Part shown: positions 1 to 64,000 of the stretch, in pieces
How the letters are laid out: each line of letters starts with the position of its first letter
Numbering within the stretch: position 1 is the stretch's first letter
Assembly (NCBI GenBank): GCA_964016885.1
Contig: OZ024741.1
Span: 310,372,001-310,436,000 of the forward strand
Direction of reading: 5' to 3'
Length of the DNA: 64,000 bases
Origin: Eledone cirrhosa
Taxonomy: Eukaryota
Position numbers and translations under genes: made by a program
The notes under the pieces: model-generated
Seen by the model: only the letters and a program-made list of their open reading frames with translations
Databases searched by the model: none
What the model was told of the DNA's origin: nothing

Positions 1-8
1 TGTTATCA

Positions 9-52
9 ACTCCGATGGATCGGTCTTGTGCTAGGATGAAACGATCGTCAGT
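9..52 (+). ncRNA. Decayed minimal type-I hammerhead ribozyme motif (end of a PLE pseudo-LTR)
   Basis: act-CCGATGG-atc...gat-GAAA-cgatcg-TC-agt: stems I/II/III and the GAAA/GUC boxes are present, but the CUGAUGA box has two mismatches; (TA)n follows. Confidence 0.45.
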
Positions 53-104
53 GATCAAATGTTTGAAAGTTTAAACACTCTTTGATTTCCACTTACATAG
101 TATA

Positions 105-153
<49 letters not shown>

Positions 154-156
<3 letters not shown>

Positions 157-1699
157 ATTTTTAATTGAAATACCATTAAAATGTCTTACTCTTCAACTCC
201 TAAAATTCCACATAACATCACTGCTTCAAATTTAGCTAAATAACCTAGCCGTAGGAACACGTGCAACCCTGTAGCTAGTACTAACTGTAATTGTAGGAAT
301 CGGGTTGACTGCCCCCTCTCCGGGAAATGCCTCTCGTGTAACATTGTCTACAACTGTAAGGTCGAGACCCACGCTCCGTAGGGCCTACATCGGATTAACA
401 CCCAATTGATTCCAGCAGCGTCTTTACATGCACACCCATTCTTTTCTTAACCGTTTAAGAGGGAACATGACGTCACTTTTAGCTTATATCTGGAGTCTAA
501 AAGCAACCACACAGAATATAGGTTACACTGGGAGATCGTAGCTGAGGCTAGATCGTATAACGGAAATAAAAGACCATGCGATCTTTGCGCCGCTGAAGCC
601 TTGGAAATACTCTACGCCAATGACCACATCTTAAACAAAGAATATGAGGCAATTTCGGCTTGTAAACACAAATTGCATAAAACTTTCCTGTATTACAGCC
701 CCACATTATACCTTAACGGACAGTACGAACAATACGCGGATAATTTACGTCTTGATGTGGTAGCTAAGTATATTTTATGTTTATACCATTACTTATTTGT
801 ATAGGTAAGTGTATATTACCTGTATGTTTTGCGAAGGTACGTATACTTACTCGTACGTATATTTGCTTGTATTTGGTATAGGTGCATATATTATATTATA
901 TATACTGGTACATGTGTATATGGTTATGTGTATATGTGTATTTTGTGTTTGTGTGTGTATGCGGGTTTGCACATATGTAAGGTGTTTATGTGTACTTTGT
1001 GTTTTGGTTGACGTGCGTTTAGTGAACATATATGTATTTACCTGTAGGAATGTGTGTGCGTGCGTTATATACGTATTTATGTGTGTATATTTATATGTTT
1101 ATATAATTATATGAATACACGCACACATACACATATCTATTTTTTTATGTGTATTTGATGTATACGTTCGTATGTGTGCGGGTACAGGTGTCGCGTAGGT
1201 TTTTGCATGTGTGCGCGTGTTTATGTGTACGTGCTTGTATATGCATACCATGGCGGGTATTTTCGCGTATGCATGGGTATGTACGTATATGGATGCGTGT
1301 ATGTATATATTTAATTATTGTTGATTTCAATAACCTCTGTTATTTTCGTTCTACAAATTTATTTACATTATTCTTAACTCTGAAGCCGAGAATCATTCGG
1401 TTTCCTAAATAGAATATTAGACTACGACTTCATTTATACCATAAACGTGGTTTTGTCTATGCGTGTAATTGTTCTCTCGTTCCACATAATGTCGTATTAT
1501 CTTCGCTTTTTTCCGTTCATTGTCAGGGAATGTCTCCACGAACCAAAGTATCGTCTTCCTGTTTTCTTTCGGTTGCAACGTTTTTCGAAATATTTACTTC
1601 TGCGTCCACAGAATAATTTTTTTTTGTTTAAGAAAATCCCGTTAAGGGTGAAAGCAGCGATTCTTTGCTTAAACTTTAATCTGTTATTTTAATAAATAA

Positions 1700-1700
<1 letters not shown>
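154..1700 (+). mobile_element. Penelope-like element 3' fragment (GIY-YIG endonuclease remnant plus TG-rich 3' region)
   Basis: Broken frame reads TNCNCRNRVDCPLSGKCLS.NIVYNCKV...YIGLT...HSF...TSLLAYIWSLK...WEIVAEARSY...CDLCAAE..EILY...CKHK. Same family as 59720-60780. Ends in (TA)n. Confidence 0.85.
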
Positions 1701-1734
<34 letters not shown>

Positions 1735-1741
<7 letters not shown>

Positions 1742-2487
1742 TTATGTAATAAACAGCATAAGGCAATTATTTCATTTACCAGTGGTTTCTTGAAAGCAAA
1801 CAAATTTTGCTTTCAATCATCAGAATGAAAAAATCCTGGTGTATTTATTGACATTGGATTTTAAAAACAAAAATATAATCGATATGAAAGTGAGGCTGGA
1901 AAAGGAAGAAGGAAAGGAAAAATAAACACTCATGCACACACACACACACAATTACATACACATATATATATACATACATATACATATATATTTATACATA
2001 CATACATACGTACACATGTACATACACGTGCAAATACACATACATATACATATACATACACAGACACATATATATCAACATATCCATACATACACATACA
2101 CACACACATAAATGTATATATATATATATATACATACACATAATCATACATATATACACACGTACATACACACCCATACATACACACCCATACATACACA
2201 CATATATATACACGCATACATACGCAAACACAAATATAGATATATGTACACACACCTACATACGCACAAACACAATTAATTAAAAGAAAAAATATAATAA
2301 TAAAAATACCGTCACATAAGAATAAATGTAAAAATTATTATAAAGTTGACAGCGATACAGGCAACAAATAAATGAACAAACACACATGGTAAGCAATAAA
2401 CACAATTGCACATACACATACATACATAAGAATAAATACACACACACTCACATACACATACATATACACATACATACACATATACAT

Positions 2488-2536
<49 letters not shown>

Positions 2537-2650
2537 TATATATATACATACATATACACACACATACTTATAAATACATAAACACACATGTATGTGTGTA
2601 AAACTCATTCTTAGATGTATTCATTGAACTTTGTTTAACTCTTAAATATA
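1735..2650 (-). repeat. HHR-tipped, microsatellite-rich non-coding element (inverted partner at 4077-7115)
   Basis: Reverse complement aligns colinearly with 4077-4200, 4500-4890 and 6700-7115, including the unique anchors 'tatcgctgtcaactttataataatttttac' and 'aaatccaatgtcaataaatacaccagg'. Confidence 0.85.
1770..1830 (-). ncRNA. Type-I hammerhead ribozyme
   Basis: Minus strand: tttcatt-CTGATGA-ttgaaagcaaa(atttg)tttgctttcaa-GAAA-cc act gg-TA-aatgaaa. Perfect core, 7-bp stem I, 11-bp stem II. Confidence 0.9.
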
Positions 2651-2949
2651 TATATATTTACATACATATATATATATATATATATATGTATACATATACA
2701 TACATATACACACATACATATATATAAGAAAATACATAAATATTATATATATATAAAAATAAAAAGGTGAAAGGGGTAAACAAATAGTTGGGAATACGAC
2801 AAATAATAAATAAATAAATAATTAGAAAAGGGTATAAATGTTTATAGCTGGTTTAGAGCATTCAACAAGTCCCTGGAGCAAATCATCAATGAAAATAAGC
2901 ATTAAATCACTGTATGTAATTATGCATATACATACACATGCATATATAC

Positions 2950-4080
<1,131 letters not shown>

Positions 4081-4449
4081 TTTAAGAGTTGAACAAGGTT
4101 TAATGAATACATCTAAGAATGAGTTTTACACACATACATGTGTGTGTATGTATTTATATGTATGTATATGTGTATATGTATGTATATATATGTGTATATA
4201 TATATGTGTATATGTATGTATATGTGTATATATATATTATCAAGAAAACGAAATATCAGTGATTCATCTGGACTTAGTTTATTTCGTGTTACAAATGTTT
4301 CGCCGGCATGTAGCTCGAAATAAACTAAGTCCAGATGCATCACTGATTTTTCATTTTCTTGATAATATATACACTCTACTCTGATGAATATCGAGTGCTA
4401 ATTTTGGCATACCGCCTACGGAAGCAACATAGCTACCACTATACACATA

Positions 4450-4530
<81 letters not shown>

Positions 4531-4886
4531 ATGTATATGTGTATGTGATGTATGTGTATATGTATATGTGTGTGTGTGAATTTATTTTTATGTATGTATC
4601 TGTATGTGCAATTGTGTGTATTGCTTACCATGTGTGTTTGTTCATTTATTTGTTGCCTGTATCGCTGTCAACTTTATAATAATTTTTACATTTATTTTTA
4701 TTCTTATGTGACGGTATTTTTATTATTATATTTTTTCTTATAATTAATTGTGTGTGTGCGTATATAGGTGTGTGTACATATATCTATATTTGTGTATGCG
4801 TATGTATGCGTGTATATATGTGTGTATGTATGTGTTTGGATGTACGTGGGTATATATGTATGATTATGTGTATATATATATATATA

Positions 4887-4947
<61 letters not shown>

Positions 4948-4950
<3 letters not shown>

Positions 4951-6679
4951 GGAAAAATTTGAACAGGAACAAAACAGAGAGGCAGTACAACGAATGTTTA
5001 TTAATTTCACGCTCTGGAGAGTGGGGTGGTGGTGGGGAACGACGTTTCGGGCATAAGCCCTTCCTCAGGTGAGAAGTGTGTGGGAACAGAGTTCAAAGGG
5101 TGTGTAGGGGAGTGGTGGAGAGACATATAGCGAAAGGAAACGGTGCGAATGAAATTAAAAATAAAAATAAAAATAAAGCATGATCAAAATACAAGGAATG
5201 AAATAAAATTAAATATAACAGCATGATCAAAATAAACTGAAATTAAAAGGGGGGTAAAACAGGTGGTGGAAGGGTGTGGGGTGTGAAGGGGTGGTGGCGG
5301 GTGGAGTGGGGAGAGGGAGACGGGGTGTCCGAGCGGGGAGGGCTGAAGGTGTTGTGTGTGTGTAGGTGTACGTGTGTGTGTGTATGTGAAAGTAAGGGTT
5401 GGGGGAAGAACGGGGTTGCATGTTCAGGAAGAGGTGTGTGTGTGTGTGTGTGGGGGGGGGGGTTGTAGGTCGGAGTGTCTGTGCGTGTGTGGATAGAGGG
5501 GTGGGGGAGAGGAATCAGGAGGCTGAGGGTGTAAATATGTGGTGGAAAGCACGTGTGTGTGGGGTTTAAGCGTGTTGTGGGTGTAGGTGGCGTGTGGAGA
5601 AAAATTTTTTTGGGGTGTGTGTGTGGGTGAGTTATATATGTGATTCCGTAAGAGGATGGTTGAAAAGTTGGTAAAATCCTATGATGTTTAGTGGATTCTG
5701 TGGTGGTCAAGTTCCACATACGAGTATTCCATGAAGAGATGGTCGGAAGAGGAGAGATGTGGGGTGCGCGCACAATAGGAAATGGTCAAGCAGTGAGAGT
5801 GCTGTGTGTCTGTTTGTGCTGGGAGGTGGTCAGAGGGCATAGCAGCAGTCGGTGGAATGGTAAAGAGGCGAGGATGGGTAGGTGTGAAAGTGGGAGTGAG
5901 GAGGGTGTGTGTGTGTGTATTAGTAGAGGTGTTAGGATGAGTGAGTGTGGCGCGAGGGTGTGGGTGGAGCGGGGAGAGAAGGGTGTGTGTAGTTCTATGG
6001 AGGGAGTGTGGTGTACTGGTGTGTGTGTAGTTTGATGAAGGGGTGTTAGTGGGTGTTAGTATACGGGAGGTGGGGAAGGGTTGAATGCAGGTGTGAGTGG
6101 GGGTTAGTGGTGGTAGGGTGTGTAGAGTTGGTGGTGTACGAGGGTGTGTGGGTACGTGTGCGTGGGGTTGGGGATGTTAGTGATGTTAGTTGCGTGTGGG
6201 GTGGGTGGTGTAAGTGGGTGCGTGTGTTCGTGTGCTTAGGGTCAGGGGGTGTTAGTGAGGTTAGTTGCGGGGTGGTGGGATGGAGGTGTGGGCGTGAGAG
6301 GTGTGGGGTTGAGGGTTAGTGGTGGTAGTAGGGTGTGTGTTTAGTGTGAGCGCGTGTATATATGTGCCGGTGGGTGTGTGCTTGTGATAAGGAGGGGGGA
6401 GGAGAAGAAGAAGGGAGGGATGTTAGTATGTTAGTTGGGGAAGGGTGGTCGGATGAGGGGTGGAGTGGAGGTGTTAGTATTGTTAGTTATGGGGTGGGCG
6501 GTGAAAAGGAGGGGTGTGTTAGTGGTGTTAGTGGGGGATAAGTGTGGGGGGAGGGGGGCGGTCGAAGGCTATAGGAATAAGGGTGGGGAGTTCAGGCCGG
6601 GGGGAGTGTGGGTCTGTAAGATGAAGATAGTTCTTTGTTCGACTCTAAGGCGATTGGCGGGTGTTCCGTGGCATTGGAG

Positions 6680-6680
<1 letters not shown>
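4948..6680 (-). mobile_element. 3' fragment of the Neptune-like PLE (copy of 53730-55480), inserted in (TA)n
   Basis: Colinear high similarity with 53730-55480 from 'aatggaaaaatttgaacagg' to 'gttccgtggca.tggagt'; (TA)n on both sides. Confidence 0.9.
5039..5070 (-). ncRNA. Minimal hammerhead ribozyme (PLE type)
   Basis: Minus strand: ac-CTGAGGA-a gggc ttat gccc-GAAA-cg-TC-gt; identical copy at 53821-53852. Confidence 0.8.
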
Positions 6681-6710
<30 letters not shown>

Positions 6711-7031
6711 GTGTGTGTGTGTGTTTGTGTATTTGTGTGTATGTGTATGTATGGATACGTTGATATATATGTGTGTATGTATGTATATGTATATGTATGT
6801 GTATTTGTACGTGTATGTATATGTGTATGTATGTATGTATGTATATATATATATATATATATGTGTATATGTATGTATATATATGTGTATGTATATATGT
6901 GTGTATGTAATTGTGTGTGTGTGTGTGCATGTGTGTTTATTTTTCCTTTCCTTCTTCCTTTTCCAGCCTCACTCTCATATAGATTATATTTTTGTTTTTA
7001 AAATCCAATGTCAATAAATACACCAGGATTT

Positions 7032-7092
7032 TTTCATTCTGATGATTGAAAGCAAAATTTGTTTGCTTTTAAGAAACCACTGGTAAATGAAA
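7032..7092 (+). ncRNA. Type-I hammerhead ribozyme
   Basis: tttcatt-CTGATGA-ttgaaagcaaa...tttgcttttaa-GAAA-ccactgg-TA-aatgaaa; second copy of 1770-1830. Confidence 0.9.
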
Positions 7093-7277
7093 TAATTGCC
7101 TTATCTTGTTTATTAGATAACTATTAAGCTCTGTAACCTACATAGAGCCTCTTTTTTCCTGGACCGTTCCGACGGAATTACTTCATTCATACATATATAT
7201 ATTATATATATATATATTATATACACACACACACATATATATATAATGTGTGTGTGTCTGTATGTGTATGTGTGTGT

Positions 7278-7495
7278 TGTGAAGGCGTGTGGCTGAGATG
7301 TTAGAGAATTGGATTCGCAATCGTGAGGTTGTGAGTTCGATTGTCGGACCGGGCGCTGCGTTGTCCTTGAGCAAGACACTTTATTTTTACGATGCTCGTT
7401 CTACCTGGAGTTGCCACCGATACATAGTATTAGCAATTGGAAAGACCAATGGAAACATTGTTTCCTTGGTCCGATTTGACGAATGTCGATTATTC
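7278..7495 (+). mobile_element. tRNA-derived SINE
   Basis: A-box-like 'gtggctgagatgttag', B-box-like 'gagttcgatt', and the 'tgtccttgagcaagacactt' core common in invertebrate SINEs; flanked by microsatellites. Confidence 0.7.
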
Positions 7496-7499
7496 CTTC

Positions 7500-7605
<106 letters not shown>

Positions 7606-7879
7606 TGTTTCTGTATTTCTCTCTCTCTTCCTCTCACTCTAAATTCATGCCAGTTAATGTACAACCTCCCTAACGAAAAATATGTCCCTTGTACGCAATA
7701 CCATTAATTCACACCAACATAAAGTAAACCATGGTTTTGAGAACATCTGTCAATATGAAGAAGATAACGTTCTCAAAAGAAACACTTCTGTCAGTACATA
7801 CAACTATTACATAATGTCGTACCTTGTACTCTCTAATTATGATTAACATACACTTAAGACTTTCAACATTGATACGAAT

Positions 7880-8320
7880 ATTGGAATATCTGATGAAACC
7901 TAAGAACTAACACATGAACAAATTGTTTCACACACATTAAATTCCCTATATAGAGCCAGAAAATACATCAATCCCACTCAATTTCTAACACTCTACAAGG
8001 TTCAACATAAACCCACATTAGACTACAGCTCAAATCTCCACAACAATGCTATAGCTACTCACAATCACTATTGAGCAAATCAGAAAAGACAGTCATAGAC
8101 TTGCCGTCTGTTATTTTTCGTTCTGTTTACATCATTAGTATAATGATCTGTTGCTCTGCTGTAGATATTTGCATAACTTTTTCACCTTATGCGTATTCAT
8201 CGTATCCTAACCAACACTCATACTTTTTCTTCTTAACATTGTTCTCTCCCCATTCAAGGATTCCCACAATCCATCCTGTCCAAAGCAATGCCCGTCTAGT
8301 TTTATTTCCCGGCTCATGTT
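7880..8320 (+). mobile_element. Heavily decayed LINE (CR1/Jockey-like) RT C-terminal remnant
   Basis: Reads LTLYKVQHKPTLDYSS, resembling the LYK.Q.RP.LEY.S motif. The rest is too degenerate to call. Confidence 0.35.
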
Positions 8321-9773
8321 TTTAACAATGATTTACAGATGTTCAACCTGAACATCAAACAAGACATTCAGACGAGAGTGTCATGTGGGATTTCCCTCTG
8401 ATTTTCACAATCTTTTAAAGAAAAAGATGTGAAAATCTGATGCTCAACTTTTTATTATTGTTTAATGAATTAAAATTTTTGATAGTTTCCATTATTAATA
8501 TTATAAATATAGAAAGAGAAATGCGACACATTTAAGTTGCAAGTAACCCTTCCTTTGATATCTGTAGATCATCCAGCTGGAAAACTGTAGTAGACTACTT
8601 TCTTCTACCGAAGGCCTGTAATGATTTGAAAGAAAAAATGAGTTAAAAATAAGCCCCAACAGAAAATATAGTCTTTTAAAACGTCGCGTACATAGTCTTT
8701 TATAAAATATAGTCTTTTAAAACGTCGCGTCTGCTTTGTCTAGTTAAAAATATATAATGGGAGATATTTTATCTTTGCCCTTCTTGAAAGTCAGTGGAAC
8801 TATACGGTAGAAGATGATCCTGAAAGGAACACAGCAAGCTATCATGTTATTCTCACACTGAACCAAAAATGTTCATTCATGTGAAATACGTTAATTGTAC
8901 CCAATAATAACATTTGGGTCTTAAATAGGGTGGCTAGACATCTGAGCAACCCACACAAATGTATAAAGAGATATACTATTTCAAATGGTACCACCACAAG
9001 AGATTTTATCTCACTGATCTCGAGCCACATATCGTCTCTGTTATGTGATTTATTGACAGATATATACAGATGTAGCTGAGGATGTCATGCTTATTCTAAG
9101 TAGTTAGTTACACGTTTGCAAGGCAACCAATGAAGTAGTCTCTCAAAAACTAAGAGAGGGCGTGATGTTAAGAAAGGAGAGATGGGTTAGAAAAAGAGAA
9201 AGAGGAAAAGTGAAAGTGAAAAAAAGTGAACAGAAAGAAATGAAGAAATGAGAAGTGAGCGTACGTAGAGAAGATTATAAAACAATGTTGTTTTAGTTGG
9301 TCGTATCTATTGTAGTCTATCGACCAATGTTTCCTACTTTTTAAAAAACAGTAAAGATGTAAGATATTTCTTCATTTATTAGTGGACATAAGATTAATCG
9401 CTCAATATTTAAACAAACAACCTATTTTTCGAACAATTGTGTGTCTTGCAATTTTTTTTGAATTTACGTAAATTTAATTGAACAATGCCAACGCACGTAA
9501 TTGACAATAAACAATATACAAAAAGCCGGGATGGATGAATGGACGGATGGATGGACGGACAAATGGATAGAAGGACGCACGGGCCGACAGGGCAGACATA
9601 TAGATAGATTGGTAGATAGATATATTTCTTTATTTGCTACAAGGGCGCACAAGAAAAGGGGACAATACAAAGTCACATGCCGGGGATTTTACATACAGTC
9701 GTGTAAAAATATTGAAACAAACAATTATAACAATCGAAATCCTCAATAGGGGGAAGCGCCACAAATGGGGTGT

Positions 9774-9858
9774 TTAATACCCCGTCGATAGAACAACCCT
9801 CAACTTAAGGAGCGTGTTGTGCAAGTGCTCCTTTCTTACTTTTGCTCTCTTCTTTAAC
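9774..9858 (-). CDS. Predicted spliced 3' exon of Tx1 ORF1 (RLKKRAKVRKEHLHNTLLKLRVVLSTGY*), copy A
   Basis: Begins right after ccttctctgtttataagcctgtag| (the ORF2 stop). Phase 2 matches the donor at 13330. Frame and TAA conserved in copies B and C, and in D apart from a 1-nt insertion. Confidence 0.6.
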
Positions 9859-12800
9859 CTACAGGCTTATAAACAGAGAAGGCCCAATCCCTCGGGCCAT
9901 TTTCGCTTCATTCACCCACCTTTCAGTAAATTTACTGGGGTGTAGTGCCTCTCTCTCCACTCTGATTCTCCTTCTAAAGTGATACTTAAAGAAGGAAATC
10001 AATTGCTGTCCGGAGAGAAAGGCATCTGTCCTCAGTCCTCTCAATCTCGTCCACCATATAACCTCTTTCACCATAGCCACTGTACAGAGGAAAACCGCCT
10101 CTCTTTCGTTCTTGAAAGAGACTAGCGGTTTGATCCTTACTATGGACTCGGCAGTCAACTGGATTTGTCCCATACGCGACAGCAGTTGTTCTGCATAGTT
10201 CCACAGGTCGCTTACGCCCGGGCAGTGTACAATTGCGTGCAAGACGGTTTCAATGTCCTGCTCGCACCTTGGACACGTCCTCTTGGAATGATCCCTGCCG
10301 GGGCGTCCGTGCCTGTAGATCTTATCTCGAACGGGTAGAGCTCCTCGGTAGCACTGCCAGGCCAGGGACCTCTGAAAGTTGTCCATAGGTCCCGGTCTGA
10401 AAGTCCTACCGAACAGACTGGTGAGCTCGTCGTCTTCGACACCTAGAGTCTCCCCCAGCACGTCGTCGCACTTGTAAAGTACTAACCCTCTATAGAATGT
10501 CGAAGTGGAGTCTCCACTGATTGCTGTGCCCGCTTGACAGAGGACTCTTAGAGCCTGGGTTCATTCAATATGCCAGGCGCCCATCTTCTTCTGTCTTCGA
10601 TTGACCCAGGACTGCAGCTCCGTCAGCGAGACAAGGTGTGGGAAGGCCTATCTCACAAACGGTGACCACACCGGCTGGTCGGTGAGGAATATCTGGAGAT
10701 GCCGTAGCCTCAGCGCATGTTTGCGCATCATTAGACACGGCATGCCCGGACCTCCGTTGGAAGGGTGCTGGCTGCAGACGGATTTCTTCACCAGTGGAGC
10801 CTGCTTCTTCCAAAGAAATTGGAAGAGAATGCATTCCATCTTGGTGAGGTGTTCACGGGGACTAGGCACGACGCTCAAGCGGTAGTAGATGACTGATGCT
10901 ATGAAAGTGTTAGCCACCTCCGCTCGACCTTTCAAGTATAGTTTTCACTCTGCCCACTTCTGGGTGAGCGCAAACACCTTGGCCGTGATCTCGTTCCAGT
11001 TTTTCTCCATCTGGAGGTCTGGACTGAACCAGACCCCGAGCAATTTCACCGGTCCGTCCGTCCATCGTCCATCGACGCTGTCGGACAGCATTTTTTTTGC
11101 CTCTCCCACGCTCCGAATTGCAAACCGACAGACTTGTCCGGGTTCAGTCTTGCTCCTGTGAACCTTTCGTATTCCTGTAATAGGTTGCCGATTACCTAGC
11201 TTTCCGAGGTTTTCCACACCATTACCGTCACGTTGTCGCCATAAGCCGACGCCGCTTTTCGCAGACCCGATTCTAAAGGGATGCCCTGCAACAGCTCCAA
11301 CTTCCGCAGTAGTGGCTCTAGAGTCAATACGTACAGAATGGAGGAGAGAGGTCATCCCTGCCGAATGGAACGCGTAATTGCGAACGGCTCCGATAGGTAG
11401 CCGTTCACCTTGACCCTCGAGCAGATGCTGGTGTGCATCGCCTTGATCCAGCCTCTAAAATCGCGACCGAAACCGGCCGCCTTGGAAACCGCTTCCAAGT
11501 ATCGATGGTCGACCATATCGAATGCCTTAGACTGATCTAAATTGATCAGAGACCCACCGAAGCCGGGTTTACAACCAACCCTCTTTATGATGTATCGTAT
11601 GAGGTGGAGGTTGTTGTGTATTGACCTGGTCGGGATTGCACACGTTTGCGCTTTCCCAACCAGGTTTTCGACGACAAGCGCCAGCCTCGCTGCTAGCACC
11701 TTGGCCAAAATCTTTAACTCTGTGTTGAGCAGAGTTATGGCCCTGAAATTGTTTATTTCGGCCCCTTGTCCTCGTCTTTCCTGATCAGCGTTACTACGCC
11801 CTTGCCTGCAGAACTGGGAATTTTCCCGTTCTGCTGCCAATTGCAGTAGACTGCTTCGAGGACGCCAGAGAACAAGTCCGGCATGCTTTTATAAAACTTC
11901 TAGGGTAGACCATCTAAACCGGGTGATTTGCGTTTCCCGCAGCGGCTTCGAGCGTCCCGTATCTCAGTGTCCGTGATCGGTCTTTCGCAGAACTCGGCGT
12001 CCGTGTTCCAGAGATGCGGCAGGCTGTCGAGGTATGAACTAAAGTCCATTGCCCCGTTCGGCTCACCGTCGTTCTGCTCAAACAGTCGCGCAAAGTGCCG
12101 CTGAAAGGCCGCGCACATTTGCTTGGGGTCAAGTAGCACGCGTCCGTTTTGGTCTATCAAAGACCGAATCGTGGACTTGTTGCCACTTTTTGCCTCCGCC
12201 ACTCGGGCCCAGCTGACAGCTTTCGCTCCTTCGTTTCCTAGAGCACGTGTTTTGCTTCTGACCACGCAGCCTTCGTGTTTCGCATCGAAGAACTGGTCCA
12301 GTGCCGTTCTCGACGCTAGCACTCTAGCCGCGTTGCAACTCCCAGGCCCCTCCTCTACCTTGGCTACTAGTTCTCTTTCTATTCTGTTTTTCTCTAAGGC
12401 TAACTCTCTGCTATACCCTATCGATTCTATTCTAATTGCTTTCTTGAGAGAGTACCACCATCTATTGTTGACGATGGCTCCCGTAAACTGTTGCTTGACT
12501 AGTCTACTTATCCGATCACTGTAAGCTTTACGTGCCGGCAACGACACGTTCAGCTTCCAGTATCCGCGACCCTGTCTATGTATTCTATCACGGTTGACTA
12601 AGCAGACGACTAACTTGTGATCTGAATAGGCAACCATGTGCATTCGTGGACAGCTTAACATCTCCTTGTCCCTTTCTCTAAATACGATCTAGATGTCCCA
12701 CTGCGGTTTGCCCACGTCCACTGTGGTGTAGTCGGGAAATCCAGTCGATACCTATCGGCCAGTTGGAATTGGCCGATTAAAGTTTTGAGGCTGTTGCACC

Positions 12801-13285
12801 CCGCTCTACTGGGACATGCTCCCACATAGTCCCATCGTGCATCTAGGATACCATTCCAGTCCCCCACTAAAAGTAAGGAGTGAGACGTTCCCAGAAAAGA
12901 CTCTAGACGCTTAAAGAAGTCTGGCCGTGATTGCGATTATCCGGTCGGGGCATAAACGGCCACCAGTCTGAAGGCTCCACCTCCGATATTGTTCATGTCT
13001 AGGACTACCAGTCTATTCTCCGGGTCCAAGTGTACTTGCTGTACTCCGACGTCCAGGTTCTTCCGAAACATGACAGTCACTCCACCTCCACCCCCTGGCT
13101 GACAGAGAAGCGTAAATCTCAAAGTCGTCGAAGATGGGGGTTAGTTGCTGCCTGTTGTGGATCCTGGACTCGGTGATGGCTATCACATCCATACTGTGTG
13201 ACCTAAGGTCGTTTAAAAGTTGGCCCTGATTCCAGGGCATCCCTAGGCCACGCACATTCACGGTTCCAACTCGTAAACTAGCCAT
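9859..13285 (-). pseudogene. Tx1 copy A ORF2 (APE endonuclease-RT-zinc knuckle), disrupted
   Basis: Chain of minus-strand ORFs 13013-13330, 12937-13122, 12655-12867, 11900-12661, 11352-11840, 10945-11355, 10648-10935, 9859-10461. Confidence 0.92.
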
Positions 13286-16200
13286 GTTGGTGAAGAAAAG
13301 TTGGAGAAAAAGGACGAAAGGTGCACTCACCTTTTCGTTTCCTGGAGATTGGCTTGTTCAATCTCCATTTGGGTGTTGGGTGGGGTGGGGAAACATTTTA
13401 ATAGGACGCGGTTGATGGGTTTGTGGTAGGGGTTGCCCACGTCCTGAGAAAATTTAATTTTTAGGTCATTATAGGTTTCCATAGAAACCCTTATAAGTTT
13501 AAGGTGTGGAGACGATTCTGCCTTGACGAAAGTTTTGCCCTCCGTCTCCACCTTGAGGTTTTGGGAGAACACCTCCATCAAACTCTTGTTGTTTGTGTTG
13601 ATGTATGCGTATTGTTGTTTGTGTTTTTGTTGTGTTGTTTTAGTTTGTTGTTCGTCCGGGAGTTTTCTTTTTATGGTGGGTGCTTGTGTTTGGGGTGGTG
13701 TTGGTGCTGGTTTTGCTGATAGGGGGATGTTTGACTGTGGTGTTGTTTGTGTTGGTGATTGAAGTTTTGTGGGTTTTGATGTATCTCTTTTTTTGTTTTT
13801 TAGATTTCCGCGGTTATCCCTCTTATTCACTTAAAGAAGGAGAAGCAGCTTCATCCGTCGATGAATAATCATCGTCAGGTGTGTGGGGTAAGGGTATCTT
13901 GTGTGGTGGTGGTGTTACGGTGTGTGTGTGTTTGTGGTAGTGTTTGATGGAGTGGGATGAGGTGGGGCTGTGTTCTTGAGGGGTGTTGTCTGTGTTTTTT
14001 CTGTTGTTGGTTGAGTGGCTGTTTGTTTTGGTATGTTTGCTCGTTTCGTCCTTTGTTGTACTTGTGGTGGTAGTTGTTCTGATAGTGTTGGTAATAGTGT
14101 CTTTTTAATGATGTTGTGGTGTGTTTGTGAAGGACAGGAGGCCTTTAGGTGTGCTGTGCTACCACAGCGAAAGCAATGAAGTTTTCGACCCTCCACCGTA
14201 ATGTTTATTTTGTTGTTGTTGTGGATGACGACTTTTTCGGGTATTATGGAGATTCTATTCGGCCTCATTTGAATCAGAATCTCCAAATCAGTACCCGCCC
14301 ACCTTTGTCTAATAGACTTTCGTATCGAAAGAATCATATCAGTCTCTGGCTCTACGAAGCCAGACAACATTCACCAGATGTTAATCTTGGGTGGTATATT
14401 TTTTATTTTTATTTTTTGTGTCCTTTTTTCCATGTACGTAGGGAAAAAGATGAATGCTTTTGACACCATTGGTGTCACAGAAAGATTTGGGGCGAGTGCC
14501 TCGCTTTTAAACAGTACGGAAACACTTCCGTACCGTTTTCCTCGTTGGAGAAAGTCAATATTTGCTAGAATCTCTAAGGTCGTTTAAAAGTTGGCGCTGA
14601 TTCCAGGGCATCCCTAGGCCACGCACATTCACGGTTCCAACTCGTAAACTAGCCATGTTGGTGAAGAAAAGTTGGAGAAAAAGGACGAAAGGTGCACTCA
14701 CCTTTTCGTTTCCTGGAGATCGGCTTGTTCAATCTCCATTTGGGTGCTGGATGGAGTGTTGGGTGGAGTGGGGAACATTTTAACAGGACGCGGTTGATGG
14801 GTTTGTAGCAGGGGTTGCCCACGTCCTGTGAAAATTTAATTTTTAGGTCATTATAGGTTTCCATAGAAACCCTTATAAGTTTAAGGTGTGGAGACGATTC
14901 TGCCTTGACGAAAGTTTTGCCCTCCGTCTCCACCTTGGGGTTTTGGGAGAACACCTCCATCAAACTCTTGTTGTTTGTGTTGATGTATGCGTATTGTTGT
15001 TTGTGTTTTTGTTGTGTTGTTTTAGTTTTTTGTTCGTCCGGGAGTTTTCTTTTTATGGTGGCTGCTTGTGTTTGGGGTGGTGTTGGTGCTGGTTTTGCTG
15101 ATAGGGGGATATTTGACTGTGGTGTTGTTTGTGTTGTTGTTTGTGTCTGTGGTTGTGTTGGTGTTGGTGATTGGAGTTTTGTGGGTTTTGATGTATCTCT
15201 TTTTTTGTTTTTTAGATTTCCGCGGTTATCCCTCTTATTTACTTAAATAAGGAGAAGCAGCTTTATCCATCGATGAATAATCATCGTCAGGTGTGTGGGG
15301 TAAGGGTATGTTGTGTGGTAGTGGTGTTACGGTGTGTGTGTTTGTGGTAGTGTTTGATGGAGTGGGATGGAGTGGGGATGTGTTCTTCAGGCTGTGTTGT
15401 CTCTGTTTTTTGTGTTGTTGTTGGTTGAGTGTCTGTTTGTTTTGGCGTGGTTGCTCGTTTCGTCTGTCGTTGTACTAGTGGTGGTGGCGGTTGTTTTGGT
15501 GTTGGTAATAGCGTTTTTTTTATGATGTTGTTGTTGTGTGTTTGTGCACAAGAGGCTTTTAGGTGTGCTGTGCCACCACAGCGAAAGCAATGAAATTTTC
15601 GTTCTTCTACCGAAATGTTTATTTTGTTGTTATTATCGATAACGACTCTTTCGGGTATTTTGGAGATTGTCTCCGGTTTCATTTGCAACAGAATCTCCAA
15701 ATCTGTGCCCGCCCACCTTTGTCGAATAGATTTTCGTATCGAAAGTATCATATCAGTTTCTGGCTCTACGAAGCCAGCCATGAACCACCAGATGTTAATG
15801 TTTGGAGGTATGTTTTTATTTTTATTTTTTGTGTCCTTTTTCCCATGTATGTAGGGAAAAAGGTGTATGCTTTTGACACCATTGGTGTCACAGAATTTTT
15901 TTGGGCGAGTACCTCGCTTTTAAATAGTACGGAAACACTTCGCTGGAGAAAATCGACATTTGCTAATATTTCCCTGAAAGTATCTTCTATATCTGCTTGG
16001 TTAAAAAATGTCGGCTTTCTTGTGGAATTTGACACAGTCCTAAAAGTGACTGATCTGCGGATTGTGTCTCCCTTTATTTCAAGGGGTGAGTTAATTCTAA
16101 ACCCACCTCTTTCTTCGAAAGTTACAAATTTTCTCCCTTGCTGGAGCATGTCTCTTGCGTTGGAGATATCAAGATTTATAAAATCTTTTTTTTTTGTTCA

Positions 16201-16789
16201 CTGTTTCAGCGAAAGACATTTTCTTTTTTTGTGTGGTGTTGCTGTTGTTGTTGTTGTTATCGTTGTTGGAAATCTCAGTTCCTTGTCGAGGTGAAACATT
16301 ATGTGTATATATATCTGTAGAGTTGTTGAAGTCTTTTTCATGTGTATGTATGTTAATGGGTTTAATTCCTGTGTTTTCCTGTGTTATTGTTATTTTTCTC
16401 CGCTTCGACGGTAGAAATTTTAAAATTTTCAAGTGTTAATATATTTTTCTTTTTGTTGACACTTGTATCTGTGGCGACGTCCATAGTAGCAGAAGCAGAT
16501 ATAACGTTAATATCTGCCTCTTTCTCTCTCTTTTGTCTATTAACGTTCTCCAGCGTTCTTGTGTTGCTTAAGTTATTTAGTTTGTAAAATCTGATATTTT
16601 AAAACAAACTTTTAAAATAAAATTTTCGCCCCTACAGGGGCGAAACATGGGATTACCACCCAGCTGACAATTCAGCTTGGGGTTAATCTACAAAATGATA
16701 TGATTTTTTCAAACAATTAGTTAGGTTTTTTGCATAGAAATAAAAAAAAGCTTACCGGCGATGTTCCACACGTCAGATAGAAAGTGAGA

Positions 16790-18386
16790 TAGATAGATAG
16801 ATATATTTCTTTATTAGCCACAAGGGCGCACAAGAAAAGGGGACAATACAAAGACATGCCGGGGGTTTTACATACAATCGTGTAACAAATATAAAAATAA
16901 ACAATTACAACAATCGAAATCCCCAATAGGGGGAGGCGCCACAAATGGGATGTTTAATACCCCGTCGATAGAACAACCCTCAACTCCAGGAGCGTGTTGT
17001 GCAAGTGCTCCTTTCTTCCTTTTGCTCTCTTCCTCAACCTACAGGCTTATAAACAGAGAAAGCCCAATCGCTCGGGGCTTTTTTGCTTCATTCACCCACC
17101 TTTCAGTAAATTTACTGGGGTGCAGTGCCTCTCTCTCCACCCTGATTATCCTTCTAAAGTGATACTTAAAGAAGGGAATCAATTGTTGTCCGGAGAGAAA
17201 GGCATCTGTCCTCAGTCCTCTGAACCTAGTCCACCATATAACTTCTTTCACCATAGCCACCGTACAGAGGAAAACCGCCTCTCTTTCGTTCTTGAAAGAG
17301 GCTGGCGTTTTGATCCTTACTATGGCCTCGGCAGTCAACTGGATTTGTCTCATACGCGACAGCAGTTGTTTTGCATAGCTCCACAGGTCGGTTACGCCCG
17401 GGCAGTGTACAATTGCGTGCAGAACTGTTTCAATGTCCTGCGCGCATCTTGGACACGTCCTCTTGGAAGGATCCCTGCCGGGGCGTCCATGCCTGTAGGT
17501 CTTGTCACGAACCGGTAGATCTCCTCGGTAGCACTTCCAGGCCAGGGACCTCTGGAAGTTGTCCATAGATCCCGGGCGGAAAGTCCTACCATACAGACTG
17601 GTGAGTTCATCATCTTCGACGCCCAGAGTCTCTCCGAGCACATCGTCGCCCTTGTAACGTACAATCCCCCTATGGAATGTCGAAGTGGAGTCTCCACTGA
17701 TTGCTGCGCCCGCTTGCCAGAGGACTGTGAGCGCCTGAGCGCATTCAATGTACCAGGCGCCCATCGTTTTCGGTCTTTTCTTCATCCAGGACTGCAGCTC
17801 CGTCAGCGAGACGAACTGTGGGAAAGCCTGTCTCACAAACGGTGCCCACACCGGTTGGGCGTCGGTGAGGAATACCTGGAGATGCCGCAGCCTCAGCGCA
17901 TGTTTGCGCATGATCAGCCACGGCATTCCCAGCCCTCCGTTGGAAGGGTGCTGACAGCAGACGGATCTCCTCACCAGCGGAGCCGGCTTCTTCCATAGAA
18001 ACTGGAAGAGCATGCGTTCCATCTTGGCGAGGTGTTCACGGGGACAAGGCATGACAGTCAAGCGGTAGTAGATGACGGACGCTATGAAAGTGTTCGCTAC
18101 CTCCGCTCGACCTTTCAAGGACAGTTTGCACTCTGCCCACTTCTGGGTGAGTGCAAACACCTTGGCCGTGAGCTCGTTCCAGTTTTTCTGCACCTGGAGG
18201 TCTGGACCGAACCAGTCCCCGAGCAATTTCACCGGTCCGTCCGTCCAGCGTCCAACGACGCTGTCGGACGTCATCGGTTTGCCACTCCACGTACCTAGTT
18301 GCAAACCGACAGACTTGTCCGGCTTTAGTCTTGCTCCCGTCAGCGTTTCGTATTCTTTCAGTAAGTTGCCGATCACCCCGATTTCC
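16790..18386 (-). mobile_element. Tx1 copy B, 5'-truncated (ORF2 C-terminal third, open)
   Basis: ORF 17039-18386 is homologous to the C-terminal part of copy A ORF2, with the same 3' UTR, AATAAA and (TATC)n tail. The 5' end abuts (GATA)n. Confidence 0.95.
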
Positions 18387-18439
<53 letters not shown>

Positions 18440-18440
<1 letters not shown>

Positions 18441-21400
18441 CAAATGGATAGAAACATTTCTTTATTAGCCTCAAGGGCACAAATACAAATGGGGAGTTTA
18501 CATACAGGTATATGAAAATAAAACTATTAATACAATAACAAATAACAATTGAAATCCCCAATAGGGGGGAGGCGTTACACAGTGGTTTTACACCCCGAAG
18601 AGTGAGTACTCCCTTCCTCTCTTCCTCTTTTTCCTCAACCTACAGGCTTATATAGAGAGAAGGCCCAACCACTCGGGCCATCTTTGCCACATTCACCCAC
18701 CTTTTATAAAATTTGCTAGGGTACAGCACCTCTCTCTCCATCCTGATTCTTCTTCCAAAATGATATTTGAAAAAATGAATCGGTTGCTAGCCGGAGAGAA
18801 AGGTGTCTGACCTCAATTCTTTTAACCTGGTCCACCATATAACCTCTTTCACCATAGCCATAACACATAGGAAATCTGCCTCTCCCTCGTTTTTGAAGGA
18901 GGGTGGCGGTTTGATCATGACAATGGACTCGGTGGTCAACTGGATTGGTCCCACACGCGACAATAGTCATTCTACATAGTCCCACAGGTCGGTAACGCCC
19001 GGGAAGTGTACAAATGCGTGTGTGACGGTTTCTTCGTCTCGTACGCACCTCGGACAGATCTTTTTTGCAGGGTCCCTACCCGGGCTCCCGTGTCTGTAGA
19101 GCTTGTCTCGAACTGGTAGAGCTCCTCGGTAGCACTGCCAGGCCAGGGACTTTTGGAAGTTGTCCATTGGTCCCGAGCGGAAGGTCCTACCGAACAGACT
19201 GGCCAGTTCGTCCTCCTCTATGCCTAGATTTTCTCCGAGCGTGTCGCCGAACTTGCTGCGGACCAACCCTCTATACGATGTCGAGTGGAGTCTCCACTGA
19301 TCGCCGGGTCCGTTTGCCAGAGGACTATGAGCGCCTGAGCACATTCGATGTGCCAATCGCCCATTTTCCTCGGTCTTTGCTTGACACAGGACTGCAGCTC
19401 GATCAGCGAGACGAGTCATGGGAAGGCTCGCCTCACGAACGGGGCCCACACCGGTTGTCTGGTGAGGAATACGTGGAGGTGCCGCAGCCTGAGCGCGTGT
19501 TTGCGCATCGTCAACCACGGCATCCCCAGCCCTCCGTTTGAAGTGTGTTGGCAGCAGATGGATCTTCTCACCAAAGGAGCCCGCTTCTTCCAAAGGAATT
19601 GGAAGAGCGCGCGCTCCATTTTGGTGAGCGTTTTGGCTGGACAAGGCACGACGGTCAAGCAGTAGTAGATCACGGACGCTATAAAAGTGTTCGCCACCTC
19701 CGCTCGACCTTTTAAGGATAGTTTGCACTCGGCCTACTTCTGGGTGAGTGTAAACACCTTGGCCGTCACCTCGTTCCAGTTCTTCTCCACCTGGAGGTCA
19801 GGACCAAACCAGACCCCGAGCAGCTTTACCGGTCCTTCCGTCCAGCGTCCGACGACGTCATCGGAAGGCATCGGTTTGCCTCTCCACGATCCGAGTTGCA
19901 AACCGACGGATTTGTCCCGGTTCAGCTTCGCTCCTGTGAACCTTTCGTATTCCTACAGTAAGGTGCCGATCTCCCTGATTTGCAAGGGTCTCGAGACCAT
20001 TACCGACACGTCGTCGGCGTAGGCCGACGCCGCTTTCCGCAGTCCCGGTTCCAAAGGGGTGCGCCCTCCAATAGCTCCAACTTCCGCAGTAGTGGCTCGT
20101 GAGTCAGTACGTACATAAGGAAGGAGAGAGGGCATTCCCGTCGGATGAATCGCGTGATATGGAACGACTCCGAGAGGTAGCTGTTTACCTTGACCCTTGA
20201 GCAGATGTTGCTGTTGTGCATTGCAGCAATCCAGCACCTGAACATGGGTCCGAAGCCTGCCGCCTCGAGCACCGCGTCCAGGTAACGATGGTCAACCCTA
20301 TCGAAAGCCTTAGACTGATCTAAGTTGATCAGGGCCCCACCAAAGCTAGGTTTACACCCTACCCTCTCTATGATGTATCGCATGAGGTGGAGGTTGTCGT
20401 GTATGGACCTGGTCGGGATTTCACACGTTTGGGCTTCCCCTACCAGGTTCTCGACGACAAGCGCCAGCCTTGCTGCTAACACCTAGGCCAAAATCTGTGT
20501 TGAGCAGAGTTATGGGCCTGAAATTGTTTATCTCACGCCCTTGTTCTCATCTTTCCTGATCAGCGTTACTACGCCTCTGCCGACAGAACTGGGAATCCTC
20601 CCGTTTTGCTGCAAGTTGCATTAGACCGCTTCAAGGACGCCAGAGAACAAGTCTGGCATGCCTATGTAAAACTCATAGGGTAGACCATCTAAACCGGGTG
20701 ATTTGCGTTTCCCGCAGCGGTCTAGAGCATCTTTTATTTCGCCCGCTGTGATCGGCCTTTCGCATCTCTCCGCATCCGTGCTCGAGAGTTGCGGTACGCC
20801 GTCGAGGTAGGAGCTGAAGTCCATCACCTTGCTCGATGTACCACTTTGCCTGAACAGTTGGGCAAAATGCTGCTGGAAGGCCGCGCACATCTGCTTGGAT
20901 TCAAGTATAATGCGTCCATTTTGTCTTGCAAAGACCGAATTGTGGATTTGTTGCAACTTTTCGACTCTGCCACTCGGGCCCAGGTAACAGCTTTGGCTCC
21001 CTCGTTTCTTAGAGCACGTGTTCTACTTCTGACAATACAACCTTCGTGTATCACGTTGAAGACTGGTCTAGTGCCGTTCTCGCCGCTAGCACGTCAGCTG
21101 TACTGCCATTCCTAAGTACCTCTTCTACTTTAGCTACCAGTTCCTCTTCAGTTTTGATTTTTTCTAAAGCTACTTCCTGGCTAAATGCTATCGATTCTAT
21201 TCTAATTGCTCCCTTGAGAGAGCTCCACCACCTGTTGTTGACGATCGACCTCGTCAACTGGCACTTAACTAAAGTGCTAATCCGTTTACTGTAGGCCTTA
21301 CGCGCCGGGAGCGACATGTTTAGCTTCTAGTATCCGGGTACCTGTCTATGTGTTCTATCAAGGTTCACTACGCAGGAGACTAATTTGTGGTCTGAAGAGG

Positions 21401-23971
21401 CAACCATTTGCATTTGTGGACAGCTTAATGTTTCCTTATCATTCTGTCTAATCAAAAATCTATCTAAATACGAACTAGAAGACCCAGTGAGGTTGCTCCA
21501 CGTCCATAGTGGTGCACTTGGGAAATCTAGTCGATATCTATCAGCCAGTTGGAATTGGCTAATGACATTTTTGAGGCTATTACACCCCCCTCTATTATCA
21601 CAAGCTCCTACATAGTCCAAACGTGCGTCTAAGATGCCATTCCAGTCCCTCGCTAACACTAAGGAGCGAGACGTTCCCAGGAATGGCTCCAGACGCTTCA
21701 AGAACTCTGATCGTGATGTCCCAGTCGGGGCATATACGGCCACCAGTCTGAAAGCTCCACCTTCACTACCATTCACGTCCAGGACCACCAGGCTGCCCTC
21801 CGGGTCCAAGTGAATCGTCTGTATTTTGAGATCCAAGTTTTTTCGAAACAGAACAGCAACTCCCCCTCCACCCCCTGGCTGACAGAGAGATGCGTAGATC
21901 TCAAAATCATCGAACATGGGGCTTAGCTGCTGCTTGTTGTGAATTCTGGACTCGCTGATGGCTATCACATCTATACAATGTGACCTGAGATCATTTAAAA
22001 GCTGGCCCTGTTTCCAGGACATGCCCAGGCCACGTACATTCAAACATCCAGCTTGTATTGTCGCGATGTTGGTGAAGAAGAGTTAAGGAGAGAAAAGGCA
22101 GGAACACTTACCTTTTCGTTTCCTGGAGGTCGGGTTGTTCGATATCCATGTCCATATTGGTGGTGTTTGCGGAGGGAGGGAATCCTTTTAGCAGGAGACG
22201 GTTAAGGGGCTTTTGGCAAGGGGGGCCCACATCATGTGGGAAGTTCTCTTTTAAAGTTTCATACTGTAGGGTTGTTACCCTGATAAGTTTGAGGTTTGGG
22301 GTGGGTCGTTGGTGGGGAAGGTTTTCCCTTCCGTTTGTATTGTGGGGTCCTTTCGGACAGTTTCCACCAGTTCTTTGTTTCTTGTTTTTATGTATGTGTA
22401 ATGTGTTTTGTTTTTATGTGTACTGTTTCTGTTTGTAGTTTTCTTTTTGTGGTTGGGGTTTGTGATTGTGGTGGTGTGGGTGTTTGTTTTGTTGGTGAAG
22501 TGTTTGGTTGTGTTGGTGGTGATTGTGTTGTTGGTGTGTTTGCCGTTTGTGGCGGTGTGTTTATGGTGGGGTTGGGTGTGTGCGTCTTTTCTGTAGATGT
22601 TTTTTGTGTCTTTTTTGTTTTTTGGAATTTTGGGCATTCTCTTCATTCTCACTTGAAGATGTAGAGGCTCCCGTGTCTGAGACTTCTGAATCAGAGGTAG
22701 ATGGGAGCGGTATGTTGTGTGGCGGAGTGTTTGTGGAGGTGTTTGTGGGAGTATGTGACAGGGGGGGGGGGAGGCTATGGAGGGTTTTTCAGTGGGATTT
22801 TGTGTGTGTGGTTGTCTCTGGTCTGTGGTGGGGTGGGAGTGGATGTTGCAGGTGTTTGTGTTGTGTTTGGTTTGGAGTGTTGATGTTGGGGTTTTGGTGT
22901 TGGTAATAACACCTTGTTTGTCCTCGGTTTGTTTAAGAAAGGGCAAAAGGCCTTTAAGTGTGTGGTTTTCCCACACTTATGGCACTGAGGTCTTTTCCCC
23001 TCCACTCAAATTGAGATGACATATTCCTGAAGGACGATCCTGTCCGGTATTTTCTCAACTCTCTCTGGCCTCATTTGTACCAGAACCTCGATGCAGGTTC
23101 CAAACCAGTTATGCCGGTCTGTCCTGTCTACAGATAGGAGGGTGTCCTCATCCTTCTTCAGGATGCAGCGTAGGATCCACCATATGTTGACCTCTGTTGG
23201 GATCCTGGTTATTTTTATTTTGTAGGATCTTCTTCCCATGTATGTGGGGAAGAAGATTTGTTGATCCGTTTTTATTGGGTGAACCGAGTGTTTTTGTGCC
23301 AGAGTTTCGCTCTTAAAGAGCACTGACCTAAATATTGGGACTTTCGGGAAATGCCGATGGAGTAGTATTTAAAATCTTGTTGCTGTAAATAAAATTTTGT
23401 TATTGTTGTTGTTGGTGGTGATGATGGTCTCATTCGTTGTGTTGCCACTGATTCCTTTTGTTGTGTTGTTGTTGATCTCATTTATTGTGTTGTTGTTGTT
23501 GTTGGTTGTGGTGGTGTTAGTGTTTGCTACACATACTTCCTTCCGTGTGTGGATACATGTGACGTTTGTGACGTTTGTGACGTTAGGCGTGTTCAGTTGC
23601 TTACAAGTAGCTGAAGTTTGTTCCTCTTCTAAATGTTGAGTCGATAATGTTGGCATTCCTTTGTCCATGTCTGCTACTACCTGCTGGTCAAGTAGGTATG
23701 GCTTTCCCTTCCCATCTTCTTGTTTTGACGGAGAAGTAGATGCCTTTGCTTCAGCCATTCTTTAAAAATTGAAGTGTGTTGCAAACATTTTTTCGAATAT
23801 ATTTTGGATGTTTTTGCCCTGAGGGGCACGATATTTTGGGAGACTGACCAGATCAATATTTGACCTGTCAGTCCCTCTACAAATTGGCATAAAAATAAAA
23901 GTTCACAATGAGGAATTTCTAAAGAAATTTAAACAAAACTTACCGAGCAAGTTTAACACATGTGTCCATCC
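18440..23971 (-). mobile_element. Tx1 copy C, full length, diverged subfamily, disrupted
   Basis: ORF1 starts at MAEAKAS (23758), has knuckle CHKCGKTTHLKAFC and ends DLQETKR*. ORF2 has APE (21327-22043), RT with AYADD (~20030) and CPRC. Same 3' structure as copy A. Confidence 0.95.
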
Positions 23972-23994
23972 CAGAGATAGATAGTTAGACAAAT

Positions 23995-25072
23995 GGATAG
24001 ATTGATATCTTTCTTTATTTGCCACAGGGGCGTACAAAAATGGGACATTACAATGATGAATAACCATAAACTATATATAAAATAAAACAATCGAAACCCC
24101 CATTAGGGGGGAACGTTACTGCGGGGTTGTTTTACATCCCCGTGGATAGAACAACCATCAACACCAGGAACACGTTTTGTAGGTGTTCCCGTCTTCCTTC
24201 TGTTTATCTTCCTCAACCTACAGGTCTATATACAGAGAAGGCCCATTCACTCGGGCCATTTTCGCCACATTCAGCCACCTTTCAGCGAATTTACTGAGGT
24301 GTAGCCTCTCTTTCTCCACTCTTACCTTCCTTCTGTGGTACTTAAAGAAGGGGATAAGTTGTTGTCCGGAGAGAAAGATGTTTGCCCTCAGTCCTTTTAA
24401 CCTCGTCCACCATATTACCTCTTTCACCATAGCCACATACAGTGGAAGACCGCCTCTCCTTCCTTCTTAAATGAAGGCGGCGGGGTGATGCTCACGATGG
24501 ACTCAGCTGACAACTGGATGTGTCCTACACGTGACAGTAGCTGTTCGACATAATTCCACAGGTCGGTCACCACTGCGCACTGAACAATTGTGTGCAGAAC
24601 GGTTTCAATGTCCTGCTCACATCTTGGACAGATCCTTTTAGCAGGATCTCTGCCAGGGCGTCCGTGCCTGTAGATTTTGTCTCGAACTGGTAGAGCTCCT
24701 CGGTAGCACTGCCAGGCCAGAGACCTCTGGAAGTTATCCATAGGCCTTGGACGGAAGGTCCTCCCGAACAGACTGGTCAGTTCGTCTTCCTCGATGCCTA
24801 GAGTTTCCCCGCTTGGTAGAGGGCTGTGAGCGCCTGAAGGCACTCAAGGTGTCAGGCGCCCATTTTCGGCCTTCGCTTGATCCAGAACTGCAGCTCTGTT
24901 AGTGAGACAAGTTGTGGAAGAGCTCGTCTCACAAAGGAGAACCACACCGGTTCGCTGGTCAGGAATACCTGGAGATGGCGTAGCCTCAGCGCGTGTTTGC
25001 GTATCATCAGCCACGGTCGCCGAGCCCTCCGTTAGAAGGGTGTTGACAGCAGATGGATCTCCTCACCAATTG
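23995..25072 (-). mobile_element. Tx1 copy D, 5'-truncated 3' fragment
   Basis: ORF2 C-terminus (FQRSLAWQCYRGALPVRD...CPRC), 3' UTR and AATAAA; flanked by GATA tracts. Confidence 0.92.
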
Positions 25073-25780
25073 GAGATATATAAATAAAGAGGTAGATAGA
25101 TAGATAGATAAACACACAGACAGACAAATGGATAGATAAACTGAAGCTAAATAAATAAACCGAGAGATATATGTTGCGTTCCTTATTTGAAGAGATATAG
25201 ATACATATAAATACAGCTGTGTTATAACTTTGTGCAGATGGATATTTCATGTCAATAGTGTGTGTGTGTGGGAGATAGATATAGGACCCAATATACCGAA
25301 ATACACCCATCATGAAATTAAGACTTCCCAAACAAAACAACCACAAACTGGTTGTCACGTGACCATATATTTTCTTATCAATATTTTTAAGTGTGTTAGT
25401 TTGTATAAATGTATAAATAAACATACACGCACGCACACACACATACACCCCGCCCTCACGCACGTTCTAATTCTGGTGGCTTAGTTAGGATCTAGCTGTT
25501 GAAACGGCCGGAGCACAGCCGTCGGGGTCCTGACTCTTTTCCTATATGTATGTGTAAGTGTGTGTATTTATTTAAATTTATACTTCAGACAGTTCACTAC
25601 GAAATTCTGGTTTCCTCACGTAAGTTAAAATTTCCGTTCCTTGCTAATCTTTCATATGCGCGTGTATTGACGACTTGATATAAGTCTAGCAATAACACGC
25701 CACAGAATACACATTTAGAGGATTTTAAAAGAATATGCGTGTTGTCCTCCACCATAGTGTCCACATAAATCACAACATAC

Positions 25781-25853
25781 AGTCCGTTTTCTCCAGAATA
25801 AAGATTCCTCTGGAATTCACTCGGTGGATATCCTTATCATCTACAGGTCTTAT
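25781..25853 (-). CDS. Possible further cytoplasmic exon of the EGF/TM gene (IRPVDDKDIHRVNSRGIFILEKTD)
   Basis: tag| acceptor, |gtatgt donor, open in phase 0 matching the upstream exon; the acceptor is weak. Confidence 0.4.
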
Positions 25854-26004
25854 CTACGTAATTTCATGACATTTAGGGAAATCATATATGAGTAAAAGTC
25901 ACATAACAGAGACTGTAATAAAAAATTTCTTTGGTTTTCGAGAATATTATAGTTTTACCAAACTAAGTATAGACATTGAAGAGTTAGTAATACAATCAAC
26001 TCAC

Positions 26005-26203
26005 ATGTCTACTTGCACTTCTTTTCACAGCATATTTCATTTCCAGTTCTTTTTTCGCTGTCTTTGTCGATGTCTTTTCCGCTGTCTTTTCCGCTGTCTT
26101 TTCCACTGTCTTTCTGCCGTCTTTTTCTCTGCCTTTTCCACTGCCATCTGCTATGATTTTTCTTTTGTCATTTTCTATACTTTCTTTTCTTTGCTTCTTG
26201 AAC
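26005..26203 (-). CDS. Cytoplasmic juxtamembrane exon of the EGF/TM gene (RFKKQRKESIENDKRK...KTAEKTAEK...RSASRH)
   Basis: cag| acceptor, phase-2 start joining the TM exon (AG|G = Arg), basic stop-transfer residues, 66 open codons, |gtgagt donor. Confidence 0.65.
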
Positions 26204-26554
26204 CTGGATGTACATATTTCATTACAATTGTTTATGTATCCTAATTACAACGTATCATGTTTACTCTATCGCCTACATATGTTAATACAATCATGGCACC
26301 TGGTTTCTGTGAGAGGAGCTATATTTTGAACAAGTGGGTGGTAAAAGTGAGAACTAGATTGTAATGTAGAAAATTGTTTTTCAGGTTTAGACAAAAAAAC
26401 ATGTTACAGTTAAATTACAAATTAATTATTAATCTTATTACAGCAAATGGAAATTAAAAAATTATTAAATATCATTGTACTTAACAAAATTAAAATAACT
26501 AACGAGGGAATGACGACTTGGGTACAATCTCATATTCAGTCATATCTATAACAC

Positions 26555-26960
26555 ATTGGATTGGCAGTATCGGTAGAGGGTTAGACGCCATGCTTTCCAG
26601 CATAGTTAAGTCCCTCTACGGCCTGAGTTCAAATCTCGCCGAGGTTAACTTTGCCTTTCATCCTTACGGGGTCGATAAAATAAAGTACCAGTAATACACT
26701 GGGATAATTGCTGGCCTTGTGCCAAAAGTAGAAACAATTATTTCTCATCGAAGAAAGGGAGTAGATTGGCAGAATCGGTAGAGGGTCTGACGCCATGTTT
26801 TGCAGCAAAGAGTTACGGCTCTTTATGATCTGAGTTCAAATCCCTCCAAAGTTAACTTTGCCTTTCATCCATACGGGATCGATAAAATATAGTACCAGTA
26901 ATAGACTGAGATAATTGCTGGCCTTGTGCCAAAATTAGAAACAATTATTTCTCATCGAAG
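26555..26960 (+). mobile_element. Two tandem tRNA-derived SINEs (Nin/Deu-like core)
   Basis: 'ttggcag.atcggtagaggg...gagttcaaat...aactttgcctttcatcc.tacggg.tcgataaaat..agtaccagt...gccttgtgccaaaa.tagaaacaatta' occurs twice, period about 205 bp. Confidence 0.85.
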
Positions 26961-28478
26961 GCATCTGGTATCACTAATAATTTCCAGAGAGATATTCTCA
27001 TCGAACAATCTAATTCCTCCATTCTTATATAATTGAAATAATTAACCTAGGTAAGATCATTATTTTAAACAATATGAAATATGTTCTGTCATTTATTTTC
27101 ACTCCTTTATGTTCTGATACGAATGTGATTTTCACCGCTACTGCTTAGTCGATAGAATAAGTAACAGTCTTGTATTGCGAATCGGTTCGGTTTCTCAATA
27201 CATATGTCATGCCAGTTTATATTATTGTGGCCATGTAAGTCATATTTCTTATAGGCAATATGCCTTACGTACATATATCAGTGCTGATGCAAATTGGTAA
27301 CTATTTAAAAAATTGTTAATCTTATATAATTAGATTTCTGGATAATATATTTGATGTTACTCGGCTGAGACTTCATCAGATTGAGTGTTATCCCGTATTT
27401 TAAATTTTATTTTAACTGGGTTTGGGAAATATATAGTTATTGAGATAATATCTATAACATGATCTATTGAATAAGGATAATGCATGAGGTAAAGGTATTT
27501 GAGTGTCTTGTATCAGTCAACACTTATTTGTTAGAAAGTTATTTGAATGGTTAACATATTTATTAAAAGTGGGGATGAGAAACTTTCTTTGTGGGTGCTG
27601 GACCTGCTAAAGAAAGCAGTCAAAAACACATAATGTTGTTCGCAAGACACCTAAATATCAGTATGGTGATGACTGAATGTTTTTGATGATAGGTGTCCTC
27701 AGTTATGACTCACCTGAGCCTAAACAACAACTGAAGTGGGATAAAATTAGTAAACCCCAACTCCAGTAAATTTTACAGTTATTAAACAGGAATTTATCTC
27801 CAGATGGGTTTGAGCATGGACTAATGTAGTAGTGAAAAGCTATAATAGAATATAACATTTGGCTTCTTCATAATTAAGATATTATTTAATTTCCGAAAAC
27901 TTTTGGTTAACAGAGGCGGTAGCGCGCTGTTCTTAATGACATGTTATAATGACATTTATCCTTTCACATATACAGTTTATATCTCATTCAATAGAAACTT
28001 GACTTCCATTCTTTCGTCTCTGACAAACTTTCTATGCGTAGTGAACTTGATATATTTACATCTAACCCTCCGTAAAATTTGTGTCCTTTAATTGTGATCT
28101 TCAAAATATCTGTTTATCCTGTGTTAGTTTTAAACAATTACATCCCCATTGGAATTGTTTGGTCTTCTGCCAAATCGATGATTTTTATTATACAATCAAA
28201 TATGCTATCTGTCTAAACAAAAAATTGAAATCTAACCAAGTTGTCGTCTTACAGTTTACTTATATGTCTCTCTCTCCGTAAATATAGTACTGCACCATTG
28301 TGTTCATTGTATTCACAACTAAATCAGTTGCCTGGTTGATATATTGTCACTGTATTAGACTTCGACATATTAGACTCAATTATAAACTATTTCAATAAGT
28401 ATGCATTTGACTCGTGACATTTTGTACTTGTAACGGTATAAAAAAAAACAACTTAATATTGCTTGGGCTATAGAAAAT

Positions 28479-28919
28479 GTAATTAGCTAATCAAAATATA
28501 CTAGACCTGAAAAATGCGCAAGCTCAAAAGAGCCACAGAATGTTATAATAAACCTTCAAAAGTGTGGGACTAGAGTTGTTGCTAAAAAATATTGTAATCA
28601 TTATTTATCGTACATACTGTGGCATCCTTTTATAAAAAAGAGACTCATAATGAACTCAAGACGACACGATAATTACTTAAGCTAATGTTCAATATCTCAT
28701 ATAAGATGTTTAGTAATGATTAATACGAAATGCACGTCTTGAGTTCGTTATGAGTCTCTTTTTTCTAAAAGGATGCCACAGAGTGTACGATAGATAATGA
28801 TTACAATATTTTTTAGCAACAACTCTAGTCCCACACTTTTGAAGGTTTATTATAGCATTCTGTGGCTCTTTTGAGCTTGCGCATTTTACAGGTCTAGTAT
28901 ATTTTGATTAGCTAATTAC
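28479..28919. repeat. Fold-back/MITE-like element: 185-bp inverted arms, about 71-bp spacer
   Basis: 28479-28663 is the near-perfect reverse complement of 28735-28919. Confidence 0.85.
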
Positions 28920-29673
28920 TTTTAATTAGTTAATATAAATTTAAAAAATCATATATAAATTAACAATATAACTTAGAGAAAAATATTTTGATGATAAACG
29001 ACGAAAAACTGGAGGAAGATTCGAAAGCGAAACGATAGATAAACGTCGAAACAAAGTGGCGGATGCTGATGCTTTTGAGCAACAATTACTCTGGTTGGTG
29101 ATTAGCCAATAAGACGATACATTACAAAAGATGTTTGGGAGGCATCACCACGGCCAGCGATACCCCTTGAATCTTTTATTCACAAGCTACCCATGTATGT
29201 CAGACACGCAGACTTAAAACATTCTATTGTTAGTCACTGCGTGTCTAACAGATAGGATATGCACAATATTGAGAACTAGATGTAATACTTTACAGTTTCC
29301 ATCTTTAATGCCTGATGTATCTGTATTCAAATAACATCAAGGCAAAGCTTGTTTTAACCTATGAAACACAATTACTGTGTTGGTGTCGAAGAAATTTCTA
29401 AAATGTCCTGGTCAAATTATGAGGCAATAATTAGTCAAACGACTGCAATTAGTACATTTAATATTATACGTGGATATTATTATTTACCGAACAACCTAAC
29501 TGGGAAAATAAATATGAATATTGAAAACCCATCGCTGAAACATACGGAAGCCAATTACAGAATATACAAATATAAAACAAAATACAATTTTATTAACTCT
29601 AAATCTAAACATCAGACAGATTCAAATTCACCAATTACTTCTAACAATTGTATTGATACAAGAAATCACATAC

Positions 29674-29764
29674 CTGTAAAAGACTACTGTCACCACAATT
29701 CCAACAAATAGGAAAGATATAGACAAAATCATCACACCATAAGCGGGATGTAGTCCGGATGGTT
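29674..29764 (-). CDS. Transmembrane exon of the EGF/TM gene (EPSGLHPAYGVMILSISFLFVGIVVTVVFYR)
   Basis: ttttacctttcgacag| acceptor, |gtatgt donor, 91 nt, phase 1 to phase 2; hydrophobic stretch of about 21 aa. Confidence 0.85.
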
Positions 29765-29789
29765 CTGTCGAAAGGTAAAATATTATATA

Positions 29790-29829
<40 letters not shown>

Positions 29830-29986
29830 TAATTTAATATATCAACTAACATAAGCGCACAGATGCACGCCTATGCCACCAAATACACAGGTTATGTCAT
29901 AGTACCTAGGTGGTTCAATGCAGGAGGATGCAGAACAATAATATAAAAGACGTAAAATAAGAAAATCTAGATTTTCTTATTTTACG

Positions 29987-30068
<82 letters not shown>

Positions 30069-30069
30069 A

Positions 30070-30416
30070 TTTGCCTGTAGAACAATAGGGGAGTGAGTGG
30101 AGCGGTCAAGCGTTGAAAGTGATATGTATACATCAGATTCTAAGGATAGTGTATGAAGTGGAGGAGGGACGTTATAGAATAGGTAAATCGAAAGAGAGTA
30201 GGAGACAATAAAAGATACTAGAAAGAAAAAAAAAATATATATATATAATATATTTTAACCAATCCTATTGACAACTACAATCTTCTCATATAAGGAAGTA
30301 CCCCTTTGAAAAGTTCGGCTATTTATTCACCAGGCTAAAAATTCTAATTTAGTCCAGAAATAGCTGTCGAAACGGCTTGAGCTCTGCCGTCGGGGTCATA
30401 CTTTTTCCTATATATA

Positions 30417-30464
<48 letters not shown>

Positions 30465-33400
30465 TTATATATAGGAAAAAGTATGACCCCGACGGCAGAG
30501 CTCAAGCCGTTTCGACAGCTATTTCTGGACTAAATTAGAATTTTTAGCCTGGTGAATAAATAGCCGAACTTTTCAAAGGGGTACTTCCTTATATGAGAAG
30601 ATTGTAGTTGTCAATAGGATTGGTTAAAATTTGTTGTAAACACAAATAAGTCTATTTGGTGGGTGGTAGGGGTTGCTGAACTTGCCTGTAGAACAATAGG
30701 GGAGTGAGTGGAGCGGTCAAGCGTTGAAAGTGATATGTATACATCAGATTCTAAGGATAGTGTATGAAGTGGAGGAGGGACGTTATAGAATAGGTAAATC
30801 GAAAGAGAGTAGGAGACAATAAAAGATACTAGAAAGAAAAAAAAAATATATATATATAATTAGATAGTGAGAAATTAATAAAGATATCACAATGCTATCT
30901 TACAATTACAGGTTAATAAGTTGAGAAATCGATGATGTGTTTTCGCATCGTGCGGGTGAAGCAACTTGAACTGCGTGGAAAAATCGGGATATGGCGTGGT
31001 AGAGTCGGAAAGTGCTCTACTACAGAGATAGGAGCTAAATAACAAACGAATTGTGGTAAGGAACCAAAAGGACTATAACGCACCAGTGTACTCAATACTT
31101 AGAGTAGTAGAGTGGGAAATAGGAAAAAGTATGAACCCGACGACAGAGCTCAAGCCGTTTCGACGGCTATTTCTGGACTAAATTAGAATTTTTAGCCTGG
31201 TGAATAAATAGCCGAATTTTTCAAGGGGGTACTTCCTTATATGGCAAGATTGTAGTTGTCAAGAGGATTGGTTAAAATTTGTCGTAAACACAAATAAGTC
31301 TATTTGGTGGGAAGTAGGGGTGGCTGAACTTGCCTGTAGAACAATAGGGAGTGAATGGAACGGTCAAGCGTTGAAAGTGATATGTATACATCAGATTCTA
31401 AGGATAGTGTATGAAGTGTGGGAAGGAGGTTATAGAATAGGTAAATCGAAAGAGAGTAGGAGACAATAAAAGATACTAGAAAGAAAAAAAAAATATATAT
31501 ATATAATTAGATAGTGAGAAATTAATAAAGATATCACAATGCTATCTTACAATTACAGGTTAATAAGTTGAGAATAGAAAAAACACTTATAGAAATTACA
31601 AAACAGATACAAACTTAAAGGGGTTTTTAACACATCTGCTATAAGTAGTTAGTAAAACGTATTCGGCCAATTCTATCTTAAAATAACAGGGGTGGGGGAA
31701 CTGATGCTACAAGGCCCGATGGGCTGCATCGAGGTAGGCGAAAGGGGAAAGCAGACGAGGAAGAAAATAGGGGGTGGAAGGAAGTGATAGATTGAAACAG
31801 GGGGAAGAAGGAGACAAAGAGGAAAATAAAAGAGGTATATTTACTCATGTAAGCTGGGGTTTCCTCTAACTTATTCGGCAAGTGTAAGCGGTGTATCAAC
31901 CCTTGTCTACCCACCCGGGTCGTTATAGGGTTTGAGGGCGAGGTAAGTCCTACGCAATCTGTGTTTGCATGCGGTTACCAGTTGATCTTTCTTGTTTAGG
32001 AGTTGGTCCTTCGAAAACAACATGTGTAATGTTTCCTCCGAGCATAGATTACACGGACGGCGTCCTCCCGTGTAAGAGTTAGCTCTGGACAGTGAGCTCC
32101 AAGTGAGATTGTAGGTTATATTGTTATCTTGGAGGTCTCAGATGTAGCCCGAAAGTGTAGTGGCATGTTGCCGAACCGGGTTTTCGGAAAATGTGTCGGT
32201 GTTGGTAGAGCCGGGTCTTGAAGTCACATGCGGTTAATCCTATATAAGCTTTGTCGGAGGTGTCTGTCCTGACGTTGGACTGGTAGATCACGTTACGTTC
32301 TCGGCATTTGTTGTTGAGGGGGCACGTGGATCTATCAGGGCAGTTAAACCTCCTGGTCGGCTCTCCACTGATGTCTAGGTTATTTCTTCCATAGGGGTTG
32401 AGTTTTTTGTTCTTTTAGGAGACGATGTTTTGTGCGAAGTTAGGTCTGGTGCTGTAGGAGAGTTTGATGGTGTTTTTGTTGATTATGTTGTGGTAGCGGT
32501 GTTGTAGTAGAAAGTGTTTTTCGAGGAGTCTAAAGAAGATTTACCCGATAGGTGTTGCCACCTCGGCATTGTGGGGAGGATTGAACCACGTTACGTTGCG
32601 TGAGCGGCGGTGTCGCCTGTTGGTTCCGCTAAGGGAAGCTGGATAAAAGGATATTTCCTCCCGGAAGCCACTCCGCTTGAGGGCCTGGTTGTAATGAGGC
32701 GCGTGTTCGTCGAATATCTGCTCATTAGCGGACAAACGAGATATGTGGAGGGAGATGTTTTTAACCAGGTTATTGGTGATGTTTCTAGGATGGTTAGAGC
32801 GGCGGTGGATGTAGTGCAGGTTGTCGTTTGGTTTCCTGTATGGGTAGTACAGATCATTTTCGAGGTTAAGGGTAGCGTCCAGGAAATTGACTCGGGTTAG
32901 GGACGTTTGTAGGGTGATTTTAAATCCCCAGTCCCGGAAGAAGTTGATTAGTTGTTTACGGACCCGGTCTGTACTACTGGGGTTGTACCCTTTGAGGGTG
33001 AGGAGCCCATCATCCCGGTACAATCCACGCCGAATGCAGGAAACATTTCGGTGAGTTTAAATAGTAGGAATAATCCTATAAGATCTGTGACCTCGGCCGA
33101 ATCCATCACGCCCATACTGACGTCGAAGGGGGATTCGGGAGCTCTCTTTATCCACTTGGAGTTGTCGAAAAGTAGGACTGTCTTCCTGGCGGGGAGAATG
33201 ATATTTCTTTCCTGGTCAGTAATGGGCGTGAGTGTTTCAGCAAAGTCCAAGTCGACCGTAGGAGCGGTAAGATAATAGTAACTCTCTATGTCAAACTGGA
33301 TGAATTTTGTGTCTCGTTTGTGCTCCATATTCCTGAACCATGAGATTACTTCCAGGGTGCCGACCATAAGCTAAGTCTCACGTTTTGCTTAACTTTTGGT

Positions 33401-34860
33401 ATAACTCGGTCTAGGATCTTTTTACAGATTCTCCCTATGTCCGACTTCGTTGGGTTTATAAGCCTAATGGATGGTATGCGGTCGAAGTCGGATTTGTGGT
33501 CCTTCAGTGTGAAGTAGGGAGTCCGTGGGTCTAGGGGTTCAGTGCGCTCGGAGACCCCGAGTCTGGAGGTAATTTGTTGTCCGTCTCGATTTATGTCCTC
33601 GATAATTGAATGGTTAGCCTTTTTATAGGCGGAGTTTAGGCTGCTCCTGATCAGTGTGTGGTATCTGTCAGGGTTAACGAAGTAGAGGTTTCCAGTTTTG
33701 TCCGAGTGCACCATGATGTCGTTGGTGTTTTCATACTCTGTTATTTTGCTACGGAGTTGTTGTAGGAATGTGTTGTGTCTGGGTTTGAATTTAATGCTTT
33801 TGACCAGGTGGAAAAGGTCGTTCTCGAAGGGTGAGAGCATAGGGTTCGGAGGGCGGATTTGTAGGTATTGAATCCAAATGTCTCCTTGGTGTCGAAGTCC
33901 AGATTGTCGCAGTATCTATCGTAGAAAAAAGTTCTCTATCTTAGTCTTTTCGCAAAAAGGTCGATTTTTTGCGTGATCATTCGAAGGTAAAGTTTTGTCG
34001 GTGGAAGTGGGATGTTCTTGGTGGAGAATTCGATGTTGTGTTTTCGCATCGTGCGGGTGAAGCAACTTGAGCTGGGTGGAAAAATCGGGATATGGCGTGG
34101 TAGAGTCGGAAAGTGCTCTACTACAGAGATAGGAGCTAAATAACAAACGAATTGTGGTAAGGAACCAAAAGGACTATAACGCACCAGTGTACTCAATACT
34201 TAGAGTAGTAGAGTGGGAAATAGGAAAAAGTATGAACCCGACGACAGAGCTCAAGCCGTTTCGACGGCTATTTCTGGATTAAATTAGAATTTTTAGCCTT
34301 GTGAATAAATAGCCGAATTTTTCAAGGGGGTACTTCCTTATATGGCATGATTGTAGTTGTCAAGAGGATTGGTTAAAATTTGTTGTAAACACAAATAAGT
34401 CTATCATGGCATTTGGTGGGAGGTAGGGGTTGCTGAACTTGCCTGTAGAACAATAGGGGAGTGAATGGAACGGTCAAGCGTTGAAAGTGATATGTATACA
34501 TCAGATTTTAAGGATAGTGTATGAAGTGTGGGAAGGAGGTTATAGAATAGGTAAATCGAAAGAGAGTAGGAGACAATAAAAGATACTAGAAAGAAAAAAA
34601 AAATATATATATATAATTAGATAGTGAGAAATTAATAAAGATATCACAATGCTATCTTACAATTACAGGTTAATAAGTTGAGAATAGAAAAACACTTATA
34701 GAAATTACAAAACAGATACAAACTTAAAGGGGTTTTTAACACATCTGCTATAAGTAGTTAGTAAAACGTATTCGGCCAATTCTATCTTAAAATAACAGGG
34801 GCGGCGGAACTGATGCTACAGGGCCCGATGGGCTGCATCGAGGTAGGCGAAAGGGGAAAT
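30070..34860 (-). mobile_element. Penelope-like element (probably Hydra-clade-like), near full length, with tandem and inverted pseudo-LTRs
   Basis: Disrupted ORF ~34050-31850 (FSTKNIPLP, HSDKTGN, RLINPTKSDIG, QFDIESYY, FDVSMG..DSAEV, YRDDGL, VNFLDATL, WFNPP, CPLNNKC, YIGLT). Pseudo-LTR copies at 34020-34860, 30920-31790 and 30466-30920; inverted copy at 30255-30415. Confidence 0.93.
30300..30396 (+). ncRNA. Hammerhead ribozyme, U3-A8 core variant with long stem II (further copies on minus strand: 30486-30582, 31134-31230, 34235-34331)
   Basis: acccct-TTGAAAA-gttcggctattt...aaatagctgtc-GAAA-cggc ttgagctct gccg-TC-ggggt. Confidence 0.75.
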
Positions 34861-34924
34861 GATTACGCAAATTAATAGAGTTCTTACTTTTTAGTATAAA
34901 GATTTATTATTTATATATTATTTC

Positions 34925-35115
34925 GGGCGGTGAATTGGCAGTATCGGTAGAGGGTCGGGCGCCATGCTTTGCAGCACAGTTACGTCCCTTTACGAACTGA
35001 GTTCAAATCCCACCGAGGTTAACTTTGCCTTTCATCCTTACGGCGTCGATAAAATAAAGTACCAGTAATACACTGGTATAATTGCTGGCCTTGTGCCAAA
35101 AGTAGAAACAATTAT
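34925..35115 (+). mobile_element. Nin/Deu-like SINE
   Basis: Same consensus as 26555-26960, with 5' 'ggcggtgaattggcagtatcggtagag'. Confidence 0.85.
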
Positions 35116-35619
35116 TTATATATTATTTATACTAAAAAGTAAGAACTCTATTAATTTGCGTAATATTTTATTTAGTTCTTGTAAACATCGTTTCAACTCA
35201 ACTTTTAGATATATATATAAAATGTAATATATGGTTCATCTCCTTTACATAACGGTTTCCATATCCAACCACCTACAACTTCATCCCTCAGATTATATCT
35301 ATATATGATTCATATATATTTAATTTACTTTCTATTATCTCTACTTCATAAATATACTTTATATTATTACACTTATCAATAGATTGTAACCTTTTTATAT
35401 GACTACTTGAAATTCTTTTAAGAAAAATTCTAAAAAGTTTTCCTTGAAAAACTTTCTGAAGGTTTTAGATAATTCTTGGTAAAACTTTTGAAAGTTCCTT
35501 TGAAAGATATGGCAAACCCATTATTTTCATATCTTCCAATATTTTATACCTTCAAACATTTTTAATATGTATCCAAATATTTATATATATGTGGAATAAC
35601 GTTTTTTTTTTTATATATA

Positions 35620-35845
35620 TGTGAAATAACCTATGGTTTATGTTTTAATTATATTCTTAAGATACATTTTTTAACTTTATAACATTTATGACTTCTTATA
35701 AAATAACCTATGGTTTATGTATTAATTATATTCTTAAGATAAATTTATGACTTCTTATAAAATAACCTATTGTTTATGTTTTAATTATACTCTTAAGATA
35801 ATTTTTTTAACTTTTTTAACTTTATAACATTTATGACTTCTCATA
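35620..35845. repeat. Short tandem repeat (3 units of about 55-75 bp)
   Basis: 'aaataacctat.gtttatgt.ttaattata.tcttaagat' x3. Confidence 0.8.
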
Positions 35846-36144
35846 AAAAAAAAAAAATAAAAATGTTTTTAAAGGTTTTTTATGTATCCTTGGAGTCATT
35901 TGAGTTCTTAAAAAATCACTTCTAACTTCCTTTATATTCCCTTACTGTTTTTATAATCTAATTAAGTAGTTATTCCTTTGAAAACTCTCGTAAATTTTCA
36001 TAAATTTGGAATTATTTGGATGTTTAAGTTTTGACTTACAACTATTAATAAATTCAATTTTGCCAAACTTTCTTTAATCAAATAAACCATACTAGATTTT
36101 CTCAAATGTAAAATACTATATATTTGAATAATTTATAATCCATA

Positions 36145-36312
36145 ACATACCGGACACCATGCTTTGACGCATAGAATTATGGCCCTTGCCATTCTGAGTT
36201 CAAATCCCGCCGAGGTTAACTTTGCCTTTCCTCCTTACGGGGTTGATATAATAAAGTTCCAGTAATGTACTGGATAATTGCTGGCCTTGTGCCAATAGTA
36301 GAAACAATTATT
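36145..36312 (+). mobile_element. Nin/Deu-like SINE, 5'-truncated
   Basis: 'ctgagttcaaatcccgccgaggttaactttgcctttc...gccttgtgccaatagtagaaacaatta'. Confidence 0.8.
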
Positions 36313-36906
36313 ACTAATACATCTTAATATAATATAAATACTTCTGTTTTAATTTTAATTTTTAATTTTTAATTTTAATATTAATATTAAATTAAATTTT
36401 TAATATTAAATTAAATTTTAATCTTTAATTTTGATTTTTAATTTTAAATCATATTTTTAAATATTTCATTTTCAATTTATCATTATAAATATTATAATCA
36501 CAACATAATGAACCCTACATTCTGAATGTTATTCTTCCACGTTAATCTTATTTCTTCTTTCACTTCTTCTTTCACTTAGGTATATTTACGTTCTGTATAT
36601 TCTTCCATTAAAATTTATTTCCTCGTTCACTTTAATTATCTTCATTATCACTATGTATAATCGTTCTTTCTTTCTTTTTCTCTCTTTCTCCTTCCTTTTC
36701 TTCTCTCTCCCTTACATATCCTCTTCTTCCAACAGTTTAATTTAAATAAACCGTTATCTTTTCAATTTTTCGGACACTCATTTGCATACTCACTCATAAC
36801 TTTGTATTACCCTCAATAAAATATTATCTCCACTATCCAGAAAGCTCCAACCGTTAAGGTTGTCTTTTTTCCGGGTATGTCAATATTTATTTATAAAACA
36901 AATCTG

Positions 36907-36972
36907 TATTTTATCTGATGAGAGCGCACCATAATTTGCCTTGGTTGCCCTTAAAATAAATATAATAAAATA
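36907..36972 (+). ncRNA. Degenerate hammerhead (related to 45119-45189)
   Basis: tattttat-CTGATGA-...-AAAA-taaata-TA-ataaaata: 8-bp stem I intact, GAAA box mutated. Confidence 0.5.
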
Positions 36973-37034
36973 AATATGGTTTTATAAATATAGTTTCCAT
37001 TTATTAATATATTGTATATATCTATATCTATATC

Positions 37035-37101
<67 letters not shown>

Positions 37102-37102
<1 letters not shown>

Positions 37103-37378
37103 GATCAGGAAAGAAGAGTGACACGGGTTGCTATACAAAAAAGGTTTTTAACCTCAGATTAAAAACCTTTTTTGTATATCAAACCGTGTCACTCTTCTTC
37201 CCTGATTTATTATTATTCAAAGTGTTTACAACATAGGAATTACAGCGTACTCGCAGCATCACTATGGAAACGCCTTGTTGAGCCAAACTTAGCCAAGCGT
37301 TGATATCATCCACTACCCGGAGTACCATAACTGGACTACACCTAAGTGGACTACCTATAACAATAATTTGTTACCCCG

Positions 37379-37380
<2 letters not shown>
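37102..37380. repeat. Short PLE-type footprint with terminal hairpin (37102-37206) between (TA)n tracts
   Basis: Inverted arms of about 50 bp: 'atcaggaaagaagagtgacacgg...aaaaggtttttaa' versus 'ttaaaaaccttttt...ccgtgtcactcttcttccctgat'. Confidence 0.7.
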
Positions 37381-37407
<27 letters not shown>

Positions 37408-37409
<2 letters not shown>

Positions 37410-37779
37410 AAAAAGGGATGAAATCGAAAATGTAACTGAAGTCTTATTTTTAAAAAAAAATATATATATTTATTTGGTTCCTTTACCGGTTTCGCAGTTC
37501 TTCTGCTTTTCAAAAGGTGAGTTGAGATGGAGGGTCTGTGGTTTTTCTCACATGTGATTCATGGATATAGAAACCGTTATGTAAAGGATGTGAGAAAAAC
37601 CACAGACCCTCCATCTCAACTCACCTTTTGAAAAGCAGAAGAACTGCGAAACCGGTAAAGGAACCAAATAAATATATATATTTTTAAAAAAAATAAGACT
37701 TCAGTTGCATTTTCGATTTCATCCCTTTTTCTCGTGTAGGACACCTCGGTTATTTTTCATTTTGTAAAAAAACCCTCAC

Positions 37780-37785
<6 letters not shown>
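37408..37785. mobile_element. Inverted-duplicated PLE terminus with a hammerhead in each arm
   Basis: Arms 37408-37552 and 37588-37732 are reverse complements; flanked by (TA)n. Confidence 0.85.
37624..37661 (+). ncRNA. Minimal hammerhead, U3-A8 variant (mirror copy 37480-37517, minus strand)
   Basis: cctt-TTGAAAA-gcag aagaa ctgc-GAAA-ccgg-TA-aagg; palindromic, loopless stem III. Confidence 0.85.
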
Positions 37786-37837
<52 letters not shown>

Positions 37838-37854
37838 ATATCAATTTTATATAC

Positions 37855-37986
37855 CTTGGCAGTTTATACCCTTATAACCTTCATCACATCCATCTGAACA
37901 TATTCCAAATCGTTTGTCACAGTAAAAGTTGTTGACACAATGGCATGTCCCTTCACAAGCAGCACCAAACATTCCAAATTGGCATT
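37855..37986 (-). CDS. EGF-like (MEGF10/Draper-type) exon: ECQFGMFGAACEGTCHCVNNFYCDKRFGICSDGCDEGYKGINCQ
   Basis: attttcag| acceptor, |gtat donor, 132 nt, phase 1-1, 8-Cys pattern C..G.FG..C...CHC.....CD...G.C...C..GY.G.NC. Confidence 0.92.
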
Positions 37987-38342
37987 CTGAAAATATCAGT
38001 ATATATGACAATGTTGAAGTTATAATTAATTACATACAGATATAAACGTGTTATCAATGTTATACCATATCAATAAGATTAAATATAAGTTTAAAGTGGT
38101 GATAAACAAATGAGTCTGAATACAACTATTAAATAATATATTGATACGGTACATTACAGAGAGAGGTTTTAAATTTATGTAAAAGCATAAAATCAATTTT
38201 ACAATATCTTATGAACTCATGGAAAAAATGAACATATAATTAGAAACATTGCATGTACAAATATCAGAATTCTTTCCTTGAGTCAGTTCTACTTTAATTA
38301 TTAGTGATATTCTTACATTTAACGACAATAATTCAATATATA

Positions 38343-40820
38343 TCTATATATATATAAAGGGAAGATGGACATTGTTTGGTGTTCCCAACTTGCATGCTAC
38401 ACCGTTCATTGAATTTTCATGAAAACTCACACATATATAAAACTTAACGCGTAGAGTGGAATAGGCTACTTGAAATTTTCGAAAAATCGATAATCGGGCC
38501 CTATGACAGAATGTTTTTCGATTCCAATGAAATTTTATGTGAATTCGAACACAAGAACTCTTAGTTTACATCTGGCGCAATAAAAATAAATTTCATATGC
38601 CCATATAAGGACGTGCGTTATTGATTGGACGGCCAGCTGCATGTCTTCCCAGCTGTCCCAGTAAACGACCGACCATTAAAGAGTTTATCTTTTCATATTC
38701 CACCTTATTCAAGTGGAAATACAGTATTATCCCTATCTGAAAAGGGAACCAAATTTAATGGTGTCTTTTGTGATGCTAAAAGCTGTGAGTAAATTTTCAA
38801 ACAGTCTTAAATAATCATGCTTTTTTAAAAAAAAAATTACTAAATAATACGTTGACCAAGTTGTATTGTACACATACAGAGTTGTAAAAAATGTTACTTC
38901 CGTACCAATGTTTTCCTTTTTTAAACAAAAGATTCTAAAAAAATTACTTAATTTATAATACAGTCTTTTGCACAGGAAGTGAGTAACTTTTCGTGTGTTT
39001 AAACGTAAGTTCACCAGGGTTTGTGTCTTCATTATTAGCCCACCTCTAATGGCATTTTTTGTTCTGCTTACGACTAAATGTTATGAGCAATTAATTGCGC
39101 ACACGTGCACACCTGCATGCAGATAGTCACTGACAGCCAATAAAAAATCGATAACTTGCTTATTAAGATATCGGTCAAAAAGAGAGATTGAATGTACTTT
39201 AGAACATTTTTTGAATATATTGTTCTTTTTGGCATGATATGTCAGAAATATAGCTACTATACACTTTGGTTATTTTTTGTAACTAAAAAACGGTTCCTTT
39301 TGGGTGGATATTTAACGAGAAAAATCCTAGGGTTTTGGACAAATTTGTTTCAGGCGCTGTATAGACGCCTATTTTGTCACACCTTGGTCATGAATTCGTA
39401 TTCTTTTCCAATAGATATTTTCCGCTCTATAAGGCTCACCAGGATATAAGGCGTATCATTTAAAATCAGGTCCGCGCAACGGCGTGTAAGGCCAACCAAG
39501 AAAATGCTATCTTCTTTACTTTTAGTCTAGATCTATTACTTCTGTTAGAGCCGTGATTGATTACCATTGTATTATTTATACAGAAGGCTCACCGGAGTAT
39601 AAAGCGCAGAGCTGTTTTTTGATTAAATTTAATTAAGTTATTGTAATCATATTTCCAAACCTTCCCATTCACCAGTAACCATGCTAACGAATCTGGTGTC
39701 ATCTCTCTCTGTATTTGATCACCTCTCTCTAACCTAACAGCTTCATTACACGTCGTTATTCCCAAACGGAAACGTTCAAGACTTACCTCCAAAATAGGTA
39801 CAGCTACTGCTTTGAGACAACGAATTAGGCGTTCTCAGGTATGAGTTCATTCACAATTGATTAATCCTTTATGCAATATTCTCCCTTAATGTTAGCAAGT
39901 ACTGCGTTTATCCTAACTGTCACAACTTTTAAGCAACTACAACATTCTAATCGTAGTTATATTAAATATATTGTCTTACCTTGATTCCCTTTTGTTCATG
40001 TTAGACTTTTATCATTTACTATTGACACTGCCATTGGTTTAGCTAACCAGTAAAATTAATTAATTTTCTCTAGGAAACACCTGCTGAGCGCGAATCTCGA
40101 CTCGCTGATAGACGTCTTTCCCGGCTGGTTGAGTCACTAACATCACATACGACAAGGCTTGCTGATGTTCGCCTTCGTCGCCAACAAGCGCTGACGGAGG
40201 AATCACCAACATCCCGTCAGACGAGGCTTGAGGCTGTGGCAAAGGGCAATAACCCTAGATACAATTTTGATCAACTTTTTTTCACCTTTAGCAAATTTAC
40301 CGGGACAGGTTTTTAGCTACTCAAATCTACTTCAGAGATCACGCATTGATGTAAAAAATCAATAAAACTGAAGCGGGGCTCGACTTTGCGCAAAAAATAA
40401 GGCAAAGTTACACATGGGAAAACCTTTTACAGGAACGTCCTATATTCTTGAAAACTGCCACAAAAGACTCGCCATTATGCCGCGGTTAAGATAAAGGCCC
40501 TTTTAATTCTTCTTCTGCAAATGTGAGCGCAAAAATTGTAAAAAAAAAAAAACCTGAAAGTAATCGACATTTTCACCCTGCTTCAAATTAACTGAACATT
40601 CAATATCAAGCGATTTTGACTTCTGTCAGTCGTGCAGAGAACAATTTCAACGATACACTGTGTAACTACAATTAATAAATTACATACCTGTGTCTACTAA
40701 CCTATTTTTCTTCATTGAAGTTCGAAGTTTTGAACCTGTGATGCGCGGGAAGTAATTTTCACACATTCTAACAGACCAAAGGTCGACTTACACCCGGGCA
40801 ACGCCGGGTACTTCTGCTAG
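38343..40820 (+). mobile_element. Non-autonomous Helitron
   Basis: A^TC(TATATA) 5' end; 3' GC hairpin acccggg-caa-cgccgggt followed by CTAG^T; internal STPR-like Rep/Hel N-terminal remnant. Confidence 0.88.
39758..40250 (+). pseudogene. Spliced N-terminal remnant of a Helitron protein (STPR-like repeats)
   Basis: Exon 39758-39838 (I/M)PKRKRSRLTSKIGTATALRQRIRRSQ |gtatga...ttttctctag| exon from 40074 ETPAERESRLADRR...EESPTSRQTRLEA. Confidence 0.7.
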
Positions 40821-40841
40821 TATATATATATTTATATATAT

Positions 40842-40933
<92 letters not shown>

Positions 40934-40934
40934 A

Positions 40935-41581
40935 GGCTTTTAATTAAGCATACAGGGTATTGCAAAATATACTTTATATACATTCATATATATATATATC
41001 GTTATTTCAGAGCACCAATTCTAATTTTCAATTTCTGCTTGACCGGCAACCGCTGTGTATAATCAGTTCCTGATTATTACTAGAATTCTTTAAGAATCAA
41101 ACATTCATAATTTTCAGCAAACAGGTGGAGTACTTGGCTTTGATAAGTACCAATCAGTACGAAACAGAGCTCTGCCAGCTTTATGCCCCCTGTTTGCTTA
41201 AAGTTTAAAGTAAGTGAGACTGTAACTACTCTAAAACAATAGGGTAAGGTCTTCGAAATGCTTTTCATTAAGCATACAGTGTATTGCAAAATACACTATA
41301 TATACATTCATATATATATCGCTATTTCAGAGCACCAATTCTAATTTTCAATTTCTGCTTGACCGGCAACCGCTCTGTATAATCAGTTCCTGATTATTAC
41401 TAGAATTCTATAAGAATCAAACATTCATGATTTTCAGCAAACAGGTGGAGTACTTGGCTTTGATAAGTACCAATCAGTACGAAACAGAGCTCTGTCAGCT
41501 TTATCTCTCCTCTTTGCTGAAAATTTAAAGTAAGTGAGACTGTCACTACTATAAAACAATAGCGTAAGTTCTTCGAAATGC
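40935..41581. repeat. 320-bp tandem repeat (2 units; array resumes at 46670-47090)
   Basis: 'tatttcagagcaccaattctaattttcaatttctg' at 41003, 41323 and about 46785. Confidence 0.85.
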
Positions 41582-44500
41582 AATACACATCCCAACAACA
41601 ACAGACACACAGACACAAACAACGATAACAACAACACACACATCAACATCAACAATAATAACATACCCAGAAACAACAACGACAGACACGCAGACACAAA
41701 CAACAATAACAACACACACAACAATAATAACATACACGGAGACAACAACAACAACACACATCAACAACAGCACACACCAACAACAACAACAACACACACA
41801 CATTCTATGCCTCTCACCACCACCACAATCTTAACAAACACACAGACACAGAAAACATGTAATGACAGTAACACAGAAATAAGGGAAGGTAATAGGATTG
41901 AAAGGAGAAGGGAGCCTATCAATACTGACAGAGAAAATAACCAGGACGAACACACAGACACACTAAATAGAATAGATAATAACAATGAGTCAGAGGAAAG
42001 AGACAGGAGTAATAATGAGAGATATAGAAACAACCATGAGTCTGTTGGTGGAAATAGAAATAGAAACAACACAACTAACAACAACAATAGCAATAGTACA
42101 CATAACGCAGCAGCCTGGAACTCTACATTTTATAATCCTTCCGATAAGTCTTTCGACCTACGACGAGTCCAATCCCACGACTTTAGCTTTTAACAAACGC
42201 ACGCAATTGCCGTCGCAGGTCGATGAACAAACAGAAGCACAATTTAGTATAGCTAGATCTAAACTTAGAAATATTATAGAACAGTATAGCAAGAAGCAAA
42301 GTAGAATGGAGACCCAGTAACTGGGAGAAAAATCTGCAAATGGCTTGCGTAAGCTCATGCGGCGCTCGTGTAATGGAGAGATTGCATGCTTTCCAACAGA
42401 CAAGTCTGGCAGAATGTCGGTTGACAGTCTGTCAAACTACATCCAGGCAATGCAACCCTACATCACTAACACAAGAGAAGTAACACCACAAGAGCATGAG
42501 GATAGGGAAACAACCGTCAATGCTCATATGATGATGTGGACAAATATAATGCAGCCCAACAAAAGGACTGCCAACAACTTCCAGGCCTGGATCAATGACG
42601 TGCCAGCGTTGTTTGGGCTTCGAAAAGACCATAAAACAAGCAGTGACGCTGTCACAGGACCACAAACACGGCCAGTCTGTGGAGCTAACATTGCTAGTAT
42701 CTACAGACTTTCCTAATTCCTCTCCCTGATCATACGCCCCATCCTTGAAATGTCCCCAGATATATGTGACAGCACGGAGGACCTCCTCAGCAGAATCGAC
42801 GAGAGTAACCGATCTAGGGACCTAACAGACTGCACAATAGGTAGTATGGATGTTGTGTCCCTATATCCATCTATTAACGTGGATTTTGCTGTGGAGAAAT
42901 GCGTAGAAATGATCAGTGAGAGCAAGGTTGAATTCCGTGGGATTGATACCAGTGAGCTGGGACTCCTACTTAAACTTACCTATAGTAATGATTATCTAGA
43001 TACATATGACCTTAGCAAACTGTGCCCTACAAGAGCAGCAAGAGGCAGACCACCTACCATTACCTCAATGGCCAAGAAAACCCACACAGATAGATGGAAC
43101 GTGTGGACCAGAGCCATACGGACCCCGAAAACCACGATGAACTAAAGAAAATGATTGCACATGCGGTGGGGGCCAGTATAAAATTAACCCTTAAGGAATA
43201 TATGTTCAAATTTAATGGAAAAACATATGCCCAAAAGGAGGGAAAAACCATTGGTGTTTGCATTGCAGGTGACATAGCTAACCTATTCATGGTATGGTGG
43301 GACAATAGACTTAAACTTAAACTTAAAGAACAATTAGAAGACAGCAACCTCTTAACCCTGATAATGTACTCCAGCTACGTTGATGATATAAACATCGTAG
43401 TAAACCTCCCCACTAGAGAACAGTCAAGAATTAGAGAAAAACACCACGGAAAGCATCCAACAAATAGCTAACTCCATCACCAGAGTATTAGAGTTACTAT
43501 AGACTACCCAAGCAAACACCCCAATCATCGATTACCTGTGCTAGGCACAGAGCTCTGGTTAGATACCATTAATAACAAAAAACAAATCCTCCATTCCCAT
43601 TATGCCAAACCCATGACTTCCAAATATCTGATCCACCGAAACTCAGCTGTTTCGGACCATACCAAAATCAACATACTGATTGCGGATTCGGTACGGGTGA
43701 TGAGAAACGTGTCCCGCATGTGCAACCCCGAAGAACTAGAGAGACACATACTACACTTCATCCACCGTATGCAGTTCTCTGGTTACAATCAGAGAGATAA
43801 AATCAGAGTATATAGAGGAGCCAGAACCAAATGGGAAAAAATGGTAAATAATGATACAAATGGGACCTGCCCCTTGTATAGGAGCAAATTTTGGAATAGA
43901 ATAGAAAGAACTAGGAATAAGGTTAATAGAATAAACTCATGGTATGATATCAATAAATACCAGAGTGTAATGTTCATCGATACAACTCCTAGAGGTGAAT
44001 TAGCTTACAAATTTAGAAGGGCCCTAGATAAACATAAACTCAATATTAAGATAGTAGAAAGACCAGGTACCTCCATAAAAACACTTATTAGCAATACATA
44101 CCCTTTTCAAAGACCTCCCTGTATAGATAAGAAATGTATAATCTGTAAATTAAGCCCCCATGTTAACTGTAAAACTAGAAATGTAGTGTATAGCATAAGA
44201 TGTACTGAAGGACAATGTAGAGATAAGAATATAGCACATAGGTGAGACAGCTCGTAGTATAGGAGAACGGATAAATGAACACTGGCGAGAGCTTCAAGAT
44301 AGTAAAGAATCATCTGTACTCCACCAACATGCTAAAATAGAACATAAGTGTAAATTAGAGAACATAGAAATAAAAATAGAAGCTACACACAGAAAAGACG
44401 CAATGTTTAGACAAATCACAGAGACAATAAACATAAACGAACTCCAACCAAAATTAAATAGAAAACATGAATGGAACAGCAACATCACAACTTACAATTA

Positions 44501-44895
44501 AGGACAAAATGAAAACACACACGTACATAGAACAAACAACCAACCGGTAACATGGAAATAAACAAATAAGTTAACAAATATAAACACACACAGACACCCG
44601 GATGTAACACATGCGCAAACTAAGCACACAACACACACAAAAACAAGATGGCGTAGGACAGAACAAAGCAGAGGCACAAAAACAAAGAAACGAATCCCAG
44701 TCACTGAAGAGGTCACAGAATGTGTGACGAAAGAACTTTGACAATATATGAACAATTGTCTGGTTGTGGAATCAATCAACCAACCGGAAATTTATAAATT
44801 GCTAAATTTATAAATTTAATTTATAATAAATTGAAGTGAAAGCAACTGGTGCGTGTGTTTCTCATTGGGAACATGACCCTCCCAAAGTATAACAA
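41582..44895 (+). mobile_element. Penelope-like element (second family), near full length, disrupted
   Basis: PTDKSGR, LFGLRKDHK, TRPVCGA, GSMDVVSLYPSI, YAQKEG..IG, YVDDINIV, HYAKPM, then CK..NVVYSIRC...IGETARSIGERINEH (GIY-YIG). Ends in (TA)n. Confidence 0.92.
44700..44742 (+). ncRNA. Minimal hammerhead (second copy 53065-53107)
   Basis: gtca-CTGAAGA-g gtcaca gaatg tgtgac-GAAA-g aa c-TT(TA in copy 2)-tgac. Confidence 0.8.
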
Positions 44896-45045
44896 TATAT
44901 ATATATATATTATTAGAAATGTATTCTGTCGCCGTATTTTGACTAAAGAAATTAAAGAAATTATTTAGCCTGATAGTGGGGTTAAGAACCCTCGGAGAAA
45001 TTGAAAAAGATGAGTATTGACGTACATGGGAGCCGAAAATATTCT

Positions 45046-45079
<34 letters not shown>

Positions 45080-45086
<7 letters not shown>

Positions 45087-46590
45087 ATAGATCAAAAGAT
45101 GTTTAAAAGAGTTCCGTGTATTTTATTATGCGCATTTCAAAAACAAATATCATCATGCAATAACATTTGTGTTTTCATCAGATAAAATAGGAAGACATGA
45201 TATGAAGGTTAAAAAACACTTGTGAATAGTGCAGTTTTAAATCAACATATGAAAAGTAGTTTTAGATTGATGTGTGATATTTTGAAAAAAAAAAAAAATT
45301 GAGGTGGGGGGGTTGGAAAGGATGAAAAAGAGGAGGAGATGAGAGTAAAAAGTGGAGGGTGAGGAGTATAATGAGGAAGGATGAGATAGGAGGAGAGATG
45401 GATGATAGAGAGAGAGAGAGAGCTTTTATAACTGAGAAAAATATATTGTTTTACATAGGTTGAAAAACCGTTGGAAGATAATATATAAATTAAAAGAATT
45501 TGAAAATTAACGAAGAGAAAAATAATGTTAAGTTAAGGTTTGTATATTGAAGGGTTTAATAATATGTGCGATGAAAAGAAATTGTTAATATGTATTAAGA
45601 ATAATATTTAAGGGTTTAATATGTGCGATCGAAAGAAAATGTTAATATGTATTAAGAATAATATTTAAGGGTTTAATATGTGCGATCGAAAGAAAATGTT
45701 AATATGTATTAAGAATAATATTTAAGGGTTTAATAATATGTGCGATGGAAATAAAATGTTGATATGTATTATTAAAAAAACAATAGTAAAGTAAGTAAGG
45801 ATATATTAGATGAGCATGAAAGGGAGAAAAAAATAATGAATTGAGGATGAATAATCTAACGTCAAAAAAATGTTTATGTTTACGAAGGATTTTTTCAAGG
45901 TGGTATAAAGTAAGAATATATTGTACTGTGTAATAATTGTTTCTATGTTAGGCATAATGAGAAAAGGTACAGATAAGGGGTTAGAAATTAAAAGAAAAAG
46001 GAAAAGAAAAGGAAAAGGAAGAAAGGGAAGTGATAAATAGGAGTGATATAAAATGAGTAACTAGTATTATATAATGTATAATAAATAACTTCGAAATAAG
46101 GTAGAAGGATGGGTATATTTTTAAAGAAGTATATATATATATATGTGCCTTTGAGAAAAGGATTTTAAATTGATAAAGTATTAGATATTAGCTGTATACT
46201 TTATGGAATGTTCTGTGGAATTTATGCAAGGAGAGAGAAAACAAGTCAGTGCATCTATTTATTATAGAAACTAAATTAGATATAATGGTAAATTTTTCAT
46301 TTAAAAAGAGATTGCAAGTCTTGGATAGAGAACTGTTCAAGTATGTAGAAGCAGAAGAAACCTTTTTCCAAGAGATGTTATATTTAATATTTTTGTCTTT
46401 CAAAGACCATATGAGTTCTGAGAGTGCCGTGTTGGTTCTTTTAAGTTGGTATTTAAAAGACGAATGATGATTATAAAGACAAGCTTTAAAGGAGGTGGAA
46501 GTGGAGCCAAAATAGGTGAAGGAATTGGTTTTTGAAATGCGCATAATAAAATACATGGAACTCTTTTAACTATCTTTTGATCTTATATAT
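45080..46590 (-). mobile_element. 5'-truncated PLE with GIY-YIG remnant and inverted terminal copy
   Basis: ORF 46188-46556 (YFGSTSTSFKACLYNHHSSF..TALSELIWSLK..CNLFLNEK). 46530-46590 is the inverted copy of 45085-45145. Contains a 58-bp tandem repeat at 45550-45770. Confidence 0.85.
45119..45189 (-). ncRNA. Type-I hammerhead ribozyme
   Basis: Minus strand: tattttat-CTGATGA-aaacacaaatgtt...atatttgttttt-GAAA-tgcgca-TA-ataaaata. Confidence 0.85.
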
Positions 46591-47077
46591 TATGTATACT
46601 CCAGTCCTACAAACTGTAGAATGCTTCTTATCCGATATCTGCATTGCTTTATTGTACTACTACTGTGTTAAGTAAGCGACAATGTCGCTACTTTTAGACA
46701 ATAGCGTATGGTCCTCAAAATGCTTTTAATTAAGCATACAGTGTATTGCAAAATACACTATATATACATTCATATATATATCATTATTTCAGAGCACCAA
46801 TTCTAATTTTCAATTTCTGTTGGGCCGGCGACCGCTCTGTAAAATCAGTTCCTGATTCTTACTGGTATTCTATAAGAATCCAACACACATAATTTTTGGC
46901 AGACGGGGGGAGTAGTGATTTTTGAAGAGTACCAAAAAGTACAAAACAGCGTTGTCAACTTATCTCACCCTGTCTGCCGAAAATATAAGTAAGCGACAAT
47001 GTCCTTACTTTAAAACAATAGCGTATGGTCTTCAAAATGCTTGTAATTAAGCATACAGTGTATTGCAAAATACACTA

Positions 47078-47435
<358 letters not shown>

Positions 47436-47761
47436 CAAACATAAATTATCGAGATTCGTATTTCGGCCCACGAAATAACGAAAAACAACCTCCGAGATGT
47501 GAGGCAAGTGCTCAATGATTCAGATGAACCAGAGCTATAACAAACGTTAAAGGCCAAACACACTGAGACGATGGTTAAACAATTATTCGCATAGCCCCCC
47601 CAAAAAACGATCAAGTAATTCGGGTATTGAAAATTTACCCGGACCCCTGGAAGGTTGGTAAAATCCAGTATTTGGGTTTCTGCGGCTCCTAAATCAAGTA
47701 CCGTCCGCTTATATAAATAATGTCAGGCTTCTGTTAAGATGATTGAACAAGGAAGCCACTT

Positions 47762-48108
<347 letters not shown>

Positions 48109-48544
48109 TTAGATGCATTATATATTAATAAAAAATAATCCTCAGCGAAATATGTGCAACGGAATTTAGTAAACCTGAATCAACTGAATATGGCCTCCGA
48201 TATTTTATTAATATATGTATGATGGCTGAAATTCGATTTCGAATATTGTCTTCGCTTGATACTTAAGCATGTGCATCACGGACATGGCTTTTCAGCCATG
48301 CTAGGGACTTGCCTATCACCAGCAATACCATGTAAAGCAAAAAATGTCACTTATTCAGCGATACTTATGCATGAAGCTATTTTAAGCGATGAAACTCTTT
48401 GCCCGGAGCCAATCCCACTCTCTGAAATTTGAATGCATTTGACCAAAAAGTAGAACTGGTCTACATCATTTGCAGGGTTTATGTCAGAGTCACCTTCTCC
48501 TAGAGAGCTGTCTTAATGAAGACTAGGATTCTCTCGATCCACAA

Positions 48545-51500
48545 TATATATATAATAAATGAGTCAAGAATAACATGGATCGGCTGTACATTAGGGTTTA
48601 TTCAAAGTATTAACAAATGTTTCATTAGTCCGTTGTGTCTAATTACCACTAATCGCAGTATGCCGCGGAACTCGATTTCAATTACAATTCACACGTGACT
48701 AAATTTTCAAAATACTGATTCTGTGTATATGATAGAGTGCGCTTGTGTTCATAGATACATGAAAAATAACAAGAATAATAATAAGAAGGAATGTATAGTG
48801 AATAGGAGGATATTGTGTCTTTAAAGATATGTGTCTTTAAAGAAAAAATACTTAATCACCGACGAAGTGCCGGTTATTCTTGCTTTCTATTAGTTGGTGG
48901 TGTAACTTTTGAAGTGTTAAAGAAAGCTTGCTCTCGTACGTGATTAACCATTAACTGTGGTAAGTATGTGTTAAAGTGGTGCGTTGGCGCCAATTTTGCA
49001 GACACTATAAATCATGGGAGTCGTATTGTTTACATGGATAATGAGATTGCTGGATCGAGTCTTGTTTATCTCGGTTTGTAATTCGAAAATTTACTAGCGG
49101 CTTTGTGCCTACAGAAAATTGTCCGCTCGATTTTGCTGTTTAGTAGCGTCTTATTATACTGTAGAATATGGAGTAATTCCATATTGCATAGTCTGCATTG
49201 GGACATCGCGTTTGTGTAGGCTTTTGCATTCGATAATTTCAACCAACTAATTCTATATCCTTGATTATTGTCCTTAAGCTGCCAGATTGTATTGACCAAC
49301 GTCGTTGTGTTACTGGGCCTCCGGTTCTTTATGGAATGCTGATGCACATACCATCGTGTTTTGTAGTCACCAGCCGTAGAACCTATGTAATACCACATAT
49401 GGTTGCCAATCTTAATAGTGCACATATATACTTACCGGAATCTAGGCATCTATTCTGTAGTGGGCATTTATCCGGCAGGTGGTAGTTACATTTGGACGCC
49501 TTCCTATGTGCTGATTCCTCGTTATAGTTCGATTTGTGGTTTGAGATAGGCTGGGATGCTGGTCTGTTTGTGTTTTGTTGTGACATATATCGACGGAAAG
49601 TCGGTTGTGATGCTGTTATGCGGTTGTTTTGTATTTGATGTTGAGGTGATGGTTTGTGGACTACAGTCTTTAGAGATTCTCCTGGAGTTTTTTTTACGTG
49701 TGATTCGATGTTCGCTGCAGTAGAGTAAGAGAGCTTAATAGTTTTTCTATTGAAGATTCTATGTTATGTGTGTGGTTTAGGGAAGTGCTTATCGATTATA
49801 TTAAAGAATATAGATGGAAGGTTGGTCTGTAAGTAGGATTTGAAAATTGGATTGAACCACAAATACCTCTTATTTCAGGATTTCTTGGAGTTTCCGGAGG
49901 TTCCCATGCTCATATTCTGTTCAGCTATTCTATGTGTCTGTTGTTTATTTTTATGTCTAGTCCTATATCTGTTATTGCTATTAGGGCGGGTGGCGTAGTT
50001 GCCACTGGGTTTGTATTTGTTGCTGTCGTCGCTATCGTGTATGTATTTGAGCCCCTCTTTGTCGCCTGCTTTACGTAAATCTGTGTTACTGTAGTTTGTG
50101 TGTTCCTTAAATATTTCTAGATTAGAAGACAGTTGGGATATTCTAAGGGATATACCGTGTGCTATTGATTTAATTATGGAGCGTGGATGGTTTGAGTTAT
50201 AACTAATGTAGCCTAGGTTTTCATTATTTTTATGGAAAGTCTCAATTAGTCTTATGTTTAAGTTAAGTGTTACATCTAGGAATTTTCCTTTTTTTAAATT
50301 CTGCTCGATGTTTTTCCGTAAACATTCTATGCTTTGATTGTTCGTGTTTTTAGCTAAAAGGAGCAGATCGTCTCTATAAATTCCTCCTTGGAGGTTACTG
50401 AATTCCTTATGTATGTTGTGGGCTATATAAATTCCTACTATATCCGTGACTTGCACTGAGTCGTTAGACCCAATAGTAATGTCAAAGCTATTTTGTCGTC
50501 TATCCCGTCGTTCCTAGTAATGATTCTCGAATTTAATGATAGTTCTCCTAGCAGCTAGTATTATTCTAATTTCACCCATAGTTAAGTCTGAATTTTTCCG
50601 GGCAAAATATAGTGCCTTATTTGGGATGACTGGAGATATGGTTGAGTAATAAGCACGAATATCGAACTGTCTGAAATTAGATGTTTCCCTATTGTCTATT
50701 TTATTTAATCAGTTGACACCCTCGCTAGTTCTACATCATACTTTTATTCTTAGTTTATCTTTGATTTGTGTAATTACCCTATCTAGTATATGTTTGCTAA
50801 TTCTACCTATATCGGATTTTGATGGGCATATCAGTCTAATTGTAGGGTTCGTTTCGAAGTTATTTTTGTGACTTTTCAGATTAAAAGTGGGGCTCCATGG
50901 GGGTAGAGGCTCTGTTCTATCAGTAGGTTATAGTTTTCTTCACTATAATAAACCCTTCGTTGTTGATGCCCTCAAGTGTAGCTTCAAGGGTTTTCTTGCA
51001 TTTTTTGTGTAGTTCACGGCGGCGTATAAAGCTGTTGTAGGTGTCTCAGCTCATGGTGTATACGTTCGATGTTTTGTCCGCTTTAAATATAATTCCGTCA
51101 GTATTGCATAGTTTTTCAAAAGTGCATTGATGTCATTCTGTAGTTTGTTGGGACCAGTGCGTTTTTTGAAACTTAATTCCATTTATAATGTTCATGAGGT
51201 CGAGTTCAAAAGCGTCAAGCTTGGTTCAAAAGCGTCAAAAACTTGGTGGGTTTTTACAAGATTTAAATCCGTGTTTCCCTCAGTATCAATTATGTGTCCT
51301 TTGTCGTAATGATATGCTTTCCATCGGATTCGATGGTTAAAGTCACTGGTGCGCTGTATCATGCCTAGTGTATAATCCCTGTTTGGAGGAATAGGTAAAA
51401 TTTTAGTGACATGCCTATGTTATGATTTTCCATGTTAATGCCGGGCGTTAAAGTTGTTGCTCAACTTGGTGGGAGCTAATTATATAAGTTAACGAGGTAT

Positions 51501-51830
51501 CGTTTAAGGTAATCCAAGTACAGGTTATGAGTACTGTGTATCGAGAATAGTTTTAACGTTCGGCGTCGTTTCAATCATCAAGAAGTTTATTAGTTGTGGT
51601 GTTCGGGTGGCAGATTCAAGACAGTTCCTAGGTAAGTGGTTCCTGGAGTATTAATAATAAAGGAGTGAAGAATAACACGGATCTGATATACGATAAGGCT
51701 TATTCGAAGTATTAACAAATGTTGCATTAGTCCGGTGTGTCTAAAAACCGCTATTCGCAGTATGGTGCAGCACCCGATTTTAATTACAATTGACACCCGA
51801 CCAAATATATATTTCAAAACATATATATAT
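48545..51830 (-). mobile_element. Penelope-like element (Hydra-like), decayed full length, with direct pseudo-LTRs
   Basis: FKADKTSN, IRLICPSKSDIG, QFDIRAYY, FDITIGS, IYRDDLL, WFNP, CPLQNRC, YYIGST...CRLCNME. Direct repeats at about 48595-48705 and 51695-51805. Confidence 0.9.
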
Positions 51831-51999
51831 CAGGATAGAACTAGTTTGAAACTCGTTAGACCATTACTCTACAGAATACTCGATACTTGGGGTAGTAGAG
51901 TATGACTCTATTATAATTAGGCAGTATCCGAGGACTGATACATTGCCGCTTCAAAAACTAGTTCGAGAGTCTGGTGCTAGCTGATCTCTCCTCATCTCA

Positions 52000-53256
52000 A
52001 CTAGCTGTTTCGGACCATACCAAAATCAACATACTGATTGCGGATTTGGTACGGGTGATGAGAAATGTGTCCCGCATGTGTGAACCCCGAAGAACTAGAG
52101 AGACACATACAACACTTCATCCACCGTATGCAGTTCTCTGGCTACAATCAGAGAGATAAAATCAGAGTGTATAGAGGAGCCAGAACCAAATGGGAAAAAA
52201 TGGTAAATAATGACATAAATGGGACCTGCCCCTTGTATAGGAGCAAATTTTGGAATAGAATAGAAAGAACTAGGAATAAGGCTAATAGAATAAACTCATG
52301 GTATGATAGCAATAAATACCAGAGTGTAATGTTCATCGATACAACCCCTAGAGGTGAATTAGCTTACAAATTTAGAAGGGCCCTAAATAAACATAAACTC
52401 AATATTAAGATAGTAGAAAGACCAGGTACCTCCGTAAAAAACACTTATTAGCAAGACATACCCTTTTCAAAGACCCTCATGTATAGATAAGAAATGTATA
52501 ACCTGTAAAATAAGCCCCCATATTAACTGTAAAACTAGAAATGTAGTGTATAGCATAAGATGTACTGAAGGACAATGTAGAGACAAAAATATAGTGTACA
52601 TAGGTGAGACAGCCCGTAGTGTAGGGGAACGGATAAATGAACACTGGCGAGACCTTCAAGATAATAAAGAATCATCTGTACTCTACCAACATGCTAAAAT
52701 AGAACACAAGGGTAAATTAGAGAACATATAAATAAAAATAGAATCTACACACAGAAAAGACGCAATGTTTAGACAAATTACAGAGGCAATAAACATAAAA
52801 GAATTACAACCAAAATTAAATAGAAAATATGAGTGGAACAGCAACATCACAACTTACAATTAAGGACAACATGAAAACACACACACACATAGAACAAACA
52901 ACCAACCAGTAACATGTAAATAAACAAATAAATAAATGAACATAAACACACACAGACACCCGGATGTGGCGCATGCGCAGACTGAGCACACAACACACAC
53001 ACAGAAACAAAATGGCGTAGGACAGAACAAAGGAGAGGCACAGAAACAAAGAAAGGAATCCCCAGTCACTGAAGAGACCACAGAGTGTGTGACGAAAGAA
53101 CTATGACAATATATAAACAACTATCTGGTTGTGGAACCAACCAACCAACCAGAAATTTATAAATTTATAAATTTATTATAAATTTATTATAATAAATTGA
53201 AGTGAAAGCAGCTGGTGCGTGTGTTTCTTATTGGCAACATGACTCTCCCAAAGTAT

Positions 53257-53262
<6 letters not shown>
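52000..53262 (+). mobile_element. 3' fragment of the 41582-44895 PLE family
   Basis: Colinear with 43645-44895; intact VYIGETARS motif and HHR. Confidence 0.93.
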
Positions 53263-53310
<48 letters not shown>

Positions 53311-53614
53311 TCAGGTGTTGTTTCTGCATGGTGAATATAAGTTAATAGAGTGCTCAACCGAGGGAGCCAAATAGTAATAATAATATATATATATATATTA
53401 ATCCCGGTTTCAATCGGAGGTAACAGTGTAAGTATGGAACAAATGACAATTGTAGGGTGTAAATATCACGTTTAATATAGACATGCTTTCTACAGTACTA
53501 GAACTATTTCATTCAAAAGTAATCACCAGGAAAGCCCTTTCCTGGTAATTTCTTTGGATGAAACAACTCTAGTCCTGTAGATGCGATTTCTATATTAAAC
53601 ATCACATTTACAAA

Positions 53615-53699
<85 letters not shown>

Positions 53700-53729
53700 G
53701 CAAACGTATATATATATATATATATATAT

Positions 53730-56700
53730 AATGGAAAAATTTGAACAGGTACAAAACAGACAGGCAGTACAACAAATGTTTATTAATTTCACGCTCTGGA
53801 GAGTGGGGTGTTGGTGGGGGACGACGTTTCGGGCATAAGCCCTTCCTCAGGTGGGAAGTGTGTGGGAACAGAGTTCAAAGGGTGTGTAGGGGAGTGGTGG
53901 AGAGACATGTAGCGAAAGGAAACGGTGCGAATGAAAAAATAAAAAATAAAGATAAAAATAAAAATAAAGCATGATCAAAATACAAGGAATGAGATAAATT
54001 TAAAAATAAAGGCATGATCAAAATAAACTGAAATTAAAAGGGGGTTAAACAGGTGGTGGAAGGGTGTGGGGTGTGTAGGGGTGGTGGCGGGTGGAGTGGG
54101 GAGAGGGAGACGGAGTGTCCGAGCGGGGAGGGCTGAAGGTGGTGTGTGTGTGTAGGTGTGTGTGTGTGTGTGTGTGTATGTGAAAGTAAGGGTTGGGGGA
54201 AGAACGGGATTGCATGTTCAGGAAGAGGTGTGTGTGTGTGTGTGTGGGGGGGGAGTTTGTGGGTCGGAGTGTCTGTGCGTGTGTGGATAGAGGGGTAGGG
54301 GGAGAGGAATCAGGAGGCTGAGGGTGTAGATATGTGGTGGAAAGCACGTGTGTGGAGTTTAAGCGTGTTGTGGGTGTAGGTGGCGTGTGGATAAACAAAA
54401 TTTTTTTGGGGTGTGTGTGTGGGTGAGTTATATAGGTGGTTACGTAAGAGGATGGTTGAAAAGTTGGTAAATTCCGAAGATGTTTAGTGGATTGGTGGCT
54501 GGTCAATTTCTGCGTGTGGGTATTCCATGAAGCGATGGTCGGAAGAGGAGAGATGTGGGGTGCGCGCGCAACAGGAAGTGGTCAGCAGTGGGAGTACTGT
54601 GGTCTGTTTGTGCTGGGAGGTGGTCAGAGGGCATAGCAGCAGTCGGTGGAATGGTAAAGGGGCGAGGATGGGTAGGTGTGAAAGTTGGAGTGTGGAGGGT
54701 GTGTGTGTGTGTATTAGTAGGGGTGTTAGTGGGATGAGTGAGTGTTGAGCGAGGGTGTGGGTGGAGCGGGGAGAGAAGGGTGTGTGTGGTTCTATGGAGG
54801 GAGTGTGGTGTACTGGTGTGTGTGTAGTTTGATGAAGAGGTGTTAGTGGGTGTTAGTATACGGGAGGTGGGGAGGGGTTGAATGCAGGTGTGAGTGGGGG
54901 TTAGTGGTGGTAGGGTGTGTAGAGTTGGTGATGTACGAGGGTGTGTGGGTACGTGTGTGTGGGGTTGGGGGGTATTAGTGATGTTAGTTGCGTGTGGAGT
55001 GGGTGGTGTAAGTGGGTGCGTGTGTTCGTGTGCTTGGGGTTAGGGGGTGTTAGTGAGGTTAGTTGCGGGGTGGTGGGATGGAGGTGTGGGGGTGAGAGGT
55101 GTGGGGCTGAGGGTTAGTGGTGGTAGTAGGGTGTGTGTTTAGTGTGTGCGCGTGTATATATGTGCCGGTGGGTGTGTGCGTGTGATAAGGAGGGGGAGGA
55201 GGAGAAGAGGGGAGGGAAGGGATGTTAGTATGTTAGTTGGGGAAGGGTGGTCAGATGAGGGGTGGAGTGGAGGTGTTAGTATTGTTATTTGTGGGGTGGG
55301 CGGTGAAAAGGAGGGGTGTGTTAGTGGTGTTAGTGGGGGATAAGTGTGGGGGGAGGGGGGCGGTCGAAGGCTAAAGGAATAATGGTGGGGAGTTCAGGCC
55401 GGGGGGAGTGTGGGTCTGTAAGATGAAGATAGTTCGTTGTTCGACCGTAAGGCGGTTGGCGGGGGTTCCGTGGCACTGGAGTAGGCCACAGACTGTGAGA
55501 TGGCGTGCGGAATGTCCAGGGCCACCAAAGTGACGGGCGATGGGGGAACTGCCCCCGAGACGAATATTCCGGAGGTGCTCCGTGACTCGGTCCGCCAGGC
55601 GACGTCCCGTCTGTCCGACATAAGTCCGTAGACTAGGTTGGAGGAGGTGCAGCGGAAGGCATGCCGGACCTAGAGAGAGTGGCCGTTGGGACCCTGGAAG
55701 GTGGTGGTGTTGGTGATGTGGGGACAGGTGTTGCAGCGGGGCCTAGAACAGGGAAAGGAACCGGGGGTGGAAACAGAGCGTGGGTTTGGGGGTAGGGAGC
55801 TGTGGACGAGGAGGGTGCGGAGATTGCGTGCGCGTTTGAAGGAGGGGAGTGGTGGGGTTGGGAAGATGTGGGAGGTGGAGGGGTCGGACTGGCGGCGTCG
55901 GAAGAGGCTGCGGATGGTTCGGTGGAGGGGTAAGGTGGAGGGGTGGTAGGTGATGGGGAAGGGGAGACGGTGGGTGGGTGTGCGGTGACGTGGGGTGAGG
56001 GTGGTGGAGCGGGGGACAGCACGGGCGCGGGTGAGAGCGGTGTGGACGAGAGAGGGGGGGTAACCTCTGCAGATGAAATGGCTGACTAGGGAAAGGGCCT
56101 GGGACTCAAAGTCAGCATCACGGCTACAGAGGCGGCGGATTCTGAGAAGTTGGGAGTAGGGGATGGAGTGTTTAGTGTGGGTGGAGTGGGAAGAGGTGAA
56201 GTCGAGTTAAGAGTGGGAGTAGGTGGGTTTGAAGAAGGCGGAGGTGACGAGGGAGTGGTGGGAGGGGTCGAAGGCGACGGAGATGTCTAAGAAGTGGACG
56301 TGGGTGGTGGAGATAGAGGTGGTGAAGTGGAGGGAGGGGTGGAAGGAGCAGAAGAAGGAGAGAAAGGAGTCGAGCTGTTCTCGGGTGAGGGTCGTGGCTC
56401 CGATACAGTCATCAATGTAACGACCGTACAGTTCGGGCGTGGGGCCGGTGTACTGGGCAAAGATTTGGGCCTCAACATGGCCAACAAAAAGGTTGGCATA
56501 GTTCGGGCCCATTCTTGTACCCATGGCTACCCCCGTGACCTGTTGGTAAAACTCACCCGAGAAGGAGAAACAATTCAGGGTGAGGACCAGCTCGGTGAGG
56601 CGAAGGGGGGTGGGGGTGCAGGGAATAGGGGAGGGGCGAAGGTCGAGGTAGTGTTTGAGGGCGCGAAGGCCGTCGGCGTGGGGGATGACTGTATAGAGGG

Positions 56701-58560
56701 ACTTGATGTCTAGGGTGAAGAGGAAGGGCTGTGGGCCGGGTGGGTAGGTGAAGGAGTCGAAAAGGCGCAGGGCGTGGTTGGTGTCGGAGATGTGGGAGGG
56801 GAGGGTGGTGACAAGGGGGGCGAGGAGGGAGTCGAGAAAGGCGGAGATGAGTTCGGTGGGGCAGTTGCAAGCGGAGACGATGGGCGGCCGGGGTTGTCGG
56901 GTTTGTGGAGTTTGGGGAGGAAGTAGATGGTGGGGGTGCGGGGGGTGCGGACGATGAGGTGGGAAGCGGGGGGGAGGAGGAGGCGATAAGGTCTTTGATG
57001 GTGGAGGAGACTTGTTGTTGGAAGAGGGGGGTGGGATCGGAGGGTAGAGGGCGGTAAAAGAGGGGGTTACAGAGCTGCCTGAGGGCTTCGGCCGTGTAGA
57101 GGTCCGCGCGCCACACCACTACGGCGCCTCCCTTGTCCGCCGGTTTGATGACGATGTCATCTCGGCTATGGAGGGAGCGGAGAGCGAGGAGTTCGCCCCG
57201 TGAGATATTGTACCGTTTGGAACGGTGGCGGAAGTCGAAACGATTTACTGCGTTACGGCTGGCATCGACGAAGGCGTCCATGGTGCTAAATTGCCCTGGG
57301 GCCGGCGTCCAAGAAGATGGTCGTCGGCCCAGGGCGAGAAACGGGTCTGGGGCGTCCGGAGCCGGTGGCGTTCGGCTGAAATGTGCCTGTAGCTTAGTGC
57401 GTCGCACGAATCGCTCGACTTCCGTTCGGGTGCGGAACTCGTCGCTGTGCGGAGTGTGGGGTATGAAGCGAAGGCCTCTACTAAGGAGCGCTCAGGTGCG
57501 GAGAGGGGGAGGTCAGGGGGTATGGTGACAACAAGGGGTGGGGTTTGGGTGTTTGGGGGGAATGGAGGGTGTGGTGAGGGGTGAGGTGGAGGGTGGAGAT
57601 TGGGTAGAGGTGTGGGTCGAGGGAGAGGTGGAGAGTGGTGGGCGTATGGGGATGGGCGGGTGGTGGTGGTGGTGGTGGTGGGGGAGTGTAGCTTGCGGGC
57701 TTTGGTGGAGCTGAGGAACGAGAAGAGGTTGTGGTTGAGGTTTTGGATGAAGGAGAGGATGGCCTGGGCGAGGAGGGGGTGGCAGGTGGAGGTAAGGCGG
57801 AGGAGGGTGGGGGTCAGTTGGTGGTCAAGTTGGCGGAGGGTGGAACGGGAGGTGCGGATGGAGTTGCGCATCAGGAGGCGTGAGGATCGGGTGAGGATAC
57901 GTTGCATGGAGGGGGAAGCGGCGAGGGAAGGGTGGAAGTGTAGACGGAAGCCGAGGGGGATCAGGTGGAGGCGGAGGCAGTAGCTGAGGAAATGGATGTG
58001 GCTGGAGTGCCGTGTTTTGGCGAAGAGAAGGTAGGAGAGTTGAAGGGCGGAGGCGAGATAGCAGGGTGGGAGGAGGGGGGTGAAGAAAAGTTTGAGGCGA
58101 TTATGTAGTTGGTGGAGAAAGGATCTCAGGTTGGGCATGATGGGCGTTGGGTGAAAGCAGGGGGAGGGATGAGAAGGCAGGGGTGTGAAGCGGGGTGGAG
58201 TGAACGAAGGGGTGAGTGCGAAGGATAGGCAGAGACGGGGAAGGGAAAATGAAACGGAAAAACGTAGGGAGGGGGGAGTAAACACAGGAAAATTAAAGAC
58301 AAAAAATCATAAAGGTAAAGACACAGGCGATCGTGAACAAAAAATCATAAAGGTAAAAACACAGGCAACCGTGAACAAAAAATCATAGAAATACAATTGT
58401 AAGAACACAGGCAAAGAATCTTATACGGAAAAAAAACAAGTACAGTAACAAAATCAAACAGAGGTAATGCGTGGAAAGAAAGACCAAGTGTGGGAAGGTG
58501 TGCAAAGTTCGGAGAAAGGTCACGGCGGATTAGATCGGGGTTGAGCCGGTAGTTAAGTTA
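53730..58560 (-). mobile_element. Neptune-like Penelope element, GC-rich, near full length
   Basis: DIVIKPADKGGAVVVW, LDIKSLY, GVAMGTRMGPNYANLFVG, YGRYIDD, FLDISV, IPYSQLLRIRRLC, Cys linker PCSRPRCNTCPH, CTSSNLVY. Long low-complexity 3' region ending in an HHR (53821-53852). Confidence 0.92.
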
Positions 58561-58561
58561 T

Positions 58562-58998
58562 GTTCCCCTTCTTCTTGGTGAGACAATTACAAGAAAGGTT
58601 CTTAGAGAAGAATAAGCCACTATACTTAGCCTTTGTTGTCCTAGAGAAGGCCTTTGATAGGGTACCCCGATCTGTCATCTGGTGGTCCCTAAGCAAACTA
58701 GGAGTTGAGAAATGGCTTGTGAGGACAGTGCAAACTTTGTACAGAGGTGCTATCAGTAAAGACAGGGTAGGAATGGAGTTTAGTGAGGAATTCCAGATAC
58801 AAGTAGGAGTACATCAAGGTTTGGTCCTCAGCCCGCTCTTGTTCATTATAGTCCTCCAAGCCATAACAGAGGAGTTTAAGACTGGCTGTCCATGGGAACT
58901 TCTCTATGCTAACGATCTGGTTCTTATAGCAGAATCAATAGAGGAGCTAGAGAATAAATTCTGGCTATGGAAACAGCAGTTGGAAGCAAGAGGACTGA
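58562..58998 (+). mobile_element. RTE-clade LINE RT fragment
   Basis: LVRQLQERFLEKNKPLYLAFV.LEKAFDRVPR...VGVHQG.VLSPLLFI...ELLYA(N)DLVL. Confidence 0.92.
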
Positions 58999-59152
58999 GA
59001 AGGCAGGGGTGTGAAGCGGGGTGGAGTGAACGAAGGGGTGAGTGCGAAGGATAGGCAGAGACGGGGAAGGGAAAATGAAACAGAAAAACGTACGGAGGGG
59101 GGAGTAAACACAGGAAAATTAAAGACAAAATATCATAAAGGTAAAGACACAG

Positions 59153-59214
<62 letters not shown>

Positions 59215-59290
59215 AGTATTTGTGTGTGTATGTGTGCGTGTGTGTATGTTTGTGTGTGTATAGTAAATACGTAAGAAGTTTATGATATAC

Positions 59291-59425
59291 CTTCTTGGCA
59301 ATTGTCACCAATATAACCCGCAGAACATCTATCTGAACATGATCCATTACGCCTGTCACAGTTACTATTGTTGAGACAATGGCATATTTCATCACAATCA
59401 ACACCAAATTTTCCTACTGGGCATT
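59291..59425 (-). CDS. EGF-like exon: ECPVGKFGVDCDEICHCLNNSNCDRRNGSCSDRCSAGYIGDNCQE
   Basis: attttcag| acceptor, AG|gtat donor, 135 nt, phase 1-1; paralogous to 37855-37986. Confidence 0.93.
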
Positions 59426-59719
59426 CTGAAAATATCAATATATATGATAATGTTGAAGATATCATTAATTACATACAGATATCAATGATACAATTGTATA
59501 CCAAATTTTAAGATTAAAGTGGCCTTGGGATAAAGAAATGAACTTGTATACTTATTGAATATTATATCGATCCTCTATAATATATACATGGATTTTCAGT
59601 TCAGTTAAATGCAATGTTAAAAACATTATGCAAAAAACAAACAATCCAATTTCATCAGAAAAGTAACATATATAATCCTACAAAATCTTACCATATTCTA
59701 TCAGTTCCTTCTTTAAAGG

Positions 59720-60779
59720 CTTCAACCTCTCTATACAGGTTGAGGCCAACCTCTCGGTCGTTAATTACCTCGACGTTACCCTCAATTTTTCGAATGGCTT
59801 GTATTACCCGTATAGAAAGCCGAATGATACGCTTAATTACATAAGTAAGCATTCTAACCATCCTGCCAGCATAACCAAGAACCTGGTAAGAAATGTTTCT
59901 TTGAGGCTTTCCCGTCTATCTACTAACGAGCATATTTTCAACGACCATTTCACATATTACAATGAAGCTCTTGCTCGGAGTGGATTTGTCGATAAGGTAG
60001 CATATACAGAGTACGAGAATAGACCTAGAAGAAATAGATCCGGACGCATTATATGGTATAACCCAGCATATAATATGGAAGTGGCCACATCATTAGCTAA
60101 GATCTTTCTCTCCCTTATTATGAAGCATTTTCCCACCTACACATAAATATAGTAACATTTTTAATAGAAATACTATTAAAATTTCTTACTCTACGACTCC
60201 TAACCTTGCACATAACATCACAGCTTCGAATTTAGCTAAACTACCTAGCCGTAGGAACACGTGCAACCCTGTAGTTAGTACTAACTGTAATTGTAGGAAT
60301 CGAGTTGAAACACCCACGTCTCGTAGGGCCTACATAGGGTTAACCGCCAATATATTCAAAAAGCATCTTTACATGCATACCCATTCTTTTCGTTACCCTT
60401 TAAGAGGGAACATGACGTCACTTTCAGCTTATATCTGGAGTCTAAAAGACAACCACACCCAATATAAGTTACTCTGGGAGATCCTAGCTAGGGCTAGATC
60501 GTATAACGGAAATAAAAGACCATGTGACCTCTGCGCCGATGAGGTCCTGGAAACACTCTACGCCACAGACCACATCTTAAACAAAAAATCTGAGGCAATT
60601 TCAGCTTGTAAACATAAATTGCACAAACTATTCCTGTATACGTGCGAGTATTTGTATACCTATGGCGAGTGTTTTCGCCATAGTTATGCTCAATATTTGC
60701 TCTACGGTTCTTATATATTTGATATATATTTATCCTTATCGAGCCCTCTTTGGATTTTACTCTTCAAATTTATTATTAT

Positions 60780-60780
<1 letters not shown>
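59720..60780 (+). mobile_element. PLE fragment (RT thumb + GIY-YIG), same family as 154-1700
   Basis: VNYLDVTL, YYPYRKPND, SNHP, IIWYNP, KHFP, YIGLT, CDLCADE. Confidence 0.9.
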
Positions 60781-60837
<57 letters not shown>

Positions 60838-60864
60838 GTGTGTATATATATATACATATATATA

Positions 60865-61292
60865 TCTAAGGCGGGTAAAATTCCCGAGATCCATGGACGA
60901 GTTCTCTCCAGCGGTCTCTGTCCCTCATTATCGCTGCCATGCCCTGCGTCTCCAACAGACCAGTGTCTGTCTTTAGGGTATCAACATACGTTAACCTTGG
61001 TCTTCCCCTTCTAGTGTGTCCATGTAGGGGCTCTCAAAAGAGCACTGAGTGCTATGTCAACTCTGGATGTCGGTGAGCATGTCCAGCTAACCTCCGTCTC
61101 CCCTGTGTCACTTTTGAGCTGACTTTTGGGATGCTTCCATACAGCTCTGAGTTTTTCATCCTCAATTTATACTGATTAATGTTCAGAGCCATCCTCAGCA
61201 TACTCGTGTAGCACCCATCCACCATCTGAGTGAGTATTTTGGTCAGTGTCCAAGTCTCAGACCCATACAGCAGCACAGACTCCACTACAGCA

Positions 61293-61293
<1 letters not shown>
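60865..61293 (-). mobile_element. RTE/RTEX-like LINE 3' fragment
   Basis: AVVESVLLYGSETWTLTK...DGCYTSMLRMALNI...RLAGH..RHPE. Confidence 0.85.
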
Positions 61294-61330
<37 letters not shown>

Positions 61331-61489
61331 TGAGAGTGAGAGAGAGAGAGTAGAGTGAGAGAGAGAAAGAGAGAGAGACAGAAAAACAGCGACAAGAGTG
61401 AAAATTAAAATGTTGGCTCTAGTATAGCTTTATACATATAAGTATGTGTAGTTTAGATATCTAGCAATATGCGCTTTGTTTATGTATAA

Positions 61490-61682
61490 TAATTGTTTCT
61501 ATTTTTTGGCACAAGGCCAGCAATTACCCAGTACATTACTGGTACTTAATTTTATCGACCCCGTAAGGATGAAAGGCAAAGTTAACCTCGGCGGGATTTA
61601 AACTCAGATCATAAAGGGACGTGTCTCTATGCTTCAAATCATGGTGTCCGACTCTCTACCGATACTGCCAATCCACCGCCCT
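61490..61682 (-). mobile_element. Nin/Deu-like SINE
   Basis: Reverse complement of the 34925 consensus; 'ctttgtttatgtataataat' on both sides is a probable TSD. Confidence 0.88.
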
Positions 61683-61883
61683 TTGTTTATGTATAATAAT
61701 AACAAACAATTGAAAGTCTTCAGCTCTGAATGGGGACTGATGAGCAACAGCCATCTAGTGGATTCCATGAGAGGTAAGGGCGGGTAAATCACAACGAGCT
61801 TCGTTACTGACTCTTGTCGCTATCAAGACAGTGCTTCGTTAAGGGTGAAAGCACAGATTCTTTGTTTAAACTTTAATCTGTTA

Positions 61884-61954
<71 letters not shown>

Positions 61955-61958
<4 letters not shown>

Positions 61959-64000
61959 TTACAAAGTGTTAAATCAATCAAATTTTTGTTTAATACATTT
62001 ATTTGCTGACAATTGTTTCTTCCAGAGGGATGTCTGATTTCATCGGAGCATAGGGAATGTCTAAACAGGTGATTAAAATCCTAGTCGTTCAGAAGGAGCA
62101 CTGGTGGAAAGTGCAAGAGGTACAAGCAACAAGTACAGGCCAAAGACGTTACAAGCAAAGAAAAATATAAGATAGGATACACATAAGATATAAGATATAA
62201 GATATCATAGTATTGGACATCAGGTAATGTTAAGGGTATATAATGCAGGAATTAATACAATCAATAAGGCATGTATGAGGAAAGATTTATATTACAGCTG
62301 AAATAAGCATATTTCGTGTAGAATGTTAAAGCATGTTATACATACTTAGTACTACCCTCCATATTTATAATTATATATTAAACATATATAAGTATAAATA
62401 TTGTTATTATTACTATATACGTTTATTTATATTTATCTTAGTCCCGGTTACAATCGGAGGTATCCAGTTTAAGTATGAAACAAAATACAATTGTAGGGTG
62501 TAAATATCATGTTTAATATAGACATGGCTCCTACAGTACTAGAACTATTTCATTCAAAAGTAATCATCAGGAAAGCAGTTTCCTGATGATTTCTTTGGAT
62601 GAAAATATTCTAGTCCTGTAGAAGCGATTTCTATATGAAACATCATATTTAAACACGACCGTTTCATTGGTAAGTGCAACCTTATATTGCTATACTGCAA
62701 ATAGCAGCCACTCAATGATAATTGTTGTTCACGTCCAAATTTTCAAAATAGTGAGTAAGTTACTCTTAAAAAAGTTCTTAATATATAGAGAAAAATATTT
62801 TTGGGGAATTGTATTTACTAGTATAGAGAGAGAGGAAGAGGAATTAGAAAGTGGGGGGGGGGGGGGGACAAACGGAATAGTATAGAGAGAGAGGAAGGGG
62901 AGAAGCTTTAGGAAGTAGAGTGACAAATTGAGATGGCGGGAGGGGTAGAGGTGGAAGAAGTCCTTGAACAGTTTAAATACATAACTTCATGTCGTCGATT
63001 TAGATTGTAGTGAGTTAAAGAGAATTAAATTGTTTATAGTGGGAGGGGTGGAGAGAGAGACGGAGGGGGGGGGGATATAGAGAGATAAATATATATATAT
63101 AAAAAAAATAAAGAAGGGGGAGAAAGAAGAAGAGAAAAGATAGCCAAAAAGGGGTGAGAAGAAAGGAAGAAAACGAAAAGAAATAGAAAAGGAATGAAGG
63201 AGAAGGGAGGATATAGGTATTGGTTTTGTGGGTAATTAAAGGGGTTAGATACAATAAAAGGGTAGAAAGTCTAAGTATATGCAGTTTGTCAGGTGGTAGT
63301 AAGAGGTTAAGGGTTCGATTTGCACTTGGAGTGCGAAAACCTTTCTTTGAGTCTATGGTTACAATAAATTGATCTTTCGATTTTATTGTTCAGTAACTTA
63401 TTCTTCGAACTCCAAATGTGGAACAGCTCAAGGTCACATAATCGACAGCTTCTCATACCACTCCGATATAGGGGCGCGTTCGATAATTTTTTCCACTTCA
63501 GGGTGTATTGGTGGTTACTTTCCATCAGTTGCCAGGTCTTGTTTGCAAGGGTAGTTACATAACGATGCTGGGAATGTTTCATTGCCTAACGGTGTGTATA
63601 CCAACGGGCTTTAAATGTATTCCTAGTCGCTCCGATGTAATACCATTTCTGGTTGTCTGATTCTACTGTGCATTGGTAAACCAGGTTAGACTGCATACAT
63701 TCATTATGTAATGGACATGTTTCAGGTAGGTGGCAGTTACATTTCTTGTCATGGGGAATTTTTGCATTATTGGTGGGCTGCGATACCTGTACAAGTGTGT
63801 TACGTTTTGTTTGCATATTAGTGGGTGGTTGTGTATTAGATATTCTGTTGTGTTCAATGGTGATTGTATTGTTATTGTTATAAATTTGTGTTATGGTGTT
63901 GTTATGTATCTTTTTAGCGTTAAGCATCTTAATGTGTGCCTCTATGTTTGGTGCCGTGGAGTAAGATAGTCTAATAGATTTAGTGTTAAGGAATTTGCTG
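61955..64000 (-). mobile_element. PLE 3' portion (GIY-YIG) running off the window
   Basis: CNCHLPETCPLHNECMQSNLVYQCTV..WYYIGATRNTFKARWYTH...CRLCDLE. Terminal HHR-like motif at 62004-62050 (tgct-CCGATGA...GAAA-caattg-TC-agca). A piece of its 3' region is also copied at 53400-53610. Confidence 0.9.

Follow-up and report, generated by a model that had tools for sequence, protein, structure and literature searches.

The LINEs studied here in Eledone cirrhosa carry a conserved 5′ splice site where ORF1 ends; its register relative to the reading frame drifts between families, and the stretch behind the proposed junction lacks coding constraint and is conserved as covarying RNA hairpins, not as protein. 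The best explanation, to which we give about an even chance, is a predicted ORF2-skipping splice like that of copia, which would yield an ORF1-only mRNA. A preliminary description of the same DNA had proposed that the whole of ORF2 is an intron of ORF1, followed by a conserved, NLS-like 3′ exon. Of this architecture, the conserved ORF1-end donor stood and a facultative intron is still the most likely reading, while the conserved coding 3′ exon did not hold.

The window, a stretch of 64,000 nucleotides, contains four copies of the LINE, nested in tandem and all on the minus strand. Copy A (9616–16791) is a full-length, decayed A-family element, 89–92% identical by blastn to L021, an A copy with an intact ORF2. 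In it, the 3′ end of ORF1 and the start of ORF2 are tandemly duplicated (~14574–16791 and 9616–14574). Its ORF1-end donor, AAG|GTGAGT (13325–13333; GTAAGT in most A copies), overlies the ORF1 stop, matches the 5′ splice-site consensus and recurs in the duplicate at 14696–14704. Then come a pyrimidine-rich spacer with the ORF2 start codon (CCAACATGG context; 13283–13324) and the broken ORF2 (9859–13285; APE endonuclease, RT, and zf-RVT by Pfam), the candidate facultative intron. The candidate acceptor at the ORF2 stop, weak and missing in family N, is a pyrimidine run ending in CTGTAG|G (9859–9885). The head of the 3′ UTR (9740–9858), which is the proposed hidden exon, consists of a purine tract and three covarying hairpins (~9833–9807, 9799–9763, and 9755–9740), and the copy ends in AATAAA (9629–9634), then GAAA and a (TATC)n target repeat, without a poly(A) tail. 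A second donor, CCG|GTAAGC, lies ~22 nt from the 5′ end (16750–16758), with candidate acceptors ~70 and 125 nt downstream that would together delimit a putative 5′ UTR intron.

Copy B (16797–18388) is, by blastn, a 5′-truncated A-family copy, and copy C (18448–23979) is a full-length chimera, belonging to the C/D family 5′ of ~20300 (88–97% identity) and to the E/F family 3′ of it (88–93%). In addition to AAG|GTAAGT over its ORF1 stop (22106–22114), copy C has a 5′ UTR donor, TCG|GTAAGT (23938–23946). Copy D (24005–25070) is a 5′-truncated D-family copy. The donors over the ORF1 stops were found where they had been described, the motif CTG TAG|GTT was seen at the ORF2 end of all four copies (9859, 17039, 18640, and 24218), and the spliced-frame peptides of copies A, B, and C read as quoted.

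The elements are L1-group non-LTR retrotransposons whose ORF2 has an APE endonuclease, an RT, and a C-terminal cysteine motif. PF03372 and PF00078 were above the Pfam cut-off, PF13966 was above it in family N and below it in A, and the best PDB match of ORF2 was human L1 ORF2p (E 1e-53). A C-x2-C-x4-H-x4-C zinc knuckle pattern is visible in the sequence of ORF1, with PF00098 below the cut-off. Family N is the youngest, with many open ORF2 frames. No relative was found among viral contigs. Of 75 3′ ends, 66 lay in simple repeats (51 in TATC/TC and 15 in ATT) without a poly(A) tail, which is a Tx1-type target preference. No named Tx1 reference was among the 81 homologues, and the putative Tx1 label rests on this target habit and on resemblance. 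The Tx1 elements Kibi and Koshi are likewise APE-type LINEs inserted in simple repeats, although their targets differ from those found here, and the available excerpts do not mention splicing (PMC4494074, PMC3812793).

As in copia-type splicing of the structural gene only, the donor at the end of the structural ORF is conserved. It was present in 13/13 subfamily representatives of this genome, with endonuclease identity down to ~61%, and also in the far family X, from another source and with 40% ORF2 protein identity, a conservation stronger than the preliminary description had reported. It was found in 63 of the 69 junctions of the A–J families. Among those of the N–R families, 25 of 30 read NNG|GTAAGT and one CAG|GTAATT, the remainder being single-copy mutations or deletions plus two GTGAAT copies. 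The variants GTAAGT, GTGAGT, GTAGGT, and GTAATT are all donor-like, and the donor stays so while the overlapping stop switches among TAA, TGA, and TAG. By scores from generic frequencies, which may not match the introns of this species, it ranked first of 289, 294, 211, 226, and 347 GT sites in A, C/D, H, I, and N, respectively, and second of 367 in X. Among 24 distant LINE controls, no donor at the ORF1 stop reached 5.4 bits, the best scoring 4.7, and their 119,556 nt of sense strand contained no site of 7.5 bits or more.

The register of the donor differs by family: it is phase 2 in A, C, H, I, J, N, and R, phase 1 in H2, O, and P, and phase 0 in Q, and the donor follows the ORF1 stop in N2 and in X (71/71 occurrences, in overlapping loci). 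This drift indicates that the donor is preserved as an RNA feature and not for a junction between coding sequences. Within this genome, 28–35% of four-fold sites are invariant too (counts exclude singletons with large deletions), so the invariance of the free donor positions is, for this genome alone, modest evidence. About two independent clades of related lineages carry the donor in the tree, in which the C/D and I rows are frameshifted and their placement is unreliable. The related family Y (L217) has a TAATG stop-start overlap instead of the ORF1 donor. The donor survey covered families other than G and K; the G search matched mostly flanking simple repeats, and the ORF2 end was absent from 10 of the 11 stretches fetched. 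Further donors were seen near the 5′ end in A, C/D, N, and X and just after the ORF2 stop in X, Y, P, I, and G.

The acceptor at the ORF2 stop, which had been described in all four copies, did not show the same constancy. TAG|G ends ORF2 in 11 of the 13 representatives, is weak, and is lost in N and Y; in N the stop is TAA, and a stronger candidate acceptor lies 178 nt into the 3′ UTR. The site scored no better than the best site of shuffled UTRs. For the best 3′-end acceptor of each of the 13 representatives, p was 0.05–0.99 against 300 dinucleotide shuffles, and P and Q had no good acceptor at the 3′ end. In N, X, and Y, the top-ranked acceptor of the element falls in the 3′ UTR and does not clearly exceed the shuffles; in X, TAG|ATTAG is constant in seven variants with a variable pyrimidine tract. 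Acceptors scoring 6.5 bits or more were also present in the 3′ UTR of 4 of the 24 distant LINEs. A second conserved acceptor before AATAAA in A–K was considered and rejected, as AG occurs there in few copies only and TGTGG is the norm.

Behind the junction, 90.7% of 506 cells in the 3′ UTR head were paired, against 38–57% in slid controls, and in 9 of the 23 helix pairs both partners had changed. The three helices seen by covariation are also those that RNAalifold predicts, and the LINE 3′ UTR thus has helices with compensatory changes. Single-sequence folding z-scores were weak (+0.01 to −2.86), and the case for structure therefore rests on covariation. Structured 3′ UTRs are also described, in the excerpts available, for the stringent LINEs UnaL2, ZfL2, SART1, and algal and monocot L1 (PMC5135761); compared with their 3′ stem-loops, the three hairpins here stand directly after the ORF2 stop, ~100–220 nt from the 3′ end. 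As a peptide, the tail measures 1, 28, 33, or ~45 aa across subfamilies, and the terminal stop is not positionally conserved, as had been claimed. In I and G the junction is followed at once by a stop, as it is, through a phase shift, in H2 (5 H2 copies paired). Nor were differences mostly synonymous in the exon frame, where pN/pS was 0.72, 0.67, and 2.0 across subfamilies, compared with 0.22–0.85 and 0.57–1.87 in the other two frames. Frame is not kept across the junction, and no purifying selection on the tail peptide was found. Copy D, previously read as an A-type peptide with a one-off 1-nt insertion, begins RLRKIN in the splice frame, and its extra base is fixed in family D (4/4 aligned copies, and also all D-type copies retrieved), so that its tail is frameshifted relative to A. 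The 33-nt deletion described in the tail of copy C is present and was seen in no other E-type tail fetched.

These data bear on the model that makes ORF2 an intron and has ORF1p acquire a nuclear localization signal from a conserved, basic 3′ exon. The tails of A, D, E, and F do start with RLRK or RLKK, with 4–7 of 10 residues K or R in that frame, and in five families four-fold sites are somewhat better conserved over the final 48 nt of ORF2 (7/9) than upstream (22/56; p = 0.036), a difference that over seven families was 4/8 against 12/47 (p = 0.16). However, the purine tract of the tail is 82–97% purine, and family I keeps 7/10 K/R behind its stop codon, so the basic bias stems from the tract; the predicted N tail has 2 K/R in 20 aa, and ORF1 already contains basic clusters such as RKSKKQKKR. 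With the immediate stops of I, G, and H2, the donor beyond the stop in N2 and X, the family-wide frameshift of D, and a pN/pS in the exon frame no lower than in the others, a conserved NLS exon is refuted as a lineage-wide feature, and we regard the full model as the least likely of those weighed. Inheritance without function, from an ancestral AGG-stop-GT that happened to resemble a donor, is very improbable as well. Stop codons provide three donor letters, families in this genome still share 55–80% of four-fold sites, and Y does without the donor; against this, the donor remains in place where the stop has shifted away from it (phase 0, phase 1, or after the stop), reappears in X despite 40% protein identity, and has no strong counterpart elsewhere in the control LINEs. 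It is likewise improbable, if a little less so, that donor, pyrimidine tract, and start codon form a unit for expressing ORF2, be it by control of reinitiation or, where families have an AG ahead of the ATG, by a very short spacer intron that fuses ORF1 to ORF2. The distance from GT to ATG is steady in this genome (~39–55 nt) while the ORF1 stop drifts, and a strong AG (7.0–10.2 bits) ends the tract in H, Q, and R, with removal in frame in H, but this AG is absent from A, C/D, I, M, N, and P, the intron would measure only 28–49 nt, the H2 fusion would be out of frame, and X has no tract.

The main rival, unlikely yet clearly ahead of these, is that the donor binds U1 snRNP and is rarely spliced, U1 and the U-rich tract protecting, retaining, or elongating the full-length RNA. 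It would account for a donor conserved without a matching acceptor and for the outcome of the search for retrotransposed spliced copies, of which none were found. The exact A/C junction gave 0 matches in DNA, against 854 for donor 16-mers, a looser pattern gave one chance match, the family N junction gave none, and 0 of 11 matches at 5′ UTR donors were spliced; the further donors near the 5′ end and after the ORF2 stop were likewise never found spliced in DNA. These were exact patterns, which mutated junctions escape. The lack of spliced retrocopies counts against abundant germline splicing, because spliced A–K RNA would keep the hairpins and be mobilisable in trans. In three sequencing runs (one sample, DNA-like contigs) compared with L021, no donor-acceptor joint occurred among the 15 matches listed, an uninformative result. 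A splicing-independent role of U1 is described for the plant element EVD (PMC5580714, excerpts). Conversely, A(A/T)TAAA was absent from ORF2 in the three elements checked, so that ORF2 offers no canonical poly(A) signal for the donor to suppress; the top-ranked acceptors downstream in N, X, and Y also speak against binding alone. Word searches with the ORF1 C-terminus gave no matches, and none of the 18 proteins from an ORF1 profile search had an RLRK-type tail. Seven of the 18 have Gly among the last four residues, mostly as GK or GR; two Logan-contig proteins end in G, and four come from ~2.2 kb contigs. The GK/GR ends may hint at the footprint expected of a phase-1 donor.

Under the favored ORF2-skipping splice, U1 would bind the ORF1-end donor and the spliceosome would use it on part of the transcripts, removing ORF2 and leaving an ORF1-only mRNA, while ORF2 would be translated from the unspliced RNA, which would also be the template. 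The presumed purpose is an excess of ORF1p over ORF2p. The donor is fixed within a few codons of the ORF1 stop. If it lay further upstream, ORF1p would be cut short, and if the junction lay well beyond the stop, nonsense-mediated decay would probably set in, by the standard 50–55 nt rule. The acceptor would not be fixed, the predicted sites being the ORF2 TAG in A–K and a 3′ UTR site in N and X. What follows the junction would be 3′ UTR, whose purine tract and three hairpins are putatively recognized by ORF2p, and the 0 to ~45 residues added to ORF1p would be incidental.

Similar arrangements are known, here from excerpts of the sources cited. In Drosophila, copia makes one transcript with a ~3-kb intron over the enzyme region, as is proposed here, and its spliced RNA, from which RT is missing, yields Gag alone and is ~10-fold more abundant (10.1101/2023.05.27.542554; PMC5580714). 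However, copia is an LTR element that has a single polyprotein ORF and whose splicing is proven, whereas here a two-ORF LINE is concerned, with splicing predicted from sequence and a variable acceptor position. The plant Ty1/copia shGAG RNAs (EVD, BARE1) also have a conserved donor where the structural gene ends, and there U1 both splices and represses termination (PMC5580714), and these elements keep separate RNA pools for translation and replication (PMC3735527); shGAG combines a short intron with premature termination, whereas the candidate intron here is the whole of ORF2, without a poly(A) hexamer. Human L1 (SpORF2, SpIREs) is a LINE whose splice sites are conserved, one of them a 5′ UTR donor as here, but that donor removes the 5′ UTR or ORF1, not ORF2, its conservation is explained by a RUNX3 site, and spliced retrocopies make up ~2% of full-length insertions (PMC5860796, PMC2896524), compared with none found here.

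In the literature searched, no copia-like splicing strategy was described for LINEs. LINEs need far more ORF1p than ORF2p, and the usual explanation is that ORF2 is translated inefficiently from a single bicistronic RNA. That the ORF1 end keeps its donor in families as distant as 40% ORF2 identity suggests that the need is served by RNA processing, in convergence with copia. With their covariation, the 3′ hairpins are a candidate RT-recognition element open to testing, and one precise junction, in a young family, is offered for cephalopod RNA-seq. More broadly, and tentatively, at somewhat below an even chance, this octopod and wider invertebrate LINE lineage may be built like a spliceosomal gene, with an intron in the 5′ UTR, a main exon formed by ORF1, and the whole EN-RT region serving as an intron that is retained or removed; one branch would have alternative donors behind each stop codon, all leading to a single 3′ UTR acceptor. 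Splicing would then set the ratio of ORF1p to ORF2p and separate translated from template RNAs.

Four LINE copies (A–D; letters also name families, copies A and B being of family A and copy D of family D) lie head-to-tail on the minus strand at 9616–25070, nested within (TATC)n. Their ORF2 carries APE endonuclease, RT and zf-RVT domains (Pfam), with human L1 ORF2p as its best structurally solved relative, and the named relatives of ORF1 come from Octopus sinensis, O. bimaculoides and Argonauta hians, which points to a probable octopod host. TATC/TC repeats adjoin 51 of the 75 3' ends inspected and ATT adjoins 15. This preference for repeat targets is the habit of Kibi and Koshi of the Tx1 clade, as they are described in PMC4494074, and makes the copies candidate Tx1 members by target habit. 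Copy C (18448–23979) is a chimera that changes subfamily from C/D to E/F near 20300. Family N, another subfamily of the same genome, is very young: many of its ORF2 frames, 1204 codons long, are open and its ORF1 is intact (e.g., L265 and L267), and its insertion target is (ATT)n, not (TATC)n. One N copy, L264, reads from ORF1 through ORF2 as one uninterrupted frame of 1851 codons, and L272, apparently an N-type ORF2 joined to another ORF1, is recombinant too. Tandem arrays of intact eukaryotic LINEs also make up contigs (L178–L218, L221, L222) that are deposited under an uncultured Arenicella MAG and are probably host DNA assigned to a bacterial bin. Elsewhere in the window there are decayed RT-bearing elements (32500–33900, 42300–44250, 49000–50500, 55300–58300, and 59600–61000), which look Penelope-like by their motifs and of which two gave only weak Pfam RVT_1 matches, and a fragment of another LINE RT (58557–59054).

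Three routes supplied the copies: sequence similarity, a degenerate pattern for the endonuclease (2015 matches; 30 loci used, 29 stretches extended), and a distant protein as query (30 loci, 16 stretches). Where ORF1 ends, 63 of 69 junctions from the nearer families have a consensus donor, as do 26 of 30 from the farther families and all 13 tree representatives of this genome, whose endonuclease identity to A falls as low as 61%. Its hexamer is always GTAAGT, GTGAGT, GTAGGT, or GTAATT, while the spacer 3' of it diverges. By scores that use generic frequencies, not matched to host introns, it outranks every other GT of the element (211–347 sites) in A, C/D, H, I, and N. None of 24 distant LINEs, taken from contigs of metagenomes and genome collections, had a comparable donor at the ORF1 stop, and the 119,556 nt of these controls held no site of at least 7.5 bits. 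In the distant family X (40% ORF2 identity), which forms tandem arrays on contigs assigned to a bacterial MAG, all 71 occurrences, counted over overlapping loci, place TAAG/GTAAGT one base past the ORF1 stop. A third relative, Y, has no donor at the ORF1 end; at L217:6578 its ORF1 and ORF2 are coupled via a TAATG stop-start overlap in its place.

The preliminary description, whose donor and acceptor motifs were all found where it had placed them, held that splicing extends the ORF1 frame. This does not hold across families: A, C, H, I, J, N, and R have a phase-2 donor relative to ORF1, H2, O, and P a phase-1 donor, and Q a phase-0 donor, whereas that of N2 and X lies 3' of the ORF1 stop. Given this drift in register, retention of the donor does not depend on the stop codon, and the junction preserves no reading frame. 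Since 28–35% of four-fold sites are likewise invariant, donor conservation within this genome alone is modest evidence; its weight derives from X, the controls, and the register drift. Judged from sequence, the conserved donor signal is firm and splicing at it is putative.

The acceptor proposed at the ORF2 stop is weak: ORF2 terminates in TAG/G in 11 of 13 representatives, but the site scores only −2.4 to 4.9 bits, not above the best site of shuffled UTRs, and in N, the youngest family, the stop is TAA. Over the final 48 nt of ORF2, conservation at synonymous positions is somewhat higher (p = 0.036 with five families, 0.16 with seven), and in P, I, and G the terminal TAG/GT is donor-like in its own right. 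The top acceptor of N lies 178 nt downstream of the ORF2 stop (13 copies; p = 0.05), and those of X and Y lie in the 3' UTR, 251 and 184 nt from its start. A second donor follows the ORF2 stop by 15 nt in X and 40 nt in Y, with a strong acceptor 150–240 nt on (L190:7482–7719 and L217:3529–3673), and the pair may delimit a retained intron in the 3' UTR. One variant of X (L195, L210) has its ORF2 stop shifted into this donor. Donor motifs also occur close to the 5' end, at 20–30 nt, in A (16750–16758, minus strand), C/D (copy C, 23938–23946, minus strand), and N (L265), despite unrelated 5' UTRs, and the 5' UTR of X has one as well. In A and C/D, TTTGTAG follows about 67–70 nt 3' of the donor, forming a putative short 5' UTR intron.

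That the 3' segment is a hidden NLS-like exon now appears very improbable. The joined peptides of A, B, and C read as described, and phase-2 tails have 28 residues in A, 28 in D (mostly in another frame), 33 in E, about 45 in F, and 35 in K, whose donor itself was not seen. I, G, and H2 stop immediately after the junction. In the exon frame, pN/pS for the pairs among A, E, and F is 0.72, 0.67, and 2.0, other frames being no higher. The first 33 nt are 82–97% purine, family I retains 7 of 10 K/R behind its own stop, and a basic cluster is already present within ORF1. Copy C does have the shorter tail, but through a private deletion in the chimera; the extra base of D is real, but fixed across family D, with which the C-type donor naturally pairs. 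The segment instead covaries as RNA: across 22 copies of seven families, kin to one another, three helices pair in 90.7% of 506 cells (38–57% in slid controls), with 9 of 23 pairs altered on both sides, and RNAalifold predicts the same helices unaided. Because of this kinship, counts from the shuffles do not translate into probabilities. They resemble the structured LINE 3' UTRs described in PMC5135761.

We favor facultative removal of ORF2, giving an ORF1-only mRNA, and allow this putative splicing an even chance. A search for retrotransposed spliced copies, a check already proposed, turned up none at the A/C/H junction, at the N junction, or with the 5' UTR introns removed, compared with 854 matches to the donor. 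Their absence counts against abundant splicing in A–K; it also fits strict cis preference or, in N, loss of the hairpins through splicing. The main rival, that U1 binds the donor without splicing, we regard as possible but distinctly less probable: a poly(A) hexamer to suppress is absent from ORF2 in three of three elements, and good acceptors are available downstream in N, X, and Y.

Under facultative removal, splicing from the ORF1-end donor would drop ORF2 and leave an ORF1-only mRNA, the donor's position presumably letting an intron start without ORF1p truncation or decay. In human L1, according to the splicing accounts in PMC5860796 and PMC2896524, the donor is in the 5' UTR and ORF1, not ORF2, is removed, whereas the candidate intron here is ORF2 itself. 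Full-text searches of an open-access library brought up no LINE described with ORF2 as an intron. The putative ORF1-only RNA would act like the Gag-only RNAs reported for Drosophila copia (10.1101/2023.05.27.542554) and plant Ty1/copia elements (PMC5580714, PMC3735527), and a LINE with ORF2 as a putatively spliced intron would be a variation on a known, copia-type strategy.

Follow-up and report, generated by a model that had tools for sequence, protein, structure and literature searches.

Hammerhead motifs with a U3-A8 core pair in Penelope-like and other repeats of an Eledone cirrhosa locus

Described U3-A8 hammerheads and related elements

In the hammerhead ribozyme, the Watson-Crick pair C3-G8 keeps the nucleotide 8 ribose positioned at the scissile phosphate. 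Natural U3-A8 covariation and earlier in vitro activity of 3-8 covariants are described in section 8 of a general survey that covers variant hammerhead cores (Perreault et al. 2011, PMC3088659), in the consulted passages of which no tie to Penelope-like elements (PLEs) was found. U3-A8 has also been reported in PLE motifs, from a descriptor search with about 1,300 matches (Cervera and de la Pena 2014, PMC4209133), and PLE minimal hammerheads are described there as cutting poorly in vitro. For the Hydra clade of PLEs (Craig et al. 2021, PMC8557442), the C3-G8 hammerhead is a shared trait, not a definition, and all 26 Hydra rows of File S2 of that paper, which were found with a canonical descriptor, have C3-G8. 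Both PMC8557442 and PMC11167929 treat the function of PLE hammerheads as unsettled.

The 64-kb window (the whole stretch of E. cirrhosa DNA that was analysed) contains a long-stem hammerhead family and a minimal one. We interpret these motifs as type I hammerheads of PLE pseudo-LTRs (pLTRs) in the published U3-A8 version, with predicted activity, and assign this reading a probability of about two in three. With the Cercyon PLEs (Schistosoma mansoni; PMC4209133) they share a type I motif placed in PLE repeats, U3-A8, a 4-bp helix I, G10.1-C11.1 and a palindromic helix III that needs a dimer (both in the minimal motif), nearby motif pairs on opposite strands, and mostly truncated copies. In contrast to Cercyon, helix II of the minimal motif has 4 bp rather than 7 to 8 bp, with no unpaired base between 9 and 10.1, and the long motif is set apart by a helix II arm of 56 nt together with a helix III of 5 bp; the host differs as well, and the long family also belongs to a different PLE clade.

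The long element shares with Hydra-clade PLEs (PMC8557442) a C-terminal endonuclease (EN), DKT, a Cx5C linker, CxxC, CxH, a GIY-YIG core without Cys, (TA)n targets, a sense-strand hammerhead 3' of the open reading frame (ORF), and tandem and inverted truncated copies. It differs from these relatives in its U3-A8 pair, its 840-bp pLTR, its 3.1-kb unit, and its helix II arm, which spans 56 nt compared with at most about 25 nt in the Hydra rows of File S2 and in 17 motifs from related loci.

Novelty of the U3-A8 variant as such is not supported, given PMC3088659 and PMC4209133. A U3-A8 Hydra motif was not found in searches of the octopus/Penelope/hammerhead and Nematis/Neptune literature or in File S2 of PMC8557442, and the supplements of PMC4209133 and PMC3088659 may hold closer matches. 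Likewise, a literature search on cleavage of C3U/G8A hammerheads found no paper, and no rate for a natural U3-A8 PLE ribozyme was found in the literature covered. What is mildly new is limited to the Hydra-clade setting, the 56-nt helix II, and the presence of three U3-A8 families in one window.

The long family and its parent element

The core expected with a Watson-Crick 3-8 pair (N3-U-G-A-N-N8-A, then GAAA) reads UUGAAAA ... GAAA at six sites, namely, long copies A to D and the two minimal copies, each with a helix III, an A15.1-U16.1 pair, and an NUH cleavage triplet (GUC in A to D, GUA in the minimal pair). A strict descriptor matched five U3-A8 sites in the window, compared with an average of 0.05 per shuffle over 20 local shuffles, and a simple pattern gave three matches against 0.02 expected. 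With these controls against chance, the TTGAAAA-core hammerheads first noticed at the long and minimal sites are confirmed as genuine type I motifs carrying U3-A8. Coincidental matches in AT-rich sequence, or fold-back copies introduced by assembly, are largely refuted as sources of the motifs and are scarcely credible. The window does contain several palindromes, and A and B are exact mirrors, flanking TA included, but copies C, D, and E lie outside palindromes, the shuffles argue against chance, and the minimal motif is found in thousands of read or contig records, with opposite-strand joints at 37587 in three of four runs (6, 4, 0, and 4 records).

Copy A (30302..30395, forward strand; U3 30306, A8 30311) has a GUC ending at 30391 with a predicted cut after that nucleotide, the 56-nt helix II arm, a 5-bp helix III whose loop contains the palindrome GAGCUC, and a stem I that continues beyond a bulge. 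Copy B (30487..30580, reverse strand; predicted cut at 30491) is its identical mirror and terminates about 20 nt after the predicted cut, in (TA)n; in both, an alternative reading, in which a U bulges out ahead of U3 and stem I begins at 30300, is an equally good fit. Copies C (31136..31227; U3 31224, predicted site 31139) and D (34237..34328; U3 34325, predicted site 34240) lie on the reverse strand in the downstream and upstream pLTRs, respectively, and D equals C plus two helix II changes, its site 34240 lying 191 nt ahead of the ATG. The count of four copies between 30300 and 34331 in the sequence-only reading holds for the cores but not for their independence: A and B are mirror arms of one palindrome (127 of 127 nt identical), only 2 of 128 nt distinguish C from D, and the four represent two genotypes. 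Copy E (3152..3242, reverse strand, within a copy at 3049-3372; U3 3237) is an older, 78% identical member that retains U3, A8, and G10.1; its G5 is changed to A, a departure from the expected core, so it is presumably dead.

The original statement that the core and stems are otherwise intact was not confirmed. In copies C and D, A replaces G at 10.1, giving an A.C mismatch with 11.1, and proximal stem I is reduced to 3 bp, and both copies fail the strict descriptor; their helix III can form with 5 bp including G.U, and in their minimum-energy fold neither helix I nor helix III is formed. Nor was the statement confirmed for A and B, in which helices I (4 to 5 bp plus the extension) and III (5 bp) can form; the G10.1-C11.1 pair, a lone pair in A, B, and E, sits above a 2x1 loop in A and B and is not formed in the constrained fold, and the minimum is 3.1 kcal/mol more stable than their hammerhead fold. 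Across the five long copies of the window, on which our view of variation in this motif is based, U3 and A8 are retained in all five, with no true compensatory pair change and only G-C to G.U changes elsewhere.

Copies C and D lie on the sense strand of an ORF, inside pLTRs at 34021..34859 (reverse strand, about 840 bp) and 30920..31750 (reverse strand) that are 97% identical to each other. This broken ORF (31958..34049, reverse strand), with several stops and frameshifts, encodes a decayed reverse transcriptase (RT) and C-terminal GIY-YIG-type endonuclease and is collinear, from 34049 to about 31958, with full-length relatives of 711 to 720 aa. We recognised DKT, YRDD, the Cx5C linker (first Cys replaced), YIG, CxxC, and CxH, with no Cys between VIY and YIG and with a stop codon in place of the W of the RW motif. 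Among the relatives of at least 680 aa (52 of the 120 listed), 50 have RW[KR], 51 have DKT, and 46 have CxCx5C, the patterns being sought anywhere in the protein. Pfam gave no match for the tested ORF pieces of the long element or for five relatives, and the RT and endonuclease names rest on these motifs and on the description in PMC8557442. By motif assignment, the long family is a decayed EN+ PLE with Hydra-clade protein motifs; an assignment to Nematis or Neptune was rejected on comparison with the Hydra definition.

Truncated copies, tandem and inverted, accompany the pLTRs. Copy B belongs to a 5'-truncated partial pLTR (30471..30927, reverse strand) about 4% different from C and D, and a pLTR fragment (30071..30249, reverse strand), identical at 179 of 179 nt to 30682-30860, is joined head-to-head to the inverted arm bearing copy A. 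Insertion into (TA)n, a Hydra-clade trait, is seen in the target array at 29992..30070, the left end of the compound insertion, and a second (TA)n at 30409-30473 forms the centre of the A/B palindrome.

The minimal family and a third U3-A8 family

The minimal hammerhead (37624..37661, forward strand; U3 37628, A8 37633, GUA ending at 37657) consists of a 4-bp stem I, UUGAAAA, a 4-bp helix II closed by G10.1-C11.1, and a palindromic ACCGGU helix III, and the same motif is mirrored at 37480..37517 (reverse strand). Both lie in an insertion (37408..37785) made of two 5'-truncated repeat ends, inverted and arranged head-to-head as arms 37408-37553 and 37588-37732; only its right side carries a tail, about 55 nt long, and (TA)n flanks it at 37379-37406 and 37786-37832. 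Such an inverted, 5'-truncated pair with a one-sided tail in a microsatellite matches the architecture described in PMC8557442, and by this analogy the minimal family is probably a PLE terminus. No RT-EN ORF is attached to it at this locus, and a 20-nt piece of its 5' continuation, seen in reads, is absent from the window. Of the “two unrelated PLE termini” originally proposed, PLE identity stands for the long family and is inferred only from architecture for the minimal one; the long, minimal, and third families share no blastn similarity.

In folding calculations, the minimal homodimer takes the hammerhead shape at -18.9 kcal/mol (cofold minimum, -20.3 kcal/mol) compared with +0.7 kcal/mol for the monomer shape; as modelled, the motif folds as a hammerhead only in the dimer, and the surrounding palindrome should trap it. 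Public reads and contigs show that the family is an abundant repeat. In four public runs (2761, 2628, and 5 contigs and 1716 reads), alternative bases stayed below 5% at every core position, 3 and 8 included, so U3-A8 is the consensus of the minimal family, and a C3/G8 consensus, the outcome that would have overturned the original proposal, was not seen. The ribozyme varied at 2 of 32 positions compared with 7 of 37 in the upstream flank, a difference that was not significant (P = 0.16); a common change was seen at 37623-37624, in a scoring that excluded the 3' strand of stem I.

A third U3-A8 family (41456..41500, forward strand) has the core UUGAUAA, a palindromic 12-nt helix III, and a GUC ending at 41496, and it sits in a 320-bp tandem repeat at 40931-41581. 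This family and copy E (3049-3372) had both gone unnoticed in the sequence-only reading. With its two 320-bp units and no ORF of its own, the third family resembles non-LTR retrozymes as described by Cervera and de la Pena (2020, PMC7229834) and Li et al. (2026 preprint, 10.64898/2026.07.22.740005), a likeness limited to this family, one of whose two units has a broken triplet. Overall, U3-A8 occurs in three of the six hammerhead families seen in the window.

Possible roles of a variant core

U3-A8 is the inherited state of both the long and the minimal families, and the proposal that it is a compensatory core pair is supported, as a family state and not as private decay. Hammerheads beside 77 related elements were all C3-G8 (17 of 17), and, because the sampled relatives have C3-G8, we infer that U3-A8 is probably derived relative to the Hydra-clade state. 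The expectation that CUGANGA-type searches miss these motifs was also confirmed. A model built from 13 C3-G8 motifs recovered the C3-G8 motifs of the window but none of the U3-A8 motifs first noticed. Rfam gave no hammerhead match at gathering score anywhere in the window, C3-G8 motifs included, and in 30200-41700 the 45 matches with E values up to 10 included no hammerhead family; its sub-threshold matches were miRNA-hairpin models fitting palindromes.

In our preferred reading, U3-A8 would stand in for the C3-G8 core pair, and read-through RNA of an intact long-family master would undergo self-cleavage 3' of GUC in both pLTRs. A distance of 3101 nt separates the predicted sites 34240 and 31139, so cutting at both would free a single unit-length RNA whose 5' end lies 191 nt ahead of the AUG. 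The 5-bp helix III of the long family would permit monomer folding and could also pair between two copies. In the minimal family, with its putative PLE-type terminus, the ACCGGU helix III would form only between two copies, and cutting would therefore probably be slow and confined to tandem or paired RNAs.

Alternatively, the motifs may be fossils whose useful cleavage was lost at the core change or later, with U3-A8 kept uniform through a few recently amplified masters. We regard this as possible but rather unlikely. Insertion of an anole PLE in vitro does not require hammerhead cleavage, since hammerhead mutants had no effect, and no RNA ends were found at the cut site (PMC11167929); Naiad PLEs proliferate without canonical hammerheads (PMC8557442); and at this locus damaging changes are present in every one of C, D, and E, and the excess conservation is not significant. 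However, two pair-restoring changes are fixed in three families without blastn similarity, the remaining core is intact in the majority sequence, and even the 78%-identical copy E still has U3 and A8.

It is considerably less probable that the folded motif serves as an RNA signal, whether recognised by the RT-EN protein, used in transcript dimerisation, or marking the start of reverse transcription, with cleavage incidental. Insertion ends 20 to 130 nt downstream of the motifs, a self-complementary helix III in both families, and the extra two-part helix II arm of the long family are consistent with such a signal, but a structural signal has no need of an exact catalytic core and an NUH triplet, and the long-family 3' ends vary (equivalent to 34021, 34137, 34220, and 34439).

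Even if the hammerhead reading holds for the families, the copies at this locus are probably mostly passengers, because the ORF is broken, G10.1 is lost in C and D, and the minimal pair would be held in a long hairpin. With the stems of C and D weakened, the minimal pair dimer dependent and prone to trapping in its palindrome, and the ORF dead, function of these particular copies appears doubtful. Judged by their sequences, A and B stand out as the most promising candidates for activity, and the stability of their helix III should allow a natural U3-A8 PLE ribozyme to be assayed simply, as a monomer.

We speculate, with little confidence, that U3-A8 is a repeated outcome in this genome, perhaps selected as a slower core, and that the two-part, 56-nt helix II acts as a tertiary module, so far undescribed, by which the rate is tuned or rescued. 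If so, a slower core would leave enough uncut, more-than-unit RNA for insertion, and matched U3-A8 and C3-G8 families would form a natural test set for the purpose of PLE hammerheads. Overall, the locus provides further examples and not a new mechanism, and CUGANGA descriptors or C3-G8 models will undercount hammerheads when the repeats of this genome are annotated.

Hammerheads with a U3-A8 core pair

The window is AT-rich animal DNA, rich in (TA)n arrays and decayed retroelements, and its SINE-like sequences suggest a cephalopod. A descriptor scan permitting any base at core positions 3 and 8 recovered two hammerheads of the long family, which has a 56-nt helix II (copy A, 30302-30395, +; copy B, 30487-30580, -), and a 38-nt minimal motif (37624-37661, +) with its mirror copy (37480-37517, -); a relaxed scan added long copies C (31136-31227, -) and D (34237-34328, -). 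With a stricter descriptor, the whole window yielded five U3-A8 matches and one C3-G8 match, compared with a mean of 0.05 U3-A8 matches in 20 local shuffles, and a simple pattern matched three times against 0.02 expected. Therefore, the U3-A8 motifs claimed by the sequence-only reading are real, and its interpretation of U3-A8 as a base pair is correct.

The same reading counted four long copies. Four motif sites do exist, but A and B are identical (127/127 nt) arms of a single palindrome centered on (TA)n, and just 2 of 128 nt separate C from D; against either of these two, A/B show 7 to 9 differences. The accompanying statement that all other core and stem features are intact fails for C and D, which have A at 10.1, a proximal stem I of 3 bp, and a helix III containing a G.U pair; at minimum energy, these two fold without helices I and III. 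For A/B, the hammerhead structure comes to -29.7 kcal/mol versus a minimum of -32.8 kcal/mol, with stem I continuing past a bulge and an isolated G10.1-C11.1 pair. Copy E (3049-3372), the fifth, is 78% identical; it retains U3, A8, G10.1, and a 5-bp stem I but has A at position 5. The majority over the three long-family genotypes is an intact U3-A8 hammerhead, and every genotype deviates from it somewhere. Long helix II arms have precedents in PLE-X1_sMoe (~52 nt; File S2 of PMC8557442) and in the window's own C3-G8 family at 45119-45189 (-; 36 nt). By eye, CACCAG in the helix II internal loop of copy C (31119-31230, -) is complementary to CUGGUG ~50 nt beyond the cut site (downstream to ~31080), with a G.U-containing version in copy E, a possible pseudoknot.

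A third U3-A8 family lies in a retrozyme-like tandem repeat of two 320-bp units (40931-41581, +), with an intact motif at 41456-41500 and a second (U3 at 41140) bearing a GCC triplet; its helix III resembles that of Hydra-clade motifs. A decayed relative at 46922 (within 46670-47100, +) reads TTGAAGA (U3.G8), with a broken GAAA. The repeat is followed directly by a decayed RT-EN ORF from another kind of PLE-like element (41555-44900, +), yet the minimal hammerhead at the 3' end of this ORF is a separate, C3-G8 one (44700-44742), present again at 53065-53107. Other C3-G8 type I hammerheads are two motifs in inverted orientation, 5.2 kb from each other (1770-1830, -; 7032-7092, +), the motif at 45119-45189, and one that looks decayed (36909-36970, +). 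The inverted pair, the motifs at 44700 and 53065, and the motif at 45119 represent three C3-G8 families.

Host element of the long family

The long hammerheads accompany a broken RT-EN ORF (ATG at 34049 to ~31958, -), collinear with full-length relatives of 711 to 720 aa and flanked by 840-bp pLTRs that are 97% identical (34021-34859 and 30920-31750, both -). A 171-aa piece of the ORF, used as the query, gave 415 relatives from 730 candidates (best, 57% identical). Its motifs (DKT, GLYRDDGL, Cx5C linker, YIG with a Cys-free core, CxxC, and CxH) are those of the Hydra clade as characterized in section 11 of PMC8557442; among the listed relatives of at least 680 aa, RW[KR] is present in 50/52, DKT in 51/52, and CxCx5C in 46/52. 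These protein motifs point to a Hydra-type PLE.

To the left of the main element, a truncated partial pLTR (30471-30927) carries copy B, followed leftward by the mirror arm with copy A, a 179-nt piece identical to 30682-30860, and (TA)n. As the three left-hand pieces share one sequence type, ~4% from C/D, they suggest one compound insertion or a local rearrangement; such tandem and inverted structures are common in PLEs (PMC8557442). In tblastn searches, more Hydra-type ORF pieces appeared at 49072-51404 (-), 59688-60636 (+), 157-672 (+), 63352-63996 (-), and 46221-46565 (-). The window also holds short palindromic insertions (28475-28923, 29941-29996, 37100-37210, and 4231-4371), several adjoining (TA)n, and a cluster of decayed LINE-type ORFs (9859-25466, -) with AP endonuclease, RT, and zf-RVT matches. 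A tRNA-type SINE-like repeat occurs twice (34935-35116 and 36140-36312, +) and resembles octopus SINEs.

The window piece, aligned with 17 relatives, retrieved 77 related metagenome loci (best 80 of 446 confirmed candidates). In 15 of these loci, the strict descriptor picked up 17 motifs, every one of them C3-G8 and in sense orientation; it gave no hammerhead in the other 62, many of which stop near the ORF, and the U3-A8 pattern matched 0/77. In File S2 of PMC8557442, the Hydra rows are likewise C3-G8 (26/26), from a search that had required canonical motifs. Because every motif found at the sampled relatives and every published Hydra row is C3-G8, U3-A8 is not the state of the Hydra clade and was probably derived in the long family's lineage. 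Two related loci carry two hammerheads each: in L021 (75 and 2522) they are identical, as a pLTR pair, and in L016 (2758 and 5350) they differ.

The minimal family and predicted activity

The minimal motifs sit in head-to-head arms (37408-37553 and 37588-37732) between (TA)n arrays, with ~55 additional nt on the right side. In other copies, the sequence continues past 37587 for hundreds of bases upstream and terminates in (TA)n around 37785, so this locus is the truncated terminus of an abundant, longer element. Blastn found no similarity between the minimal family and the long pLTR. No ORF of the parent element was found, and the minimal family is a putative PLE terminus.

Family variation was assessed in 4 of at least 9 sequencing runs aligned to 37556-37780 at 80% likeness (2,761 and 2,628 contigs from one sample, 5 contigs under another organism label, and 1,716 RAD-seq reads from a separate study); contigs omit rare variants, and scoring of stem I covered the 5' strand only. 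Other letters reached at least 5% at 25 positions, none of them U3 (37628), A8 (37633), or another core base, so that the family consensus is not C3/G8; ~710 reads cover the core bin in the raw-read run. At the ribozyme, the variable sites were 37623-37624, where stem I ends on its outer side, 37638, in the final helix II pair, and 37647 (one contig); the others lay in the flanks; ribozyme and flank did not differ significantly in variable positions (2/32 versus 7/37; P = 0.16).

Positions, pairings, and the state of each family are observed directly, and we infer every catalytic step. The long motif is predicted to be cut after GUC, and cuts at 34240 and 31139 would release a unit RNA of 3,101 nt whose 5' end lies 191 nt ahead of the AUG, as proposed for PLEs (PMC4209133). 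In folding, long-family helix III has -6.5 kcal/mol alone and -26.9 kcal/mol between two copies; the minimal motif has +0.7 kcal/mol alone and -18.9 kcal/mol as a dimer, and is predicted to take the hammerhead fold only as a dimer. A transcript of the minimal locus would reach the antisense arm first and should collapse into one long hairpin (-247.9 kcal/mol), and the pair at 37408-37732 is therefore probably silent. In A and B, the ribozyme would be transcribed ahead of the sequence complementary to it, which gives it just a brief co-transcriptional interval. Two reports count against a strong functional claim: minimal PLE hammerheads cleave weakly (PMC4209133), and an anole PLE inserted in vitro without need for cleavage (PMC11167929).

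Detectability and prior knowledge

An Rfam search found no hammerhead in the window. A C3-G8 model trained on 13 of the relatives' 17 motifs gave E values of 1e-6 to 0.013 for the C3-G8 motifs of the window and 3.7 for the third family, and recovered none of the motifs of the sequence-only reading up to an E value of 5. That reading's prediction that CUGANGA-based searches would miss them is thus borne out for C3-G8-based tools, but descriptors permitting U3-A8 have been used since 2014. The U3-A8 hammerhead is an already known variant: section 8 of Perreault 2011 (PMC3088659) documents covariation from C3-G8 to U3-A8 in natural hammerheads, citing prior in vitro activity of 3-8 covariants, and Cervera and de la Peña 2014 (PMC4209133) describe U3-A8 in Cercyon PLE motifs and ~1,300 matches that a descriptor with U3-A8 gave in S. 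mansoni. Two points may be unreported in this literature, including File S2 of PMC8557442: the presence of U3-A8 in a Hydra-type element whose helix II measures 56 nt, and how frequent U3-A8 is in this genome. Within the 64-kb window, it occurs in three of the six hammerhead families seen.
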